Shown here: piece by piece, positions 1 through 64,000 of the stretch | How positions within the stretch are numbered: the first letter of the stretch is position 1 | Layout: every line of letters starts with the position of its first letter | Source of the DNA: Gammaproteobacteria bacterium | Lineage (GTDB): Bacteria > Pseudomonadota > Gammaproteobacteria > Natronospirales > DASSBR01 | Direction: 5' to 3' | DNA length: 64,000 bases | Assembly (NCBI GenBank): GCA_035688265.1 | Contig: DASSNE010000056.1 | Coordinates: forward strand, 4,255 to 68,254 | The notes under the pieces: model-generated | Told to the model about the DNA's origin: nothing | Database searches by the model: none | Seen by the model: the letters and a program-made list of their open reading frames with translations, nothing else | Translations under genes and position numbers: made by a program

Positions 1-3000
1 GCACAGAAAACCGGGCCGCCCAAGCTCAAGCCGCCGCTGTCGGTCAACCTCAAACACGTCATCGTGCAGAATGTGGTCGTGCACGGTGCGGCCGGCAATA
101 AGCCGTTTGTGATCAAGACGGCCGAACTCTCCGGCAAGCTCACCAAGAAGAAGCTCGCGATCAACCATATCGAGGCGCACGGGCCGCTGTTCGACGTGGC
201 CGGGCACGCGAGCATCGTGCCGGACAACGATTATCCCACCGCCGGCCAGCTTGATTTCAAGCTGCATCTGCCCGGCTACGCACCGGCGAGCGGCACCACG
301 ATCATCGCCGGCAGCCTGCGCAACCTGCGCGTCACGCTGGCGGTCGCGCCGCCGTACCACATGCAGGCCGCGCTGATCGCCGATGCGCTCGCCCGACCGG
401 TCACGATGCAGGCGCAGGTCACGCTGGCGGGTATGCCGCTGCACGAAGTTCACGCGGCGTGGCCGAAGATCGCCCTCGATGCCACCGCGAAGGCGCACGG
501 CGCGCCGACGAATCTGCAATACCGGCTCACGAGCCGGCTCGACGGCACCAGGATCGGCAAGCTCGACATCGCTCTCGACGGCGGCTACGCCAACAAGATC
601 GCGACGATCAACAACCTCGCCGTCACCCGGCCGGACAGCCGCACGCGGCTGCACGCCACCGGCAAGGTCAACACCGCCGGCAACGCGCCGGTGCTCGCGC
701 TGCACCTCGACTGGCACGCGCTCGGCTACCCGTTCATCGGGCCGCCGAAGATCACGCTGCCGAGCGGTCAGGCCACCGTCAACGGCAGCCTGAAGCAGTT
801 GCAGGCGACCTGGCAGACGGCGCTCGGCAAGCAGGGTCACCTGCAGGGCACTGCGCGACGCAACGGCGCGCAATTCGCAGTCAACGCCAAATGGCGGCAA
901 CTGCGCTGGCCGGGCGGCGGCGGCCGCGTATCGAGCCCCAGCGGCACGCTGACCTTCGGCGGCACGCTGTCGGACTATCAATTGAAAGTCGATGCACGGA
1001 TGAGCGCGCCGGGGCAGACGCAGGGCCACCTGATCGTGCGCGGCACCGGCGACCAAAACTCGATCCGGATCAGCGAAATCAACCTCAAGGCGCTGCAGGG
1101 CGAACTGGTGGGCGTGGCGCAGGCGCAATGGAAGCCGACACTCGACGGCCAGGTTCACCTGCGCGGCCACGGCATCAACCCGGGCCTGCTGGTCAGCGGC
1201 TGGCCGGGCAGCCTCGGCCTCAAGCTCGACGCGCAGGCGACGCGCCACGGCGGCACACTGACCGCCAGCGTCAAGACGCTGAGCGTGGACGGCAAGCTGC
1301 GCGGCTATCCGGTCGCGCTCGATGCGCAAGCGGACTACGGCAACAAGGTGCTGCACCTCAAGCAGTTCGCGGTCACGTCCGGCCCCAGCCACTTGAGCGC
1401 GCAAGGCAGTATCGGCCAGTTGCTGGATCTGCAATGGCGCCTCGACAGCCCCAAGCTCGCCTCGCTCTATCCCGGCGCGCAAGGCGCGCTGACCGGCCAC
1501 GGCCGCGTCGAAGGCCCGCGCAAAAAACCGCACGTGATCGCGGTGCTGAATGGCTCGCAAATCGAGCTCGCGCTGCGCGGCAAGGCGTACGCGTTCAAGA
1601 AGCTGGCGGTCGACGCCAATGTCGATCTGCGCGGCAGGCAACGCTCGCACCTGCAGGTCGCGGTCGCGAACGGCAGCGCCGCCAACATTGCGATCAAGTC
1701 GATCCGCCTCACCGGCCAGGGCACGCCGGCCGACCATCATCTGACCCTCGTCGCCGATACCAGCCGCGGCGCGGCGCAACTGGCGGTGGCCGGCAGCCTC
1801 AAGGACCAGCGCTGGAATTTCACGCTGAACCAGGCGACGCTCGCCTACCCGCAGCTCGCGCCATGGCAACTCGTGCAGCCGAGTAGCGGCTACCTGAGCC
1901 GCAAGGAATTTGCGCTATCGAAAACCTGCTGGCAGACCACCGGCAAGGCCGAAGCCTGCGTGCACGCGACGCGCACCGGCACCAAGCTCGCCGGCGGCTT
2001 CAACCTGAGCGATCTGGCATTCGCCTACTTCGCGCCGCTGACGCCGCCGACCGTCGGCGAGACCGGCAGCCTGAGCGCCCGCGGGACGTTCGCGCGCAAC
2101 GGCAAGAAAGGGCTGCCGACGGTGCACGTCACCGCCAGCACGACCAAGACAGTCCTGCTCGCCCAGGTACCGCCATCTCCGGGCGCGCAACCGAATGCCG
2201 CCGCGCCGCCGCAGCGCGTGGTGGCCTTCGCGCCCAGCACGCTCAAGCTCGACCTCGACAGTTCCGGCCTGCAACTCGACGCGGCGCTGAAACTGCTGAA
2301 GCAAAACGGCGGCCTGTTCTTCACCGCCCGCATTCCGGGCGGCAAGGCCAGGCCGCTGCTCAAGCGCCCGCTCACGGCGAAACTGACCACCGACATCCCC
2401 GACATCAGTTTCGTGTCGCGCTTCAAGCCGGGCGCCGGCCAGGTCAGCGGCCGGCTCGCCGGCACGATGCACGTTCGCGGCACGCTGGCGGCGCCGGAGT
2501 TGCAGGGCCGCATCGCGCTCAAAGACGGCGGAGCGCAGCTCTCGCAAGTCGGCCTCAAGCTGTCCGACGTCGGCCTCGTGCTCGCCGGCCTGCCCGGCGG
2601 CGGCATATCGATCAACGGCAATGCGAAGTCCGGCGGCGGCGCGATCGCGATCGACGGCACCGCCAACCTGGTCGCCCAGCCGCGCCACGCCGACATTGCG
2701 ATTCGCGGCGACCAGTTCCAGGCGCTCGGCAACACGCTCGGCAACGTGTTCATCTCGCCGGACCTGACGCTGACGCTGCGCGGCAAGGCGATGAAGCTGA
2801 CCGGTACGGTCAAGGTGCCGAAAGCGCGGCTGACGCCGGAGGAAATCCCGCAGTCGGCGGTCAAGGTGTCGCGCGATCAGATCATTATCCAGCCGGGCAA
2901 GAAGGCGACATCGAGCTTCGCGCACAACTTCAACGCCGACATCCACCTGGTGCTCGGCGACAACGTGCATTTCAAAGGCTTCGGCCTGAAAAGCCAGATC

Positions 3001-3663
3001 AAGGGCGCGTTCGAAATCTTCGAACAAGGCGACAAGCCCACGCGCGCGAGCGGCCAGTTAAGCCTGGTGAACGGCGAATATCGCGCCTACGGCCAGGGGC
3101 TGGTGATCGAACAGGGGACGCTGCTGTTCGCCGGGCCGATCACCGAGCCGGGCGTCGACATGCGCGCGGTGCGCCACCCGGCCAAGGACATCACCGTGGG
3201 CGTGTCGATCAGCGGTACGCTCAAGCAGCCGAACTTCGAACTGTTCTCGGACCCGCCGATGACGCAGGCGGAAACGCTGTCATGGCTGGTGCTCGGCCGC
3301 CCGCTCGAAGGCACGTCCGATCAGCAGGGGTCGGCGCTAAGCCGCCTCGCGCTGGGCCTCGGCATCACGCAAAGCAACAAGGTCGCGAAGAACCTCGGCA
3401 AGAGCCTGGGGCTGGACACGTTCAGTATCCAGACCGGTTCGAGCGAAGCCGGGTCCGCGCAGAACGTCTATCAGGCTGCGCTGGTGATCGGCAAGTACCT
3501 GTCGCCCGGACTGTATGTCAGCTACGGCATCGGCCTGTTCGAACCGGTCAACACGGTGCGCCTCGAATACACGCTCAGCAGCAAGTGGAAGCTCGCAACC
3601 GAATCGAGCAGCATCGCCAGCGGCGGCGATTTGATTTACACCCTGGAGACGAAGACACCTTAA
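1..3663 (+). CDS. tamB: TamB, inner-membrane subunit of the translocation and assembly module (5' end outside window)
   Basis: Frame 1 is open from base 1, so the listed ORF 64..3663 only marks the first in-frame GTG. More than 1200 aa of Gly/Leu/Ala-rich beta-like repeats, with a C-terminal DUF490-like block (SGQLSLVNGEYRAYGQGLVIEQGTLLFAGP ... SSKWKLATESS). Confidence 0.8.
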   Translation, partial: AQKTGPPKLKPPLSVNLKHVIVQNVVVHGAAGNKPFVIKTAELSGKLTKKKLAINHIEAHGPLFDVAGHASIVPDNDYPTAGQLDFKLHLPGYAPASGTTIIAGSLRNLRVTLAVAPPYHMQAALIADALARPVTMQAQVTLAGMPLHEVHAAWPKIALDATAKAHGAPTNLQYRLTSRLDGTRIGKLDIALDGGYANKIATINNLAVTRPDSRTRLHATGKVNTAGNAPVLALHLDWHALGYPFIGPPKITLPSGQATVNGSLKQLQATWQTALGKQGHLQGTARRNGAQFAVNAKWRQLRWPGGGGRVSSPSGTLTFGGTLSDYQLKVDARMSAPGQTQGHLIVRGTGDQNSIRISEINLKALQGELVGVAQAQWKPTLDGQVHLRGHGINPGLLVSGWPGSLGLKLDAQATRHGGTLTASVKTLSVDGKLRGYPVALDAQADYGNKVLHLKQFAVTSGPSHLSAQGSIGQLLDLQWRLDSPKLASLYPGAQGALTGHGRVEGPRKKPHVIAVLNGSQIELALRGKAYAFKKLAVDANVDLRGRQRSHLQVAVANGSAANIAIKSIRLTGQGTPADHHLTLVADTSRGAAQLAVAGSLKDQRWNFTLNQATLAYPQLAPWQLVQPSSGYLSRKEFALSKTCWQTTGKAEACVHATRTGTKLAGGFNLSDLAFAYFAPLTPPTVGETGSLSARGTFARNGKKGLPTVHVTASTTKTVLLAQVPPSPGAQPNAAAPPQRVVAFAPSTLKLDLDSSGLQLDAALKLLKQNGGLFFTARIPGGKARPLLKRPLTAKLTTDIPDISFVSRFKPGAGQVSGRLAGTMHVRGTLAAPELQGRIALKDGGAQLSQVGLKLSDVGLVLAGLPGGGISINGNAKSGGGAIAIDGTANLVAQPRHADIAIRGDQFQALGNTLGNVFISPDLTLTLRGKAMKLTGTVKVPKARLTPEEIPQSAVKVSRDQIIIQPGKKATSSFAHNFNADIHLVLGDNVHFKGFGLKSQIKGAFEIFEQGDKPTRASGQLSLVNGEYRAYGQGLVIEQGTLLFAGPITEPGVDMRAVRHPAKDITVGVSISGTLKQPNFELFSDPPMTQAETLSWLVLGRPLEGTSDQQGSALSRLALGLGITQSNKVAKNLGKSLGLDTFSIQTGSSEAGSAQNVYQAALVIGKYLSPGLYVSYGIGLFEPVNTVRLEYTLSSKWKLATESSSIASGGDLIYTLETKTP

Positions 3664-4604
3664 ACCAGCTCTTCAAGCACCGCGCACCACGCCGCCGCAA
3701 TATTCGGCCGGTGATACCCGCCGCCGCCCAGCGCCACCAGCCGCCCGTCGCACCATTCCTCCGCAAGCGCCCGCAACCGGCGCGCGGCATGCGCATGCGC
3801 GGCCGGCGAATAGCTCATATGGGTAATCGGATCGCCGGCGAGACTGTCGGCACCACATTGCAGCAGGATCAACCCCGGCCGATGCTGCGCGAGATGTGCC
3901 TCAACCCGCGGCCATGCCTGCATGAAAGCATCGTCATCGGCGCCGGCGGGCATCGGAATATTCAACTTCGTGCCTGCCGCATCGCCCTTGCCGGTCTCCC
4001 CGGCGCTGCCGGTGCCGGGATACAGCGTGCGGCCGTCCTCGTGCACGTCCGCGAAGATCAGATCCGGATCGTCTTCGTAGGCATAAAAAACGCCGTCGCC
4101 GTGGTGCGCGTCGATATCGACGTAGGCGATACGGCGAATGCCGTGCGCGGCGCGCAACGCCTCGATTGCGACGCCGATATCATTGAGCGCGCAAAAGCCG
4201 GCGGCGTGTTCGCGGCCGGCGTGGTGCAGTCCGCCAATGGGGACGAACGCCCGACGACAGTGGCGGGCGGCGACGTCGGCGCAGGCATTGATGCTGGCGC
4301 CCGCCACCTGGCAGGCGGCCTTGAACAGCCCCGGTTCGGCGGGCGTGTCGCCATCATCGAGAAAGCCGTTGCCGGTGCGGCAGCGCTCGGCAACAAAATC
4401 GAGAAACGCCGGCGTATGAAACCGCTCCAACTCCGCGCGCGTCGCCGCCCGCAAGTCGCCGCGCGTGACCTTCGCGTCCAGTCCCCGGCGCACCGCTTCG
4501 CTCCAGAAGGCGTCATGGCGATCGCGCCCGAACGGGTGGGGATCGTTGAAGCCGTACGCGGCGACCGATGCGCCAACGTAAACACGCACGCCTTCGGCAC
4601 TCAC
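3660..4604 (-). CDS. Histone deacetylase-family protein (AcuC/acetylpolyamine amidohydrolase-like)
   Basis: Motifs HHAGREHAAGFC, DIDAHHGDGV and GGGGY of the arginase/deacetylase fold. I prefer the GTG at 4604 over the ATG at 4655: it has GGAGG 7 nt upstream and overlaps the upstream stop codon (GTGA). Confidence 0.8.
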   Translation of the reverse strand: MSAEGVRVYVGASVAAYGFNDPHPFGRDRHDAFWSEAVRRGLDAKVTRGDLRAATRAELERFHTPAFLDFVAERCRTGNGFLDDGDTPAEPGLFKAACQVAGASINACADVAARHCRRAFVPIGGLHHAGREHAAGFCALNDIGVAIEALRAAHGIRRIAYVDIDAHHGDGVFYAYEDDPDLIFADVHEDGRTLYPGTGSAGETGKGDAAGTKLNIPMPAGADDDAFMQAWPRVEAHLAQHRPGLILLQCGADSLAGDPITHMSYSPAAHAHAARRLRALAEEWCDGRLVALGGGGYHRPNIAAAWCAVLEELV

Positions 4605-5278
4605 CGCAACACCTCCAGCAGCCACCCGCGCAGATCGGCAATTTCCTCCGGGCATACCGCGTGCTGCATCGGGTACTCATGCCAGTCCACATTGAAACCG
4701 GCATCGACCAGCGCCTCGCGGCTGTCGCGGCCGAGATCGGGCGCGACCACCGGATCGAGCGACCCGTGCGCCATGAATACCGGCAGGTCGCGGTTCGCAG
4801 GCGCCGCTTCGGCCGCCAGCGTCGCGGCGGTCAGGCTGAACGTCGACAGCGCCACCAGCGCCGCCAGCCGCTCCGGATAACGCGGCGCCGTATGCAGCGC
4901 CACCGCCCCGCCCTGCGAAAAGCCCGCCAGCACGATCCGCTCGGCCGGCACGCCGCGCGCGTTCTCGCGCCCGATCAGCTCGTGCACCCGCCGCTCCGAC
5001 TCGCGCAGCGCCTCGAGATCGATCCGCGTCGTCCGATCGAGTGCCGTCAGATCGAACCATGCGCGCATCGGCTGCCCGCCGTTCAACGTCACTGGCCGCA
5101 CCGGCGCGTGCGGAAACACGAACCGCACGGCCAGCTCGTCCGGCAGCTTCAGCTCCGGCACCAATGGTTCGAAATCGTGCCCGTCCGCGCCCAGGCCGTG
5201 GAGCCAGATGATGGTGAAACGCGCCTCACCCGTCGGGTTGACCTCGACGGCATTTAGATCAGTTGTGTTGGTATCCAT
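4601..5278 (-). CDS. Carboxylesterase/phospholipase-family alpha/beta hydrolase
   Basis: 225 aa with WLHGLGADGHDF, the GFSQGG nucleophile elbow and a C-terminal His block, matching the Abhydrolase_2 carboxylesterase type. Confidence 0.8.
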   Translation of the reverse strand: MDTNTTDLNAVEVNPTGEARFTIIWLHGLGADGHDFEPLVPELKLPDELAVRFVFPHAPVRPVTLNGGQPMRAWFDLTALDRTTRIDLEALRESERRVHELIGRENARGVPAERIVLAGFSQGGAVALHTAPRYPERLAALVALSTFSLTAATLAAEAAPANRDLPVFMAHGSLDPVVAPDLGRDSREALVDAGFNVDWHEYPMQHAVCPEEIADLRGWLLEVLR

Positions 5279-5332
5279 CTGCGAAGTTTATCAGCCACCT
5301 CTCTCGCGCCTTTCCACCGGCTGTTGGATATA

Positions 5333-5362
5333 TTGACAACACCTTGGCAGTGTTGTTACTAT
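5333..5362 (+). promoter_or_regulatory. Sigma70-like promoter (TTGACA-18-TACTAT), probably giving a leaderless transcript for the 5370 gene
   Basis: TTGACA at 5333-5338 and TACTAT at 5357-5362. The ATG at 5370 lies 7 nt after the -10 with no SD. Nested inverted repeats sit at 5322-5331/5361-5370 and 5336-5342/5350-5356. Confidence 0.45.
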
Positions 5363-5369
5363 CTCCAAC

Positions 5370-5672
5370 ATGAAGGCCGAACTGCTATTCCGCAAGCGCT
5401 TGAGCCTGACGGAAACGGCATTCGTGGAACTGGTCGTTCACCGAGTGCCGACACCGGTGCCGTCCAGCCGCCATAATTTCAAATATCGGCTGGCGCTGAT
5501 TTCGGACAATGTGTGCGTTTTGCGCTACGACAATGAATCCGGCAAGGGCGACCATCAACATGTGGCGGGAGAGGAAGTGCCATATGACTTTCGCGATCTC
5601 TCGACACTCGAGGCCGATTTCTGGCGCGATGTGGAAAGCTGGAGGAATAGTGATGGAAACCGTAACCATTAG
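5370..5672 (+). CDS. DUF6516/TumE-like putative toxin
   Basis: 100 aa. The block LRYDNESGKGDHQHV..EVPYDF resembles the conserved core I recall for TumE-family proteins. It overlaps the downstream wHTH gene by 20 nt and sits in a lower-GC patch. Confidence 0.5.
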   Translation: MKAELLFRKRLSLTETAFVELVVHRVPTPVPSSRHNFKYRLALISDNVCVLRYDNESGKGDHQHVAGEEVPYDFRDLSTLEADFWRDVESWRNSDGNRNH

Positions 5673-5994
5673 CGTTTCGTCGGTTGAAGAAACGAAGCGA
5701 CAACTGGCCGCCGCCTTTCGCGGCGAGAAGCAAGGGAATCATATCTCGTTCGCGTCCGTCGAGCTCCTGTGGAAAGTGCTCTCCGCGAAGCGTTGGGAGT
5801 TGCTCAAGGCAATGACCGGTCAGGGCCCCATGACGATTCGCGAGACCGCACGGCGGGTCGGGCGCGACGTGAAGGCGGTGCATGGCGATGTGCACGCGCT
5901 GCTGAATGCCGGCGTATTGGACAAAACCGAGGACGGCAAGATTGTTTTTCCCTACGATGCCGTGCATGTTGATTTCACCGTGAAAGCGGCCTGA
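5653..5994 (+). CDS. Winged-helix DNA-binding protein, putative cognate antitoxin/regulator
   Basis: ATG at 5653 with GGAGG at 5641-5645. HTH core: ELLKAMTGQGPMTIRETARRVGRDVKAVHGDVHALLNAGVLD. The upstream part of the track ORF (5509..) is out-of-context sequence inside the previous gene. Confidence 0.55.
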   Translation: METVTISVSSVEETKRQLAAAFRGEKQGNHISFASVELLWKVLSAKRWELLKAMTGQGPMTIRETARRVGRDVKAVHGDVHALLNAGVLDKTEDGKIVFPYDAVHVDFTVKAA

Positions 5995-6024
5995 CAACCT
6001 CGTTCCCCCGAACTGGGAGTTATC

Positions 6025-7188
6025 ATGCGCTGTCGTCTTGTTGTCATTGCCCTGCTGGGGCTCGCTTCGATGCCGGCATACGCCCAACATAAAAACCTGC
6101 GCGCCCATGGCATCGCGATCGGCGTACTCCAGCCCGGCAAGTGGAACGCGATCACGGATGTTCCCGGAGTGAAGGTGGGCCAGGTCACGCTGATCAAACG
6201 CGACAATGTCCGCACCGGCGTCACGGCCATTCTGCCGCACCCCGGCAATATCTTTCAGAGCAAGGTTCCGGCTGCTGTTTACGTGGGCAACGGGTTTGGA
6301 AAGCTGACCGGCACGACGCAAATCGAAGAACTCGGCAACATTGAAACGCCCATTATCCTGACCAACACCCTCAGCGTACCCACCGCCGCGGATGCGCTGA
6401 TTGATTACACCTTCACCTTCTCTGCAAACAACGACGTGCGATCGGTGAACCCGGTGGTCGGGGAAACCAACGACGGCTACCTGAACGATATTCGCGGCCG
6501 CCATGTCGGCAAGCAGGACGTGCTCGACGCCATCAAGGCCGCCGCCGGCGGCAAGGTCGAACAGGGCGATGTCGGCGCCGGCACCGGGACGGTCGCCTTC
6601 GGATTCAAAGGCGGCATTGGTACTTCGTCGCGAAAACTGCCCGAGAATCTGGGCGGCTACGCGGTGGGTGTGCTGGTTCAGACGAACTTCGGCGGCGCCT
6701 TGAGGATCAACGGCGTCTCGGTCGGCAAGGCGCTGCACAAATACTATTTGAGCGACAAGCTCAATTATTCGCCGGACGGCTCCTGCATGATCGTGGTAGC
6801 GACCGACGCGCCGCTCGACGCCCGCAATCTGAAACGGCTGGCGAAGCGCGCGATCCTCGGGCTCGGGCGAACGGGCGGCATCGAGTCGAATGGCAGCGGC
6901 GACTACGTGATTGCCTTTTCGACCAATAAGGCCGTGCGCATGCCGTACCACTCGGACAGCCCCACGCGGAAAGTTACATTATTGCGGAACGACACGATGT
7001 CGCCGTTGTTCATGGCCGTGATCGAGGCCACCGAAGAGGCCATCGTCAATTCGCTGTTTCACGCCGAAACAATGACCGGCCGGGACCACCATACGGTGCC
7101 GGAACTGCCTGTCGACAAGGTGCTCAGAATCATGGCGCAGCACGGATATACTGTCTCGCGTCAGGCTGCGAAACGACCTGGATTTTGA
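6025..7188 (+). CDS. Peptidase S58/P1 family (DmpA-like aminopeptidase), secreted
   Basis: Signal peptide [20 protein letters not shown], plus the [13 protein letters not shown] and [12 protein letters not shown] blocks typical of DmpA/BapA-type Ntn peptidases. Confidence 0.8.
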
Positions 7189-7943
7189 AGTACACCGGCC
7201 AACATGTCCTAATCACCGGCGCGTCGCGCGGCATCGGCCGTGCGATTGCGATGGCGTTTGCCGCCGAAGGTGCGCGGGTGGCGGTGCATTACCGCGCCAA
7301 TGCGAAAGCCGCGGACGATACGCTCGTCGCGCTGCCCGGGGGCGGGCACATCGACGTGGCGGCCGATGTGTCGGATCCGGCGGAGTGCGAGCGGCTGGTG
7401 CGCGAGACGGCCGAGCGGCTCGGCGGGCTCGATGTGCTGGTCAACAACGCCGGCATTTACGAGACGCGCCCGGTGCTCGAGCACACTTACGCGGAATGGC
7501 AGGCGTCCTGGCGCAAGACGCTGGCGACCAATCTGGATGGGCCGGCCAACCTGTGCTTCCTCGCCGCGCATTACATGGCCGCGCACGGCGGCGGGCGAAT
7601 CGTCAACATTTCTTCACGCGGCGCGTTTCGCGGCGAACCGGTCGCGCCCGCGTACGGCGCGAGCAAGGCCGGATTGAACGCGCTCAGCCAGTCGCTCGCG
7701 GTGGCGCTTGCGCCGCACAACGTGTTCGTCGGCGTGGTCGCGCCGGGTTTTGTCGAAACCGACATGACCGAATCGCATTTGCACGGCCCACAGGGTGACG
7801 CGATTCGCGCACAGAGTCCGCTGAACCGGGTGGCCGGCGCCGACGAAATCGCGAAGGCTGTGCTGTTTCTGGCCGATCCGGACCTGCCGTCCGTCACCGG
7901 CGCGATCATCGACGTGAACGGCGCGTCCTACCTGCGCTCATGA
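7185..7943 (+). CDS. SDR-family oxidoreductase
   Basis: TGASRGIG Rossmann motif, NNAG, and the catalytic Ser...YGASK. The TTG start overlaps the upstream stop (TTGA). Confidence 0.85.
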
Positions 7944-8617
7944 GCGGCACGCCACTGATCCTCTCCTGGAGCGGCGGCAAGGACAGCATACTGGCGCTCG
8001 ATGCGCTGCTGGCGGAAGGCGGCTGCGAAGTCGCCGGATTGCTGACGACCCTCAACCGCGCCCACGGGCGCATCAGCATGCACGGCGTGCGCGAGACGCT
8101 GCTCGACGCGCAGGCCGATGCGCTCGGCCTGCCGCTGCGCAAGGTTTATCTGCCGGAAAAGGCGAGCAACGACGACTACGCCGCCGCGATGAGCGCCGCG
8201 CTCGCGGACATCCGCGGCGACGGCGTCGACTGCGTCGCCTTCGGCGACATCTTTCTCGCCGACATTCGCGCCTACCGCGAGGCGCAGATGGCGACGGTCG
8301 ACATGCGCGCGCTGTTTCCGTTATGGGGCCAATCGACGGCGACACTGGCGCAGAGGTTTATCGCGCGCGGCTTTCGGGCGATCCTCACCTGCGTCGATAC
8401 CGACGCGATCAGCAGCAACTTCGCCGGCCGCACCTACGACCGGCAGCTGCTCGACGACCTGCCGTCCGGCTGCGACCCGTGCGGCGAGAACGGCGAGTTC
8501 CACACGTTCGTCTACGACGGACCGCTGTTGCGCGCACCGATCGCGGTCTCGACCGGCGAACGCGTGCTGCGCGATGCGCGCTTCAACTTCTGCGATCTCG
8601 TTGCCCGCGAAACCTGA
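7940..8617 (+). CDS. PP-loop ATP pyrophosphatase, Dph6/MJ0570-related (DUF71)
   Basis: N-terminal [10 protein letters not shown]-loop and a C-terminal [10 protein letters not shown] motif. ATGA overlap with the SDR gene. Confidence 0.7.
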
Positions 8618-8664
8618 TTCGCCCCATGTTGCAGATTTGGCCTGATTTGGCCATGCTTTAGCCC

Positions 8665-9078
8665 ATGAACAACAAACCGAATATCATGCTCACATCGCGC
8701 GACCTGGAACGGCTCGAAAAGCTGCTCGATTCGCTGCCCGACAACGCCTTTCCCGGCAAGGCGGCGCTCCAGGAAGAACTCGATCGCGCAGACGTGGTCG
8801 AGCCCGGCGATGTGCCGGCGACGGTCGTCACGATGAATTCGACGGTGCGATTTTCGATTCCGGACACCGGCAATGAATTTCGCCTGACGCTGGTGTACCC
8901 GAAAGACGTGGACGGCAAGGCCGACAAGATTTCGGTGCTCGCGCCGGTCGGCAGCGCGCTGCTCGGCTTATCGGTCGGCGATGAGCTGGAATGGCCGCGA
9001 CCCGGCGGCGGCATGACGCGCGTGCGGGTGGACGACATCCTCTATCAGCCGGAACGCGCCGGCGATCTGCACCGCTAA
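8665..9078 (+). CDS. rnk: Regulator of nucleoside diphosphate kinase (GreA/GreB-family C-terminal domain)
   Basis: 137 aa with LTSRDLERLEKLL ... VVTMNSTVRF ... ISVLAPVGSALLGLSVGDELEW, which matches the Rnk architecture. Confidence 0.85.
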   Translation: MNNKPNIMLTSRDLERLEKLLDSLPDNAFPGKAALQEELDRADVVEPGDVPATVVTMNSTVRFSIPDTGNEFRLTLVYPKDVDGKADKISVLAPVGSALLGLSVGDELEWPRPGGGMTRVRVDDILYQPERAGDLHR

Positions 9079-9893
9079 CGCCCGGCGGCCAGCAACTCCG
9101 GCACCGTCACGCATTCAAATCCCCGTTCCCGCAATCCGCGCGCGATCAGGCGCACGGCCTCGGCGCAGTGCGGCCGGTGCCGGCCCGGCAGGTCGTGGCC
9201 GTCGTGCAGCAGGATGATGTCGCCGCCGCGCACGCGCGAAAGCACCCGCCGGGCGATGCTTTCCGGATCGCCCAGGCGCGTGTCGCGGCTGTGCAGCGAC
9301 CAGGCAACGATCTTCACGTTGCGCCGCCACGCGGCACGTGCGAGACCGCCGCTTTTCAAGCCCACCGGCGGGCGATAGAGGATCGGCTGGGCCGCGCCTG
9401 CGACCGCACAAACCGCCTGCTGACAGCGATCGATTTCGTCCAGGTGCGACCGCGCCCCGTGAAAATTCTGCCAGCGCGAATGCCGCCACGAATGATTGCC
9501 AAGCGCATGGCCGGCGGCGGCGATCCGCCGCGCCAGTTCGGGCTGCGCGGCCAGCGCCTTGCCGATAACGAAAAATGTCGCCCTGGCCTGCGTCTCGGCG
9601 AGCGCATCCAGCACCGCGGGCGTCGTGGCCGGATCGGGGCCGTCGTCAAAGGTGAGCGCGACGCGCCGGTCGCCGCGCGGCCCGTGGCGGACCGTCGGGT
9701 AGAACAGGCTGGAGCCCGGGCGCGCGATGCCGTCCGCGACCAGCGCCGTCAGCGCCAGTGCCACCGCGCCCAGCGCGACCGGCGGCCACGCAAACGTCGC
9801 GATGCCGAATGCGGCAACAACGATGTACGCCAGGCAGAGGTGGTGCAGGTTGCAACGGCACGTGGCCCCCCACATCTTCGGCTGTATAATCAT
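9075..9893 (-). CDS. Polysaccharide deacetylase (NodB homology) family protein, membrane-anchored
   Basis: NodB motifs LTFDDGPD, GNHSWRHS and ILLHDG, with an N-terminal hydrophobic segment. The start could also be the ATG at 9875. Confidence 0.8.
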   Translation of the reverse strand: MIIQPKMWGATCRCNLHHLCLAYIVVAAFGIATFAWPPVALGAVALALTALVADGIARPGSSLFYPTVRHGPRGDRRVALTFDDGPDPATTPAVLDALAETQARATFFVIGKALAAQPELARRIAAAGHALGNHSWRHSRWQNFHGARSHLDEIDRCQQAVCAVAGAAQPILYRPPVGLKSGGLARAAWRRNVKIVAWSLHSRDTRLGDPESIARRVLSRVRGGDIILLHDGHDLPGRHRPHCAEAVRLIARGLRERGFECVTVPELLAAGR

Positions 9894-9953
9894 CGGGATG
9901 CGCTCTTCTTCCTGCCAACAGGATCATATCGCATCGACCGCCGGGAGGTTCGG

Positions 9954-10538
9954 GTGACGCCGAAAACGGTCAAATTTATCGTCGCCGGCGTGCTGCTGGT
10001 GTATCCGCTCGCGATCTGGATCGCCGACGGCCATTTGAGCCCCAGTGAACTGCTGGCCGGGCTGATGCTGCTGCTGGCGGCGCGCTCGCTGACGGCGGCC
10101 TGGATTCACCAAGGCCGCCGGTCCGCCTACATCGGCGCGGCGGCCATGCTGGTCGCCGGCGCAGCGCTGGTGCTGGTGTGGCTGCCGGGCTTGCGCATCG
10201 AATGGCTGCGCTTCTATCCGATGCTGTTCAGCCTCGCGGCATTCGCGGTGTTCTTCCGCTCGCTGTTCACCGGCATGCCGCTGATCGAGCGCTTCGCGCG
10301 CGTGTTCCACCCCGACCTGCCGCCCGAGGGCGTGCGCTACGTCCGTCGCGTCACGTGGTTCTGGAGCGGCGTGCTGCTGGCCAACGCGCTGATCTCCTTC
10401 TACACCGCCGTCGCGCTGCCGCTTGCGGCCTGGTCGCTGTACAACGGCGCGATCGTGTACATCGCATTCGGCGGCGTGTTCGTCGGCGAATACCTCGTCC
10501 GCACGCACCTGCGACGCAAGTGGATGGCCGCGGCATGA
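9954..10538 (+). CDS. Small polytopic membrane protein, first gene of the lipid-export-like operon
   Basis: GTG at 9954 with GGGAGG at 9943-9948. About 5 hydrophobic helices. The long N-terminal extension in the track (8991..) is antisense to rnk and the deacetylase gene and is not credible. Confidence 0.6.
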   Translation: MTPKTVKFIVAGVLLVYPLAIWIADGHLSPSELLAGLMLLLAARSLTAAWIHQGRRSAYIGAAAMLVAGAALVLVWLPGLRIEWLRFYPMLFSLAAFAVFFRSLFTGMPLIERFARVFHPDLPPEGVRYVRRVTWFWSGVLLANALISFYTAVALPLAAWSLYNGAIVYIAFGGVFVGEYLVRTHLRRKWMAAA

Positions 10539-12238
10539 CCTTCAACCCCTGCGCCGTCATTCCGGTTTTCAACCATCATGCCTGCCTCGGGCGCATCGCC
10601 GCGGCGATGGCCGCCCACGCGCTGCCGGTGATTTTCGTCGATGACGGCAGCGATGCGACGACCAAGCGGACGCTGGCGGAACTCGCCGCAACCGATCCGA
10701 ATGTCGAATACATGACGCTGCCGCACAACCAGGGCAAGGGCGCGGCGTGCCTCGCGGGCATGGCGCATGCCGCCGAGCGCGGCTTTACCCACGCGCTGCA
10801 GGTCGATGCGGACGGTCAGCACGACCTCGACGACGTGGCGAAGCTGCTCGCCGTCGCCGCGGCGCATCCCGATTATCTGGTCTCCGGCGAACCGCGCTAC
10901 GATGAGTCGGTGCCGCCGGTGCGGTTTTACTGCCGCTACCTGACACACGGCTTCATCTGGCTCGTGACGCTGTCGTTCCGGCTGCACGATTCGATGTGCG
11001 GCTTCCGCGTCTACCCGCTCGCGCCCAGTCTCGCGCTCGCGCGCCGCGTGCGCATCGGCCGCTACATGGATTTCGACACCGATATCATGGCGCGCCTGTA
11101 CTGGGCCGGCACCGAAAGCCTGTTTGTCCCGACGCGGGTGCGCTACCCGGCCGACGGCATCTCGCATTACCGGATGTTCGCGGACAACGTGCGCATGACG
11201 TGGCTGATCATCCGCCTGCTGTTCGGCCTGCCGCTACGCGCGCCGAAGCTGCTGTATCGCAACCTGACGCGCGCGCGTCACTGGGCACGCATCGCCGAGG
11301 GCGGCACGCTGACGGGACTGCGCCTGGTCGCCCTGCTCGACCGCACGCTGGGCGATGCGGTTGTGCAGGTCCTCCTGTACCCGATCACCGCGTGGTACTT
11401 CGCCACCAGCGGCCGGGCGCGCCGGGCGTCACGCCGGTTTCTCGCCGCCGCCGGCGTGGCGCCGACGCTGGCCAACCGGTTTCGGCATTTCATGCACTAC
11501 TCGCGCGCGATCCGCGACAAGTTTTGCGCCTGGTACGCGCCGAGCCGCATCACTATCGACGCGAGCGAATGCGGTCCGCTGCTGGACGCCGCTGACGAGG
11601 GTCGCGGGCTGCTGCTCCTGACCGCGCACATGGGCAACGCGGAAGTGGCGCGCGCGCTGGCCGGCCGCGTGCCGGGGCTGCGCATCAACGCGCTGGTGCA
11701 CACCCGCAATGCGCGCAAGATCGATGCGCTGCTGACCGAAGCCAGCGGCGACTACCCGCTCGACCTGCTGGAAGTCACCGACTTCGGTCCCGACACCGTC
11801 CTGCTGCTGCGCGAGAAAATCGCCCGCGGCGAAACCGTGGTGATCGTCGGCGACCGCACGCCGGTCGGTGGCGACGGCGCCGTCGCGCAGGTCGATTTCC
11901 TCGGCCGGCCGGCACCGTTCGCGATCGGCCCCTACGTGCTCGCGCACGTGCTGGAATGCCCGGTTTACCTGTTCCTGTGCCTGCGCGAAGGTCGCGGTTA
12001 CAAGGTCCACCTGGAACCATTCGCCGAACGCATCCGCCTGCCGCGCGACGGCCGCGGCGTCGGGGCCGCCGGCTGGGCCGAACGCTATGCGCGGCGGCTG
12101 GCCGACTACGCGCGGCGCTACCCGCTTCAGTGGTACAACTTCCATGACATCTGGCGTGACGGCGCGCCCGCGTCGCGGCCGCAGACGACGCGGCGGCGCA
12201 CGACGCGACGTAGCGACGCCGCGACATCGAAGGGCTGA
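10535..12238 (+). CDS. Glycosyltransferase family 2 fused to an LpxL/HtrB-type lysophospholipid acyltransferase
   Basis: ATG at 10535 overlaps the upstream stop (ATGA). N-terminal half: VIPVFNH ... VDDGSDATT ... NQGKGAA (GT2). C-terminal half: LLLTAHMGNAEV (HX4E acyltransferase motif) ... VIVGDRTP. Confidence 0.8.
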   Translation: MTFNPCAVIPVFNHHACLGRIAAAMAAHALPVIFVDDGSDATTKRTLAELAATDPNVEYMTLPHNQGKGAACLAGMAHAAERGFTHALQVDADGQHDLDDVAKLLAVAAAHPDYLVSGEPRYDESVPPVRFYCRYLTHGFIWLVTLSFRLHDSMCGFRVYPLAPSLALARRVRIGRYMDFDTDIMARLYWAGTESLFVPTRVRYPADGISHYRMFADNVRMTWLIIRLLFGLPLRAPKLLYRNLTRARHWARIAEGGTLTGLRLVALLDRTLGDAVVQVLLYPITAWYFATSGRARRASRRFLAAAGVAPTLANRFRHFMHYSRAIRDKFCAWYAPSRITIDASECGPLLDAADEGRGLLLLTAHMGNAEVARALAGRVPGLRINALVHTRNARKIDALLTEASGDYPLDLLEVTDFGPDTVLLLREKIARGETVVIVGDRTPVGGDGAVAQVDFLGRPAPFAIGPYVLAHVLECPVYLFLCLREGRGYKVHLEPFAERIRLPRDGRGVGAAGWAERYARRLADYARRYPLQWYNFHDIWRDGAPASRPQTTRRRTTRRSDAATSKG

Positions 12239-12261
12239 TGTAATGGACAGACATCATTTAT

Positions 12262-12380
12262 CGTCGTTCCTGCGGAGGCAGGAACCCAGTCAGATCATCC
12301 GTGCGAAACACAGGGATCAATATGTTTCGAGTGCTTCGCACAATTATTGGACTGGATACCAGCCTTCGCTGGTATGACGG
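12262..12380. repeat. MITE-like palindromic element with hairpin-forming terminal inverted repeats
   Basis: Left end CGTCGTTCCTGCGGAGGCAGGAACCCAGT (12262-12290). Right end ACTGGATACCAGCCTTCGCTGGTATGACGG (12351-12380). The two are reverse complements of one another in pattern and each folds on itself. A translation through it gives the ...IPAKAGIQ... / ...SFLRRQEPS... type peptides seen in a widespread proteobacterial repeat family. Confidence 0.6.
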
Positions 12381-12400
12381 ACTGCAAAACGCTCGAGTAA

Positions 12401-12949
12401 ATGTCATTCATGAAATACGCTCGCCTTGTGTTCATCGTTCTATCGCTGGGTACAGCAGCCGCGGCAGCGCCCGCCGCCAACTTCGCCGCCACCTTCGTGC
12501 AGACGCGCACGCTGCCCGGCTTCGACACGCCGATCGTAAGCCACGGCCTGATGCGTGTCGACCCGCACGGCTTTTATTGGGAAATCAAGTCGCCATATCA
12601 CTACGTGTTCGCGATGCACGACGGCCACGTGCACGAAGAGCTGCCGGACGGCACGAAGCGTCAACTCGATCCCGACCAGAAGCCGTGGCTCGCGGCGGTC
12701 GAGCATATTTTCGTCAGCGCGCTGTCGGGCGATCGCTCGCAGTTGCAGCGCTATTTCAACGTCAAGGCGGAGCCGATAAACACTGGTACGCACGTCACGT
12801 TGACGCCCAAGCCCGGCGCGCTGGCGAAGGTGATCGAGCGGATTGAAGTGACCGAGTCCGCGCCGGGCCATCCCGAGCGGCTGCAAATCAGGGAGAAGTC
12901 GGGGGCACGCATGGATATTCGCTTTACGCCCGTTGCCGCGCAACCGTGA
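12401..12949 (+). CDS. LolA-like outer-membrane lipoprotein carrier family protein (periplasmic)
   Basis: Signal peptide MSFMKYARLVFIVLSLGTAAAAAPA. 182 aa. The call rests on size, predicted beta-rich sequence and position directly upstream of the MMPL exporter. ATGA-type overlap with the next gene. Confidence 0.55.
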   Translation: MSFMKYARLVFIVLSLGTAAAAAPAANFAATFVQTRTLPGFDTPIVSHGLMRVDPHGFYWEIKSPYHYVFAMHDGHVHEELPDGTKRQLDPDQKPWLAAVEHIFVSALSGDRSQLQRYFNVKAEPINTGTHVTLTPKPGALAKVIERIEVTESAPGHPERLQIREKSGARMDIRFTPVAAQP

Positions 12950-15255
12950 TTTGGCGGAAAGCGGCGCGATGGCTCGTCTGGGCCATATCGCTGGGCCTGC
13001 TGTGCGGTTTCGCCTGGTCACGGCTGGATCTCTCCCAACCGATCAATACCAACGTCCTGACGCTGCTGCCGGCGCAGAACGACTCTGCGGCGCTCACGCG
13101 GGCCACGGAGCGCACCCGCAACGCCTTCGTGCATGAACTGCTCGCGCTGGTCAGCGGCACGAACGCCGCCGACACGCGCGCGGCCGCCCAAGCGGCACGC
13201 CGTGCGATGCTGGCGGCGGGTTTGCAGGCGGAGAATTTGGGGCAGACGTTCGAACAGGCCCAGCGCGTTTTTCAGCGGCATCATTTCGCCCTGCTCGATC
13301 CGGCCCAGGCGCGGCATCTGCGGCGCGGCGGCGCGAAAGCGCTGGCCACCGACGTGGCAGTATCGCTCGCCAGCCCGGCCGGCATGGTCAGCGCGTTCGG
13401 CAGCGATCCCGGTGGCTACCTGACGCAGTTCCTGGCCGCCCTGCCGCGGCCGTATCCCGATTTCCTGCCCAATGGGCCGTTCCTGTCCGCCACCCGCGAC
13501 GGCCGGCATTACTTTCTGCTGCGCCTCGAAGTGCGCGGCGCAGCGTTCGCGAAGCAGGGTTCGGCGCTCGCGGCGGCGGCGGTGACGCAGGCACGCGAGG
13601 CGGTGCAGCAAACCTGCGCGGACTGCCGCTTCGAAGCCACCGGCGCGCCGCTGTTCGCCGACGCCGCGCGCCGCGAAGCCAAATCGGAAACGATCTGGCT
13701 GACGGTGATCTCGACGCTGCTCATCATGGCGCTGATCGCGTTCGTGTACCGCAGCCTCGCGCCGCATGTGCTCGCCGGATTACAACTGGTCGCCAGCGTC
13801 GCGGCCGCCGCCGCCGCCGTGATCGCGATTTTCGGCTCGATCAACATCCTGACGCTGGTGTTCGGCACCACGCTGCTCGGCATCGCGATCGACTACGCAT
13901 TTCTGTATTTCGCCGAATACTGGTTCGGCAGCAGTCCGCCGGCCGCAGTGATGGAGAAGATTCGCGGCGGGCTGGGCATCGCGCTCGCCGCCGGCGCGCT
14001 CGCGTTCGCATTTCTCGCCGGCACCGGCTTTCCCGCCCTGATGCAGATCGCCGTGTTCTCGGTCGCCGGCCTGCTGGAGGCCGGCCTGGTCGTGGCACTG
14101 ATCTTTCCGATCACGCTCACGCGACAGCCCACCGTCGCCGCGCATCCGGCGGTGAATTGGCCGCGAAGTTTCATCGCGCGCGCCTGCCGCCCGTCGCGCT
14201 GGCGTTACATCATTCCGGCCGTGCTGCTCGCGGTTGCCATCCCCGGCTGGTTTTTTCTCCACGCCAGCGACGACGTGCGGGAGTTGCAGCACTTCCCGCC
14301 GCAGTTGATGCACACCGACCAGCACATTCGCACGATCCTCGGCCGCTTTCCGCCACCGGGATTCTTTCTGATCGAGGCACCGGACTTGAACCAGGCGCTT
14401 GCGCGGGAAGAAATCCTGTTCGCGCACGTCGCGCAACAACTGCCGCAGGCGAACGCGGTGGGGCTGTCGCGGTTTCTACCCTCGACGTCGCGGCAGCAGG
14501 CGAGTCTGGCCGCGTGGCGAAGCATTTTTGCGTCGCCGGCGAAGCTGCGCACGGCCTTTGCGCAAATGGGGCTGCCGCCGGCACTCGGCGACCATCTCGA
14601 AGCCGCCTGGCAAGCGGCGCCGCGCGAGCCGCTGACGGCGCAGGAGCTGTTCGCGGCGGTACCCGATCTCAACAAGTTCGTCATTCGCACCGATCACGGC
14701 GTCGCGCTGCTGGCGACGGTCTTCGGTCAAAGCAATCTCAATGCCGCAGCCCTCCGGCAGGCCGCAACCGGCCTCGCCGGCGTTCAGTTCGTCGACCCGC
14801 TGGCGCGCATCGCCGACACGTTCGAGCGCATCCGCGTCCGTGCGACGTGGCTGGTGGTAGTCGGCTACCTGCTGATTTCAGGGATTCTCGTCTGGCGCTA
14901 CGGCCGCCGCGAAGCGCTGCGCATGCTGTGGCCGCCGCTGCTGGCGCTGGGCGTGACGCTCGGCGCGCTCGGTTGGATCGGCGTGCCGCTGAACGTGTTC
15001 GTGGTCGTCGCGCTGATCCTGATCCTCGGCCTGGGGCGCGACTACGCCGTGTTCCTGCGCGAGGTCGGCGCGCGGCAACGTTCGCCCGCGCTCGCGGTCA
15101 CGCTGTCGGCGATGACCACGCTGCTGTCGTTCGGCCTGCTGTCGCTCAGCCAGATCCCCGCGCTTTCCGCGTTCGGTCTCGCAACCCTGATCGGCATACT
15201 GGCGAGTTACCTCAGCGCCCCGTTATCCTTGCCCCCGGAGCGGGAGAAACCATGA
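12946..15255 (+). CDS. MMPL/RND-superfamily exporter
   Basis: 769 aa with two hydrophobic bundles (about 13680-14140 and about 14830-15230), each preceded by a soluble domain. This is the typical MMPL topology. Confidence 0.85.
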   Translation: MIWRKAARWLVWAISLGLLCGFAWSRLDLSQPINTNVLTLLPAQNDSAALTRATERTRNAFVHELLALVSGTNAADTRAAAQAARRAMLAAGLQAENLGQTFEQAQRVFQRHHFALLDPAQARHLRRGGAKALATDVAVSLASPAGMVSAFGSDPGGYLTQFLAALPRPYPDFLPNGPFLSATRDGRHYFLLRLEVRGAAFAKQGSALAAAAVTQAREAVQQTCADCRFEATGAPLFADAARREAKSETIWLTVISTLLIMALIAFVYRSLAPHVLAGLQLVASVAAAAAAVIAIFGSINILTLVFGTTLLGIAIDYAFLYFAEYWFGSSPPAAVMEKIRGGLGIALAAGALAFAFLAGTGFPALMQIAVFSVAGLLEAGLVVALIFPITLTRQPTVAAHPAVNWPRSFIARACRPSRWRYIIPAVLLAVAIPGWFFLHASDDVRELQHFPPQLMHTDQHIRTILGRFPPPGFFLIEAPDLNQALAREEILFAHVAQQLPQANAVGLSRFLPSTSRQQASLAAWRSIFASPAKLRTAFAQMGLPPALGDHLEAAWQAAPREPLTAQELFAAVPDLNKFVIRTDHGVALLATVFGQSNLNAAALRQAATGLAGVQFVDPLARIADTFERIRVRATWLVVVGYLLISGILVWRYGRREALRMLWPPLLALGVTLGALGWIGVPLNVFVVVALILILGLGRDYAVFLREVGARQRSPALAVTLSAMTTLLSFGLLSLSQIPALSAFGLATLIGILASYLSAPLSLPPEREKP

Positions 15256-15878
15256 AGCTGACGGAAACCTGCCGTAGGAGCGATCGTCGATCGCGATTAT
15301 TGAAAATCGCGGCCAGCGGCCGCTCCTACACCTTGGCCCTGTTCATGGCAACGCTACTAACCGGCTGCGCCACTTTGCCGCCGCCCGGCTGCGTCCGCCT
15401 CGGCCCCAACAGCCACTTCTGCCTGCTGCCACCGACAGCGCTGCCGCAGGTAAGCGCGGCGCACCTGGTCACGATCCGCCGCAACGGCGAGCGGCAGACC
15501 TTCATGGGCCACCTGCAGATCGACGACCAGGCGCTGCGGCTTGCGGCATCGAGCCTGTTCGGCGCCGGGCTGTTCACGATCACCTGGGATGGGCACAGCG
15601 TCACCAGCGGGCCGCAGGAGGCGCGCGTGCATCCGGATCTGATTGTGGCAATGCTGGAACTCGCCATCGCCGACCCGGCGACACTTCGGCCGCGGCTGCA
15701 CAACCTGGCGCTCAAACTGAGCCACCGCGGCGAGCAGCGGAACCTGTACGCGGGCGGGCGGCTGGTGGCGCATATCGTCACCGGCTCGCAGCCGCTGTCC
15801 GCAGCGCACATCGTCATGACCATTCCACCGGCGCACATGACGCTGGTATTAAAGCCGGTGAGCGAGCCGGCGCCGTAA
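15252..15878 (+). CDS. DUF3261-like lipoprotein
   Basis: Lipobox LLTGC (Cys39 from ATG 15252, or Cys23 from the in-frame TTG at 15300). ATGA overlap with the MMPL gene. The block HLVTIRRNGERQTFMGHLQIDD..LRLAASSLFG resembles DUF3261 proteins found next to MMPL exporters. Confidence 0.65.
   Translation: MKLTETCRRSDRRSRLLKIAASGRSYTLALFMATLLTGCATLPPPGCVRLGPNSHFCLLPPTALPQVSAAHLVTIRRNGERQTFMGHLQIDDQALRLAASSLFGAGLFTITWDGHSVTSGPQEARVHPDLIVAMLELAIADPATLRPRLHNLALKLSHRGEQRNLYAGGRLVAHIVTGSQPLSAAHIVMTIPPAHMTLVLKPVSEPAP
15274..15329. repeat. REP-like palindromic element (GTAGGAGCG... family) inside the 5' end of the lipoprotein gene
   Basis: GTAGGAGCGATCGTCGATCGCGAT - TATTGAAA - ATCGCGGCCAGCGGCCGCTCCTAC. 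The arms are imperfect reverse complements and belong to the same family as 15891-15944. Confidence 0.6.
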
Positions 15879-15890
15879 CGACATAGACTA

Positions 15891-15944
15891 TAGGAGCGAC
15901 CTTCGGTCGTGAATATTATGAATCGCGACCGAAGGTCGCTCCTA
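15891..15944. repeat. REP-like palindromic element (GTAGGAGCG... family)
   Basis: TAGGAGCGACCTTCGGTCGTGA - 10 nt - TCGCGACCGAAGGTCGCTCCTA, 21 of 22 arm positions complementary. It lies in the 80-nt spacer before fabG. Confidence 0.7.
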
Positions 15945-15958
15945 CACTGGGAGACGAC

Positions 15959-16693
15959 ATGGCAAACAAGCACAAGCGCGTACTCGTGACCGGCGCCAGC
16001 GGCGGCATCGGCGCGGCGATCGCGCTTGCGCTGGCGGCCGACGGCTTCGACATCACGCTGCATTACCGCCGCAACGCCGCGCGCGCCGAAGCGTTGGCGC
16101 AGGAGATCGCCTCCGCCGGTGGCCATGCGAAAACCGTGAGCTTCGACCTGACTGACCGCGATGGCATCCGTGACGCGCTGGAGGCAGAGCTGGCAACGAA
16201 CGGGCCGTATTGGGGTGTGGTGCTGAATGCCGGCACCGCTGCGGACAACGCATTCCCGGCGATGCCGGGCGAAGACTGGGACCGCGTCGTCAGCGCCAAC
16301 CTCGGCGGCTTCTACAACGTGCTGCAGCCGCTCGTCATGCCACTGGTGCGGCTGCACGACGGCGGGCGGATCGTCACGATCGCGTCGGTGTCCGGCCTGA
16401 TCGGCAACCGCGGCCAGACCAACTACAGCGCCGCCAAGGCCGGCGTAATCGGCGCCACCAAAGCACTCGCGCTGGAGCTCGCCAGCCGCAACATTACCGT
16501 CAACTGCGTCGCGCCTGGCCTGATCGGAACTGGTATGGCAGATGACGCTCCCGCCCACGAGATCCTCAAGCACATCCCGCTGGGCCGCGCCGGCCGGCCG
16601 GACGAAGTCGCGGCGCTGGTGGCGTTTCTGTTCAGCGAATCGGCCGCCTATATCACTCGGCAGGTGCTGTCGGTGAACGGCGGCCTCTGCTGA
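15959..16693 (+). CDS. fabG: 3-oxoacyl-ACP reductase (FabG-type SDR)
   Basis: TGASGGIG, NAG, S...YSAAK catalytic motif and a C-terminal NGG. 244 aa. Confidence 0.85.
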   Translation: MANKHKRVLVTGASGGIGAAIALALAADGFDITLHYRRNAARAEALAQEIASAGGHAKTVSFDLTDRDGIRDALEAELATNGPYWGVVLNAGTAADNAFPAMPGEDWDRVVSANLGGFYNVLQPLVMPLVRLHDGGRIVTIASVSGLIGNRGQTNYSAAKAGVIGATKALALELASRNITVNCVAPGLIGTGMADDAPAHEILKHIPLGRAGRPDEVAALVAFLFSESAAYITRQVLSVNGGLC

Positions 16694-16789
16694 TTTGGCG
16701 TTTCGAGCATAAGTCTTAGCGTTTGAGAGATTGTTCCCGCATCGGTGCCCTGCAAGACTCTCCACTGGATTTTTTTGGAGACTGCAGCC

Positions 16790-17308
16790 ATGAAAAAACA
16801 CATCCTCTTTTGTGTCGCCCTGGTGATGGGAACAACGCTGGCCATCGGCGCAACGGCGGCGACGCATAAACACAAAACCAAAGCCGACCACGCTGCGCTT
16901 ACGCCGCTGGATCTGCAGTGGATGCCCGTGCCGCCGGTTCTTCCCAAGGGTGTTGAAATCGCCGTGCTGCGGGGCAACCCGTTCGAGGAAGGCATATTTA
17001 CCGTGCGTCTGCGGTTTCCAGCAGGCTGCACTATTCCACCGCACTGGCACCCGACGATCGAAAGTTTCACGGTCCTTAGTGGCCAGATGTTCGTGGGCGC
17101 CGGGAACAAGATCGATAAGGACAGCGCGAAACTCGTCCCGACTCACGGCTTCTCATTCCTCCCCGCGCTGCACCACCACTACGTGTACAACGAGGAAGAA
17201 ACGGTAATCGAACTTACTGCCTATGGCCCGTTCCAGATCTACTACGTCAATCCGGCCGGGCAGCCGACGGAGCTCGAGGGCAAGTACAAAACGTGTCACG
17301 CCACGTGA
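16790..17308 (+). CDS. Secreted cupin-domain protein
   Basis: ATG at 16790 with GGAG at 16777-16780. Signal peptide MKKHILFCVALVMGTTLAIGATAA. Cupin His motif PPHWHPT. Lower GC than its flanks. Confidence 0.7.
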   Translation: MKKHILFCVALVMGTTLAIGATAATHKHKTKADHAALTPLDLQWMPVPPVLPKGVEIAVLRGNPFEEGIFTVRLRFPAGCTIPPHWHPTIESFTVLSGQMFVGAGNKIDKDSAKLVPTHGFSFLPALHHHYVYNEEETVIELTAYGPFQIYYVNPAGQPTELEGKYKTCHAT

Positions 17309-18306
17309 TGTGAGCCGGCGCCGCGGAGCGTTATGCCCGCTCGAGCCAGGCCCTGTGATCGTCGCCGGCAGGCGGCGGGCGTTTCGCCCTGAAAGCGCTT
17401 GAAGGCGCGCTGGAAGGCTGCCGGCGAGTCGTAGCCGATGCTGGCCGCAATCGCCGCCACGCTGCGCCGGCTGTCGCGAAGTTCGCGGGCCGCCAGCAGC
17501 AATCGCCAGCGCGCCAGGTAACGCATCGGCGGCACGCCCAGCAGCGCGCTGAAACGCGCTGCGAGCGCCGAGCGCGATACAGCCGCTCGCGAGGCGAGTT
17601 CCGACACCGTCCACGGGTAGCACGGCTCGTCATGCATCAGGCCGAGCACCTTGCCGACCGCCGGATCGCGCAGCCCCGCCAGCCAGCCAGTTTGGTCGGG
17701 CGGGAGCGCGACCATGTAGCGCCGTAGCGCCTCGACGAACAGCAACTCGGTCATGCGCAGCCGGGAGTTCGCCCCGCCTTCGCTCTCCGAAACCGCCTCC
17801 CGAACCGCATGCTCCAACAGGTCTTCGAGATCCGCCATCCCCGCCACGCCGCGAAACGACGTTCTCAGCAGCGGCGGCAAAGACGCGAACAGCGGCTCGA
17901 AGTCAGTCTGGTCGCAGATCAGAAAACCGCACAGGATTTCCGTCAGCGCACCGTTGCCGCCATACTTCAGATCGCGCAGCTCGAAAAACGGCAGGTCGTG
18001 CAACAGCGCTTCGGTCGCAACCGGTTTTCGGCCGAGTTCATCGGCGAGCACGTGTACATCGGAGCGCGGCAAAACCACCGCCTCACCGGCCCCCAGTCGC
18101 TGCGGAGGCCCATGCTCGAGCTGCGCCCAGCAATGCCCGCGAATCACAATGTGAAAAACGACTATGCGCCGCACCGGCGACGACAACGCCCGCTCCAGGT
18201 TGTCGCCGCCGGATGTGACGATCGACCACGGCGCCCGGAACGAGACGCGAAACAGCGCCGCGCCGTTCAGGCGAATCGCGTGGAGTACGTCCGACAACAC
18301 GTCCAT
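17296..18306 (-). CDS. AraC-family transcriptional regulator (N-terminal cupin_6-type domain)
   Basis: C-terminal double HTH (VSELASRAAVSRSALAARF ... IAASIGYDSPAAFQRAFKRFQGETP). N-terminus MDVLSDVLHAIRLNGA is typical of this subfamily. Its 3' end overlaps the cupin gene by 13 nt. Confidence 0.8.
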   Translation of the reverse strand: MDVLSDVLHAIRLNGAALFRVSFRAPWSIVTSGGDNLERALSSPVRRIVVFHIVIRGHCWAQLEHGPPQRLGAGEAVVLPRSDVHVLADELGRKPVATEALLHDLPFFELRDLKYGGNGALTEILCGFLICDQTDFEPLFASLPPLLRTSFRGVAGMADLEDLLEHAVREAVSESEGGANSRLRMTELLFVEALRRYMVALPPDQTGWLAGLRDPAVGKVLGLMHDEPCYPWTVSELASRAAVSRSALAARFSALLGVPPMRYLARWRLLLAARELRDSRRSVAAIAASIGYDSPAAFQRAFKRFQGETPAACRRRSQGLARAGITLRGAGSHHVA

Positions 18307-18408
18307 TCGTGCACCCGCGCCCATCGTGGCGTTTCGAGCATATGTTCGAGAGTTTAGATCATCATCCCGAAATTGCCACCGCGCGGCAGCGATTGATACG
18401 GCGACGAC

Positions 18409-19251
18409 CTAAGCCAGCAACCGCTTCGCTACCTCGTGCGAATGCCGAACGTGAAGATGATGTGGGCCAGCCACATGTTCAACGCGAATATCAGACACAC
18501 AAGCTGCGCGCGCGGCCATGAGTTCGGATGGCAAATACGGCGTCGCAGGTTCTGCCAGCAGAAGCACGGTGGTCGCGTCGATTCCGGCAAGTACTCTCCG
18601 CAGCTGCGACTCCTCCACACGCAGCGGCGTACTCAAGCGCAAACGCGGATCGCTGCGCCAGACATGGCCGCCGTCAATCTCGCGCAGATTGCGCTCGACG
18701 ATCGGACGCACTTCATCCGCGTCCAGATCGCCGGTCGCTGTGCGAGCAGCCACGGCATCCTCAATTGATGCGAAGACTTTCGGCGAACGTCGTTTGCGCG
18801 AACGTTCGGCAGATGCCCTGCGCCAACGCATGAGCGTACCCGAGCAATCATCGGCAAGCGGCCCCAGCCCTTCGATCAACAGCAGTTTGCCGATACGGCC
18901 GGGTGCAGCCGCCGCCGTCAACGACGCAATACCGGCACCCAGCGAATGTCCCAGCAAATCGAAGCGATCCAGGCCCAGCGCATCCGCGAAGTCCTGCACA
19001 TTATCGACCTGGTCGACGATGTGATACCGCCGCGCCTGCGCGTTCAAATGCGCGGACCCGCCGTGGCCGGGCAGATCCAGCGCGATCACGCGCCATTGCT
19101 CGGCCATCAGTGGCGCGAGGCGCACAAAACTCGCCGCGTTATCCAGCCAGCCGTGCAGCGCCAGTAGCGGCGGCGCGGCCGGATCGCCCCATTGCAATGC
19201 GGCCAACTCGCCAAAGGGCGTTGTCAGAGAAAGATTTTCAGGATCGGTCAT
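18409..19251 (-). CDS. Alpha/beta hydrolase
   Basis: HGWLDNAASF and the GHSLGAGIA nucleophile elbow. The start is either the ATG at 19251 (MTDPENL) or the ATG at 19266. Confidence 0.75.
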   Translation of the reverse strand: MTDPENLSLTTPFGELAALQWGDPAAPPLLALHGWLDNAASFVRLAPLMAEQWRVIALDLPGHGGSAHLNAQARRYHIVDQVDNVQDFADALGLDRFDLLGHSLGAGIASLTAAAAPGRIGKLLLIEGLGPLADDCSGTLMRWRRASAERSRKRRSPKVFASIEDAVAARTATGDLDADEVRPIVERNLREIDGGHVWRSDPRLRLSTPLRVEESQLRRVLAGIDATTVLLLAEPATPYLPSELMAARAACVSDIRVEHVAGPHHLHVRHSHEVAKRLLA

Positions 19252-19382
19252 GGGATATTTTTGCAATACACATCCCGCCAGTTCCCGATTTTGACGACGA
19301 CTACAAGCAATTCGCCGTCTCTGATTTCATAGGGAATTCGATACACCCCCTGACGATAGCATAACGTCAACAGCCTACCTTG
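19248..19382 (-). pseudogene. Remnant of a RelE/ParE-family toxin gene (C-terminal ~40 codons only)
   Basis: My own translation of the minus strand gives QGRLLTLCYRQGVYRIPYEIRDGELLVVVVKIGNWRDVYCKNIP*. The G.YRI.YEI.D.ELLVVVVKIG.R..VY pattern is the RelE/ParE C-terminus. There is no start codon, no N-terminal half and no antitoxin gene. It is too short to appear in the ORF track. Confidence 0.55.
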
Positions 19383-19393
19383 CTATACTTCCC

Positions 19394-19984
19394 GTGGCAT
19401 ACATTAAGGGGAAGCCGCAAAAGGCCGAAGCACGCGTGAATCACATCACAGAACTCGACATACTGCGAGATGTGGTTCGGCGCCTCGAATCGGCTGGTAT
19501 CGAATACATGCTGACCGGGTCGCTGGCGATGAACTATTACGCAACGCCGCGCATGACGCGCGACATTGACTTGGTGGTGGCGCTGAACATGGATGATTCG
19601 GGGCGGCTGAAGCAGCTTTTCGAAGGCGACTATTACATTCCGGAAGATTCGCTGGTACACGCGCTCGCCACCCACGGCATGTTCAATCTCGTTCATCTTG
19701 AGAGCGTAGCCAAGGTGGACATCATCGTCCGCAAGGATGAAGACTATCGGCACGAGGAATTTGCTCGACGGCAGCGTGTCCGGCTGTCGGATTTCGACGC
19801 CTGGATTGTCAGCCGCGAGGACTTGATATTATCCAAGCTGGTCTGGGCAAAGCCGTCGCACTCGGACCTGCAGTTGCGCGATATTGCGAATTTGATCAAT
19901 CTGGATATTGACACAAAGTACCTGCGGCAATGGGCACCTCGACTGGACGTGGCTGGTTTGCTGGAGGACTGCCTGAATGAATGA
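19394..19984 (+). CDS. Nucleotidyltransferase-fold protein (minimal NTase/AbiEii-like), uncharacterised
   Basis: The block LTGSLAMNYYATPRMTRDIDLVV resembles the G[SG]-X9-13-D.D NTase signature. Start is GTG 19394 or GTG 19436. Visibly lower GC. Confidence 0.45.
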   Translation: MAYIKGKPQKAEARVNHITELDILRDVVRRLESAGIEYMLTGSLAMNYYATPRMTRDIDLVVALNMDDSGRLKQLFEGDYYIPEDSLVHALATHGMFNLVHLESVAKVDIIVRKDEDYRHEEFARRQRVRLSDFDAWIVSREDLILSKLVWAKPSHSDLQLRDIANLINLDIDTKYLRQWAPRLDVAGLLEDCLNE

Positions 19985-20222
19985 CACCAGCCCTGCAGTC
20001 GACCGGTACGTGCGCGAACGCTACGCCTCGATGACAGGCGAAGAGCGCTTCCTGATAGGCGCGCGCATGTTCGACACCGCACGCGAAATCGTGCTGGCTT
20101 CGCTACCGAAGGATTTGGCGCCGAGTGAACGGCGCCGTGCGCTATGCCGGCGGATTTACCCCGAACTGGGTGACGAGATATTCGCCGCCGCGGCGCGTGG
20201 CGCGCCGTCCAGCCGCGGCTGA
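19977..20222 (+). CDS. Small hypothetical protein, translationally coupled to the NTase-fold gene
   Basis: 81 aa. Its ATG at 19977 overlaps the upstream stop by 8 nt (ATGAATGA). I recognise no family. Confidence 0.4.
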   Translation: MNDTSPAVDRYVRERYASMTGEERFLIGARMFDTAREIVLASLPKDLAPSERRRALCRRIYPELGDEIFAAAARGAPSSRG

Positions 20223-20246
20223 TTATCTTGTTTCCGGCGATGCCGC

Positions 20247-20528
20247 TCAATCGGTGCGGCGGGTGACTTCCACGAGGTGGTAGCCGAACTGGGTTTTGAC
20301 CGGGCCCTGGACTTCGCCGACGGGGGCGCTGAAGACGACCTGGTCGAACTCGGGAACCATCTGGCCGGGGCCGAATTCGCCGAGTTCGCCGCCGCGCGCG
20401 GACGACGGGCAGGCGGAATGGTTGCGGGCGATTTCGGCGAAGTCGGCGCCGCCCTCGATCTGTGTCTTGAGATCGCGGCAGACGTTTTCGTCGTCGACAA
20501 GGATATGGCGGGCGCTTGCTTTGGCCAT
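20247..20528 (-). CDS. ppiC: Parvulin-type peptidyl-prolyl cis-trans isomerase C
   Basis: 93 aa from the ATG at 20528, with GGAG 9 nt upstream. Blocks [23 protein letters not shown] and FGYHLVEV. Confidence 0.85.
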
Positions 20529-20605
20529 GATGTGAATCTCCATGGGGATTGCGGTCCGGGCGGGCCGATGAAAACTGCCATTGTAGGTGCGGCGGCCTGG
20601 CGGCG

Positions 20606-21715
20606 CTACAGCGAAGGCATTACTGATGAGTAGCGACCTGTGTCGAACAACTCCTCCTGCACCGCGAAATCCTGGCGATCCACAAAGCCCGACAGGCCGA
20701 CGCCGACCAGCCGGTAGAGATCGTCGGCGGGGCGCTCGACCCGCGCGCGCAGCGCACACGCCAGGTCGGCCACGTCTTCGGCCGAGGCTGGATAGGCCGG
20801 CGGCGTGAAGCTGCGCGTGAGAATCCGAAAATCGGCCGTCTTCAACTTGAGTACGACGGTGCGGGCGATGCGGTCTTCCTCGCGGCTTGCGGCGGCCCAG
20901 GTCTTTTCGGCCAGCCGGCGAATGTGCCGTTCGATTTGATCGAGCGTCAGGTCGTGCTCGAAGGTGTCTTCGGCCGAGACCTGCAATGTCGGCCGGTCGG
21001 GCTCGACGGCGCGGTCGTCGATGCCGCGGGCGAGTTCGTACAACCGCTGACCCCAGCGGCCGAAGCGTTGTTCGAGCGTGGCGGCCGGCACGGCGCGCAG
21101 ATCGCCGATCGTGGCGATGCCCATTTCCGCGAGCTTGCGGTTCATGACCTTGCCGACGCCGGGAACTTTGCCGACCGCAAGCGGCGTCAGGAAGGCCTCG
21201 ACGCGCGCCGGCCGGATCACCATGAGGCCGTCCGGCTTGCGCCAGTCCGACGCGATTTTCGCGAGGTACTTATTGGGCGCGACGCCTGCCGAGGCGGTCA
21301 GGCCGGTTTCGGCGCGAATCGATTTGCGGATGGCCTGCGCGATCGCGGTCGCCGATGGCAAGGGGCGCTTGGGCACGGTGACGTCGAGATAAGCCTCGTC
21401 GAGCGACAGCGGTTCGATGAGGTCCGTGTAGCGCGCAAAAATCTCCCGCACCTGCCGCGACACGGCCTTGTAGCGCGGAAAGTCCGGGGGCACGAAGACG
21501 GCCTGCGGGCACAGCCGCTCGGCCCGCGCCGCCGGCATCGCCGAATGAATGCCGAAGCGGCGCGCTTCGTAGCTCGCCGCGCAGACCACGGAACGCGCGC
21601 CGCGCCAGGCGACGACGACCGGCCGCCCGCGCAGCGCCGGATCGTCGCGCTGCTCGACCGACGCGTAGAACGCGTCCATGTCGATGTGCACGATCTTGCG
21701 TTGCGGTGCGGCCAT
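20606..21715 (-). CDS. dinB: DNA polymerase IV (Y-family)
   Basis: Start at 21715 ([24 protein letters not shown]). SLDEAYLDV and the little-finger region are present. The track ORF is extended upstream by 37 non-conserved codons. Confidence 0.9.
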
Positions 21716-21889
21716 CCGAAATATTGTATCGCGCCCTCGTCCATGATGATCTGGAAGCCGTAGAGCACTCTGTCTCGCCAGATGCAACCGGTACGGCACC
21801 TCATTCATGGCGCATTTTGGGTGCAAAATCCGATGCAGCGGCTATACTTTGAACTGGTTCACTAGGGAAAGCCCGCTCGGGGAAACGCC

Positions 21890-23014
21890 ATGGAACGACA
21901 TACCTCGCTATACCTTGACGTCATGCGGTTCAGTGCCGCGGCGGCCGTATTCTGCGCACACTTCTCCTCCCAACGTTATTCCGCCGGCTTGTTCTGGCAG
22001 ATGGAACACTACGGCGGCCAGGCGGTGATGATCTTTTTCGTCCTGTCCGGTTTCGTCATTTCGTATACCGCCGACACGCGCGACGACACTCTCCGGGTGT
22101 TCATGCGCAACCGGCTGGCGCGCATGTACTCGGTGGTAGTGCCGGCCTTGATCCTGACTGTGGCCGCCGATTCGATCGGTCTGGCGCTGGCTCCGGATTT
22201 GTACTCGCCGACGTGGGGTTTCCAGAACAACATGCCATTTGTGCAGTCGCTGCTGACGCTGACATTTCTGACCCAAGCGTGGGGCATGCACGTTCAGCCG
22301 TTTTCGATGGGGCCGTTCTGGTCTCTCAGCTACGAATTCTGGTATTACATCCTGTTTGCCACGCTCATGTTCCTGCGCGGGCGCAAGCAATTCGTCGTGC
22401 TGGGTCTCGCGATCCTCATTGTCGGTGCACCGATTCTTCTGCTGCTGCCCGTGTGGTGGCTGGGCGTGATGACCTACCGTTTCACCAAGCGTCACCGCGT
22501 TTCCGAGCCGGTAGGCTACATCCTGTTCATCGGCTCGTTCGTCGCGTTTGCAGCGTTGCAGGTAATGCCCGGTCGTGACGGGCTCGATCCATGGTTCCAC
22601 GACCACATCTGGCCCTATGTGAATCGAGAGTTCTTCCCGCCGATCAATCTGATATTCGACTGGATGCTGGGTCTGCTGGTTGCAGCCAATATTCTGGGTT
22701 TCAATGCCATCGGGCACCGGGTGATCGTGCCACTGCAGCGTGTCAAGCGCCCAATCCGATACATCGCCGGCCTGACGTTTTCGCTGTACCTGTACCATAT
22801 GCCGCTGCTGCAATTGGGTGCGGCTGTCTACGGCGATCATCCGAATTCATGGGGCCAGAAAGTCTTTTTGCTGTCGACCGTGCCGATCATCATCTGGTTA
22901 ATCGGCTCGGTTACAGAGCATAAAAAAGAGGTCGCCCGCAATATGATTTTGTTCGTAGAAAACGCGGCGCAGTCAGGCTACGCGAAGGTTAGTGGGCGGC
23001 TTGGGCAGGCCTAA
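21890..23014 (+). CDS. Acyltransferase family 3 (OafA/NolL-like O-acyltransferase) membrane protein
   Basis: 374 aa and about 10 TM helices. The N-terminal LDVMRF.AA..V...H motif is typical of acyltransferase_3. Lower GC than neighbours. Confidence 0.8.
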   Translation: MERHTSLYLDVMRFSAAAAVFCAHFSSQRYSAGLFWQMEHYGGQAVMIFFVLSGFVISYTADTRDDTLRVFMRNRLARMYSVVVPALILTVAADSIGLALAPDLYSPTWGFQNNMPFVQSLLTLTFLTQAWGMHVQPFSMGPFWSLSYEFWYYILFATLMFLRGRKQFVVLGLAILIVGAPILLLLPVWWLGVMTYRFTKRHRVSEPVGYILFIGSFVAFAALQVMPGRDGLDPWFHDHIWPYVNREFFPPINLIFDWMLGLLVAANILGFNAIGHRVIVPLQRVKRPIRYIAGLTFSLYLYHMPLLQLGAAVYGDHPNSWGQKVFLLSTVPIIIWLIGSVTEHKKEVARNMILFVENAAQSGYAKVSGRLGQA

Positions 23015-23101
23015 TGCTCAAGTTGCCTATTACCAACTGTGCACAGCTTCCCGCCGCGCAGGCGAAAATGCTAATCTCGGGTTTTGCGCAGGGATGCCGC
23101 T

Positions 23102-23560
23102 ATGCCTGAATCCTCCGAAACACTGCCCCGTCTCGTCGGTCTGAACCACATCGCCCTCGAAGTGGGCGATGTCGAAGACGCGCTGACGTTTTACGGCAAG
23201 CTGTTCGACATCAACTTGCGCGGCCGCGGAGATGGCCGCGCGTTCATCGACATGGGCGACCAGTTCATCGCGCTGTTCGAAGGCGGTTCGCGCGTGGCGG
23301 ACGACCATCGGCACATCGGGCTGGTGGTCGACAACAAGGCGGCCGTGCGTGAGCGCCTCGATCAGCTTCGCATCAAGATATTGTCCGACCGCTTCCTCGA
23401 CTTCCGCGATCCGTGGGGCAATCGTATCCAGATCATCGACTACGCCGACATCCAGTTCACCAAGGCGCCGGCGGTGCTGAAGGGGATGGGGCTGGACGGG
23501 CTTGAGAAATCGGACGACGCAAAACAACAGTTGCGGGACAAGGGGATGGCGCCGACGTAA
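23102..23560 (+). CDS. VOC (glyoxalase/bleomycin-resistance/dioxygenase) family protein
   Basis: LNHIALEVGDVEDALTFY ... HIGLVV ... DPWGNRIQI, the VOC beta-alpha-beta-beta-beta pattern. Confidence 0.75.
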   Translation: MPESSETLPRLVGLNHIALEVGDVEDALTFYGKLFDINLRGRGDGRAFIDMGDQFIALFEGGSRVADDHRHIGLVVDNKAAVRERLDQLRIKILSDRFLDFRDPWGNRIQIIDYADIQFTKAPAVLKGMGLDGLEKSDDAKQQLRDKGMAPT

Positions 23561-23586
23561 GCTCGAGCGTCATTGTCGATCCCTTC

Positions 23587-24258
23587 TTATTGCCAGCTTC
23601 TCACAGCCCGCTGAGCCTTATCGTTCAACGGTCGCGCAAGCAGCCCGGTATTGCTGATCCACACCTGGTAACGCGCTCCATCGGTCATCGGCAGATAGGT
23701 TGCGCTGCCGTAGCTGGCGTCGATGAACGGCAGCCAGCCGGCTTCATTATGAGCCAGGTTCCAGAGGCTGATCCCTTTCGGGTCGCTCAAGCCGACCACA
23801 CTCGGCGGTGCGGTCTGAGCCTGGTGCAGGTTGTCGTAGCGACCGTGGATACGCTCGATACGATAGAGCGGATCGAATCCCAGCAGCGTCGCGACGCTTT
23901 TCCATTTGAGGATGCGCGCGTCGAGTTGCCATTCGTCGCCGCGCAGGGTGACCTGCCGGTCGCGGCCGTCGGGAAAATGCAGGTCGACGGCAAATTGCTG
24001 CGGGCCCAGTTGCGCGAAGCTCAGCTCGGCCACCGGCCGCTCGTTGGTGAAACGCTGCCAGGTGAGGAGGTTGAGGCCGATCAGCAGCGCCACCGCGGCA
24101 ATGAGCGCGATGCAGCAGCCGCTCAACGTTTGCAGCGAACCGCGTACGAGCTGGCGGCGCCGAAAGCGCAACAGGCCGGACAGGATAACCAGCAGCGCGA
24201 ACGCGGCGATCACGATCACCGCGAGGTACAGCCAGCCACTTGTCCCCAATCCGTTCAT
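23587..24258 (-). CDS. Hypothetical membrane protein (two N-terminal TM helices)
   Basis: Start at 24258 ([26 protein letters not shown]). I recognise no family. Divergent from lptM-polA. Confidence 0.55.
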
Positions 24259-24305
24259 GCGGGTTCCTTTATACTCTCGTTTTTGTCCGAATCCGAGAAA
24301 GCGCC

Positions 24306-24467
24306 ATGCGCCTTTTTGCACTACTGGTACTCATAAGCCTGCTCGCCGGTTGCGGGCAGAAGGGGCCACTGTATCTGCCGCAGACAAAACCGGCGCCGGC
24401 GCATCCCGCCACGCCCGTACCGGCGACTGCCTCACTGCCGCAACCCACGACCCTGCCGCCGCAATGA
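24306..24467 (+). CDS. lptM: Small lipoprotein of the YifL/LptM type
   Basis: 53 aa: [26 protein letters not shown] followed by a Pro/Thr/Ala-rich tail. The GCG.KGPLY.P signature matches E. coli YifL/LptM. Its stop overlaps the polA ATG (ATGA). Confidence 0.65.
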
Positions 24468-27142
24468 CAACAGCCAGAACTCTCGTCCTCGTCGACGGCT
24501 CATCCTACCTGTATCGCGCCTTTTACGCGCTGCCGCCGCTGGCCAACGCGGCCGGCGAGCCGACCGGCGCGGTGTACGGCGTGGTCAACATGCTGAACAA
24601 GCTGGTCAACGATTACCAGCCGGAACACATCGCGGTGGTGTTCGATGCGCGCGGCAAGACGTTTCGCGACGAACTGTTCGCCGAGTACAAGGCCAACCGC
24701 GAAGCCATGCCGGACGATTTGTCGGCGCAGTTCGAGCCGCTGCAAACGATTATCCAGGCGCGCGGCTGGCCGCTGTTGCAGGTGCCGGGCGTCGAGGCGG
24801 ACGACGTGATCGGCACGCTGGCGCGCCAGGCGTCGCAGGCGGGCCTCAAGGTCGTAATTTCGACCGGCGACAAGGACATGGCGCAGCTCGTCGACGGCAA
24901 CGTGACGCTGATCAACACGATGAGCAACACGATCCTCGATGCCGACGGCGTCAGGGAAAAGTTCGGCGTCGGACCGGAAGGCATCATCGACTACCTCGCA
25001 CTGGTCGGCGACACGTCCGACAATATTCCCGGCGTGCCCAAGGTGGGACCGAAGACCGCGTCGAAGTGGCTGGCCGAGTACGGCTCGCTCGACGGGATCA
25101 TCGCGCATGCCGAGGAGATCAAGGGCAAAGTCGGCGAAAGTTTCCGCGACAACATCAATCAGCTTGAACTGTCGCGCCGGCTGGCGACGATTCGCTGCGA
25201 TGTCGAACTGGAGTTCAAGCCGGAAGACCTGGTCGCGTGCGCGCCGGACATCGAGACGCTGCGCGAGACTTATGTGCATCTCGGCTTTTCGAGCTGGCTG
25301 AAGGAGTTGCCGACCGAAACGGCGGCGGAAGCCGCGCGCGAGTATGAAACGGTGCTGACGCTAGACGCGCTCGAGCGCTGGATCGAGCGACTCCGCCAAT
25401 CGGAGTTGTTCGCGTTCGATACCGAAACCACCAGCATCGATTACATGCAGGCGGAGCTCGTCGGGCTGTCGTTTTCGATCGAGCCGGGCGAAGCGGCCTA
25501 CGTGCCGGTTGCGCACACCTATCCCGGCGCACCGGAACAACTTGATCGCGAGACGGTGCTGGCGAAACTCAAGCCGCTGCTGGAGGACCCGGCGCAGGCC
25601 AAGGTCGGCCACCACATGAAATACGATGCCCACGTGCTCGCGCGCTACGGCATCGAACTCAACGGCATCGCCTTCGATACGATGCTCGAATCCTACGTCC
25701 TCGACAGCACCGCCAGCCGCCACGACATGGATTCGCTGGCGCTCAAGTACCTGGGACTCGAAACGATTCATTACGAAGACGTGGCCGGCAAGGGCGCAAA
25801 GCAGATTCGGTTCGACGAGGTCGATATCGAAGCGGCCACCGAGTACGCCGCCGAAGATGCGGACGTGACGCTGAAGCTGCACCGCGAACTGTGGCCGAGG
25901 CTCGAAGCGGAACCGCGCCTGGCTGCATTATTCAGCGATCTTGAGATGCCGCTCGCGCGCGTGCTGTTCAGGATGGAGCACACCGGCGTGCTGGTCGACT
26001 GCAACATGCTCAATATGCAGAGCAACGAGATCCGCGCGAAGATGGCGGCGCTGGAAAGGGAAGCGCACGATCTCGCCGGCGGCCCGTTCAATCTGGGTTC
26101 GCCGAAGCAGTTGCAGCAGATTTTCTTCGAGCAACTCGGCCTGCCGATTCTGCGCAAGACGCCCAAAGGTCAACCGTCGACCGCCGAAGACGTGCTGCAG
26201 GAACTCGCCGCGGATTTCGACCTGCCGCGGGTGATCCTCGACTACCGCGCGCTCAGCAAGCTCAAATCAACTTATACCGACCGGCTGCCGGAATGCGTCT
26301 CTTCGAGCAGCGGCCGCGTTCACACCTCTTATCATCAGGCGGTCGCGGCAACCGGCCGGCTGTCGTCGTCCGACCCGAACCTGCAGAACATCCCGGTGCG
26401 TACGGCCGAAGGCCGCCGGATTCGCCAGGCGTTCATTGCGCCGCCGGGCAGCAAGATCGTCGCGGCCGATTATTCGCAAATCGAATTGCGCATCATGGCG
26501 CACCTGTCCGGCGACGCCGCGCTGCAAAAAGCGTTTTCCACCGGCGAGGATATTCATCGCGCCACCGCGGCCGAAGTGTTCGGCCTGGATCCGGACGAGG
26601 TCGGCAACGACCAACGGCGTTCCGCCAAGGCGATCAACTTCGGCCTGATCTACGGCATGTCCGCGTTCGGCCTCGGCCGCCAACTCGGCATCGACCGCGG
26701 TCAGGCGCAGGATTATATCGACCGCTACTTCGACCGTTATCCGGGCGTCAAGCGCTTCATGGACCACACGCGCGAGCTGGCCCATGAGCAAGGCTACGTC
26801 GAAACGGTGTTCGGCCGCCGCCTCTACCTGCCGGACATCAACTCGCGCAACGGCCAGCGTCGCCAGTACGCCGAGCGCACCGCGATCAACGCGCCGATGC
26901 AAGGCACCGCGGCCGATATCATCAAGCGCGCGATGCTCGCGGTACAGGCCTGGCTCGACGAATCCGGTATCGACGCCCGTATGGTGATGCAGGTCCACGA
27001 CGAACTGGTGTTTGAAGTAGCCGAAGGGGCGCTCGATGAACTGCGCGCCGAGGCCACCCGGCTGATGGAATCAGCTGCGACCCTGGCGGTGCCGTTGCGA
27101 GTGGACGTTGGCATCGGCACGAATTGGGATGAAGCGCATTAG
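24464..27142 (+). CDS. polA: DNA polymerase I
   Basis: 892 aa from the ATG at 24464. 5'-nuclease region ([16 protein letters not shown]), 3'-5' exonuclease region (FAFDTETTS), and polymerase motifs [26 protein letters not shown] and QVHDELVFE. Confidence 0.95.
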
Positions 27143-27319
27143 TACAGTAAAGATAAGGAGTGGCAGCCGCCGGGAAAGGTGCTATGCTGAAGTTAGGCCA
27201 AAAAAATAATTCGAGGGAAAACCCTTGAATGGAAACAAAAAAGTGACGCAGTTCAAAAAAATTTTTGAATTTTTGGCTTTGACCCATTGAACTTTTGGTT
27301 GCGGCGCCTTACTAATGAC

Positions 27320-27441
27320 TGTGAGCGCCGCAATGACGCTCGTCCGCTCCCCTCCCTGAGCGGACAAGCCATCCGGTCTTCCCCAAGCCGGATGTGAACT
27401 TGCCCCGGTGTTTTCCCCCCTTTAACACCGGGGTTTTTTTT
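27320..27441 (+). ncRNA. Candidate sRNA in the polA-engB spacer (5' end approximate)
   Basis: Promoter-like TTGAAC (27287-27292) - 17 nt - TACTAA. Hairpins at 27342-27349/27358-27365 and 27370-27376/27388-27394, followed by a terminator. All three loops are C-rich (CCCTCCCT, TCTTCCCCAAG, TTCCCCCCTTT). Confidence 0.35.
27403..27441 (+). terminator. Rho-independent terminator
   Basis: 10-bp stem CCCCGGTGTT (27403-27412) / AACACCGGGG (27424-27433) followed by T8 (27434-27441). Confidence 0.8.
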
Positions 27442-27451
27442 GCCCGAAAAA

Positions 27452-27530
27452 AGTAGCTAGTGCTGAGTCGCTAGTAGCTAGTACTGGAAGCGCGCCCTAT
27501 TCTTCCCCTAGCCACTAGCCACTAGCCACT
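27452..27530. repeat. Heptad-periodic palindromic repeat (AGTNGCT units)
   Basis: AGTAGCT AGTGCTG AGTCGCT AGTAGCT AGTACTG ... then on the other arm (CTAGCCA)x3. The right arm runs into the last codons and stop of engB. Related to the element at 48818-48908. Confidence 0.5.
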
Positions 27531-28111
27531 TCTCTAAGCCACTCGTCCAGCACGGCGCGCGCTTCATCCACGCCGTCGCCTTTCAGCGACGAAAATACCT
27601 GCACCGACACCTGTTCCGGCAGCTCACGCCGCACCGCCGCCAGGGTGGCGAGTCCGCGCCCGCGGCTCAGCTTGTCGGCCTTGTTCAGCAGAATGTGAAC
27701 CGGCAGGCCGCTCGGCAGGAACCAGCCGAGCATCTGCCGGTCGAAAGCTGTGAGCGGATGACGGATGTCCATGATCAGAAACAGCCCGGCCAGCGACTCG
27801 CGCCGGCCCAGGTAGCTTTCGATCATGCCGCGCCAGCGCTCCCGCACGGCCTGCGGCACACGCGCGAAGCCGTAGCCAGGCAGGTCCACCAGCCGCGCCC
27901 CGTCGTCGAGCGCAAAAAAATTGAGTAGTTGGGTGCGACCAGGCGTCTTGCTGGTGCGCGCGAGCTTGCGAATGCCGGCGATGCGGTTGAGCACGCTGGA
28001 TTTGCCGACGTTCGAACGACCGGCGAAGGCGATTTCGACGCCGGTGTCCGGCGGCAGCGACGCCTGCGATGCCGCGCTTTTCATAAAGCGCGCTTGCTGA
28101 TAGGTGCTCAT
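27515..28111 (-). CDS. engB: Ribosome-biogenesis GTPase EngB/YihA
   Basis: G1 GRSNVGKSS, G3 DLPGYG, G4 NKADK. 198 aa. Confidence 0.9.
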   Translation of the reverse strand: MSTYQQARFMKSAASQASLPPDTGVEIAFAGRSNVGKSSVLNRIAGIRKLARTSKTPGRTQLLNFFALDDGARLVDLPGYGFARVPQAVRERWRGMIESYLGRRESLAGLFLIMDIRHPLTAFDRQMLGWFLPSGLPVHILLNKADKLSRGRGLATLAAVRRELPEQVSVQVFSSLKGDGVDEARAVLDEWLREVASG

Positions 28112-28234
28112 GCTGATGCGTTAATGATTGTTGGACGGGCCTGCGGTAGAATACCGCTTTTGTTTTGCCCGCGCTTCGCGCATGCCCGCCAGGCTTCGCG
28201 GCATGCCGCTAGATTAAGGTAAGGGAGCTTCAAC

Positions 28235-28915
28235 GTGATCAAGACGTTTCTGATGGCAGCGGCCATGGCCGGCGCGCTTGGCTACACGGCGGCGGCGAGC
28301 GCTGCCAACGCGACAGGCTATCCGCCGGGCGACCCGCAGGCCGGCCAGCAGAAGGCGGCGCAGTGCGCAGCCTGTCACGGCGCCGACGGTAACAGCGCCT
28401 CCCCACAGTTCCCCAAGCTGGCCGGGCAGGACCCGGCTTACCTCGTCAAGGAACTCCACGATTTCAAGTCCGGCGCGCGCAAGAACGCGATCATGAACGG
28501 CATGGCCGCCGGCCTGAGCGATCAGGACATCGAGAATCTGGCCGCCTGGTTCTCCAGTCAGAAGATCAAGCCGGGCGCCGCCAATCCCAAGCTCGTCGCG
28601 GCCGGGCGCGCGCTCTACATGGGCGGTGACCAGTCGAAGGGCATTCCCGCCTGCGCCGCCTGTCACGGCCCCACAGGCGCCGGCATGGGGCCCGCCGCGT
28701 GGCCGCGTCTGGCCGGCCAGCACGCTGAGTACCTGGTCAGCCAGCTCAAGGCCTGGCGCAGCGGCTCGCGCGCCAATGATCCGCACGCGATGATGCGCAC
28801 TGTTGCGAAGAATATGACGGACCAGCAGATCGAGGCGGTGGCATCTTACCTGCAGGGTCTGCACACCGCCAAGGCGGCCGTCAACCCGATCCCGGGACAG
28901 ACTGCCGGCGAGTGA
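28235..28915 (+). CDS. Di-haem cytochrome c4
   Basis: Signal peptide plus two CAACHG haem-binding motifs with downstream Met ligands. GTG start with AGGGAG upstream. Confidence 0.85.
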   Translation: MIKTFLMAAAMAGALGYTAAASAANATGYPPGDPQAGQQKAAQCAACHGADGNSASPQFPKLAGQDPAYLVKELHDFKSGARKNAIMNGMAAGLSDQDIENLAAWFSSQKIKPGAANPKLVAAGRALYMGGDQSKGIPACAACHGPTGAGMGPAAWPRLAGQHAEYLVSQLKAWRSGSRANDPHAMMRTVAKNMTDQQIEAVASYLQGLHTAKAAVNPIPGQTAGE

Positions 28916-28922
28916 CAGCGGC

Positions 28923-29561
28923 ATGAAACTTCTGGTCGGGTTGTTGATGGTGTTCGCCGTGACCGCGGCAGCCCATGCCGCGCCCGCCCAGCCGCAGTTC
29001 AAGGAAGGCGAAAATTACCGGCTGGTCGTGCCGGTACAGCCGACCGACGCCGGGCCCAACCAGGTCCAGGTGATCGAGTTCTTCTGGTACGGCTGTCCGC
29101 ACTGCTACGCCTTCGAACCTTACCTTGAGAACTGGGCCGCCAGCCAGCCGGACAACGTGTTGTTCAAGCGCGTGCCGGCGGTGATCAACCCGGGCTGGAA
29201 GCCGCAGGCACGTGCCTTTTACACCGCCAGGGTGCTCGGCGTCGTCGGCAAGCTCCACAAACCGATTTTCGACGAAATTCATCTGCGCCATCACTTCCTG
29301 CACGACGAGGAAAGCTTCCAGAAATTCTTCGCGCAGTACGGCATCAGCAAAGACCAGTTCGACACCGCCTGGAACTCGTTCGCGGTCGACACGATGATGA
29401 AACAGGCCGCCGTGCTCGGCGAGCGCTATCGCATCATGGGGGTGCCGACGGTCGTGGTGGCGGGTAAATACATCACCGGCCCGACGATGGTGAAGAGTTT
29501 CCCGGAGCTGATTCAGGTCATCGATTTTCTGGTCAACAAGACGCTCCAAAGCAAGAGGTGA
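28923..29561 (+). CDS. dsbA: Thiol:disulfide interchange protein DsbA (paralog 1)
   Basis: Signal peptide, FFWYGCPHCYAFEP active site, and a C-terminal GVPTVVV cis-Pro loop. Confidence 0.85.
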   Translation: MKLLVGLLMVFAVTAAAHAAPAQPQFKEGENYRLVVPVQPTDAGPNQVQVIEFFWYGCPHCYAFEPYLENWAASQPDNVLFKRVPAVINPGWKPQARAFYTARVLGVVGKLHKPIFDEIHLRHHFLHDEESFQKFFAQYGISKDQFDTAWNSFAVDTMMKQAAVLGERYRIMGVPTVVVAGKYITGPTMVKSFPELIQVIDFLVNKTLQSKR

Positions 29562-29572
29562 GAAGGCCACTT

Positions 29573-30223
29573 ATGAAGTACAAACATCTGCTCGCGCTTG
29601 TTGCGGCCGCCGTCGCCTCTCTCGCGCTGACGACCGGCGCCCTCGCCGCCGACGCGACGCCCCGCGCGGGGGTCAACTACCAGGTTCTCGACACGCCGCA
29701 GCCGACCAACGCCGGGCCCGGACAGATCGAGGTGATGGAATTTTTCTGGTACGCCTGTCCGCACTGCTACGCCTTTGAACCCTACCTGGAAAACTGGCTC
29801 GCGAAAGACAAGCCGCAAGACGTCAAGTTCGTGCGCGTGCCGGTGATGAACGGCTTTCAGTGGGCACATGTCATGGCGCAGGCGTTCTACACCGAAAAGG
29901 CGCTCGGTGTAGTGGACAAGCTGCACAAGGCGATCTTCGACGAAATCCACCGCCGTCGGCATCTGCTGAAGAGCAAGGAAGATTTCAAGAAATTCTTCGT
30001 CAAGCACGGCGTCGACGCCGATGCCTTCGACAAGGCGTGGAATTCATTCACGGTCGCGATGAACATGAAGCGTGCCGCGAGCGAACAGAAGGCGTATCAG
30101 ATCATGGGCGTGCCGACGCTCGCGATCGCCGGCAAGTATACGCTGACGCTGCACCAGGGACAGGGCGACAAAGATCTGCTTCGCGTCACCGATTACCTGG
30201 TCAAGAAAGAGTCGTCGAAATAA
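29573..30223 (+). CDS. dsbA: Thiol:disulfide interchange protein DsbA (paralog 2)
   Basis: Signal peptide MKYKHLLALVAAAVASLALTTGALA, FFWYACPHCYAFEP, and GVPTLAI. Confidence 0.85.
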   Translation: MKYKHLLALVAAAVASLALTTGALAADATPRAGVNYQVLDTPQPTNAGPGQIEVMEFFWYACPHCYAFEPYLENWLAKDKPQDVKFVRVPVMNGFQWAHVMAQAFYTEKALGVVDKLHKAIFDEIHRRRHLLKSKEDFKKFFVKHGVDADAFDKAWNSFTVAMNMKRAASEQKAYQIMGVPTLAIAGKYTLTLHQGQGDKDLLRVTDYLVKKESSK

Positions 30224-30846
30224 GCCATCGCGCACTCGACGAGCGGGTACAGCACGAGTATGCGCACCTCGCGCCGCTCTACGACCGGCGCTGGCGCGTT
30301 TATCTCGACCGCTCGCTGGAGGCCACGCTCGCCCGCCTGCCGGCCGATGGCGGCGAGTCCATTCTCGACGTCGGCTGCGGGAGCGGCGAGTTGCTGCGCC
30401 GCCTGCACGCCCGCTATCCCGACGCCCGCCTGACCGGCATTGACGCATCGGCTGCGATGCTGGCTACTGCCCGCGCGAAGCTTGGCACGGAGGCGCAGTT
30501 AGCCTGTGCCCACGCCGCTATGCAGCCTTTTCCGGGCGCCACTTTCGATCTCGTGGTATCGACCAGCGTGCTGCATCATCTGCCGAAGCCGGAAGCCGCG
30601 CTCGCTGAAATCCGGCGCGTGCTCAAGCCGGGCGGTTGGCTGGTGCTGACCGACTGGTGCGGCGACTTTCTGTCGTGCCGACTGATGAAGCTGTGGCTGA
30701 GTATGCGACGGCGGCCGATCGTCCGCGTGTACCGCGGCGCGGAGTGCCAACGGATGCTTGAGCGCGCCGGCTTTCGCACCCAGCGGCTCGATCGCTACAG
30801 AATCAACTGGCCGTGGGGTTTGATGACGCTAACCGCCGCAAGATGA
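30220..30846 (+). CDS. Class I SAM-dependent methyltransferase with no canonical start codon (possible start-loss pseudogene)
   Basis: Motif I ILDVGCGSGEL and motif LKPGGWLVLTDW. The conserved-looking N-terminus (I)SHRALDERVQHEYAHLAPLYDRRW begins at ATA 30220. No in-frame ATG, GTG or TTG exists before the SAM motif. Confidence 0.5.
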   Translation: MSHRALDERVQHEYAHLAPLYDRRWRVYLDRSLEATLARLPADGGESILDVGCGSGELLRRLHARYPDARLTGIDASAAMLATARAKLGTEAQLACAHAAMQPFPGATFDLVVSTSVLHHLPKPEAALAEIRRVLKPGGWLVLTDWCGDFLSCRLMKLWLSMRRRPIVRVYRGAECQRMLERAGFRTQRLDRYRINWPWGLMTLTAAR

Positions 30847-30859
30847 TGCAGTCCCGCCA

Positions 30860-31336
30860 CTAGGCTGCTGGCTGCAGCGCGGCAATGGTGTCGGCCATCG
30901 CCTCGATATCCGGAATCATCGGCGTTTCGCTTGCCATGCGCGGTCGCGCCAGCACCGGCCCATCCCATGGATCGTCATCGTCGGCGCCCGCCTTTTTCAG
31001 AAAGTTTGCGTTAACGCGCACCAGGTACGGATACCCCTGCAGCATGAGCCCGAACGCACGTTCTTTGAGGTTCGGGCTGATGGAATGCACCACCGCAAGG
31101 CGTGCCCGGTGCGTCACGGCCGGCACGGGACGACCGCACAGTCCCTCGAACGAGACCAGCGGAATCGTGCCATCGTGCCAGCGCGTACGCCCGAGCAGCC
31201 ACGGCGGTGCGTCGGAACCGGCAGGCTCGCTGTTGGTATAGCCCGTCACCTCCGCGATCGCGAGACGCGGCAGCAACAGCTTCGCGTCCGCGACCGGGAT
31301 CAGCAGGCTATAAACCTCTTCGAGCTTCGTGGTCAC
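30860..31336 (-). CDS. chpC: CheW-like coupling protein (ChpC-like)
   Basis: 158 aa, a single CheW domain (LLIPVADAKLLLPRLAIAEV ... RWHDGTIPLVSFE), immediately downstream of chpA. Confidence 0.7.
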   Translation of the reverse strand: MTTKLEEVYSLLIPVADAKLLLPRLAIAEVTGYTNSEPAGSDAPPWLLGRTRWHDGTIPLVSFEGLCGRPVPAVTHRARLAVVHSISPNLKERAFGLMLQGYPYLVRVNANFLKKAGADDDDPWDGPVLARPRMASETPMIPDIEAMADTIAALQPAA

Positions 31337-31356
31337 CGCTCCCCTCCCCTAATCGG

Positions 31357-34300
31357 TCAACTTCTAATCAACTGCTGGATATGTTGCAGCAAGTCATCTT
31401 CCTGATATGGCTTGCCAAGGTAATCGTTGACGCCGATCTCCATCGCGCGGCTGCGATGCTTGTCGCCGGTGCGCGAGGTAATCATGATGATCGGCAGTTC
31501 GCGCAGTCGTGTATCGTTGCGGATATTGGCCGCCAGTTCGTAACCGTCCATGCGCGGCATTTCGATGTCGAGCAGCATGACGTCCGGGGTCGTATCCTGT
31601 AGCTGCGTCAGCGCGTCGACGCCGTCCTTCGCCGTCACCACCCGCATGCCGTGGCGCTCCAGCAGGCGCTGGGTAACCCGGCGCACGGTGATCGAATCAT
31701 CCACCACCATGACCAGCTTGCGCGCGTCGACCTCCGCGACCGGCGGCTCGGCAACCGTCACCGCCTCCTCGCCGACCTGCGCTCTTCGCATCAGCGCCGC
31801 CGGGTCGAGAATCAGCAGAATGCTGCCGTCGCCAAGAATGGTGGCGCCGGACAGGCCGCGAATACTCGCAAGCTGCGGACCGATCGATTTGACCACCACC
31901 TCGCGGCTGCCCTGCATCGATTCGGCCACGATCGCGCCGACCTGGTCGCCGGCACGCACCAGCAGTACCGGGTACGTGACGCGGCCGCCTTCGGCCGGCG
32001 GCGGCGAAAAGCCGAGCAGCGCCGACAGGTGCTGCAACGGCCAGGTGCGCCCGCCGTAGATAAATTCCTGCAACTCGCCGGCAAAATAGCGGTTGAGATC
32101 GCGCCCCGGGATACGGGTGATGCCATCGATCGTCGGCAGTGGAATGGCGAAAGTTTCCTCGCCGGCGGTAACCATCAGCGCCTGTGTGATTGCCAGCGTG
32201 AACGGCAGCCGCAGAGTGAATTTGGTGCCGGCGCCGGCAACCGAATCGATCGCCAGCGTGCCGCCGAGCTGGCGCACCTCGCTCGCGACCACGTCCATGC
32301 CGACGCCGCGGCCGGCCGACAGCGTTACCTCGCGGGCGGTGCTGAAGCCGGTTTCGAAAATGAACTGCATGATGTCGTTTTCGCTGAGCTGCGCGTCGGC
32401 CGTAATCAGCCCGCGCGCCACCGCCTGCTCGCGAATCGCGTCCAGATCCAGGCCGGCACCGTCGTCGATAATGTCGATGACGACCTCGGAACTTTCCCGA
32501 TGCAGGCCGATGGTGATCTGACCGGTCACCGGCTTGCCCAGGCGTTCGCGCTCCGGCGGCGTCTCGATGCCGTGGACGACGGCGTTGCGCAGCATGTGTT
32601 CCAGCGGCGCGAGTACGCGTTCCAGCACCTGGCGATCCATTTCGCCTTCGGCGCCGGACAGTTTCAGTTCGGCATGTTTATGGCTTTCCTGCGCTGCCTG
32701 GCGCACGACGCGGCGCAGGCGCTGGGCATGGTTCGAAAACGGCACCATGCGCGCGCGCATCAGGCCGTCCTGCAACTCGGTCGTCACGCGCGACTGCTGC
32801 AACAGCAGCGTTTCCGCCTCGCGCGCCTGGTTCGACAGCAGGCCCTGAATGCTGACCAGGTCACCGACCGATTCCATCAATGAGCGCGACAACTGCTGCA
32901 ACTGCGAATAGCGGTCCAGTTCCAGCGGATCGAATTCGCCGCGTTCGCCGCCTTCCTGCTCATGCTGAAAGACGATCTGAGCTTCGGCCTCGATCTCGAA
33001 CTTGCGCAACTGCTCGCGCACGCGCGCGACTGTCTGGTCGAGTTCCGACAGGTTGAAGTTCATCGTGCTGACCTGCTGCTCCAGGCGCGAACGATAAATA
33101 CTGACCTCGCCGGCGTGGTTCAGCGCAGCTTCCACCAGGTCCGCGCGCACGCGCATCACATCGGGCTGGACGCGCGGCCCGGCGCGACGATCTTCCTCGG
33201 GCGCGGGCCGGTAATTTGCTTCTTCGTCCGGCGCTGCCGGCTGCACCGGCTCGGTTGCCTCGACTTCGCTATCTTCCGGCGTCAGCTCGACGTTGGTGAT
33301 GATCAGATCGTCGTTGCGGTCGCGCTGATGGAGATAATCCAGCTCGTCCAGCAAATCGTCCGCGGGCGCGGGGGCCTGACCGGCAATGCTGCGCTCCAGC
33401 ATCCGGTGCAAACGATCAATAACCCGCTGCACCGCCTGCAGCATGCGCTCGGACACCCGCACGCGGCCATCGGCAACATGCGCCAGCAGCGTTTCGAGCT
33501 CGTGGCTGAGGTCGCCGAGCGGCATGAGGCCTGCCATGCGCGCGCCACCCTTGAAGGTATGCAGGTCGCGCTGCAGCGATCGGATGAAGGTGTCGTCGCC
33601 GAGATTTTCCTGCCAGCCCTCCAACGCCTCGTCGATGCTTTCGAGCAGTTCGTTCGCTTCTTCGAAGAAAATTGATGCCAGCTCCGGATCGAAATCGCGA
33701 TCCACTACGGGCTCGGCGGGCTCGAATGCTTCCGGCGTTTCGACAGCTTCGCCGCTTGCCGCAGCCGGGGGCGTGGCTTCCGCCGCCGGACCGGCAAACT
33801 CGTCCGCGACGAAATTATGGATTTCGCTCGCGATGGCATGAATCTCTTCGGCGGAAGGTTCCGGCGTCGACGGCGCCGCGTGGTGTTTCTCAAGTTCGAC
33901 CAGCCTGCCGGCCAGAGCGCCGAAGTCGTGCGCGGCATCGGGCGGCAGCGCCAGATCCGCCACCAGTTGGCGCACCGCGGCGGCCGTCTCGCGCAGAATC
34001 GGCAGCACGTCGTGCGGCGCCAGTTCGTGGCGCGCCGCCGCCGCCTTCAGAAAATGTTCCGCCGGCTCGACGAGTTTGCAAATAGCTTCGGCGCCGGCCG
34101 TGTAAGCGCTGCCCTTCAGCGTATGAAAGGCGCGCAACAAGTCATCGCCGATGACCCCGGCGCCACCACGCTCGCAGTCGTCGAGGAATCCGTCGATAAC
34201 CTCCAGGTGGCCGGCGGCTTCCTTCTCGAAAATCTCGTACAGCGCCGGGTCCATGGCCGGCTCCGCGACCGGTTCAGGCTTTGATTCGAGCGCCGCTTCT

Positions 34301-36660
34301 TCAGCGGCCGGCAGCCCGGGCTCTTGCGCAGCCGGTGCTTCGGGCGCCGGGGCGGGGCTATCCGCCGTGGCCGCCGGCAGTTCGGGCGCAGCTTGCGGCG
34401 GCGCCTCGTTGCGGCTGAAGGCCTCGGCACGCTGCACCAGGCTGTCGATGTCGATAGTCGTCGCCTGGCCGGCCTCCAATTCCTCGACTAGTTCCGGCAG
34501 CGCGGCCAATACTTCGGCAACCAGTTCGACAATCGCGTCGCGCACCTCGACGGTGCCGTCGATAACGCGATTGAGCATGTTTTCGACCGCCCACGAGAAC
34601 TCGCCGATGCGACGCGCGCCGACCATGCGGCCGCTGCCTTTCAGCGTGTGGAACGAACGCCGGACGACCGTCAACGCCTCGCGGTCTTCGAGGTTGCGCT
34701 GCCAGCGCGGGAAGTATTCGTCCAGCCGCGCCAGTTCTTCGTGCGCTTCCTCAAGGAAAATCTCGAGAATCTCGGGGTCGACCTCGTCCGGCTCCGGCAG
34801 CGCCGGCGCGGCGGCAGGCGCCGGTTGGGGCGGCGCTTCCGCCTCCGGTGGGGCCGGCTCCGACGGTACCTCGACCTGCGGCGGCTCGGCTGAGGGGACT
34901 TCGGGTTCCGGCGCCGCGACAGCGGACGGTTTGACGACCGCAAGCGACGGTGCCGCGTCATCAATATCCAGTTCGGCAAGGCAGGTTTCGGCGTTATCCA
35001 GCATCGATTGCGGATCGCCGCGGCCGTGTTGCACCGTTTCGAGATAAAACTCGACGCTGACCAGTGCATCCGCCATCCGGTCGAGCGCATCGGCCGACGG
35101 TCGCGCATTGCCGGCGAGCACGCGCTGCTCCACGAAGCGGCGAATGCCGTCGAGCACCGCCGCCGGGCGGTCCATATCAAGCAGATTGAGGCCGGCCTGC
35201 ACCTGACGCAGATAATCGGGAATGCGCCCGGTCGCCTCGGCGGAGCCTTCGCCCCGCGTGTATTCGGTGAGCGCGTCCTTGACGCGCGCGAGGTTGACGA
35301 CCGACTCGCGAATCACCGCACCGAACGTGTTCTTGTACTCGCTGTCCCGACCGCGCTCGGGATTCTGTACCGCCGCGGCCCGACGTTCGCCGGCGTCGGC
35401 AATCAGTTCCGACATGTCGCTGTCAAGCCGCGTTTCGATCGCCAGCAGCGCTTGTGCAACCTCCATCAGCGGCGCTTCGTCGGCTTTGCGGTCGCCGTTC
35501 GAAACCGACTGCAACGTGTCGATCTGTACCGTCAACTCGCTGCGCAGGCCGCCGAGGCCGAGTACCACGAGCGTATCGCCAACCTTTTTTAACAGCTCGG
35601 AAAGCGGCGCCAGATCCTCGATGTTGCGCCGCCCGGTGCGGACGAAAATATCAAGGCTGTCCTTGACCTGGATGATGTCCTCCTTGATCGCCGCGGACAC
35701 GGTGTGCATCAACTGCGCGTTGGGGCCGGACATCGCGGCGCGCGTCGCGTTGACTTCGTCTTCGTCGGGAAGCAGTTCGTCCAGGTTGAACGACTGCTTG
35801 ATGCTCGCCACGCGCTCGCCGTTCGAGGTCGCGCGGCCCACGTAATACAGCAGGTTGTTGATCAGTTCGCGCGGCGGCTGACTGGCAAACTCGGCCTCGC
35901 TCGTCTCGATGAGCCGCTTGATCTGGCGGTCGATCTGGCCGAGCATCTGCTTGAGCGCGACGCTGGCGGCGAGGCCGCCTTCCTGCAACGCCTCCAGCAC
36001 CCCGCCGACGATCCACCATAGTTCGAATACCGGTGGCCGGCCCGCCGCCTGCTCGAACTGACCGACCACCGCGGCCATCCGTTCAAGCGGCGCCTTGGCG
36101 CGGTCATCCTTGAACCAGGCGAGCAGCGCGGTCTGGAATTTGGGCCGCAACTTCTTTGCGAGACCGGCGAGGTCTGCGCTCTTGGGTGCGCTGACGCTCG
36201 GCATTGGCGGCAGCTTGACGTCGCCGCGCTCCTCGAGGTTGTGCGCGAACAGCGCACCTTCGCTGAGCAGCGGCTGGTCGCGCACGCTACGCAAATCGTT
36301 GAGCAGCGACAGCAGCGCCAGCGGCATGTCACGCTGGCCGTTGATGACACGTTCCAGGTAGTCGGGCAACTGCAGGATCGCCCGCATCAGCACTTCGAAA
36401 ATTTCGTCGGACGCTTCGAGACTATCGGCGTAAATGCCCTTCGCAACCGCTTCCATTTCTTCGGCGAGCATCGCTGCGCCATAGACTTCGACCACGCGCA
36501 ATGTGCCCTGAATCTGGTGCAGGCTCTCGACACACTGCGCCAGCGACTCGCGATCGTCGCGATCCTCGACGTAGGCTTCCAGGCCCTGCCGGACCCGCGT
36601 CAGCACGTCGTCGAGTTCGCTCTTGATCCAGAGCAGGGAATCGGTTGCGAGTTGGTTCAT
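31357..36660 (-). CDS. chpA: ChpA/PilL hybrid CheA-type histidine kinase of the Pil-Chp system
   Basis: 1767 aa. Six Hpt-like modules: canonical FHTLKGSG, FHTLKGSA and LHTFKGGA, one LHQIQGT variant, and two without His. Pro/Ala-rich linkers, HATPase_c (GRGVGMDVV), a CheW-like domain and a C-terminal receiver (VMVVDDSITVRR ... DIEMPRMDG ... K). Confidence 0.9.
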   Translation of the reverse strand: MNQLATDSLLWIKSELDDVLTRVRQGLEAYVEDRDDRESLAQCVESLHQIQGTLRVVEVYGAAMLAEEMEAVAKGIYADSLEASDEIFEVLMRAILQLPDYLERVINGQRDMPLALLSLLNDLRSVRDQPLLSEGALFAHNLEERGDVKLPPMPSVSAPKSADLAGLAKKLRPKFQTALLAWFKDDRAKAPLERMAAVVGQFEQAAGRPPVFELWWIVGGVLEALQEGGLAASVALKQMLGQIDRQIKRLIETSEAEFASQPPRELINNLLYYVGRATSNGERVASIKQSFNLDELLPDEDEVNATRAAMSGPNAQLMHTVSAAIKEDIIQVKDSLDIFVRTGRRNIEDLAPLSELLKKVGDTLVVLGLGGLRSELTVQIDTLQSVSNGDRKADEAPLMEVAQALLAIETRLDSDMSELIADAGERRAAAVQNPERGRDSEYKNTFGAVIRESVVNLARVKDALTEYTRGEGSAEATGRIPDYLRQVQAGLNLLDMDRPAAVLDGIRRFVEQRVLAGNARPSADALDRMADALVSVEFYLETVQHGRGDPQSMLDNAETCLAELDIDDAAPSLAVVKPSAVAAPEPEVPSAEPPQVEVPSEPAPPEAEAPPQPAPAAAPALPEPDEVDPEILEIFLEEAHEELARLDEYFPRWQRNLEDREALTVVRRSFHTLKGSGRMVGARRIGEFSWAVENMLNRVIDGTVEVRDAIVELVAEVLAALPELVEELEAGQATTIDIDSLVQRAEAFSRNEAPPQAAPELPAATADSPAPAPEAPAAQEPGLPAAEEAALESKPEPVAEPAMDPALYEIFEKEAAGHLEVIDGFLDDCERGGAGVIGDDLLRAFHTLKGSAYTAGAEAICKLVEPAEHFLKAAAARHELAPHDVLPILRETAAAVRQLVADLALPPDAAHDFGALAGRLVELEKHHAAPSTPEPSAEEIHAIASEIHNFVADEFAGPAAEATPPAAASGEAVETPEAFEPAEPVVDRDFDPELASIFFEEANELLESIDEALEGWQENLGDDTFIRSLQRDLHTFKGGARMAGLMPLGDLSHELETLLAHVADGRVRVSERMLQAVQRVIDRLHRMLERSIAGQAPAPADDLLDELDYLHQRDRNDDLIITNVELTPEDSEVEATEPVQPAAPDEEANYRPAPEEDRRAGPRVQPDVMRVRADLVEAALNHAGEVSIYRSRLEQQVSTMNFNLSELDQTVARVREQLRKFEIEAEAQIVFQHEQEGGERGEFDPLELDRYSQLQQLSRSLMESVGDLVSIQGLLSNQAREAETLLLQQSRVTTELQDGLMRARMVPFSNHAQRLRRVVRQAAQESHKHAELKLSGAEGEMDRQVLERVLAPLEHMLRNAVVHGIETPPERERLGKPVTGQITIGLHRESSEVVIDIIDDGAGLDLDAIREQAVARGLITADAQLSENDIMQFIFETGFSTAREVTLSAGRGVGMDVVASEVRQLGGTLAIDSVAGAGTKFTLRLPFTLAITQALMVTAGEETFAIPLPTIDGITRIPGRDLNRYFAGELQEFIYGGRTWPLQHLSALLGFSPPPAEGGRVTYPVLLVRAGDQVGAIVAESMQGSREVVVKSIGPQLASIRGLSGATILGDGSILLILDPAALMRRAQVGEEAVTVAEPPVAEVDARKLVMVVDDSITVRRVTQRLLERHGMRVVTAKDGVDALTQLQDTTPDVMLLDIEMPRMDGYELAANIRNDTRLRELPIIMITSRTGDKHRSRAMEIGVNDYLGKPYQEDDLLQHIQQLIRS

Positions 36661-36679
36661 ATTTTAAGAATTCTCGCCG

Positions 36680-38854
36680 TCAGGCTTGTTGTTCGGCCAG
36701 ATAAATCTCTTCGCGCTGATTCTCCGCCTCGATGTCCGCCGCATCTCCGGCGGGCGCCCCGGCCGACTTCGGCTCCGGCTTGCGTGCCGGCGCGCGCTGT
36801 TCCGCCTCGACTTTCGCGTCGGGCGCCTGCCCGGGCAACTTGAATCCCGCGACCGAGGTCCGCAACTGCGTCGCGAGTTCGGCGAGCTTGCCGATAGCTT
36901 GCGCGGTGGCGCTGGTGCCGCGCGACGTGCGCGAGGTGATTTCCTGAATGCTGTTCATCGTCTTCGATACGTCGGCCGCGGCCTCGGCCTGCTGGCGCGC
37001 CGAATTCGAGATGCTTTGAATCAGCGTTGCGATGTTGTTCGAGACGTTTTCGATTTCATCCAGCGCCGACCCCGCGTTTTCGGCCAGTTCGGCGGTCGTT
37101 ACCACGCCCGAGGTGCTTTCTTCCATCGACATGACCGCTTCGTTCGTATCGGTCTGAATCGTCTTCACCAGCGCTTCGATCTGGCGTGTTGCATTCGCGG
37201 AACGTTCCGCGAGGCGCTGCACTTCGTCGGCGACGACCGCAAACCCGCGGCCCGCCTCGCCGGCCATTGATGCCTGGATTGCGGCGTTGAGCGCGAGGAT
37301 GTTGGTCTGCTCGGCAATGTCGTTGATAAGTTCGACGATATCGCCGATTTCCTGCGAACTTTCGCCGAGGCGCTTGATACGCTTGGACGTTTCCTGAATC
37401 GTCTCGCGGATCGCGTTCATGCCTTCGATCGTGCGGCGCACGGCCTGACCGCCGTTATGCGCAATCGCGACCGACTGGCGCGCGACCTGCGTCGAGCGTT
37501 CGGCGTTGGCCGACACCTGTTCGATCGAGTGCGCCATGTCGCTGATCTGGCCGCCGGCGGTGGCGATCTGGCGACTTTGATGCGCACTGGCTTCGGCCAG
37601 GTCGGCGGCGGTGCTGCGGGTGCCGCGTGCGGCGGCATCGACCTGCGCCGACGTGTCATTGATCGTGCGCACCAGGTCGCGCAGCGCTTCCAGGGCGAAG
37701 TTGATGGAGTCCGCGATCGCGCCGGTGATGTCCTCGGTCACCGTGACTTCCACGGTCAAATCGCCGTCAGCGAGGCTGCCCAGTTCATCGAGCAGCCGGA
37801 GAATGGCTTCCTGGTTGCGCTCGGTCTGGCGCTGCTGCATCGCGGCAGCTTTGCGAACGTCGCCGCCGAGCAGATAAATGTAGAGCGTAATCAGCAGGAT
37901 GACCAGCGCGATGCCGCCGATGATATAGCCGTATTCCGGTTGGAACGGGCGCGCCTCCACCTGTCTTTGATAAACATCCTGCAACTTGCTCACGTACCCA
38001 AGCAGTTCGGCGCTCGCCGCGTCGATCTGCTTCGCCGCCTTGTGAGCCGCAACCATATCGTCGGCCAGCGACGTCAGCGCCTGCAGGTTCTGTTTGATCG
38101 ACGCAAGCGAAGCATTTGCCTGCGCAATCTCCGGCTGGATCGTCTCGACTCCGACCGGACTGATATTGAGCGCCGGATCACCGACTTGCAGGCCCTGGCT
38201 GACACCGATGAAGCGCTTCAGGTCCGGCTCCAGCCGCTGCGCCGCCTTGGCCACGTCGCCGGCGCCGCCCACCAGCACGTTGGTCTCGTTGATCAACCGC
38301 TGGCCGAGAACGCCCTGGCGGCCGGCCAGGTAGATTTGCCGCTGCGTCGCCGTCGACGACTGAACGAGGTCCTGGGTGATCTGGTCCCACTGCGCGAGCA
38401 GGCCCGGCATGCTCGCATCGACGCTGGCCTCGATCTGGTTGGCGAGCATGATCGCATCGCGCTGGTCCAGAATTTTCTGAACGCTGTCGCGCGCACCTTT
38501 CCAGGTGTTGTTGATCAGCGTGACCTGCTTCAGCGCATCGCCCTTGGCCGCGGGCATGAAGGTGGCCGAATCGCCGCTCAGCATCATGAAGAGGTTGTGG
38601 TCGAACTGCTGGCGGGCGTGCAACAGACGCTGGAAGGCATCCTTGTCGCCGGCGATCGCGAGATCCGCATCCGCCGCGATGCTCTGCGAGTTCACCGCCT
38701 GTTCGGCCGCATAGCCGCGGAATTCGTCGTCGAAGGTCGACGTGAACGCGGATATGACGATGTCGGCGACGGCCGCCGCGATCGCGATCGACGCGACGAT
38801 AACGAGTGCGACGACAAGCTTGTTGCGACCCGTTTTTATGGTATTGGTACTCAT
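36680..38854 (-). CDS. pilJ: PilJ methyl-accepting chemotaxis protein
   Basis: 724 aa. N-terminal TM, a large periplasmic domain, a second TM, HAMP, and the MCP signalling hairpin ([38 protein letters not shown]). Confidence 0.9.
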
Positions 38855-38901
38855 CTTTTTGCCTCACCCCTGGCCACAACAGCCGACAGTTTGCGAACCG
38901 C

Positions 38902-39453
38902 CTACCTTGCCGCCTGCAGAAATGCAGGGCTTTCTATCAGCGCCCGCAAGTCGATTATTCCCCAAGCCTCCTCGCCACGGTGCCAGCCGCCGCGCAGCCA
39001 CTGCGCGACCGCCGGCAGCGATCCGGTCTCGAAATCGCCACCGTCGCTGTCGTGAAACCGCCGAAAACCGTATACCTCATCAACCAGCAGCCCGGCCGGG
39101 ATCTCGGCATGATCGACAGCCAGTACCCGGCTGGAGCGCGAAATCGAAGTCGCGCCGCCGTTCAGAAACCCTTTCAGGTCCGTGATCGGCAGCAACTGGC
39201 CGCGCACGTTGGCCACGCCCAGCAACCAGTCTTTCGACTGCGGCAGCCGGTGCGAGCCCGGATACGGCATCAGCTCGCGAATTTCCTCGCGCGCCGCCAC
39301 CAGTTTCAGCTCGCCGATGCGAAAGCCGAGGCCGACCCATTCGTCGTCGGCGCCCAGGCCGGTGCGATAGTCTGCCGCCACCACTCGCGCACGCGCTTCC
39401 AGCGCCTTCAACAACTCGAAGGGCTGGTTCGCGAGATCGGCGAGCGCCGGCAT
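38902..39453 (-). CDS. pilI: PilI CheW-like coupling protein
   Basis: 183 aa CheW domain. Position between pilH and pilJ. Its start overlaps the pilH stop. Confidence 0.8.
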   Translation of the reverse strand: MPALADLANQPFELLKALEARARVVAADYRTGLGADDEWVGLGFRIGELKLVAAREEIRELMPYPGSHRLPQSKDWLLGVANVRGQLLPITDLKGFLNGGATSISRSSRVLAVDHAEIPAGLLVDEVYGFRRFHDSDGGDFETGSLPAVAQWLRGGWHRGEEAWGIIDLRALIESPAFLQAAR

Positions 39454-39818
39454 CAGCCGCCGATAGCCTCTTTGAGTTTGCCGGTCAACTGCTCCTCGGT
39501 GATCGGCTTGACCAGGTAGTCGACGGCGCCCTGGCGCATGCCCCAGATCTTGTCGGTTTCCTGATCCTTGGTAGTGACGATCACCACGGGGATGGCGCTG
39601 GTATCCGCGTCGCGCGACAACTGCCGCGTCGCCTGGAAGCCGCTCATGCCCGGCATGACCACGTCCATGATGATTGCGTCCGGCTTTTCGGCCTTCGCCT
39701 GGGCCAGCCCGTCCTCGCCGTTTTCGGCGGTAATCACCTTGAAGCCGCCTTTTTCGAGCCAGTTCTTGAAGACGTGCACTTCGGTCGGCGAGTCATCGAC
39801 AATCAGCACTTTGGGCAT
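39453..39818 (-). CDS. pilH: PilH single-domain response regulator
   Basis: 121 aa receiver: VLIVDDSPTE ... DAIIMDVVMPGMSG ... KP. Confidence 0.85.
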   Translation of the reverse strand: MPKVLIVDDSPTEVHVFKNWLEKGGFKVITAENGEDGLAQAKAEKPDAIIMDVVMPGMSGFQATRQLSRDADTSAIPVVIVTTKDQETDKIWGMRQGAVDYLVKPITEEQLTGKLKEAIGG

Positions 39819-39857
39819 TCAAGTATCTCCACTTCGTTGTTTAATCTGCACATTCAT

Positions 39858-40253
39858 TCAGGCCGCGGCGCCGCTGGCGTAGCGCTGGACCGCGCCAATC
39901 AGTTCGTCGCGGGTAAAGGGTTTGGTCAGGTACTGCTCGGAGCCGACGATGCGGCCGCGCGCGCGGTCGAACAGGCCGTCCTTGCTGGACAGCATGATGA
40001 CGGGCGTCTGCCGGAATTGCTTGTTGTGCTTGATCAGCGCGCAGGTCTGGTAGCCGTCGAGGCGCGGCATCATGATATCGACGAAGATGATGTCCGGCCG
40101 GTTGTCGGCGATCTTCGCGAGCGCCTCGAAGCCGTCCACCGCAGTGACGACTTCGCAACCTTCTTTGTTCAGCAGCGTCTCTGCCGTGCGGCGGATCGTT
40201 TTGCTGTCGTCGATGACAAGAATCTTGAGGCCCGTCATGTCGCTGGACGCCAT
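39858..40253 (-). CDS. pilG: PilG single-domain response regulator
   Basis: ATG at 40253 with GGGAG 5 nt upstream. Receiver: ILVIDDSKTIRR ... DIIFVDIMMPRLDG ... KP. Confidence 0.85.
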   Translation of the reverse strand: MASSDMTGLKILVIDDSKTIRRTAETLLNKEGCEVVTAVDGFEALAKIADNRPDIIFVDIMMPRLDGYQTCALIKHNKQFRQTPVIMLSSKDGLFDRARGRIVGSEQYLTKPFTRDELIGAVQRYASGAAA

Positions 40254-40519
40254 GTTGCTCCCTACCTCCGGCCCGCTAAATTCCCGCGGGGACAATTAGT
40301 TCTATTCGGGTGCTGATGTTTTAGCATAATATCTAGGCATAATCCATTGGTACATCTGGGAAAGTCCCGATGCTGCCGCGATGATTGGCCAGCCGCCGTT
40401 TTTCGCCATTGGAGCGGCGGGCTTGAGCGTTTGTCGCGAAGCGGCTTTGCGCGCGCCGCCGCCACGCCTACAATCGGTAACGGCTGCCAATCTTGAGACT
40501 TTGGGAAGGAACTGTAAAC

Positions 40520-41466
<947 letters not shown>

Positions 41467-41470
<4 letters not shown>

Positions 41471-42372
41471 GCGGAACCCAAATCAAACGGCTCCCGTATC
41501 ACGACGCGAGCCAGATCGCCGGCGTCAGCCACAAGGACCGTCTGATCACGGCGGGGTTCTTCGTACTGCTGCTGCACGGCATCGCGATCCTCGGCATCAC
41601 CTTCTCGACCAACCAATCGAGCGCGCAAGGCCCGACCTTCGCCGTCACGCTGGTGCAAAGCCGCAGCGTCAATCCGCCCGACCACGCCGACTACATCGCC
41701 CAGGCCAACCAGATCGGCCACCGCAATACGGACAAGCACGTGCGCCCGGTCGCGCCGGTCAGCAGCCACGCCGCGGTCAGCCGCGCCGGCCAGTTGAATG
41801 CGCACGACAATGCCAATCATCCGGCGCCGACCGCCGCGTCGAAAGCCCAACGTCTGGTTACGACGCGCGCCGATGCCCGTCGCGCCTACAGCGGCAACCA
41901 GACGGTCGCACAAGCCAACGCCTCGCCGCGGCTGCTGATCGCCCGCCTGCTGACTTCGACGTCGGATGCCGCCGACCCGACCGAAACGCGCAAAGCGCAG
42001 GCAACCGGCAAAAACCCGCGCGATCGCACCATCTCGGTCAACACCAAGCAGTCGCGCTTCGCGCGTTATCTCGACGCCTGGCGCAAACAGGTCACCCGCA
42101 TCGGCAACCTGAACTATCCGCAGGCCATTCGGAGCAAGCATTTAACGGGCGAGCTGACGCTGGAAGTCGCGCTCAACGCCGACGGCAGCCTGCGCAAAGT
42201 CGTGTTGCTCAAACCGTCAAAGTACGCCGCACTGAATGCAGCAGCGCTAACCATCGTTCGCGCCGGCGCCCCGTACCCGCCATTTCCGAAGTCGATCAGG
42301 AAAGATACGGACGTGCTGCGGTTCGCCTACGTGTGGCGGTTTATAGACGGACAATTGTCAGCCGGAAGATGA
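41467..42372 (+). CDS. tonB3: TonB-family protein (TonB3-like)
   Basis: One N-terminal TM and a C-terminal TonB_C-like domain (NLNYPQAIRSKHLTGELTLEVALNADGSLRKVVLLKPSKYAALNAAALTIVRAGAPYPPFP). ATGA overlap with gshB, the same gshB-tonB3 arrangement as next to pilG in P. aeruginosa. Confidence 0.7.
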
Positions 42373-42427
42373 CCGCATGCGGCAAGAAGAAGCGCACCGG
42401 CGACACTTGATAAAGGAGAACTTCGTG

Positions 42428-44785
42428 ATGACGGAATTGGCTGGATTGCTTCTTCGGCGAGCCCTCAACCTCGCTGTCGGCGCAGGATGTGCATTTGCGC
42501 TGGCCGCCGGGCCCGTGGCACTGGCGAAGACGGATGTTTCGGCGACCACGGCATCACCGGACCCCGCGGCGCTGGTGAACGTTTTCATCGGTACCGGAAA
42601 TGGCGGCAAGGTCACGGGCAACATCGACACCTTTCCCGGCGCCGCGATGCCGTTCGGCATGCTTACCTGGAGTCCGACGACCAAGTCGCGCCCGGCAGGT
42701 GGCGATTATTTTTATCCGGATTCCTCGATAGGCGGCTTCAGCCTGACGCACATCTCGGGTCCCGGTTGTTCGGCGGCGGGCGAAATCCCGATTCTGCCGA
42801 CGGTGGGGACGGTCGGACAACACCCGGATGCGGCTGCCGAACGATTCGATCATGCTCACGAACATGCGACCCCCGGCGAATATCAGGTCACGCTCGCAGC
42901 AGGGACGCCTTCGGCGATCGACGTCAAGCTGACCGCGACGACGCGAACCGGAATCGGCGTTTTCCGTTTTCCGGCAACACATGCTGCCAACTTCCTGTTC
43001 AAGGTATCCGACGGGCAAACCGTCAGCCCGACTTCGACAGTTCGTATTATCGGCAACAAGGCTGTGGCGGGAGCGGAAACGTCCGGCCATTTTTGCGGTA
43101 CGTCGCGTACAGCGACCCTGTATTTCGTCGCCCGCTTCGACCGGCCGTTTCATGCTCACGGGACGTGGGCCGCAAGCGGTCCGCAATCCGGCCGGCGCGC
43201 GGCCACCGGCGCGCACACCGGCGCGTGGGTGAGCTTCGATACGACGCGAAACCGCGCCATCAAGCTCAAAGTGGCGATTTCCTATGTGAGCATCGCCAAC
43301 GCGTGGGCCAATCTGAAAGCGGAAGACAGCGGCTGGAACTTTGAGGCGGTGGCGGCCCACGCGCATAACGCGTGGAATCGGCTGCTCTCCCGCATCACGG
43401 TCGCCGGCGGCACCCATGACCAGCAGGTGCAATTTTACTCGGCGCTGTATCACACGCTGCTGCACCCGAACGTGTTTTCCGACGCCAACGGCGACTACAT
43501 CGGCTTTGACGACAAGGTGCACCACCTCGCCAACGGTCAGAACCTCCAGTACGCCAACTTTTCCGGCTGGGACATCTATCGTTCCGAAGTGCCACTGCTG
43601 GCGTTGCTGGTGCCGCACCGGGTCAACGACATGGTGACCTCGCTGTTGAACGACCAGGCGCAGGGCGGATGGCTGCCGAAGTGGGGATACGACAACGACT
43701 ACACAGGGGTCATGAATGGCGATGCCGCCGACCCGATCATCGCCGAAGCCTATGCCTTCGGGGCGCGCCATTTCGACACCAAGGCGGCACTGGACGCCAT
43801 GATAAAGGGCGCGACGCAAACTTCTCAGCCGGGCACCTGGTCCGGGGGCTATATCGAGCGTCCACACCTTCGAGCCTACCTGCGGCTCGGCTACGTGCCG
43901 GGCAACACGTCCGAGACGCTGGAATACGCCACGGCCGACTTCGCGATCGCCCGGTTTGCGAAATTCCTGGGCGACAGCACGACTTACCGGAAATTCCTCG
44001 CGCATTCCGCAAACTGGTCCAACGTCTTCGATAAGAAGGCAAAATTTCGCGGCTACGCCGGCTACATGGAACCGCGCGCGGCCAACGGCACATTCCCGTC
44101 CGGCTCGGCCTTTCAAATTCGCGCGCATTCTTACGGACAGCGGGGCTTCGAGGAAGGCAACACAATTCAGTACACGTGGATGGTGCCGCAGGATTTGCAC
44201 GGCTTGATCGAGGCAATGGGAGGCGACAGCAATGCGACGGCGCGCCTGGACATTCTATTCAAACACCTGAATGTCGGCCCCAACGAACCGTACTATTGGG
44301 CCGGCAACGAGCCGAGCCTCAATATGCCGTGGGTTTACGACTACAGCGGCGCACCGTGGAAAACACAGGCCGTCGTCCATCGGCTGATCGACAAGGTGTA
44401 TTCAGCCACGCCCGGTGGCGAACCCGGCAATGACGACCTGGGCGCCATGAGTTCGTGGCTTGTCTGGGCTTACCTCGGGATGTATCCGGAAACGCCGGGG
44501 GCGCCTGTTTTGGTACTCGGTGCGCCGGTGTTTCCCGAGGCGACGCTGCATCTAGGTAACAGTCATCAAGTGACCATTCGAGCGTCCAACGCCTCCACAC
44601 AAAGCTACGTGCAGGCTCTCGAGATCGATGGCAAAACGTGGATGAAAGACTGGCTGCCGGCCTCGTTGATCCTCGGCTCGACACCAAGCGATCTTAACAC
44701 CCACCTCTCCTTCACCATGAGCCACAGCCCGAACAAGGCTTGGGGCGCGGCGCCGGCGGACAGGCCGCCCTCCTTCGCGCCGTGA
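42428..44785 (+). CDS. Glycoside hydrolase family 92 (alpha-mannosidase-like), secreted
   Basis: AAGGAG at 42413-42418. Signal peptide. GH92-type blocks: FIGTGNGG ... PGAAMPFGMLTWSP, FSGWDIYRSEVPLL, and WAGNEPSLNMPWVYDY. Confidence 0.8.
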   Translation: MTELAGLLLRRALNLAVGAGCAFALAAGPVALAKTDVSATTASPDPAALVNVFIGTGNGGKVTGNIDTFPGAAMPFGMLTWSPTTKSRPAGGDYFYPDSSIGGFSLTHISGPGCSAAGEIPILPTVGTVGQHPDAAAERFDHAHEHATPGEYQVTLAAGTPSAIDVKLTATTRTGIGVFRFPATHAANFLFKVSDGQTVSPTSTVRIIGNKAVAGAETSGHFCGTSRTATLYFVARFDRPFHAHGTWAASGPQSGRRAATGAHTGAWVSFDTTRNRAIKLKVAISYVSIANAWANLKAEDSGWNFEAVAAHAHNAWNRLLSRITVAGGTHDQQVQFYSALYHTLLHPNVFSDANGDYIGFDDKVHHLANGQNLQYANFSGWDIYRSEVPLLALLVPHRVNDMVTSLLNDQAQGGWLPKWGYDNDYTGVMNGDAADPIIAEAYAFGARHFDTKAALDAMIKGATQTSQPGTWSGGYIERPHLRAYLRLGYVPGNTSETLEYATADFAIARFAKFLGDSTTYRKFLAHSANWSNVFDKKAKFRGYAGYMEPRAANGTFPSGSAFQIRAHSYGQRGFEEGNTIQYTWMVPQDLHGLIEAMGGDSNATARLDILFKHLNVGPNEPYYWAGNEPSLNMPWVYDYSGAPWKTQAVVHRLIDKVYSATPGGEPGNDDLGAMSSWLVWAYLGMYPETPGAPVLVLGAPVFPEATLHLGNSHQVTIRASNASTQSYVQALEIDGKTWMKDWLPASLILGSTPSDLNTHLSFTMSHSPNKAWGAAPADRPPSFAP

Positions 44786-44821
44786 CGGCAATGGCAGGTT
44801 ATTGACGCTGTCTGCGGATCC

Positions 44822-45613
44822 TTATCCAGGGGCCTGACAATGCGGATCCCGCCCCGCAGCACGCGCCTGCTGGTACAACGTCATCGCTTCCGGCATATGC
44901 GCCTGCAAATCCCGAATACGCGTCTTGTTCGACGGATGATCGGATAAAAACGCCGGCGGCGAGCTGCCGGCCTGCGCCATGTTCTGCCAGAGCTGGATCG
45001 CCTGGCGCGGATCGAACCCGGCGCGGGCCATCAGCTTGAGGCCCATGATGTCGGCCTCGGATTCCTGCGAGCGGCTGTACGGCAGTATGACGCCGTACCG
45101 CGCGCCCAAGCCGAGTGCCGCCAGAACCGCCTGATTGTTGCTGCCGCCACCGCCCAAAGCCGCCTGCGCCAGTTCCAGTCCCGCCTCCGTTGCGTACGCG
45201 GCCGACATACGCGCGTTGGCGTGGTGCGCGAGGACGTGGGAGACCTCGTGGCCCAGCACCGCGGCCAGTTGTGCCTGGTTGCGGGCGTATTTCAACAAAC
45301 CCGTATAGACGCCGATATAGCCGCCGGGCAGCGCCCAGGCATTGGCGACATCCTTCTGAAACACCGTCACCTGCCAGTTGTATTTGGTCCCGGCGACGGC
45401 GGTGACGTGCTGCGCCACGCATTGCACGTAATTGACGACAGCCGGGTTCTGCGCAGCCTGGAGCTGCTGCTTTTCCTGCTGGTAAGCCTGCGCCCCTATC
45501 TTGGCCATCTGGCTTTCGGGGAAAAAGCTGAGTTGCGGATGACCGGTGGGCGAAGTCGTGCATGCGGCCAGCAGCAGCACGGCCGGCGCCAGCACTATCC
45601 ATAATTTTTTCAT
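44822..45613 (-). CDS. M48-family zinc metallopeptidase lipoprotein
   Basis: ATG at 45613. Lipobox LLAAC. HEVSHVLAHH zinc motif. Confidence 0.8.
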   Translation of the reverse strand: MKKLWIVLAPAVLLLAACTTSPTGHPQLSFFPESQMAKIGAQAYQQEKQQLQAAQNPAVVNYVQCVAQHVTAVAGTKYNWQVTVFQKDVANAWALPGGYIGVYTGLLKYARNQAQLAAVLGHEVSHVLAHHANARMSAAYATEAGLELAQAALGGGGSNNQAVLAALGLGARYGVILPYSRSQESEADIMGLKLMARAGFDPRQAIQLWQNMAQAGSSPPAFLSDHPSNKTRIRDLQAHMPEAMTLYQQARAAGRDPHCQAPG

Positions 45614-45635
45614 GATCCACTCCTTGTGAATTCGA

Positions 45636-46658
45636 TTAATCTTTGCTGTATATCTTGACGACCAGCTTGCCATCCGTATTGATGTAGCCGCGATACATGC
45701 CCGGCGTGTTGAACGGCATGACGATGTCGCCGTTGCGATCGAGCCCGATCATGCCGCCGGTGCCCTTGCCGGCGAATTTGACCAGCTTGTCGTTGATCTC
45801 GTAATTGGCGGCTTTCTCGAGCGACCAGCCCTTGTACTCGATCAGGTCCGAGACGTCCTTCAGCAGGTTGAGTCGCATGTAGAACTCGCCGACGCCGGTG
45901 CCGGACCCGGCGAAGGTCTTGTTGTCGGCATACACGCCGTCGCCGATCAGCGGCGAGTCGCCGACGCGGCCGAAGCGCTTGTTGGTGAGCCCGCCGGTCG
46001 AGGTGCCGGCGGCGAGGTTGCCGTCCTGGTCGAGCGCCGCGCAGCCGACCGTGCCGAAGGCGTTCTTCGTGGTGCCGGGAATGCCTTCCGGCCGGCTCCT
46101 GGTGCGGTCCTTCTTCAACTGTTTCTGCAACGCGTCCCAACGGCGCTGCGTGAAGAAATAACTCTGCGGCACGAGGTGAACGTCCTGCGAGATCGCGAAA
46201 TCCATCGCGCCCTCGCCGACCAGCAGCACGTGTGGCGTCTTTTCCATCACCAGCCGTGCGAGCGCGATTGGATTGGCGACGTGCTGCACCGCGGCGACGC
46301 CGCCGGCGCGCAGGTCCTTGCCGCGCATGACCGCCGCGTCCAGTTCAACCTGGCCGTTGTGCGTGAATACGGCGCCGCGACCGGCGTTGAACAGCGGCGA
46401 GTTTTCCAGCACTTCTATCGCGGCGACGCAGGCGTCGAGGCTGCCCTTGCCCTGCTTCAGTTGCGCGTAGCCGGTCTTGAGCGCCCGGGTTATCGTTGCG
46501 CGGTATTTCGCTTCCATCTGCGGCGTCATGTCGCCGCGCTCGATCGTGCCGGCGCCCCCGTGCATGACGATGGCGATCTTGTGGCCGCCGGATGCGGCGC
46601 TCGCGGCGACCGGTACCGCGCTCAGCAGCACGATGGGCAGGAAAAAGCGGATATTCAT
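45636..46658 (-). CDS. Isoaspartyl peptidase / plant-type L-asparaginase (Ntn hydrolase), periplasmic
   Basis: ATG at 46658. Signal peptide MNIRFFLPIVLLSAVPVAASA. HGGAGTI, the autoprocessing site GTVGCAALD, and GTSTGG. Confidence 0.85.
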   Translation of the reverse strand: MNIRFFLPIVLLSAVPVAASAASGGHKIAIVMHGGAGTIERGDMTPQMEAKYRATITRALKTGYAQLKQGKGSLDACVAAIEVLENSPLFNAGRGAVFTHNGQVELDAAVMRGKDLRAGGVAAVQHVANPIALARLVMEKTPHVLLVGEGAMDFAISQDVHLVPQSYFFTQRRWDALQKQLKKDRTRSRPEGIPGTTKNAFGTVGCAALDQDGNLAAGTSTGGLTNKRFGRVGDSPLIGDGVYADNKTFAGSGTGVGEFYMRLNLLKDVSDLIEYKGWSLEKAANYEINDKLVKFAGKGTGGMIGLDRNGDIVMPFNTPGMYRGYINTDGKLVVKIYSKD

Positions 46659-46692
46659 GGCGTAACGCCTCGTTTTAGTTCGTTTCGATACA

Positions 46693-47427
46693 TTATCGCT
46701 CCCAGTCGAAGCGCGGCAAGTCGCGCAGCGTCTGCTGCAGGCCTTCCGCCCAGGCGGCGTGCACCGCCTCCCAGAACGGGTCGTTCTGGTCGAAACGCAG
46801 CCGATGGTCGATGCGGAAACTGCCCGTACGATACAGCACCAGGTCGATCGGCGGCCCGACCGACAGGTTGCTGCGCATGCTGGCGTCCATCGACACCATC
46901 GCGCAGCGCGCCGCGATGTCGAGCGGCGTGTCCGGACGGATGACGCGATCCAGGATCGGCTTGCCGTACTGGGTTTCCCCGACCTGCAGGAACGGCTGCT
47001 CCTCCGATGCACAGATGAAATTGCCCTGCGGATAGATCAGCAGGATGTCCGGCGGCTTGCCGGCGATTTCGCCGGCAAGGATGAAGGTCGCCTCGGGATT
47101 GAAACCGCCGCGCCGGTCGCCGTTGCCGAGATAGCTGCGCTGCAGGCGCGCGCTCAATTCGCCGATATGCGCGGCTGCCTCGAACATCGACTCGACCTTG
47201 CCGAGATGGACGTCGGCGTCGTGCTCCAGTTCGCGCTTAAGCTCGGCAAGCACCGCCTGCGTGGTGGCGAGATTGCCGGCCGGCAGCAGCGCCAGCATGC
47301 GGTCGTCGCCGGCATCGAGGATGTGCATCTTGCTGTAAACGCTGATGTCGTCTACGCCGGCGCTGGTGCGTGAATCCGAAGTCAGCACCAGGCCTTCGTT
47401 CAACTTGATGGCGACGCAATAAGTCAT
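46693..47427 (-). CDS. Proteasome-type T1 peptidase (Anbu-like bacterial proteasome homologue)
   Basis: 244 aa beginning MTYCVAIKLNEGLVLTSDSRTSAG, with Thr directly after the initiator Met as in Ntn/T1 proteases. Its ATG overlaps the pmbA stop (ATGA). The rest of the 599-aa track ORF is out-of-frame overlap with pmbA. Confidence 0.7.
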   Translation of the reverse strand: MTYCVAIKLNEGLVLTSDSRTSAGVDDISVYSKMHILDAGDDRMLALLPAGNLATTQAVLAELKRELEHDADVHLGKVESMFEAAAHIGELSARLQRSYLGNGDRRGGFNPEATFILAGEIAGKPPDILLIYPQGNFICASEEQPFLQVGETQYGKPILDRVIRPDTPLDIAARCAMVSMDASMRSNLSVGPPIDLVLYRTGSFRIDHRLRFDQNDPFWEAVHAAWAEGLQQTLRDLPRFDWER

Positions 47428-48776
47428 TCCCCGGCGATGGTCATGGATTCGATCAGGATGGAGCCGGTGCGCACGTTGCCGCGCAGATCGATGTCGTTGC
47501 CGGTCGCGACGATGCCGCGATACATGTCGCGCAGGTTGCCGGCAATGGTGATTTCCTCCACTGGATAGGCGATCGCGCCATCTTCGACCCAGAAGCCGAC
47601 CGCGCCGCGCGAGTAGTCGCCGGTGACGCCGTTGACGCCCTGCCCCATCAGTTCGGTTGCGACCAGACCGGTTCCCATCTGTTTGAGCAGGTCGTCGAAG
47701 CTGTGCGCGCCGTCCGCGACGACGAGGTTGTGCACGCCGCCGGCGTGACCGGTGGTCTGAAGGCCAAGCTTGCGCGCCGCATAGCTGTTGAGCAGGTAGT
47801 TCTGCAGTACGCCGCCGGCGATCAGTTCGCGGTCGCGGGTCGCGACGCCCTCGGCGTCGAACGCGGCGCTGCCGATGGCGCGCGGCAGGTGCGGACGCTC
47901 GCTGATGTTGATGAATTCCGGGAACACCTGCGTGTCGACCGCGCCCAGCAAAAACGACGCCTGGCGGTACTGCGCGCCGCCGCTGATCGCGCCGAGGAAA
48001 TGGCCGATCAGCCCGCGCGCGAGCTGCGGCACGAACAGCACCGGCGCCTTGCGCGTCGACAACCGGCGTGAACCGAGCCGCTGGACGGTACGCTCCGCCG
48101 CCCGCCGCCCGACCGCCTCGGGCGATTCCAGCGCGTCGGCGCTGACCGCGGTCGTGTACCAGTCGTCGCGCTGCATCTGGCCGTCTTCGCGTGCCAGCAT
48201 CGCGCAACTGATCGTGTGTTGCGTGCGCTCCTGGGCTCCGAGGAAGCCGTGGCTGTTGCCGTAAACGTGCAGGCCGCGGTGCGTGTTGACGGCCGCGCCC
48301 TCGGAATTGTGAATGCGCGGATCGAAGGCGCGGGCCGCGTTCTCGCAGGTGAGCGCCAGTTCGATCGCCTGCTCCGGTTCGAGATCCCACGGATGGCACA
48401 GGTCGAGGTCCGGCAGCTCGCCGCGCGCCATCAGCTCGGCGTCGGCGAGGCCGGCCGCGGCATCGTCGGCCGTGTGGCGCGCAATGCTGCACGCGGCCTG
48501 CACCGTGTCCTTGAGTGCCTGCGAACTGAAGTCGGCCGAACTGGCGGAGCCTTTGCTGTGTCCGAAGTAAACGGTCACGCCGAAGCTGCGGTCGCGCTGG
48601 TATTCGAGCGTCTCGACCTCGCCCATGCGCACGTTCAGCGACAGGCCGGATTCGAGGCCCGCGCCGGCCTCGGCCTGGCTCGCACCGCAGTCCTTGGCCT
48701 GGCGCAGCACGTCGCTGACCAGTTGTTCGAGATCGGAGCGGGAATAAGTGGAGGAGGTCTTGTTATTCAAGGTCAT
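47424..48776 (-). CDS. pmbA: Metalloprotease PmbA (TldE)
   Basis: 450 aa with the PmbA/TldD fold, including the C-terminal GDYSRGAVGFWVEDG ... ITIAGN block. Confidence 0.9.
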   Translation of the reverse strand: MTLNNKTSSTYSRSDLEQLVSDVLRQAKDCGASQAEAGAGLESGLSLNVRMGEVETLEYQRDRSFGVTVYFGHSKGSASSADFSSQALKDTVQAACSIARHTADDAAAGLADAELMARGELPDLDLCHPWDLEPEQAIELALTCENAARAFDPRIHNSEGAAVNTHRGLHVYGNSHGFLGAQERTQHTISCAMLAREDGQMQRDDWYTTAVSADALESPEAVGRRAAERTVQRLGSRRLSTRKAPVLFVPQLARGLIGHFLGAISGGAQYRQASFLLGAVDTQVFPEFINISERPHLPRAIGSAAFDAEGVATRDRELIAGGVLQNYLLNSYAARKLGLQTTGHAGGVHNLVVADGAHSFDDLLKQMGTGLVATELMGQGVNGVTGDYSRGAVGFWVEDGAIAYPVEEITIAGNLRDMYRGIVATGNDIDLRGNVRTGSILIESMTIAGE

Positions 48777-48817
48777 GGCTCTGCACGGAAATAGGCTTTC
48801 ATTCTAACAAGACCGCA

Positions 48818-48908
48818 AGTAGCTAGTGCCTAGTCGCCAGGAGCGAGTGAAGAGAAAAAATCACCCTTCTGTGACTCAGTCCTGGCGACTCAGCACTCAG
48901 TCCTGGCC
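48818..48908. repeat. Heptad-periodic palindromic repeat (same family as 27452-27530)
   Basis: AGTAGCT AGTGCCT AGTCGCC AGGAGCG ... A-rich loop ... GTGACTC AGTCCTG GCGACTC AGCACTC AGTCCTG. The arm AGTGCCTAGTCGCCAGGA (48824-48841) pairs with TCCTGGCGACTCAGCACT (48880-48897). Confidence 0.5.
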
Positions 48909-48959
48909 CGATAGGGACCTCACCTATAACCGCACGCCTGTCTCCGGTAAAATGCACGG

Positions 48960-49469
48960 ATGACCAAGGACGCCAAACCGCTCGTCGGCATCATCATGGG
49001 TTCGCAGTCGGACTGGGACACGCTCCGGCATGCCGCCGACACCCTCGCTACACTAGGCGTGCCGCACGAAAAGCGGGTGGTATCGGCCCATCGCACGCCC
49101 GACCTGCTGTTCGAATACGCCGAAGGCGCGGCCGCGCGCGGCATCCAGGTGATCATCGCCGGCGCCGGCGGCGCGGCGCACCTGCCGGGCATGACCGCCG
49201 CCAAGACGCAGCTGCCGGTGCTCGGCGTGCCGGTCGAGTCGCGCGCGCTCAAGGGGCTCGACTCGCTGCTGTCGATCGCGCAAATGCCTGCCGGCGTGCC
49301 CGTGGGGACATTGGCGATCGGCAAGGCCGGCGCGATCAACGCCGCCCTGCTCGCCGCCTCGATTCTGGGCCTCTCGCATCCGGAGATCTCCGCGGCCCTA
49401 ATGCAGTATCGCAGCAAACAAACCGAACGCGTGCTGTCTCAACCGGAACCGCAGGACAAGGCCCGCTAA
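48960..49469 (+). CDS. purE: N5-carboxyaminoimidazole ribonucleotide mutase
   Basis: IIMGSQSDW ... SAHRTP ... [13 protein letters not shown]. Confidence 0.95.
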
Positions 49470-49500
49470 CCTCTCACCCCTGACCTCTTACCCTTATATT

Positions 49501-50592
49501 ATGCAAACCATCGGCATCATTGGCGCAGGCCAGCTCGGCCGCATGATGGCGCTCGCCGGCTACCCGCTCGGCCTGCGCTTCGTGTTTCTGGACAAGGACG
49601 CCGGAACCCCGGGCGGCCAGGTCGGCGACATCATTGTCGGCGCGTTCGATGATTCGGCCAAGCTCGCGGAACTGGCGGAGCGGGCCGACATACTGACCTT
49701 CGACTTTGAAAACGTTCCGGCCGGGCCACTCGCGCCCATTGCCGACAAGATGCCCGTATGGCCGCCGGCCGATGCGCTTGAAACCGCCCAGGACCGGCTG
49801 CTCGAAAAGCGCCTGTTCGTCGCCCAAGGCCTGGCGACGCCGCAGTTCGAGCCGGTCGATACGCTCGCCGAACTCAAGACAGCCGTCGACAAGATCGGCC
49901 TGCCCGCGGTGCTGAAAACCCGCCGCCTGGGCTACGACGGCAAGGGCCAGCGCATGCTGCGCGAGCCGGGCGACATCGAACCGGCCTGGAATGACCTCGG
50001 CGGCGTGCCGCTGATCCTCGAGCAGTTCATCGAATTCGACCGCGAAGTCTCGATCGTCGGCGTGCGTTCGACCGGCGGCGAATGCCGGTTCTACCCGCTC
50101 GCCCACAACACCCACCACCACGGCATCCTGCATCACTCGATCGCGCCGTACGTGGACGCGGACTTGCAGGCGAAGGCCGAAGGCCATTCGCGCACGCTGA
50201 TGGAGCATTTCGGCTATGTGGGCGTGCTGACGATTGAATTCTTCGTCAAGGGCAGCAACCTGATCGCCAACGAAATCGCGCCGCGCGTGCACAACTCCGG
50301 CCACTGGACTATTGAAGGCGCCGAAACCAGCCAGTTCGAAAATCATATCCGCGCGGTTGCCGACCTGCCGCTGGGCGACACGAAGCCGATCGGGCACTCG
50401 GCGATGGTGAACTTCCTGGGCGAGATGCCGCCGCTCGACGAGGTCCTGAAGATCCCCGGCGCGCACTACCACGACTACGGCAAGAGCCCCCGCCCCGGCC
50501 GCAAGTTGGGGCATTGCACATTGCGGGCGGCGACACGGGACGAACTCGATGCGCGGTTCGAACAACTGCGTTTGGTTATGAACCCTGCATAG
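49501..50592 (+). CDS. purK: N5-carboxyaminoimidazole ribonucleotide synthase
   Basis: IGIIGAGQLGRM, ATP-grasp blocks, and NEIAPRVHNSGHWT. Confidence 0.9.
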   Translation: MQTIGIIGAGQLGRMMALAGYPLGLRFVFLDKDAGTPGGQVGDIIVGAFDDSAKLAELAERADILTFDFENVPAGPLAPIADKMPVWPPADALETAQDRLLEKRLFVAQGLATPQFEPVDTLAELKTAVDKIGLPAVLKTRRLGYDGKGQRMLREPGDIEPAWNDLGGVPLILEQFIEFDREVSIVGVRSTGGECRFYPLAHNTHHHGILHHSIAPYVDADLQAKAEGHSRTLMEHFGYVGVLTIEFFVKGSNLIANEIAPRVHNSGHWTIEGAETSQFENHIRAVADLPLGDTKPIGHSAMVNFLGEMPPLDEVLKIPGAHYHDYGKSPRPGRKLGHCTLRAATRDELDARFEQLRLVMNPA

Positions 50593-50605
50593 CCCACCCT
50601 CTTAC

Positions 50606-50725
50606 TCCCTCTCCCTTCGGGAGAGGGTTGGGGTGAGGGTGCCCAGTAGCGGCAGCGCTTGTTATACCTCACGTTGTGGCGAAGCCGAACCCTCACCCCC
50701 AGCCCCTCTCCCGAAGGGAGAGGGG
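50606..50725. repeat. Inverted pair of REP-like elements (CCCTCTCCC-TTCG-GGGAGAGGG + GGGGTGAGGGT type)
   Basis: Copy 1 at 50606-50640 and copy 2 at 50689-50725 in inverted orientation. Each contains its own 9-bp hairpin. Translations give the common ...PSPEGRG.../...GEGWGEG... repeat peptides. Confidence 0.65.
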
Positions 50726-50775
50726 AGCAAGAGAATTTGCCGCGCGCCCGACCGGCGGCTCATAATGACCTTTAG

Positions 50776-52689
<1,914 letters not shown>

Positions 52690-52722
52690 AAGCCGATAAC
52701 CAACGCGAAAAGGAGCTTCGCC

Positions 52723-53103
52723 ATGATAAATCCCGTCAGAAACCAGATTGTCTGGGTCGACATCCCGGTCACCGACCTCGATCGGGCGATCGATTTTTAC
52801 TCCGCCGTGCTGGGCGACAAGGTGGTGCGCGCCGACGCCAACGGCGTCGAGATCGGCGTGCTGCCGCACGCGGACAACGGCGCGTCAGGCTGCCTGTACG
52901 TCTCCGAGGACTATCCGCCCACCACCCACGGGCCGTTGATCTACCTGAACGTCGACGGCCGCATCGACGATGCCGAACTGGCCGCCGACCGCCACGGCGG
53001 CAAGATGATTGAGCCGCGGGCGCAGATCGGTGAGCATGGCTGGCGCGTGATCTTCATCGACCCGGAGGGCAACCGCATCGCGCTGCACTCGCAAACGGCA
53101 TAG
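52723..53103 (+). CDS. VOC/glyoxalase-family protein
   Basis: 126 aa: IVWVDIPVTDLDRAIDFYSAVLG ... IFIDPEGNRIALHS. Confidence 0.75.
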   Translation: MINPVRNQIVWVDIPVTDLDRAIDFYSAVLGDKVVRADANGVEIGVLPHADNGASGCLYVSEDYPPTTHGPLIYLNVDGRIDDAELAADRHGGKMIEPRAQIGEHGWRVIFIDPEGNRIALHSQTA

Positions 53104-53262
53104 TGCACTGCGCCGTAATTGGCGGCGCTTTCTCGCGAGCGAATTTTTGTGACTGGCAAGGCGCGGCGACGAGTCATAGCCGTAGCTATGGCGAGGAGCT
53201 GCAACGCCGCCAGGCGCAAAAAGGCGCCGCGAAAAGCTCGTTAATTGCGGCGTAGTGCACTA
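53101..53262. repeat. MITE-like element with 20-bp terminal inverted repeats
   Basis: TAGTGCACTGCGCCGTAATT (53101-53120) versus the reverse complement of AATTGCGGCGTAGTGCACTA (53243-53262) matches 18 of 20. Central palindrome CATAGC-CGTA-GCTATG (53175-53190). Confidence 0.55.
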
Positions 53263-53297
53263 CAATACGCACTTTTCCTTAGTTCAAGAGGTCAAAG

Positions 53298-53972
53298 ATG
53301 GCGGCAGCGACAGCGGCCGGGATGGACTATGCCCGGCGGATGATGGTGGAGCGCCAGATTCGCACCTGGGACGTGCTCGACCGGCATGTGCTCAACCTGC
53401 TCGAGGAAATGCCGCGCGAGCGCTTCGTGCCGGCGCATCATCGCGGCCTCGCCTACGCGGATACCGAAATCCCGCTCGGCGACGGCCAGATCATGATGGC
53501 GCCGAAAGTCGAGGGCCGCATGCTGCAGGCGCTGGACGTCCAAACCGGCGACTCGATCCTGGAAATCGGCACCGGCAGCGGCTTTATCACCGCCTGTCTT
53601 GCGAGTCTCGGCCGCGAAGTCCTTTCCTGCGACATTCGCGATGCCTTCTTCGGCGGGGCGCGCGCCGCGCTGCATGACCTCGGCCTGGACGAGCAGGTCG
53701 AACTCCTGCACCAGGATGCCGCCAACCTCAACTGGACCGATCGCCGTTTCGACGTCATCTGTGTCACCGGCTCGCTGCCGGTGCTCGACCCGAGCTTCGC
53801 CGACCGCCTGGAAATCGGCGGCCGGCTGTTCGTCGTCGTCGGCCAGGCGCCGGCGATGGAAGCGCTGCTGCTGACCCGCGTCGACGAGAATGAATGGGCG
53901 CGCGAAAGCCTGTTCGAGACCGTGCTGCCGGCGCTCGACAACGTCGCGGTACCCTCGCCGTTCCGCTTCTGA
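53298..53972 (+). CDS. Protein-L-isoaspartate O-methyltransferase-like protein
   Basis: Motif I ILEIGTGSGF, RFDVICVTGS, and a PCMT-like N-terminus (MVERQIRTWDV). Confidence 0.8.
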   Translation: MAAATAAGMDYARRMMVERQIRTWDVLDRHVLNLLEEMPRERFVPAHHRGLAYADTEIPLGDGQIMMAPKVEGRMLQALDVQTGDSILEIGTGSGFITACLASLGREVLSCDIRDAFFGGARAALHDLGLDEQVELLHQDAANLNWTDRRFDVICVTGSLPVLDPSFADRLEIGGRLFVVVGQAPAMEALLLTRVDENEWARESLFETVLPALDNVAVPSPFRF

Positions 53973-54289
53973 TGCGCTCGATCGACGCCACCGGACTCGC
54001 CGGCCTGCTGCAACAGGATGCCGATCTGACGTTCCTCGACGTACGCGAGCCGTGGGAGCACCAGATGGCGTCGGTTCCCGAGGCCACGCTGATCCCGATG
54101 GGCGAAGTCGCCGGCCGGCTGGATGAGCTGGACCCGGAGCGCACGACGGTGGTGATGTGCCATCATGGCAATCGCAGCGCCACCGTCGCACGGTTCCTGG
54201 AGCAGCATGGCTTCCGCGACGTGGTGAATCTCGAAGGGGGCATCGATGGCTGGTCGGAAAACGTTGATCCGGGCGTGCCGCGGTACTGA
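53972..54289 (+). CDS. Single-domain rhodanese (sulfurtransferase)
   Basis: 105 aa. LDVREPWE, the active-site loop CHHGNRS, and LEGGIDGW. The start overlaps the upstream stop by 1 nt. Confidence 0.85.
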   Translation: MRSIDATGLAGLLQQDADLTFLDVREPWEHQMASVPEATLIPMGEVAGRLDELDPERTTVVMCHHGNRSATVARFLEQHGFRDVVNLEGGIDGWSENVDPGVPRY

Positions 54290-54313
54290 CCCCGAAATCC
54301 TGTTGCATTAGAC

Positions 54314-55027
54314 GTGGTCGTGATCGGGCTTGCGGTAGCAGCGATTATCGCGGTTGCCGCCATCATCTCTGCCGCCCTGTTTTACCGGCAGGCGCGGCAT
54401 CTCCAGCGCGAGCTGCACCGCCTCGAAGCGCGCCGCCTGCGCAGCCAGCTCAATCCGCATTTCCTGTTCAACGCGCTCAACGCCGTCTCCGAACTCGGCT
54501 ACCACGATCCGGGCGCGGCGGATCGCACCGTCACGCAGCTCGGCAACCTGCTCCGGATTTCACTCGACACCGACAACCGCTACGAAATCTCGCTGAAGGA
54601 CGAACTGGACATCCTCCGGCGCTATCTCGACATCCAGCAGACGCTGCTGCAGAGCCGGCTGCAGATTCATTTCGACATCGCGCCGGACACGCTGGCCGCC
54701 CGCGTGCCGAGCATGATCCTGCAACCGCTGGCGGAAAATGCCGTCACCCATGGCATTACGCCGACCCGCGGCGGCTGCATCGACATCGCCGCGCGCCGCG
54801 AAGGCGACCGACTGGTGCTCGAAATCCGCGACGACGGGCCCGGTCTCACCAACGCCGGCTGCGAGCGTGTGGGCCTGGGCAACACCCGCAGCCGCCTTGC
54901 GCACCTGTACGGCCGTGCGCAAGACTTTGCCCTCAAGAGTGGTGCCGATGGCTGGACCGTCGCGCGCATCAGTCTCCCGTTCCACGAAGCCTGGGCCTAC
55001 GATGAAGACGCGCACGCTAATTATTGA
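54314..55027 (+). CDS. Minimal LytS/YehU-type sensor histidine kinase (single N-terminal TM, no sensor domain)
   Basis: H-box LRSQLNPHFLFNALNAV (His_kinase type) plus HATPase_c (LAENAVTHG ... RDDGPGL ... GLGNTRSRL). An in-frame stop at 54287 limits the N-terminus to about 25 hydrophobic residues. Confidence 0.8.
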   Translation: MVVIGLAVAAIIAVAAIISAALFYRQARHLQRELHRLEARRLRSQLNPHFLFNALNAVSELGYHDPGAADRTVTQLGNLLRISLDTDNRYEISLKDELDILRRYLDIQQTLLQSRLQIHFDIAPDTLAARVPSMILQPLAENAVTHGITPTRGGCIDIAARREGDRLVLEIRDDGPGLTNAGCERVGLGNTRSRLAHLYGRAQDFALKSGADGWTVARISLPFHEAWAYDEDAHANY

Positions 55028-55715
55028 CGACATGCCGCTGTCGCGGGCGCGCACGCGGCGCTACCTCGAAGACGAAACCGACATCGAGATCGTCGGCGAA
55101 TGCGGCGACGGCGAAGCCGCGATCGCCGCAATTGCCGAGCAGCGTCCGGACCTGGTCTTTCTGGACGTACAGATGCCCGGCATGAGCGGCTTTGAACTGC
55201 TGGAAAAGGTGCCGGCCGACGAACGCCCGGCAGTGGTCTTTATTACCGCGTTCGACGAGTTCGCCGTGCCCGCGTTCGAAGTCCGCGCGGTGGATTACCT
55301 GCTCAAACCCTTCGACCACGAGCGGCTCAAGCAGGCGCTCGCGCGCGTGCGCGAACGACTGAAGACCGGCGAAAATCACAAAAAACCGCTCAGCCGCTTC
55401 GCGGTCAAGTCGGTGGGCAAGACCGTGTTTGTCGATGTGGACGCGGTGGACTGGATCGAAACCGCCGGCAACTACCTTTGCCTGCACGCCGGCGGCGACA
55501 CCCACCTCGTCCGCGAAACGATGGCGCAGGTCGAGTCGCAACTCGACCCGCAGCGCTTCGCGCGCATTCACCGCTCGACCATCGTGCGCATCGATCGCAT
55601 CCAGTCGATGCAGCCGCTGTTCAACGGCGATCGCTGCGTCACTCTCATCGACGGCACGCAACTCACCATGAGCCGGTCGTACCGCGACAAGGTCGACGCG
55701 ATTCTGCACGCCTGA
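55002..55715 (+). CDS. LytTR-family response regulator
   Basis: Receiver (LIIDDMPLSR ... LVFLDVQMPGMSG ... LLKP) plus a LytTR DNA-binding domain (IDWIETAGNYLCLH ... FARIHRSTIVRIDRI). Overlaps the kinase gene by 26 nt. Confidence 0.9.
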   Translation: MKTRTLIIDDMPLSRARTRRYLEDETDIEIVGECGDGEAAIAAIAEQRPDLVFLDVQMPGMSGFELLEKVPADERPAVVFITAFDEFAVPAFEVRAVDYLLKPFDHERLKQALARVRERLKTGENHKKPLSRFAVKSVGKTVFVDVDAVDWIETAGNYLCLHAGGDTHLVRETMAQVESQLDPQRFARIHRSTIVRIDRIQSMQPLFNGDRCVTLIDGTQLTMSRSYRDKVDAILHA

Positions 55716-55719
55716 GCCC

Positions 55720-55773
55720 CACGACTCGTCCCTCGATCGCCACGATTCATCCCACCACCGCCGCGATTCGTCA
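55720..55773 (+). promoter_or_regulatory. Three phased direct repeats, candidate LytTR operator upstream of the transporter operon
   Basis: CACGACTCGTCC (55720), CACGATTCATCC (55741) and CGCGATTCGTCA (55762). The start-to-start spacing is exactly 21 bp both times. A possible -10 TAAATT lies at 55805-55810 and the RBS GAGGA at 55829-55833. Confidence 0.5.
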
Positions 55774-55838
55774 CATTTCGGTTGTCGGTCGATGAGTGCC
55801 GCCTTAAATTGGCGGCGCAAATCGAATTGAGGACCTGA

Positions 55839-57068
55839 ATGGACAAGAAAGAAGCACTCGACGCGCTCCGGATCGACCGCGACGCCGAGCCGCCGCAGAA
55901 TGGCCGCGGCGGCCGCATCGCGGGTGCCATCTTTGCGGTGATCGTCCTGATCGGCGGCGCCGCAGCATGGGCTTTCCTCGCGCCGCACGCGATGGCGGTC
56001 GAAACCGCGCCGGTCGAAGTCACCGGCGGCGGCGCGGCGAGTAACGCGGGCAGCGTGCTGAATGCCTCCGGCTATGTCGTCGCCGAGATGTCCACGACCG
56101 TCGCCTCGCAAACCGTCGGCATGATCAAGCAGGTGCTGGTCACCGAAGGCATGCACGTCCACAAGGGGCAGGTGCTGGCGTACCTCGAGGACGACGCGGC
56201 CCGCGCCAGGGTCGCGACCGCCAAAAGCCAGGTGCAGGCCAACAAGGCTGCCGTCGCGCAGGCGCAGGCGAAGCTCGCCGAAGACCGGCTGACGCTCAAG
56301 CGCACCCGGTCGATGGCCGAGCAGCGTCTGACCAGCGCGGCCGACCTTGACCAGGCCGAGGCCGCCGTCAATATGGACGAGGCCGCTGTCAAGCAGGCCC
56401 AGGCACAGGTTGCAGTCGCAGAAGCCAATCTCCGGTCCGCCCAAATCGAACTCGGCTACACCACTATCCGCGCACCGTTCACCGGCGTTGTCACCGAAAA
56501 GTACGCGCACCCGGGCGAAATGATCTCGCCCGCGGCGGTGGGCGGTTTTACCAAGACCGGCGTGTGCCAACTCGTCGATATGAATTCGCTCGAAATCGAT
56601 GTGGACGTCAACGAAGCCTATATCCAGCGAGTCCACGACGGCATGCGAGTCGAAGCGGTGCTGGACGCCTACCCCGACTGGCGCATCCCGGCGCACGTGA
56701 TCAGCGTAGTACCGACCGCGAACCGCGAGAAGGCGACTGTCAAGGTGCGTATCGCATTCGACAAGCTCGACCCGCGCATCGTGCCGGAGATGGGCGTGCA
56801 GGTCTGGTTTTACGAGAAGGCGCCGAAGAAAGCCGAGCACACGCCGGTCGCGCTGCTGGTGCCGTCGAAAGCCGTTCACGGCGGCGGCACCGACCGCTAT
56901 GTGTTCCTGCTCGCCGACGGCCACGCCGAGCGCCGCAGCGTCACCGTCGGTCCCGAGCAAAACGGCAAGGTCACCGTGCTGTCCGGCCTGTCCGGCGGGC
57001 AGCGCGTCATCGTCTCGTCACCGAAGCCGCTGCGCGACGGTATTGCAGTTGAAGCGAAGCAGATCTAA
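55839..57068 (+). CDS. MacA/HlyD-type periplasmic adaptor (membrane fusion protein)
   Basis: N-terminal TM anchor, a long coiled-coil hairpin (AKSQVQANKAAVAQAQAKLAEDRL ... AAVKQAQAQVAVAEANL), and IRAPFTGVV lipoyl/beta-barrel blocks. Confidence 0.85.
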   Translation: MDKKEALDALRIDRDAEPPQNGRGGRIAGAIFAVIVLIGGAAAWAFLAPHAMAVETAPVEVTGGGAASNAGSVLNASGYVVAEMSTTVASQTVGMIKQVLVTEGMHVHKGQVLAYLEDDAARARVATAKSQVQANKAAVAQAQAKLAEDRLTLKRTRSMAEQRLTSAADLDQAEAAVNMDEAAVKQAQAQVAVAEANLRSAQIELGYTTIRAPFTGVVTEKYAHPGEMISPAAVGGFTKTGVCQLVDMNSLEIDVDVNEAYIQRVHDGMRVEAVLDAYPDWRIPAHVISVVPTANREKATVKVRIAFDKLDPRIVPEMGVQVWFYEKAPKKAEHTPVALLVPSKAVHGGGTDRYVFLLADGHAERRSVTVGPEQNGKVTVLSGLSGGQRVIVSSPKPLRDGIAVEAKQI

Positions 57069-57105
57069 ACCGAACCAGATTGAAGACAGCAACAAGGAGA
57101 TAGCC

Positions 57106-57840
57106 ATGTCCGCCACTGAAGCCACTGTCGAGAAAGAAACCACCGCCACCGCCGAACCGGCGCTGGTGCAACTGAAAGATGTCGTCAAGACCTACCAGCG
57201 CGGCTCGGAAACCGTGCAGGTGCTGCAGAAACTCAGCCTCGACGTGCCGCGCGGTGATTTTCTCGCGCTGATGGGCCCGTCCGGCTCCGGCAAGACGACG
57301 TTGATGAACCTGCTCGGCGGCCTCGACAAGCCGACCTCGGGCCAGGTCATCATCGACGATCAGCCGATTCACCAGCTTTCCGACAGCGCCCTGGCAAAAT
57401 GGCGGGCCAGGCACGTCGGCTTTGTCTTCCAGCTCTACCACCTGCTGCCGGTGCTGAACGCCGAGCGCAACATCGAGCTGCCCCTGCTGCTGACCAAGCT
57501 GTCGCACAGCGAGCGCAAAAAGCGCGTCGCCGCCGCGTTGTCGCTGGTCGGCCTGTCGGAACGCGGCAAACACAAGCCGAGCGAGCTGTCGGGTGGCCAG
57601 GAACAGCGCGTCGGCATCGCCCGCGCAATCGTCACCGACCCCACGATCCTGCTCTGCGACGAGCCGACCGGCGACCTCGACCGCAAGGCCGGCGACGAAA
57701 TCCTCGAGCTGCTGCAGGTGCTCAACGAGGAACATGGCAAGACCATCGTGATGGTCACCCACGATCCCCACGCCGCCGCCTGTGCCAAGCGCACATTGTT
57801 CATGAACAAGGGCGTGTTGAGCGAAGAGCCGGAAGCCTGA
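57106..57840 (+). CDS. LolD/MacB-type ABC ATPase (stand-alone NBD)
   Basis: AAGGAGA RBS. Walker A GPSGSGKTT, signature LSGGQEQR, Walker B LLCDEPTGDLD, and H-loop VTHD. Confidence 0.9.
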   Translation: MSATEATVEKETTATAEPALVQLKDVVKTYQRGSETVQVLQKLSLDVPRGDFLALMGPSGSGKTTLMNLLGGLDKPTSGQVIIDDQPIHQLSDSALAKWRARHVGFVFQLYHLLPVLNAERNIELPLLLTKLSHSERKKRVAAALSLVGLSERGKHKPSELSGGQEQRVGIARAIVTDPTILLCDEPTGDLDRKAGDEILELLQVLNEEHGKTIVMVTHDPHAAACAKRTLFMNKGVLSEEPEA

Positions 57841-57842
57841 TC

Positions 57843-58991
57843 ATGTTCGCGCTCGTCTGGACCAACTTCACCCGCCGCAAAGGCCGGCTCGCGCTGACGC
57901 TCGCATCGGTGCTGATTGCCTTCCTCCTGTTCGGCATGCTGATGGCGGCGCGGCAGGTGTTCAACCCGCAGCTCAGCAAAAGTGACCAGTCGCGGCTGAT
58001 CACCGTCAACAAGGTCAGCCGCGGCACGCCGTTACCCATCGCCTATGCGCAGCGGATCCGGCAGGTGCCGGGCATACGCGCGGCCGCTTACGCTACGTTC
58101 ATGCTCGGCTGGTACCAAAAGCGCGAAAACGCATTCGCCGTAATCGCCGCGCCGGCGAAGGGCCTGTTCGACACGTTCCCGGTCACCGTCAAACCGGAAC
58201 AAAAGAAGGCTTGGCTCAACGACCGCGGCGGTGCGCTCGCCACGCCGGCGCTGATGAAGGCCTACGGCTGGAAAATCGGCCAGCACGTGCCGGTCATGTC
58301 CACGCTGCAGAAGAAGGACGGCGGTTCCACCTGGGACGTCACCATCGACGGAGTAGCCACGAACAAGGACCATCCGGATGCCAAGGTGCAGCAGTTGATC
58401 GTCCATTACGATTACGTCAATGAGGGCCGGGCAAGCGGCAAGGACACCGCCATGATGTTCTTCGAGGTGCCAGACGATCCGGTCAAGGCGACCTCGGTTG
58501 CTATGGCAATCGACAAGATATTCGAGAACGCGTCACCGCAAACCAAGACTTCGACGACCAAGTCGGTGGTCCATAACGCCATCCGGCAGGCCGGGGACAT
58601 CGGCGGCATCATTACCGACGTCGCCATCGCCGTGTTTTTCTCAATGCTGCTGGTCGTCGGCGCAATCATGTTCCAGTCCGCACGTGAGCGGCATACGGAA
58701 TTCGCGGCGCTACGCGCGCTCGGCTTCACCCGCGGCTCCATTTTGCGCATGGTCATCGGTGAATCGCTATTGACTTGCCTGATCGGCGGGCTGATTGGCA
58801 TCGGCATTGCCGCGGGGCTCATCGCGATTTTGCCAAACGCACTCAGCAACTTCCCGTCGTCGATGACTCTCACCGGCGTCGCGGTGCTGGTCGCCGTCGG
58901 CCTGATGATTGCTTTCGGATTGATCGCGGCAGCCGCACCCGCCGGTCAACTCTGGCGGCTGTCGATTCGCGAAGCGCTCGGGAGGACGTAA
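57843..58991 (+). CDS. FtsX-fold ABC permease, type A (pair 1)
   Basis: 382 aa: TM1, a roughly 220-aa periplasmic domain, then 3 TM. N-terminus MFALVWTNFTRRKGRLALTLASVLIAFLLFG and FtsX block ERHTEFAALRALGFTR. Confidence 0.85.
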   Translation: MFALVWTNFTRRKGRLALTLASVLIAFLLFGMLMAARQVFNPQLSKSDQSRLITVNKVSRGTPLPIAYAQRIRQVPGIRAAAYATFMLGWYQKRENAFAVIAAPAKGLFDTFPVTVKPEQKKAWLNDRGGALATPALMKAYGWKIGQHVPVMSTLQKKDGGSTWDVTIDGVATNKDHPDAKVQQLIVHYDYVNEGRASGKDTAMMFFEVPDDPVKATSVAMAIDKIFENASPQTKTSTTKSVVHNAIRQAGDIGGIITDVAIAVFFSMLLVVGAIMFQSARERHTEFAALRALGFTRGSILRMVIGESLLTCLIGGLIGIGIAAGLIAILPNALSNFPSSMTLTGVAVLVAVGLMIAFGLIAAAAPAGQLWRLSIREALGRT

Positions 58992-58992
58992 C

Positions 58993-60171
58993 ATGCTGAG
59001 CCAGACTTTCACCCTGTTCAAACTGAACCTGCGCAACGCATTCAGCCGGCCGGTTTTACCGCTGATCGTCATCATCGGCTTCTTTGCGGTGGTGCTGGTA
59101 CTCGTATCGGTGCTCTCCATCGGCCAGGGCCTCGGCCAAACCTTCAGCCGCGCGAATGCGACGGATGTCGCAATGGTCATGTCGAACGGGGCATTCACCG
59201 AATCACGCAGCAATTTGACTGAAGATGCGGTGCACGCCATCGCGTCGAAACCGGGCGTCGCGCAAGGTGCCAACGGCCCGTTGGTGTCGCCGGAAGCCCT
59301 GACCACCGTGATCGTGCCCAAGCGCGGCAGCGGCATCGACAGCAACGTCGTGCTGCGCGGCGTTACCGCTGACGCCTTCAAGGTGCACAACAAGGTTCGC
59401 ATCATTGCGGGGCGCCGCTTCAAGACCGGCGTCAATGAAGTCATCGTCGGCAGGCAAGCCGTTAACGAGTACCAGAACCTGAATATCGGCGACACGGTAC
59501 ACATCGGCAAGGGCGACTGGAAGGTCGTCGGCATCTTCGCCGCCGGCGGCAACCTCCGCGAATCTGAAATCTGGGCGGACGCGCGCCGCGTGCAGGATGC
59601 GATGCACATGGGCAATTCCTACTCCGATGCATGGGTGCAACTGACCTCGCCGGCCGCGTTCAAGCAATTCAAGGCCAAGGTGGAGAAGGATCCGCGCCTG
59701 AACGTGCAGGCGAAAACAGAAAAGGACTATTACGACAATCTCGCCCAAGGCGCGACCGGTATCGTTGCGGTCGTCGGCTATGCGATCGGCATTCTGATGG
59801 CACTCGGCGCGATTATCGGTGCAATCAATCTGCTTTACACCAATCTCGCCGCCCGCCTCGGGGAGATGGCGACGCTGCGCGCCGTCGGCTATCGGCGCGC
59901 ACCGGTGTTGATCGCCACCCTGCTCGAAGCGCTGACGTTCGCGCTGATCGGCGGCATTATCGGGGGCGGCGTCGCGTACGCCGCGTTCGACGGCTACCAG
60001 GCCGGGACGCTCGCGGGCGGCATTCAGCAGGTGGCGTTCCAGTTCGCGGTCACGCCGGGCCTGCTCGTCGGCGGCATCGTCTTCGCGCTGATCATGGGCT
60101 TCTTCGGCGGATTGTTCCCGGCAATTCGTGCGGCGCGGCTGCCGATCACGAAAGCGCTCCGGGAGGCCTGA
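58993..60171 (+). CDS. FtsX-fold ABC permease, type B (pair 1)
   Basis: 392 aa. LNLRNAFSRP, GPLVSPE, SPAAFKQFKAKVEKDPRLNV, EMATLRAVGYRR, and C-terminus FPAIRAARLPITKALREA. Starts 1 nt after the previous stop. Confidence 0.85.
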   Translation: MLSQTFTLFKLNLRNAFSRPVLPLIVIIGFFAVVLVLVSVLSIGQGLGQTFSRANATDVAMVMSNGAFTESRSNLTEDAVHAIASKPGVAQGANGPLVSPEALTTVIVPKRGSGIDSNVVLRGVTADAFKVHNKVRIIAGRRFKTGVNEVIVGRQAVNEYQNLNIGDTVHIGKGDWKVVGIFAAGGNLRESEIWADARRVQDAMHMGNSYSDAWVQLTSPAAFKQFKAKVEKDPRLNVQAKTEKDYYDNLAQGATGIVAVVGYAIGILMALGAIIGAINLLYTNLAARLGEMATLRAVGYRRAPVLIATLLEALTFALIGGIIGGGVAYAAFDGYQAGTLAGGIQQVAFQFAVTPGLLVGGIVFALIMGFFGGLFPAIRAARLPITKALREA

Positions 60172-60176
60172 GCGGA

Positions 60177-61322
60177 ATGAAATTCGTGCCGCTGATCTGG
60201 CGCAACCTGCTGCGCAAAAAAACGCGCACCGTGTTTACGCTGTTGTCGGTGCTGTGCACGTTTCTGCTGTTCGGCTTCCTGATGGCCGTGCGCCAGGGTT
60301 TTGTGACCGGCGCGCGGTTGCCGGGCGCGGACGTCATTTTCACGATGCCGAAAGCCGGCGGCAGCGAGGGCATGCCGCAAAGCTACGGCGCCCGCATCGC
60401 TGCCGTTGCCGGCGTCGCCGATGTCATGCGCATCGGCGGCGCCGGGTTCTATTTCCAGACGCGAAAACAAACCGTCGGCGTCGGGGCCGTGGAACCCGCC
60501 ATGCTGTTTCGGATGTTCCCGGCACTCAACGTGCCGCGCGCTCAGCGCGAGAAGTGGGAGCACGACCGCATCGGCGCGATCGTTCGCGACGACATTGCCA
60601 AGCGATTCGGCTGGAAGGTCGGCGACCATATCCCGTTGTTGTCCTACGAGCAGCCGGGCAAAACGCTGGAAGTCAATATCGACGGCATCCAGGACACGCA
60701 TACTGACAGCATTCACGTCGGCTTCGGGCAGTTGTACGTCCATTTTGATTATCTGAGCACGTGGTCGGGCAAGGACTCGGTCGATGCCTTTGTCGAGCGA
60801 GCGGCGAACCCGCGGGAGACTTCCGCCGTCGCAAAACGGATTAATGCGGCGCTCGCCAATTCGTCCGTGCCATCCAAATCGGTTCCGATGCAGGCCATGG
60901 TGCAAAGCGTCATTTCCCGCTTCGGCGACATTGGCGCAATCGCAATCGCGATTGCTATCGCCGCCCTCATCGGCATGCTGATCGTCACTGCCAACACGAT
61001 GGCGCAAAGTGTGCGCGAACGGGTCGCGGAACTGGCGGCGATGCGCGCGGTGGGCTTCACGCGGTCGCAACTCGTGTGGCTGGTGCTCGGCGAGTCGCTC
61101 TGTCTGACCGCCATTGGCGGCCTGATCGGGCTCGGCCTGGCCTGGATCACGACCGTGCTGCTCGGCCCGGCGTTTTCGAAGACGATTCCGGGACTCTATT
61201 TCTCGCCGGCCGTCATCGCCATCGGCATCGGGCTGATCGTGCTGCTCAGCCTGGTGGCTGCGCTGTCGCCGAGCATTCACGCCGTGCGCCTGCAGGTCGC
61301 CTCGGCGCTGGGGGTCCGCTGA
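60177..61322 (+). CDS. FtsX-fold ABC permease, type A (pair 2)
   Basis: 381 aa. N-terminus MKFVPLIWRNLLRKKTRTVFTLLSVLCTFLLFG and ERVAELAAMRAVGFTR. Confidence 0.85.
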   Translation: MKFVPLIWRNLLRKKTRTVFTLLSVLCTFLLFGFLMAVRQGFVTGARLPGADVIFTMPKAGGSEGMPQSYGARIAAVAGVADVMRIGGAGFYFQTRKQTVGVGAVEPAMLFRMFPALNVPRAQREKWEHDRIGAIVRDDIAKRFGWKVGDHIPLLSYEQPGKTLEVNIDGIQDTHTDSIHVGFGQLYVHFDYLSTWSGKDSVDAFVERAANPRETSAVAKRINAALANSSVPSKSVPMQAMVQSVISRFGDIGAIAIAIAIAALIGMLIVTANTMAQSVRERVAELAAMRAVGFTRSQLVWLVLGESLCLTAIGGLIGLGLAWITTVLLGPAFSKTIPGLYFSPAVIAIGIGLIVLLSLVAALSPSIHAVRLQVASALGVR

Positions 61323-61324
61323 CG

Positions 61325-62500
61325 ATGCAAAGTATCAATGTCATCGCCCTCAATTTGCGCAATCTTCGCGCGCGCGCGAGCGTGGCGAGCGGCGCGGTGC
61401 TGGGGTTCGCAGCGGTGGTCGCGGTACTGGTCGCCGCGCTGTCGATCAGCGCAGGGTTCCGCGCCGCCTTCGGCGCGACCGGCGCCGACGATGTCGCCGT
61501 CGTCCTGAGCGGCAAAGCCGATACCGAGGCCACCAGCACCCTGAGCGCCGATGACATCCATGCGATTGCGTCGCTGCCCGGTGTCGCGCACACCGCTGAC
61601 GGCCCGCTTGCCGCGCCCGAAATGGTCGGCACGCTGGACGTGAACTACAAGCAGAGCGACAAGGATGCCAGCATCGTCTTTCGCGGCGTGACCGATAGCG
61701 CGCGCCGCCTCCGCCCCGCCGTCCAGCTGATCAAGGGTCGCTGGTTCAAGCCGGGGCTCAACGAACTGGTGGTCGGAGCAGCTGCGGCGGCGCGCTTCAA
61801 AGATCTGGCCATTGGCAAAAGCATCAAGTACCGCGGCAGACAGTGGCAGGTCGTGGGCATCTTTTCTGCCGGCCGGAGCGTCTTCGGTAGCGAAGCCTGG
61901 ACCGACGTCAACGTGCTGCAGGACGCCCATAAACGGCCCAATCTGTATTCGGCCGACTTTGTGAAGGTGACGTCGCCGGCGGCGTTCGCCGGCTTCAATA
62001 AAGCCGCCACACACGATCCGCGGCTCGATGTCAGCGTCAAGCGGGCGAGCGATTACTACGCGGAGCAGGCGCGCGGCCTGGGGAAATTTATTGCCGTCGC
62101 CGGTGCGATTATTGCCGGCGTCATGGGCATTGCCGCGATCTTCGGCGCCTTGAACACCATGTATACGATGGTATCGGTGCGCGGCCGCGAAATCGCCACA
62201 CTGCGCGCGCTGGGGTTCGGTCGGCTGCCGGTGCTGCTGTCGGTGGTCGTCGAGGCGCTGGTGCTGGGCCTGCTGGGCGGTATACTGGGCGGCATCATCG
62301 CGTGGTTGCTGTTCAATGGCTACCAGGCGAGCACCTTCAATACGTCCAACGCCGGTCAGGTGGCGTTCGCGTTTGCGGTCACGCCGACCGCCATCGGAGC
62401 CGGCATCGCGTTCGCGCTGATCCTCGGTCTGATTGGTGGCTTTTTCCCGGCCATCCGTGCCGCGCGGTTACCGGTGGCGACGGCGTTGCGGGAAACCTGA
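61325..62500 (+). CDS. FtsX-fold ABC permease, type B (pair 2)
   Basis: 391 aa. LNLRNLRARA, GPLAAPE, SPAAFAGFNKAATHDPRLDV, EIATLRALGFGR, and C-terminus FPAIRAARLPVATALRET. Confidence 0.85.
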   Translation: MQSINVIALNLRNLRARASVASGAVLGFAAVVAVLVAALSISAGFRAAFGATGADDVAVVLSGKADTEATSTLSADDIHAIASLPGVAHTADGPLAAPEMVGTLDVNYKQSDKDASIVFRGVTDSARRLRPAVQLIKGRWFKPGLNELVVGAAAAARFKDLAIGKSIKYRGRQWQVVGIFSAGRSVFGSEAWTDVNVLQDAHKRPNLYSADFVKVTSPAAFAGFNKAATHDPRLDVSVKRASDYYAEQARGLGKFIAVAGAIIAGVMGIAAIFGALNTMYTMVSVRGREIATLRALGFGRLPVLLSVVVEALVLGLLGGILGGIIAWLLFNGYQASTFNTSNAGQVAFAFAVTPTAIGAGIAFALILGLIGGFFPAIRAARLPVATALRET

Positions 62501-62504
62501 CGCG

Positions 62505-63662
62505 ATGAAATTCTTCCCCCTCATCTGGAGCGCTTTCACGCGGCGCAAGGCGCGCACCGTGTTCACGTTCCTGTCGGTCGTGGTCGCGTTCGTGCTGTTC
62601 AGCGTGCTGGCGGCGGTGCGCCAGGGGATGGTCGGACAGTTGAGTATGGTGAATGCGCAGCGGCTGCAGGTGGTGGCGAAGGCTTCGCCGGGTTCGCTTA
62701 TGCCGGTGCATTACGTGTCAAAGATCGCCCGGGTCCCGGGGGTGGTGGCCGTGTCGCCGATGATCGGAATCGGCGGTCATTATCGGGATCCCAAAAACCG
62801 GCTGAACGTGCTGTTCGTGAATGCCCGGACGATCGGCAAGATTTTCCCCGGCTTCAAAATGGGCGGACATCAGAGTGCCCTGCTGAAGGATCAGCAGGCT
62901 GCCATTGCGGGCCCGGTACTTGCCAGGCGCATGGGCTGGCATGTCGGCCAGACGATTCCGGTGCAATCGAGCACCCCGAAGAAAGACGGCAGCACGACAT
63001 GGTATTTCCACCTCGTCGGCATCTATCACGCCGACTTGCCGAAGGCCTATCAATCGTTCTTCATTGCGCATTATCAGTATTTCAATCAGGCGGTGGCCTC
63101 GCAGGAATTCAGAAACACGGCCGGCCAGTTCTTCGTGCGCGTCAATGACGCGCGCCATATTTCGCAAATCGCGACCGCGATAGATGCGCAGTTCGCGAAC
63201 TCATCGCCGCAGACGTATACCCAGTCGGTGCGCATGCAGGTGCTGTCGTACCTGCATGCCTTCGGTGATGTCGGCGCGATCGTTATCGGCGTCGGCGTGG
63301 CGGTCTTTTTCACGCTGCTGTTGATCGTGACCAACACGATGGGCCAATCGATTCGTGAACGCACGGCCGAGTTCGCCGTGCTGAAGTCGTTCGGCTTCAA
63401 TCGCCTGCGCGTGGCGGTACTTGTGTTGGCCGAAGCGCTGCTGCTGACGATCGTCGGCGGCATCGCCGGCATCGGGATCGGTTACGTCGTGGTCGGCCTG
63501 CTGACACCCAGCCTGAGCAACGCGCTCCAGACCTTCGGCCTCACGAGTGCCGCGACCGCCTGGGGCGTCGCGCTGGCAGTCATATTCGGCTTGCTGGCGA
63601 GCCTGTTCCCGGTACGGCAGGTCACGCGCCTGCGTACTGCTGCCGCGCTCGGAAAACGGTGA
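62505..63662 (+). CDS. FtsX-fold ABC permease, type A (pair 3)
   Basis: 385 aa. N-terminus MKFFPLIWSAFTRRKARTVFTFLSVVVAFVLFS and ERTAEFAVLKSFGFNR. Confidence 0.85.
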   Translation: MKFFPLIWSAFTRRKARTVFTFLSVVVAFVLFSVLAAVRQGMVGQLSMVNAQRLQVVAKASPGSLMPVHYVSKIARVPGVVAVSPMIGIGGHYRDPKNRLNVLFVNARTIGKIFPGFKMGGHQSALLKDQQAAIAGPVLARRMGWHVGQTIPVQSSTPKKDGSTTWYFHLVGIYHADLPKAYQSFFIAHYQYFNQAVASQEFRNTAGQFFVRVNDARHISQIATAIDAQFANSSPQTYTQSVRMQVLSYLHAFGDVGAIVIGVGVAVFFTLLLIVTNTMGQSIRERTAEFAVLKSFGFNRLRVAVLVLAEALLLTIVGGIAGIGIGYVVVGLLTPSLSNALQTFGLTSAATAWGVALAVIFGLLASLFPVRQVTRLRTAAALGKR

Positions 63663-63667
63663 AAAGT

Positions 63668-64000
63668 ATGGCCTGGTTAAAGGAAACCTTGTCGGTCTGC
63701 GGCTGGAACTTCCGCATGGCGGCGGCGCGATTCCAGTCTTCGCTGATCGCGATCGTCGGCTTTCTCGGCGTCGTGCTGGTGGTGGTCGCCCTGCTGTCGA
63801 TTCGAGCGGGATTTCAAAGCGTACTGTCGCACACCGGCTCGGACAGCGTGGCGATCGTCACTTACCAGGGCGCGGGCTCGCTCAGTCGCCAGGCGGTCAC
63901 CGTAATCGGCCAGGCGCCCGGGGTCGCGCATGGCCCGAACGGCCCGCTCGCGATGGGCGACTACACCGCCTCGGCGCGCGCGGTCCAGCGCGGCACGGGC
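63668..64000 (+). CDS. FtsX-fold ABC permease, type B (pair 3), 3' end outside the window
   Basis: Not in the ORF track because it has no stop inside the window. My translation from the ATG at 63668 is open for 111 codons: MAWLKETLSVCGWNFRMAAARFQSSLIAIVGFLGVVLVVVALLSIRAGFQ ... APGVAHGPNGPLAMGD. This aligns with the N-termini of the two type B genes. Confidence 0.75.
   Translation, partial: MAWLKETLSVCGWNFRMAAARFQSSLIAIVGFLGVVLVVVALLSIRAGFQSVLSHTGSDSVAIVTYQGAGSLSRQAVTVIGQAPGVAHGPNGPLAMGDYTASARAVQRGTG

What the first reader, a model, noticed from the sequence alone, without database searches (positions are those of the whole stretch)
54314..64000. Locus-level hypothesis: a Gram-negative, Bce-like transporter-as-sensor module built from LytS/LytTR parts
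The pieces combine as follows: a kinase with no input domain, a LytTR regulator, a phased LytTR-type operator directly in front of the transporter operon, and a MacB/FtsX-fold transporter with exchangeable permease pairs. In Firmicutes, BceAB-BceRS modules use the FtsX-fold transporter as the actual sensor and induce their own expression in response to peptide antibiotics (flux sensing). Here the same logic appears to be assembled from a different two-component family and a tripartite (adaptor-containing) pump. The four genes pcm-like, rhodanese, kinase and regulator are co-directional with gaps of 24 nt or less, so the regulators may ride on a housekeeping transcript.
Basis: inference. Interest (0 to 1): 0.7.

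Follow-up and report, generated by a model that had tools for sequence, protein, structure and literature searches.

The report
Sensor-less kinase controlling a multi-permease efflux pump
An uncultured soil gammaproteobacterium carries a conserved gene module in which a histidine kinase with no sensor domain and its LytTR regulator sit directly in front of, and almost certainly switch on, a MacB-type efflux pump that has one ATPase and three different permease pairs; whether the pump itself acts as the sensor is plausible but untested.

Summary

Comparative evidence:
- Every relative of the kinase examined at 48% identity or more (about 11 contexts, differing flanks) has kinase-regulator-operator-transporter.
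- Two outgroup kinases lack the transporter, and only about 2-5 of 80 broad LytS-family loci have one nearby.
- A matrix built from the window's three repeats alone ranks the regulator-transporter spacer first in 7 of 8 related loci.
- One-TM kinases fall in three to four clades among four-TM relatives, so TM1-3 was probably lost repeatedly while the linkage stayed.

So the wiring is well supported. The Bce-like claim that the transporter is the sensor remains inference. It is favoured by the missing input domain and strict linkage. It is weakened because the TM helix is the least conserved part of the kinase, and because most relatives of this transporter family have no such two-component system. 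The module fails the Bce membership tests and is only a functional analogue. I found no paper describing it. I rate it a new variant of a known kind, of moderate interest.

The parts
53298..53972 (+). pcm-like methyltransferase (224 aa), first gene of the co-directional run
   Evidence: PCMT E 2.4e-24, but below the NCBIfam equivalog cut-off (121 vs 188 bits). A terminator-like site at 53126-53141 precedes it. No operator lies upstream.
53972..54289 (+). single-domain rhodanese (105 aa)
   Evidence: Rhodanese E 7.3e-18. ATGA overlap with pcm-like.
54314..55027 (+). minimal LytS-type histidine kinase (237 aa): one N-terminal TM helix, then DHp and catalytic domain, no input domain
   Evidence: PF06580 plus HATPase_c. 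H49, N142, D173/G175/G177 and G187 are invariant. One TM at residues 2-24. AF2 model pLDDT 79 with a continuous helix over residues 2-44.
55002..55715 (+). REC-LytTR response regulator (237 aa)
   Evidence: Response_reg E 2.6e-26 and LytTR E 1.6e-22. Closest named family is BtsR, below its cut-off.
55720..55774 (+). operator: three 13-nt direct repeats (starts 55720, 55741, 55762) in 21-nt phase
   Evidence: Conserved in L088, L081, L083, L084, L086, L082, L093 and L173, and weakly in L090.
55782..55810 (+). putative sigma-70 core promoter: TTGTCG, 17-nt spacer, TAAATT
   Evidence: Positions. Both hexamers are conserved at the same distance from the last repeat in 8 aligned promoters. The generic scan scored it below threshold. 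No transcription start has been mapped.
55789..55825 (.). 15-nt inverted repeat flanking the putative -10; role unknown
   Evidence: Similar arms occur in L088 and L081.
55839..57068 (+). periplasmic adaptor (membrane fusion protein, 409 aa)
   Evidence: TIGR01730 RND_mfp 209 bits; MacA 124 bits, below cut-off. RBS GAGGA at 55829-55833.
57106..57840 (+). the only ABC ATPase gene of the operon (244 aa)
   Evidence: ABC_tran E 2.2e-35. Best named matches are LolD, the MacB NBD and YbbA, all below their cut-offs.
57843..60171 (+). permease pair 1 (P1 type A 57843-58991, P2 type B 58993-60171)
   Evidence: FtsX / MacB_PCD. Four TM helices with a ~210-aa periplasmic domain. P1 AF2 model pLDDT 82; Foldseek best hits are 5xu1, LolE, MacB and HrtB.
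60177..62500 (+). permease pair 2 (P3 type A 60177-61322, P4 type B 61325-62500)
   Evidence: Orthologous pair present in L088 and absent from L081.
62505..64000 (+). permease pair 3 (P5 type A 62505-63662; P6 type B from 63668, cut by the window end)
   Evidence: In L088 (kinase 94% identical) the sixth permease is complete and is followed by an OEP (TolC-like) gene.

Best explanation
This is a self-contained, inducible tripartite efflux module.

Wiring (well supported). The phosphorylated LytTR regulator binds the three phased repeats at 55720-55774. It activates the promoter next to them (TTGTCG-17-TAAATT). That promoter drives one operon: adaptor, one ATPase, three heterodimeric A/B permease pairs of the MacB/LolCE fold and, just beyond the window, a TolC-like outer-membrane channel. 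The kinase and regulator are probably made constitutively from the pcm-rhodanese transcript. No terminator separates the regulator from the adaptor gene, so read-through could give the pump a basal level.

Sensing (inferred). The kinase is only a TM helix running straight into the phosphorylation helix, so it cannot bind an external ligand by itself. The most likely source of its signal is the activity or conformation of the pump it controls, as in Bce modules of Firmicutes.

Permease pairs (inferred). The three pairs differ most in their periplasmic domains and probably give alternative substrate specificities on a shared ATPase and adaptor. The substrate is unknown.
For: Wiring:
- Domain assignments.
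- Operator unique in the window.
- A matrix trained only on the window's three repeats puts the best paired site of each 9-21 kb related locus inside the regulator-transporter spacer in 7 of 8 loci, on the + strand, at 20-21 nt spacing.
- Repeats, -35 and -10 are the conserved columns in 8 aligned promoters.
- The geometry fits the LytTR rule of 9-11 nt repeats with 11-13 nt spacers (PMC4847170).

Linkage:
- Kinase-regulator-(adaptor)-ATPase-A-B is found in all contexts looked up in the kinase clade: L088, L081, the P0008 contig, L082, L083, L084/85, L086/87, L090-92 and L093/94.
- It is also found in L173, which was reached independently from the permease side.
- Outgroup kinases P0075 and P0076 lack it.
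- Only about 2-5 of 80 broad LytS-family loci have a transporter nearby.

Sensing by a partner:
- One TM helix continuous with the DHp.
- Long relatives have 4 TM helices with loops of 20 aa or less, so no periplasmic domain.
- One-TM forms fall in three to four clades among four-TM forms in an unbootstrapped NJ tree, which suggests repeated loss of TM1-3 with linkage and catalytic motifs kept.
- No + strand terminator-like site lies between regulator and adaptor.
- Precedent: BceS-BceAB (PMC4513084, PMC10314905).
Against: - There is no direct evidence for kinase-transporter contact, for induction, or for any substrate.
- The TM helix is the least conserved part of the kinase: 35-54% identity against 79-99% for linker plus DHp in orthologues. 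That looks more like a plain membrane anchor than a specific sensing interface.
- The wider A/B transporter family mostly lacks this two-component system. About 20 metagenome loci with enough upstream sequence have unrelated genes there. The pump therefore does not need the kinase.
- L083 lacks the adaptor, so the adaptor cannot be the universal partner.
- No RNA data exist. Only DNA metagenome runs hold the sequence. The promoter and transcript structure are therefore predictions.
Confidence: 0.45

Rival explanations
1. The wiring is the same, with the regulator activating the pump operon, but the kinase senses on its own. Its TM helix would report a membrane property such as thickness, packing or a lipid-soluble compound, or its cytoplasmic DHp/catalytic part would bind a metabolite. 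The pump would be output only.
For: All the wiring evidence applies. The poorly conserved but always hydrophobic TM helix fits a generic membrane probe or anchor. The linker plus DHp is extremely conserved, at 99% when the catalytic domain is 90%, and could be a cytoplasmic input surface. The transporter family works without this system in most genomes.
Against: A 23-residue helix with 1-3 external residues offers little specificity. A generic membrane sensor would not be expected to stay strictly linked to one transporter type across about 11 contexts while outgroup kinases are not linked. Probable repeated loss of TM1-3 without loss of the module argues that the membrane part is not where specificity lies.
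Confidence: 0.3
2. The module does not defend against foreign antibiotics. It exports or extracts an endogenous envelope or secreted product such as a lipid, glycolipid, lipoprotein-like cargo or secondary metabolite. The two-component system matches pump level to that cargo. This rival concerns the substrate and is compatible with either sensing mode.
For: MacB-fold relatives include LolCDE, HrtBA, YbbAP and DevBCA-like exporters of endogenous cargo (Foldseek hits; weak devC and lolCE matches). The module sits in an envelope neighbourhood with the OEP, waaA and LPS core genes in L081, L084 and L086. In L084/L086 the OEP operon carries its own operator.
Against: No biosynthetic genes or precursor-peptide gene adjoin the operon in the window or in relatives. 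Flanking genes differ between lineages, whereas dedicated exporters usually travel with biosynthesis genes. NCBIfam scores for Lol, Dev and Dar families are far below their cut-offs.
Confidence: 0.2
3. The adjacency is fortuitous. The two-component system controls other genes, and the repeats are chance sequence.
For: Two-component genes are often found next to unrelated operons. The generic promoter scan found nothing in the spacer.
Against: The gene order is conserved in about 11 contexts with different flanks. The operator and core promoter are conserved down to 50% kinase identity. There is no other strong paired site in 64 kb.
Confidence: 0.03

Closest known systems
BceRS-BceAB antimicrobial-peptide sensing and detoxification modules of Firmicutes (PMC4513084, PMC10314905, PMC11009047)
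   Same: Both combine a kinase without an extracellular sensor domain, a MacB/FtsX-fold (type VII) ABC transporter encoded next to it, and a regulator whose target is the transporter's own promoter. Foldseek also relates P1 to BceB (E about 4e-7).
   Different: Here the kinase is of the LytS type (PF06580) with 1 TM helix and no linker domain, whereas BceS has 2 TM helices. The regulator is LytTR, not OmpR-type. The permeases are about 385 aa with 4 TM helices in A/B pairs, whereas BceB is one 10-TM polypeptide. An adaptor and an outer-membrane channel are present. There are up to three permease pairs per ATPase. The host is a diderm gammaproteobacterium. The sensor role of the transporter is untested.
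MacAB-TolC tripartite pump, and MacRS-MacABCsm of Stenotrophomonas maltophilia (PMC10295115)
   Same: Both have an adaptor, a MacB-fold permease and an outer-membrane channel. In S. maltophilia a two-component system also lies next to a MacAB-type operon that has its own channel gene.
   Different: MacB is a fused ATPase-permease homodimer. Here the ATPase is a separate gene and the permeases form heteropairs. MacABCsm is described as intrinsically expressed, and MacRS is divergently transcribed. No LytTR operator or multi-pair array is reported there.
LolCDE lipoprotein extractor
   Same: Both have one ATPase gene plus two paralogous 4-TM permeases of about 400 aa with a large periplasmic domain. 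LolE and LolC are among the best structural matches.
   Different: Lol has no adaptor or channel partner and is essential and housekeeping. NCBIfam lolCE scores are 35 bits against a cut-off of 362. Here there are three pairs under a two-component system.
LytS/LytTR systems BtsS-BtsR and YpdA-YpdB of E. coli (PMC4847170)
   Same: Both have a PF06580 kinase core, a REC-LytTR regulator (BtsR is the best NCBIfam match, 170 bits) and phased direct repeats before a single transporter target gene.
   Different: Those kinases carry large multi-TM input regions and respond to pyruvate. Their targets are secondary transporters for nutrient uptake, not an ABC efflux pump. The BtsR cut-off (246 bits) is not reached.

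Membership tests
Bce-type module (BceRS-BceAB) | Permease BceB is a single polypeptide with ten TM helices and a large extracellular domain between TM7 and TM8 (PMC11009047) | tested here: not met
   The permeases are 381-392 aa, with 4 TM helices and the large domain between TM1 and TM2. They are encoded as alternating A/B genes.
Bce-type module (BceRS-BceAB) | BceS-type intramembrane-sensing kinase (two TM helices, no extracellular domain) paired with an OmpR-type regulator (general knowledge; PMC11009047 for the kinase type) | tested here: not met
   The kinase also lacks an extracellular domain, but it belongs to the PF06580 family and has one TM helix. The regulator has a LytTR output domain.
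Bce-type module (BceRS-BceAB) | Signalling requires the transporter (flux sensing) (PMC4513084) | not testable with these tools
   Only indirect evidence is available: strict linkage and probable repeated loss of TM1-3.
LytS/LytTR two-component systems | Kinase with the PF06580 His_kinase phospho-acceptor region plus HATPase_c | tested here: met
   PF06580 E 3.8e-21 and HATPase_c E 2.2e-6. H, N and G boxes are invariant in the alignment.
LytS/LytTR two-component systems | Multi-TM N-terminal input region, as in LytS, BtsS and YpdA | tested here: not met
   There is a single TM helix, with 24 nt between the upstream gene and the start codon. Relatives have a 4-TM region that matches no Pfam family.
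LytS/LytTR two-component systems | Regulator with REC plus LytTR domains, binding two or more 9-11 nt repeats separated by 11-13 nt (PMC4847170) | tested here: met
   Domains. Three repeats at 21-nt phase, conserved in relatives. Binding itself was not tested.
MacAB-TolC type tripartite ABC pump (type VII ABC) | MacB fold: 4 TM helices with a periplasmic domain between TM1 and TM2 | tested here: met
   MacB_PCD and FtsX hits, topology, and the AF2 model with Foldseek hits to 5xu1, 5gko, 5lil, 5nik and LolCDE at E 1e-12 to 1e-15.
MacAB-TolC type tripartite ABC pump (type VII ABC) | ATPase fused to the permease, acting as a homodimer | tested here: not met
   The ATPase is a separate 244-aa gene. 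The permeases come as two types that are 17-23% identical and always in A-then-B order.
MacAB-TolC type tripartite ABC pump (type VII ABC) | Periplasmic adaptor and outer-membrane channel partner | tested here: inconclusive
   The adaptor is present. The channel gene lies beyond the window end. It directly follows the last permease in L088 and L081.
LolCDE | Equivalog-level similarity to LolC/LolE and LolD | tested here: not met
   lolCE 35 bits against a cut-off of 362. LolD 240 bits against 308.

The most novel reading that the evidence does not exclude
A diderm counterpart of Bce-type 'transporter as sensor' signalling has evolved independently from LytS/LytTR parts. A kinase reduced to one TM helix would read the working state of a tripartite MacB-type pump. 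Interchangeable permease pairs on one ATPase and adaptor would set both what is pumped and what is sensed. Probable repeated loss of the kinase's TM1-3 would be the evolutionary trace of sensing being handed over to the pump.
Probability: 0.35. Interest if true: 0.8.

Novelty: new variant of a known kind. Interest (0 to 1): 0.55.

Why it matters
Transporter-coupled sensing is well worked out only for Bce modules of Firmicutes. A conserved analogue in Gram-negative soil bacteria, built from other protein families and attached to a tripartite pump, would show that this control logic is convergent.

It would also offer a simple system for study. The kinase is a single TM helix joined directly to the phosphorylation helix, which makes it attractive for asking how a transporter's state is passed to a kinase.

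The one-ATPase, several-permease-pair layout raises a testable question about how type VII ABC pumps assemble and choose substrates.

On the practical side, the conserved operator (CACGryTCrTCmC repeats at 21 nt, followed by TTGTnn-17-TAAATT) gives a ready reporter for finding the inducers and substrates of an uncharacterised pump family that is widespread in soil metagenomes.

Tried and rejected
I used it as a background set, not as a set of relatives.
I redid it with database homologues.
- Sequencing-run search found only DNA metagenome runs and no RNA. There is therefore no transcript evidence, and I did not lay any reads.
- Rfam found no RNA family in 48000-64000.
- Literature searches for LytTR plus MacB or FtsX, for LytS plus intramembrane-sensing plus ABC, and for tolC plus isoaspartate found no description of this module or of the pcm-rhodanese-tolC linkage.
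- I looked for a dedicated regulator upstream of the transporter relatives that lack the two-component system. Only unrelated genes were there.
- Quorum-sensing or bacteriocin-type LytTR system: rejected. The kinase is LytS-type, and no small precursor ORF or biosynthetic gene is adjacent.
- Kinase truncated by a bad gene call: rejected. The upstream gene ends 24 nt before the start, and seven database homologues at 80-94% identity are 236-237 aa, with P0008 (69%) also 237 aa.
- Prediction of a kinase-permease complex was not possible.
Full report
**1. What is there**

The region holds twelve co-directional genes.

| Gene | Coordinates | Notes |
|---|---|---|
| pcm-like methyltransferase | 53298-53972 | |
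| rhodanese | 53972-54289 | 1-nt overlap with pcm-like |
| LytS-type kinase | 54314-55027 | 237 aa; PF06580 plus HATPase_c |
| REC-LytTR regulator | 55002-55715 | 26-nt overlap with the kinase |
| spacer | 55716-55838 | 123 nt |
| periplasmic adaptor | 55839-57068 | |
| ABC ATPase | 57106-57840 | the only ATPase gene |
| permeases P1-P6 | 57843 to window end | gaps of 1-5 nt |

P6 starts at 63668 and is cut by the window end.

The stated gaps of 24 nt or less among the first four genes are correct. A terminator-like site at 53126-53141 precedes pcm. No terminator-like site on the + strand lies between the regulator and the adaptor.

Sequence labels and run metadata point to an uncultured soil or rhizosphere gammaproteobacterium. 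Close relatives are labelled Gammaproteobacteria or Steroidobacteraceae MAGs.

**2. The kinase really lacks an input domain**

- The kinase has one hydrophobic helix at residues 2-24.
- About 24 further residues then lead to the phospho-accepting His49.
- The AF2 model (pLDDT 79) shows one continuous helix from residue 2 to 44.
- The catalytic H, N and G boxes are invariant across 17 relatives.
- The short form is not a gene-call artefact. The rhodanese gene ends 24 nt upstream. Seven database homologues at 80-94% identity are 236-237 aa, and P0008 (69%) is also 237 aa.
- Relatives come in two forms. Short forms have one TM helix. Long forms (about 355-390 aa) have four TM helices joined by loops of 20 aa or less, so they also lack a periplasmic domain.
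- In a neighbour-joining tree of the catalytic core, short forms fall in three to four clades interleaved with long forms. This suggests that TM1-3 was lost more than once. The tree has no bootstrap support values.
- Minimal forms are a small minority. About 6 of the best 150 cluster representatives are under 250 aa, in a family with about 103,000 representatives.

**3. The operator is real and conserved**

The spacer carries three repeats exactly 21 nt apart:
- CACGACTCGTCCC at 55720
- CACGATTCATCCC at 55741
- CGCGATTCGTCAC at 55762

No other exact match occurs in 64 kb. The paired pattern is over-represented, at 3 against 0.46 expected, and none of 100 shuffles reached 3.

Because the pattern was read from this site, the real test is independent. 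A weight matrix built from these three repeats alone was scanned over eight related loci of 9-21 kb, on both strands. The top paired site fell inside the regulator-transporter spacer in seven of them, on the + strand, at 20-21 nt spacing.

An alignment of eight promoters shows that the invariant columns lie in three places: the repeats, a TTGTnn hexamer, and a TAAAT(T) hexamer 17 nt further on. In the window these hexamers are TTGTCG at 55782-55787 and TAAATT at 55805-55810.

The geometry matches the published rule for LytTR regulators: 9-11 nt repeats separated by 11-13 nt, placed just upstream of the promoter (PMC4847170, PMC4227749). A distant Gemmatimonadaceae locus (L014) has GCCGTTCGTGAC twice, at 20 nt spacing, in the same place.

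**4. The transporter**

All permeases have one TM helix, a periplasmic domain of about 210 aa, and then three more TM helices.

- Type A (P1, P3, P5) barely hits the MacB_PCD profile. Its AF2 model (pLDDT 82) nevertheless matches Spr0694/0695, LolE, MacB, HrtB and YbbP at E 1e-10 to 1e-15. It matches BceB more weakly.
- Types A and B are 17-23% identical to each other.
- Paralogues within a type are 35-38% identical (A) or about 46% identical (B).
- The periplasmic domains have diverged the most, at 26-33% for type A.
- The pairs are therefore old paralogues, not recent duplicates.
- They are orthologous across genomes. Window pair 1 corresponds to L088 pair 1 and L081 pair 1. Window pair 2 corresponds to L088 pair 2 and is absent from L081. 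Window pair 3 corresponds to L088 pair 3 and L081 pair 2, and is close to L086 pair 3.
- Relatives carry one to three pairs behind a single ATPase gene.
- In L088 and L081 a TolC-like OEP gene follows the last permease. The same is expected just beyond this window.
- That A and B form a heterodimer, and that pairs are alternatives on a shared ATPase and adaptor, is inferred from gene order. A is followed by B in essentially all 80 metagenome loci, and LolC/LolE offers an analogy.

**5. Co-occurrence**

*From the kinase side.* Every context examined at 48% identity or more shows kinase-regulator-spacer-(adaptor)-ATPase-A-B:

| Context | Identity to window kinase | Notes |
|---|---|---|
| L088 | 94% | 3 pairs, then OEP |
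| L081 | 80% | 2 pairs, then OEP |
| P0008 contig | 69% | CLC channel gene inserted between regulator and adaptor |
| L083 | 57% | no adaptor |
| L084/85 | 54% | long kinase |
| L086/87 | 53% | long kinase |
| L093/94 | 53% | |
| L082 | 50% | different flanks |
| L090-92 | 48% | |

Controls:
- Two kinases of similar identity that fall outside the clade (P0075, P0076) have no such neighbour.
- Of 80 LytS-family loci at 47% identity or less, only about 2-5 have an adaptor, ATPase or FtsX gene nearby.

The wider family behaves differently. In 80 metagenome loci at 33-40% identity, the transporter is almost always a single adaptor-ATPase-A-B operon with unrelated upstream genes. The one exception is L173, which has the regulator and the operator.

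So the two-component system marks a sub-clade of a larger, otherwise unlinked pump family.

**6. pcm-like and rhodanese**

In the window no operator precedes pcm.

The pcm-like family is very large. In the one genome checked outside the kinase clade, Sedimenticola, it stands without rhodanese, OEP or the two-component system.

In L084 and L086, however, pcm-rhodanese-OEP forms a divergent operon preceded by its own copy of the same operator and promoter. There the channel, together with pcm and rhodanese, is probably co-induced with the pump.

The window lineage looks like a rearrangement of that layout, in which the channel gene moved to the end of the pump operon.

**7. Mechanism**

*Supported by sequence and comparison:* regulator, then phased operator, then pump operon.

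*Inferred:* the source of the signal. Four observations favour the pump as co-sensor:
- the kinase has no input domain;
- the TM helix couples rigidly to the DHp;
- TM1-3 was probably lost repeatedly while the module stayed intact;
- linkage is strict within the clade.

Two observations count against it:
- The TM helix is the fastest-evolving part of the kinase, at 35-54% identity against 79-99% for linker plus DHp.
- There are no interaction or expression data at all.

I put pump-as-sensor at about 0.45 and direct sensing by the kinase (in the membrane or the cytoplasm) at about 0.3. The substrate question, foreign antimicrobial or endogenous envelope cargo, is separate and remains open.

**8. 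Comparison and novelty**

The module works like a Bce module in its layout but fails every structural membership criterion: permease architecture, kinase family, regulator family, and the presence of an adaptor and a channel.

It is a LytS/LytTR system by its kinase core, its regulator and its operator, but it lacks the family's usual multi-TM input region. It is a type VII (MacB-fold) tripartite pump, but with a separate ATPase and LolCE-like heteropairs.

A two-component system beside a MacAB-type pump is known in Stenotrophomonas (PMC10295115). Five full-text searches found no description of the LytS/LytTR-plus-MacB combination or of the multi-pair layout.

I classify it as a new variant of a known kind.

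Noticed in passing
window 50605-50727: A palindromic element of about 120 nt lies between purK and thiC. Its outer arms, CCCTCTCCCTTCGGGAGAGGG, are 21/21 nt complementary, and it looks like a REP/MITE-type element. No TPP riboswitch reaches the Rfam gathering score upstream of thiC.
   Followed up: partly
window 55789-55825: A 15-nt inverted repeat (80% complementary) has the putative -10 TAAATT in its loop. Similar arms flank the -10 in L088 and L081. It may be a second regulator's site or may have no function.
   Followed up: partly
L084 9800-9925 and L086 9790-9905 (minus strand): A second copy of the operator and promoter sits upstream of a divergent pcm-like-rhodanese-OEP operon. This suggests that the outer-membrane channel, and with it pcm and rhodanese, are co-regulated with the pump in relatives that have long kinases.
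   Followed up: partly
JGI contig carrying P0008 (no DNA held), genes at 5003-6802: A CLC chloride-channel gene with a CBS domain is inserted between the regulator and the adaptor gene in a 69%-identical relative. L083 has a CLC gene at its contig start.
   Followed up: no
window 54314-54385 (kinase residues 1-24): The TM helix is 35-54% identical among orthologues whose linker plus DHp is 79-99% identical. An alanine-rich small-residue pattern (A-V/I-A-A) is kept.
   Followed up: yes
window 54992-55027: The C-terminal kinase tail (residues 226-237, sequence WAYDEDAHANY in the window) is 100% conserved in five orthologues and recurs in long-form relatives. Part of it is encoded by the 26 nt that overlap the regulator's start, so the conservation may reflect dual coding.
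   Followed up: no
window 57843-58991 versus L088 13522-14673: P1 is only 73% identical between the window and L088. The other four comparable permeases are 84-90% identical, so P1 evolves fastest.
   Followed up: no
L093 13835-15756 and L094 13722-16159: A transposase fragment is followed by a second adaptor gene, and in L094 also by a second ABC ATPase gene, directly downstream of the module. This hints at mobility or recombination of pump cassettes.
   Followed up: no

Follow-up and report, generated by a model that had tools for sequence, protein, structure and literature searches.

Closest described systems

LolCDE is the sole heterodimeric type VII permease named in two reviews (PMC8277102, PMC5985334). 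It combines a LolC-LolE heterodimer with a LolD dimer, as one pair without an adaptor or an outer-membrane channel. MacAB-TolC has MacB, a fused NBD-permease homodimer, as its type VII ABC transporter, together with an adaptor and a channel of the TolC family. In the Anabaena DevBCA-HgdD system, the ATPase (DevA), adaptor (DevB) and permease (DevC) are encoded by separate genes; every Dev system brings an ATPase and adaptor of its own and a single permease type, and the paralogous operons are dispersed. One outer-membrane factor is, however, common to at least seven paralogous Anabaena pumps (PMC8277102), a precedent for component sharing among type VII exporters. In BceAB-BceRS, a type VII transporter stands beside a two-component system whose sensory-domain-less kinase uses the transporter as its sensor (PMC12646458). 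BceB is a fused protein of 10 TM helices, and BceS and BceR are of the HisKA/OmpR type.

Sharing of an energizing module is known outside this class as well. In group II ECF transporters, and with multitask ABC ATPases such as MsiK and MsmK, a single energizing module serves several interchangeable substrate-specific membrane components; unlike the locus described here, these are importers of another ABC fold, with parts usually in separate operons and without adaptor or channel. Among the ADOPs (duplicated orphan permeases) of Acidobacteria (TIGR03434), FtsX-fold permeases far outnumber adjacent ATPase genes, implying that ATPases are shared, but ADOP proteins are single chains of two fused FtsX units scattered across the genome.

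The locus studied here lies in a 64-kb stretch of DNA (the window) from a soil gammaproteobacterium, on a metagenome-type contig. Like LolCDE, it has two distant FtsX-fold paralogues side by side and a stand-alone ATPase of the same NBD subfamily, but the pair is multiplied and a periplasmic adaptor (MFP) is present. It shares with MacAB-TolC the adaptor, the type VII ABC transporter, a predicted TolC-family channel and the permease fold with a periplasmic core domain, whereas its NBD gene is separate and it has two permease types in three versions. Separate ATPase, adaptor and permease genes are a likeness to DevBCA-HgdD. We hypothesize, at a probability of roughly 0.55, that the locus encodes a LytTR-regulated, tripartite type VII (MacB-like) ABC efflux system with a modular membrane part, in which heterodimeric permeases would share one ATPase for efflux.

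Organization of the operon

The features of the locus, all on the + strand, are as follows.

54314-55027, +: histidine kinase of LytS/YehU type, 237 aa (His_kinase and HATPase_c; PF06580 with E 3.8e-21, PF02518)
55002-55715, +: response regulator with LytTR DNA-binding domain, 237 aa (Pfam Response_reg E 2.6e-26, LytTR E 1.6e-22)
55720-55772, +: three direct repeats CRCGAYTCRTC, starting at 55720, 55741 and 55762 with exact 21-nt phasing
55839-57068, +: periplasmic adaptor (MFP), 409 aa, with N-terminal membrane anchor (TIGR01730; Pfam HlyD_D23 and HlyD_3)
57106-57840, +: stand-alone NBD, 244 aa (Pfam ABC_tran E 2.2e-35)
57843-58991, +: permease A1, type A, cassette alpha, 382 aa (Pfam FtsX; AF2 and Foldseek; orthogroup trees)
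58993-60171, +: permease B1, type B, cassette alpha, 392 aa (Pfam MacB_PCD and FtsX; AF2 and Foldseek; orthogroup trees)
60177-61322, +: permease A2, type A, cassette delta, 381 aa (Pfam FtsX, weak MacB_PCD; delta clade)
61325-62500, +: permease B2, type B, cassette delta, 391 aa (Pfam MacB_PCD and FtsX; delta clade)
62505-63662, +: permease A3, type A, cassette gamma, 385 aa (Pfam FtsX; gamma clade)
63668 to beyond 64000, +: permease B3, type B, cassette gamma, 111 codons in the window (identity to the last permeases of L001 and L002)

Gene coordinates confirm the layout reported by the first-pass annotation for positions 55839-64000: the genes of an MFP and one LolD/MacB-type NBD are followed by those of six FtsX-fold permeases, strictly alternating as A-B-A-B-A-B, of which the sixth is cut by the window end. 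Every start codon is ATG, and the gaps from the NBD through B3 are 2, 1, 5, 2, 4 and 5 nt. Neither promoter-like nor intergenic terminator-like sites were found inside the permease array, which together with the 1-5 nt gaps argues for co-expression of its genes. The array had been thought to be possibly longer; synteny with relatives indicates that it most probably stops at six genes, since over 111 aa the B3 fragment shares 89% identity with the final permease of the relative locus L001 (85% with that of L002), and a TolC-like OEP gene comes directly after this permease in both loci.

The kinase and response-regulator genes overlap by 26 nt. The kinase gene is syntenic in all array loci, and the His_kinase and LytTR pair is syntenic across the clade. 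Hydropathy places a single TM helix at the kinase N-terminus (residues 1-19), immediately followed by the H-box, without a sensor domain, whereas its relatives in L087 and L089 have an N-terminus longer by about 130 aa with several hydrophobic segments. With a single TM helix and no input domain, the window kinase recalls the sensory-domain-less kinase of BceAB-BceRS, though the kinase and regulator families differ (His_kinase/LytTR in the window); a transporter-kinase contact by analogy with BceAB-BceRS is pure speculation. The response regulator has a dN/dS of 0.04-0.10 against orthologues. CRCGAYTCRTC matches the 64-kb window only at the three repeats, about 30 nt downstream of which lies a TAAAT box. 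The repeat columns are invariant and the spacers variable in four orthologous intergenic regions, and more distant relatives have a two-repeat version that keeps the 21-nt spacing. The repeats are a likely LytTR operator and, with the box, a putative promoter of the pump operon, to which the regulator is predicted to bind.

Two types of FtsX-fold permease

The two permease sequence types recognized earlier are well supported. Full-length identity among the A copies is 34-38% (E 1e-57 to 1e-73), B1 and B2 are 47% identical (E 1e-100), and the B3 fragment is 37-39% identical to both, while comparisons of A with B give only weak C-terminal matches. Profile-profile comparison using hhalign, however, reveals full-length homology of A and B with a probability of 99.7% at 18% identity. 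The Pfam FtsX domain is found in all five complete permeases, and MacB_PCD in B1, B2 and, weakly, A2. B2 is nearer to its closest non-orthologues (53-55% identity) than to its in-array paralogues (44-47%).

The AF2 model of A1 (pLDDT 84) has four TM helices with a periplasmic domain between TM1 and TM2, and B1 was modelled with a pLDDT of 80. The best Foldseek matches are LolE, Spr0695 and MacB for A1 (E 1e-15) and MacB and LolE for B1 (E 1e-18 to 1e-15); for both models together the top matches are LolE/LolC, MacB, Spr0695, HrtB and YbbP (E 1e-18 to 1e-10). Judged from these models, types A and B are both complete type VII ABC membrane subunits. Both retain the coupling-helix motif R-E-x-A-x-L-[RK]-A-x-G-F. 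Its type-A form, RER..E.A.L.ALGF, which the first-pass annotation had put before TM2, falls after TM2 in the A1 model, on the cytoplasmic coupling helix that joins TM2 to TM3. The periplasmic domain is the most diverged region, as had been proposed, clearly so for A but only marginally for B, where it is 44% identical between copies as against 51% for the membrane domain. Best conserved among the A paralogues are the N-terminal helix with TM1 (52-62%) and the coupling helix (43-64%), compared with 34-38% overall.

The A-B pair as the unit of inheritance

In about 130 related loci examined, the conserved unit is adaptor-ATPase-A-B. The A gene lies directly upstream of B for 121 of 127 B genes, in several phyla, the stop codons of the two genes being a median 1193 nt apart, and 65 loci of Acidobacteriota, Verrucomicrobiota and Gammaproteobacteria have the order MFP-NBD-A-B. 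The single A-B pair is not rare: a large, widespread, uncharacterized family has it as its standard form. No consistent substrate hint was found among the neighbours of single-pair loci. Multi-pair arrays are confined to one small clade of gammaproteobacterial MAGs, with one, two or three pairs per operon. Within this clade the tree of A is congruent with that of B, both resolving the same four orthogroups, alpha, beta, gamma and delta, with 100% bootstrap in each tree for beta, gamma, delta and alpha+beta. Both partners belong to the same orthogroup in 33 of 33 classified adjacent pairs. The cassette order is fixed as alpha, then beta or delta, then gamma, and close relatives contain alpha-delta-gamma, alpha-gamma, alpha-delta, alpha-beta-gamma, beta-gamma, gamma only or alpha only. 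Pairs have thus been co-duplicated, gained and lost as whole cassettes.

These patterns bear on how the permeases assemble. The structurally characterized tripartite type VII pumps (MacB, Spr0694-0695) are all homodimers, as are the solved tripartite or efflux-type Foldseek relatives other than LolCDE (MacB, Spr0695, HrtB, YtrF). The six permeases might likewise form homodimers (A1-A1, B1-B1 and so on) with a common ATPase, in the manner of MacB, DevC and HrtB, so that the locus would encode as many as six pumps, or a relay of two steps, instead of three heterodimers. Extra gamma-type A genes without a partner B in two related loci, L029 and L097, fit this view and imply that strict one-to-one pairing cannot be the whole story. 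We nevertheless regard homodimers as unlikely, given the near-invariable adjacency of A and B across phyla, their shared orthogroups and congruent trees, and a co-inheritance as strong as that of the obligate partners LolC and LolE; moreover, no locus was seen in which B copies had multiplied independently of A.

Somewhat less probable still is combinatorial mixing, in which any A could join any B to give up to nine membrane modules and co-inheritance would follow from adjacency alone. The same B-less A genes suggest several A subunits per B, and the conservation of the N-terminal helix with TM1 and of the coupling helix among A paralogues would also suit it. However, the A and B of each cassette have diverged in parallel, always within one orthogroup, as expected if each cognate interface co-evolves, and neither A-A-B-B nor shuffled gene order was seen among the array-clade loci.

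Putative shared components and tripartite export

The NBD gene is single in the operon, and every array likewise has one NBD and one MFP. Both proteins are 93-97% identical to those of L001 and L086, and the permeases less so (73-94%). The NBD has Walker A (GPSGSGKT), signature (LSGGQ), Walker B (LLCDEPTG) and H-loop (VTHD) motifs, and its best NCBIfam matches are LolD (240 bits, cutoff 307.75) and the MacB NBD. For three pairs, six protomers would have to come from one ATPase gene, a stoichiometry that the proposed model does not account for and that counts against it. Orphan A-B pairs without a nearby NBD or MFP exist, one in the same MAG as L001, so that in the A-B family an ATPase encoded elsewhere must be used. 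Alternative A/B heterodimers on a common ATPase and adaptor, as proposed earlier, are the reading with the best support: comparative genomics backs it through co-inherited pairs and single NBD and MFP genes, from which we infer physical pairing and sharing.

The adaptor has one TM helix (residues 30-48) and matches NCBIfam TIGR01730 RND_mfp with 209 bits (cutoff 94.9). The outer-membrane factor anticipated by the first-pass annotation is present in syntenic relatives, where an OEP (TolC-like) gene adjoins the operon just past the counterpart of the window end. It lies in a conserved PCMT-rhodanese-TolC-waaA neighbourhood and may be a housekeeping TolC rather than a dedicated partner. The MFP in the operon and the adjacent OEP gene in relatives point to tripartite export, and by analogy the system likely acts as MacAB-TolC does, expelling periplasmic substrates by mechanotransmission.

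Membership of LolCDE, MacB or DevC is rejected by the equivalog models, all under cutoff: the permeases score 22-35 bits against TIGR02212 lolCE (cutoff 362), the adaptor scores 124 bits against MacA (cutoff 342), the window proteins are far under the MacB and MacA cutoffs, and they also fall under those of DevC, DevB and DevA. The best, though weak, NCBIfam match of all five complete permeases is ADOP TIGR03434 (36-50 bits, cutoff 622).

Instead of a pump, the locus could encode a mechanotransmission machine of the envelope, comparable to LolCDE, FtsEX or YbbAP-TesA, whose pairs would serve different envelope cargoes. It would pull lipids, glycolipids or lipoproteins out of the inner membrane, or activate periplasmic enzymes. 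Such roles are known for type VII systems (PMC8277102; PMC12646458), and in relatives the locus adjoins LPS-core genes (waaA, hldE, lipid A acyltransferase and Kdo kinase). We consider this improbable, as the adaptor and OEP gene are marks of tripartite export, and the LPS genes form a conserved housekeeping block beside which the operon occurs in two different arrangements. LolCE, LolD and FtsX models score far under cutoff, and with the adaptor present the Lol-type lipoprotein sorting suggested earlier is not upheld.

Selection and assembly integrity

Every permease has a dN/dS of 0.08-0.23 (A2, 0.10-0.12; B2, 0.08; A3, 0.13), that is, purifying selection acts on all copies and all appear functional; the NBD has 0.06. 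At the DNA level the array contains only short repeats, which recur about every 2330 nt at 67-78% identity, in agreement with the earlier view that this is not a recent assembly-type duplication. An assembly artefact (a collapsed or expanded repeat) or the loss of redundant copies, which the metagenome-type contig and the varying pair number might suggest, is effectively refuted by paralogue proteins only 34-47% identical, repeated DNA of at most 144 nt at 74% identity, recurrence of the three-pair array in independent assemblies from other samples (L001, L087), and intact reading frames under that selection.

A proposed modular efflux system

In the efflux system that we propose, the common machine would consist of a dimer of the one ATPase, the one adaptor and an outer-membrane channel resembling TolC, and an A/B heterodimer like LolCE would complete it. 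Three alternative co-evolved cassettes, alpha, delta and gamma, would come from the operon, each served by the same ATPase dimer and adaptor, with the channel also common to all. The response regulator would switch on the whole operon through the three phased direct repeats. The periplasmic domains, which handle substrate by mechanotransmission in the type VII class, are the most divergent between cassettes, and this divergence most likely broadens or partitions the cargo expelled from the periplasm or outer leaflet, each pair presumably having its own substrates. As the first-pass annotation had supposed, literature searches found no description of an organization with one ATPase, one adaptor and multiple A/B pairs; the multi-pair arrangement is apparently undescribed, though assembled from known parts. 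If the proposal is correct, the locus would represent one ABC efflux machine with swappable membrane modules.

Organisation of the permease-pair operon

The locus consists of ten consecutive genes on the forward strand, in which a sensor kinase and a response regulator are followed by a membrane-fusion adaptor (MFP), a stand-alone ATPase (NBD) and six FtsX-fold permeases of two alternating types, A and B.

Genes of the locus (coordinates, strand, product, length)
54314-55027, +, His_kinase-type sensor kinase, 237 aa
55002-55715, +, LytTR response regulator, 237 aa
55839-57068, +, membrane-fusion adaptor (MFP), 409 aa
57106-57840, +, stand-alone ABC ATPase (NBD), 244 aa
57843-58991, +, permease A1, 382 aa
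58993-60171, +, permease B1, 392 aa
60177-61322, +, permease A2, 381 aa
61325-62500, +, permease B2, 391 aa
62505-63662, +, permease A3, 385 aa
63668 to beyond 64000, +, permease B3, 111 codons in the window

From the NBD to the last permease, successive genes are separated by only 2, 1, 5, 2, 4 and 5 nt. The coordinates, sizes, spacing and two-type alternation reported in the first-pass annotation are all borne out by gene calls and pairwise alignment. The A paralogues share 34-38% identity over their full length and B1 and B2 share 47%, with 37-39% for the B3 fragment against either of them, whereas A and B proteins give only weak, C-terminal matches to each other. At the DNA level, the array contains repeats of at most 144 nt and 67-78% identity, with a period of ~2330 nt that corresponds to one A+B unit. 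These short diverged repeats, the divergence of the proteins and the presence of the same array in independent assemblies rule out an assembly artefact or a recent duplication, as the first-pass annotation had held, and the sequences indicate that the array is ancient.

Probable regulation by an adjacent LytTR-type pair

The kinase (His_kinase, PF06580) and the regulator (Response_reg-LytTR) form a LytTR-type pair that is syntenic in every array locus and lies upstream in all arrays with more than one permease pair. The 123-nt spacer between the regulator and the adaptor harbors three copies of the 11-nt motif CRCGAYTCRTC, at positions 55720, 55741 and 55762, spaced by exactly 21 nt and with no other match in the 64-kb window. 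In the orthologous spacers of L001, L086 and L002 (related loci from other genomes, used as orthologue references), the repeat columns show no change, unlike the sequence between them; more distant relatives have two repeats, likewise spaced by 21 nt, ahead of a conserved CGCCTAAATTT box. LytTR regulators bind phased direct repeats, for which a phasing of 21 nt is typical. The repeats are thus putative LytTR-type sites, through which the adjacent regulator probably exerts direct control over the pump operon. A scan of the array for promoters and terminators found no promoter-like site inside it and terminator-like matches only within coding sequence, which, together with the gaps of 1-5 nt, argues for a single transcript. 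Scanning the window for Rfam families and tRNA genes gave no matches.

The kinase has a single TM helix that leads directly into the H-box, with no input domain, whereas the homologous kinases of L087 and L089 have an N-terminus longer by ~130 aa with several hydrophobic segments. It is conceivable, though speculative, that the kinase takes its signal from another protein, perhaps the transporter itself, as in BceAB-BceS.

The components belong to the type VII ABC superfamily

All five complete permeases have the FtsX domain of Pfam. MacB_PCD is matched by B1, by B2 and, weakly, by A2, and many A-type homologues also carry a precomputed MacB_PCD match. The two types could be aligned over their full length with hhalign, using profiles of 33 A-type and 33 B-type sequences, with a probability of 99.7% at 18% identity. 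Four hydrophobic helices are predicted from hydropathy, and AlphaFold2 models of A1 (pLDDT 84) and B1 (pLDDT 80) share a layout of N-terminal helix, TM1, periplasmic domain, TM2, short cytoplasmic helix, TM3 and TM4, in which the periplasmic domain is a mixed alpha/beta region of ~200 residues. Foldseek searches initiated with both models against the PDB place LolE/LolC, MacB, Spr0695, HrtB, YbbP and YtrF on top (E-values 1e-18 to 1e-10). A conserved Arg/Glu-rich motif, which reads RER..E.A.LKALGF in A and R.REIATLRALGF in B and shows little or no variation in the 33-sequence alignments, maps to model helices 284-292 and 285-297, which are cytoplasmic and lie between TM2 and TM3. It had initially been placed before TM2, a small error that the models correct, and the helix carrying it is the NBD-coupling helix of the type VII fold. 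The NBD retains intact Walker A, signature, Walker B and H-loop motifs and is closest to the LolD, MacB NBD and YbbA models of NCBIfam, and the adaptor matches TIGR01730 RND_mfp (209 bits, cutoff 94.9) along with the HlyD_D23 and HlyD_3 domains of Pfam. Thus, an FtsX-type membrane domain, a coupling helix and a LolD/MacB-type NBD, the traits of the type VII ABC superfamily, are all present.

Comparison with named systems

The nearest named systems are LolCDE in its heterodimer logic, MacAB-TolC in its tripartite logic, and DevBCA-HgdD in its separate subunits and common channel; the window locus belongs to none of the three. It resembles LolCDE in the gene order NBD-A-B, with two adjacent FtsX-fold paralogues (18% identical) and one stand-alone ATPase. 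However, its permeases score only 22-35 bits against TIGR02212 lolCE (cutoff 362) and its NBD 240 bits against TIGR02211 LolD (cutoff 307.75), and a sequence search of the PDB relates the permeases to LolC/LolE at E-values of 0.005-0.2. LolCDE, whose LolC hook docks LolA, has neither adaptor nor channel, whereas an MFP gene heads the window operon. The adaptor encoded alongside the transporter recalls MacAB-TolC, but MacB is a homodimer of a fused NBD-permease, unlike the separate NBD gene and two permease types seen here, and the scores are 19-21 bits for the permeases against MacB NF007826 (cutoff 966) and 124 bits for the adaptor against MacA NF008606 (cutoff 342). Likewise, the locus scores 21-30 bits against DevC (cutoff 290), 54 against DevB (cutoff 129) and 201 against DevA (cutoff 296). 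The ADOP permeases consist of two fused FtsX units of ~800 aa in all, as against the single unit of 381-392 aa in the window permeases, which score 36-50 bits against TIGR03434 (cutoff 622). The identities LolCE, LolD, MacB, MacA, DevC/B/A, FtsX and ADOP were all rejected, since permeases, NBD and adaptor score below the curated cutoffs of these models, which leaves them as type VII ABC components that fit no curated subfamily.

Tandem arrays of MacB-like permeases occur in Bacteroidota genomes. To our knowledge, every characterised tripartite type VII pump has a homodimeric permease. The first-pass annotation knew of no described system with the organisation seen here, and neither heterodimeric MacB-like tripartite pumps nor arrays of permease pairs turned up in a literature search, though most subscription journals were outside its scope and absence is not proof. 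LolCE is the sole heterodimeric type VII permease named in three accounts, from which permease-pair arrays are absent (PMC8277102, PMC5985334, PMC12646458). The parts and the fold are familiar; the tripartite family with its probable heterodimers is unstudied, and its multiplication into cassettes that would be exchangeable behind a single engine is undescribed.

The A-B pair is a widespread unit

A B-type profile scan over one genome per species, in which relatives were encoded in 578 of the 600 stretches among the matches listed, places the family in at least 578 species-level genomes. A protein search listed at least 7706 B-type proteins at E-values below 1e-60. Members of the family are named in databases only as 'ABC transporter permease' or 'FtsX-like permease'. 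Open reading frames were classified with HMMs built from the window A and B copies in the best 80 loci, 50 metagenome loci and the loci from an exact look-up. The commonest architecture is MFP-NBD-A-B (65 of the classified loci), which ranges over Acidobacteriota, Verrucomicrobiota and Gammaproteobacteria and is also present in cultured members of Cellvibrio, Rhodanobacter, Dyella and Pinirhizobacter. Cultured strains with a single-pair operon are Cellvibrio mixtus J3-8 (L014), Rhodanobacter geophilus S2-g (L064) and Dyella sp. RRB7 (L073). An A gene lies immediately upstream on the same strand for 121 of the 127 B genes with enough upstream sequence, at a median stop-to-stop distance of 1193 nt. 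The neighbours of single-pair loci are unrelated housekeeping genes and gave no functional hint.

A-B pairs with no NBD or MFP nearby are found at a few loci (L091, L143). At L143 (GCA_035690945.1, 7850-10179), an orphan pair with no ATPase or adaptor gene nearby adjoins a lytic transglycosylase gene, and its B protein is 54% identical to B2 of the window. This locus belongs to the same MAG as L001, and that genome therefore holds at least four A-B pairs.

Multi-pair arrays are assembled from co-inherited cassettes

A search of genome databases for the A-B repeat architecture, as suggested in the first-pass annotation, recovered arrays of one to three pairs in a clade of gammaproteobacterial MAGs. 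Among the loci examined, more than one pair per array is found only in this one clade, from soil and freshwater. Neighbour-joining trees of the A and B proteins have the same topology, and the groups beta, gamma, delta and alpha+beta have bootstrap values of 100% in both. Four orthogroups of cassettes emerge from the trees, and all 33 classifiable adjacent pairs have their A and B in the same one. Pairs 1, 2 and 3 of the window are alpha, delta and gamma, respectively, and beta is not represented in it. The order of these cassettes is constant, with alpha followed by beta or delta and then by gamma, while their content varies.

Cassette content of the array loci
Window, L001: alpha-delta-gamma
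L086: alpha-delta, then an RHH-PIN toxin-antitoxin pair at the contig end
L002, L089, L094, L098: alpha-gamma
L087, L029: alpha-beta-gamma
L093, L097: beta-gamma
L083: alpha-beta, without adaptor
L095, L099, L100: gamma only
L004: alpha only

A single clade of all array copies is supported by 91% of bootstraps in the B tree versus only 45% in the A tree, and B2 (delta) is nearer to pairs outside arrays (53-55%), one of them the orphan pair in the MAG of L001. Delta may thus have been recruited from elsewhere, not duplicated in place.

Some loci show further variation. One or two unpartnered extra gamma-type A genes follow the last pair in L029 (12543-15110) and L097 (6556-7707). In L086, the window's closest relative (94% identity for B1), the RHH-PIN pair (13554-14176) comes after delta, where the window has gamma, and the contig ends just beyond. 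In L083 (5462-17005), and also in L084 and L085, an NBD-A-B-A-B run is flanked by genes for an ABC-2 type transporter on one side and an RHS/YD-repeat protein of 1699 aa on the other.

Selection and divergence of the permeases

Comparison with the orthologues in L001, L086 and L002 gives dN/dS values of 0.08-0.23 for every permease, which rule out pseudogenisation and indicate that all permease copies are maintained. Against L001 and L086, dN is 0.01-0.04 for the ATPase, adaptor and regulator and 0.04-0.22 for the permeases. Among the A paralogues, identity is lowest in the periplasmic domain (26-34%), intermediate in the membrane region (39-41%) and highest in the N-terminal helix and TM1 (52-62%). 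The especially strong periplasmic divergence noted at first reading therefore holds for A, whereas for B the difference is small (44% periplasmic versus 51% membrane). Permease A1 (57843-58991) is 73% identical at the amino-acid level to its L001 counterpart (8848-9999), with a dS of 0.94, as compared with 93-96% and 0.40-0.48 for the flanking ATPase, adaptor and regulator. This excess divergence of A1 suggests recombination or cassette exchange within the operon.

Array end and outer-membrane factor

The first-pass annotation allowed for an array extending past the window. However, the sixth permease of L001 and the last one of L002 match the B3 fragment at 89% and 85% identity, respectively, and in both loci a gene for a TolC-family outer-membrane factor (OEP; 473-478 aa, two OEP repeats, Pfam E-value 5e-68) lies directly downstream of the last permease. 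The window array thus most likely ends at six permeases. The window itself, which stops within B3, contains no such gene. The region downstream of B3 is read from synteny with these relatives, which supply a candidate for the outer-membrane factor that the first reading proposed to look for past position 64000. Beyond the OEP gene, L001 and L002 have waaA, hldE, a lipid A acyltransferase and a Kdo kinase, and in L087 and L089 an OEP-rhodanese-PCMT-waaA-hldE block lies on the other side of the operon. The OEP gene is part of this conserved housekeeping block, and its product may be the general, housekeeping TolC of the cell.

Other features of the window

Between purK and thiC, at 50599-50733, lies a composite palindrome of ~135 nt. 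It folds as a single long hairpin (-93.9 kcal/mol, z = -9.5), and both arms contain a small hairpin of their own, CCTCTCCC-N4-GGGAGAGG, at 50608 and 50705. Similar CCCTCTCCC...GGGAGAGGG motifs are present in the regulator-adaptor spacers of L089 and L029, so the palindrome looks like a member of a REP- or MITE-like element family of the lineage. It occupies the spacer upstream of thiC (thiC, 50803-52689; spacer, 50592-50803), in which no TPP riboswitch was found at the Rfam gathering score or at E-values up to 1. On the reverse strand lies a Pil-Chp-type chemosensory cluster (31357-40295). Its ChpA-like kinase, of 1766 aa, combines several Hpt domains with CheW and receiver domains, and the cluster also encodes a PilJ-like MCP and a pair of single-domain response regulators.

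Housekeeping context in the window
64-3663, TamB-like protein
23906-27142, DNA polymerase I
42377-44785, GH92 alpha-mannosidase-family glycoside hydrolase

A candidate cassette-type exporter

The reading best supported by these sequence comparisons is that the operon encodes a tripartite, inducible type VII exporter, in which a common engine of ATPase dimer, adaptor and TolC-like channel would be served by alternative A/B heterodimeric membrane modules. Assembly of A and B as separate homodimers is a rival to this, as is free mixing of A and B; the near-universal adjacency of the two genes, their parallel divergence and the co-inheritance of the cassettes point to the A/B heterodimer. Sharing of the engine is suggested by the single NBD and MFP gene per array, and orphan pairs must use an ATPase encoded elsewhere; the divergent periplasmic domains, in turn, suggest that the modules differ in specificity. 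A non-efflux role in the envelope is a further rival to the exporter. By analogy with MacAB, PvdRT, Spr0693-0695 and YknXYZ (PMC5985334), the exporter would most likely act on toxic compounds or peptides that are located in the periplasm or embedded in the membrane. The architecture is clear, testable and somewhat surprising; the mechanism is one that we infer.

We hypothesize, with a probability of roughly 0.4, that this is a cassette-type ABC exporter, which would be the first of the type VII systems to combine a single ATPase dimer, adaptor hexamer and TolC-like channel with a variable set of co-evolved heterodimeric cassettes. The alpha, beta, gamma and delta cassettes and the orphan pairs at other sites of the genome would be gained, lost and reordered between close relatives, competition for the engine would set the export or resistance spectrum of a strain, and a large unstudied family of heterodimeric MacB-like MFP-NBD-A-B pumps would lie beneath. 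Such an exporter would be the export counterpart of the S-component sharing of ECF importers.

The data point to a very widespread uncharacterised family, probably of heterodimeric MacB-like pumps, and within it to a lineage in which the heterodimer has turned into a swappable cassette behind a single ATPase and adaptor. For annotation, an A gene followed by a B gene should be treated as one transporter. If the hypothesis is true, the arrays would provide a natural system for how type VII periplasmic domains set substrate choice, since three versions would share the same engine. They would also show ATPase sharing among membrane modules in an exporter, and soil bacteria diversifying their envelope defence via the gain and loss of cassettes.
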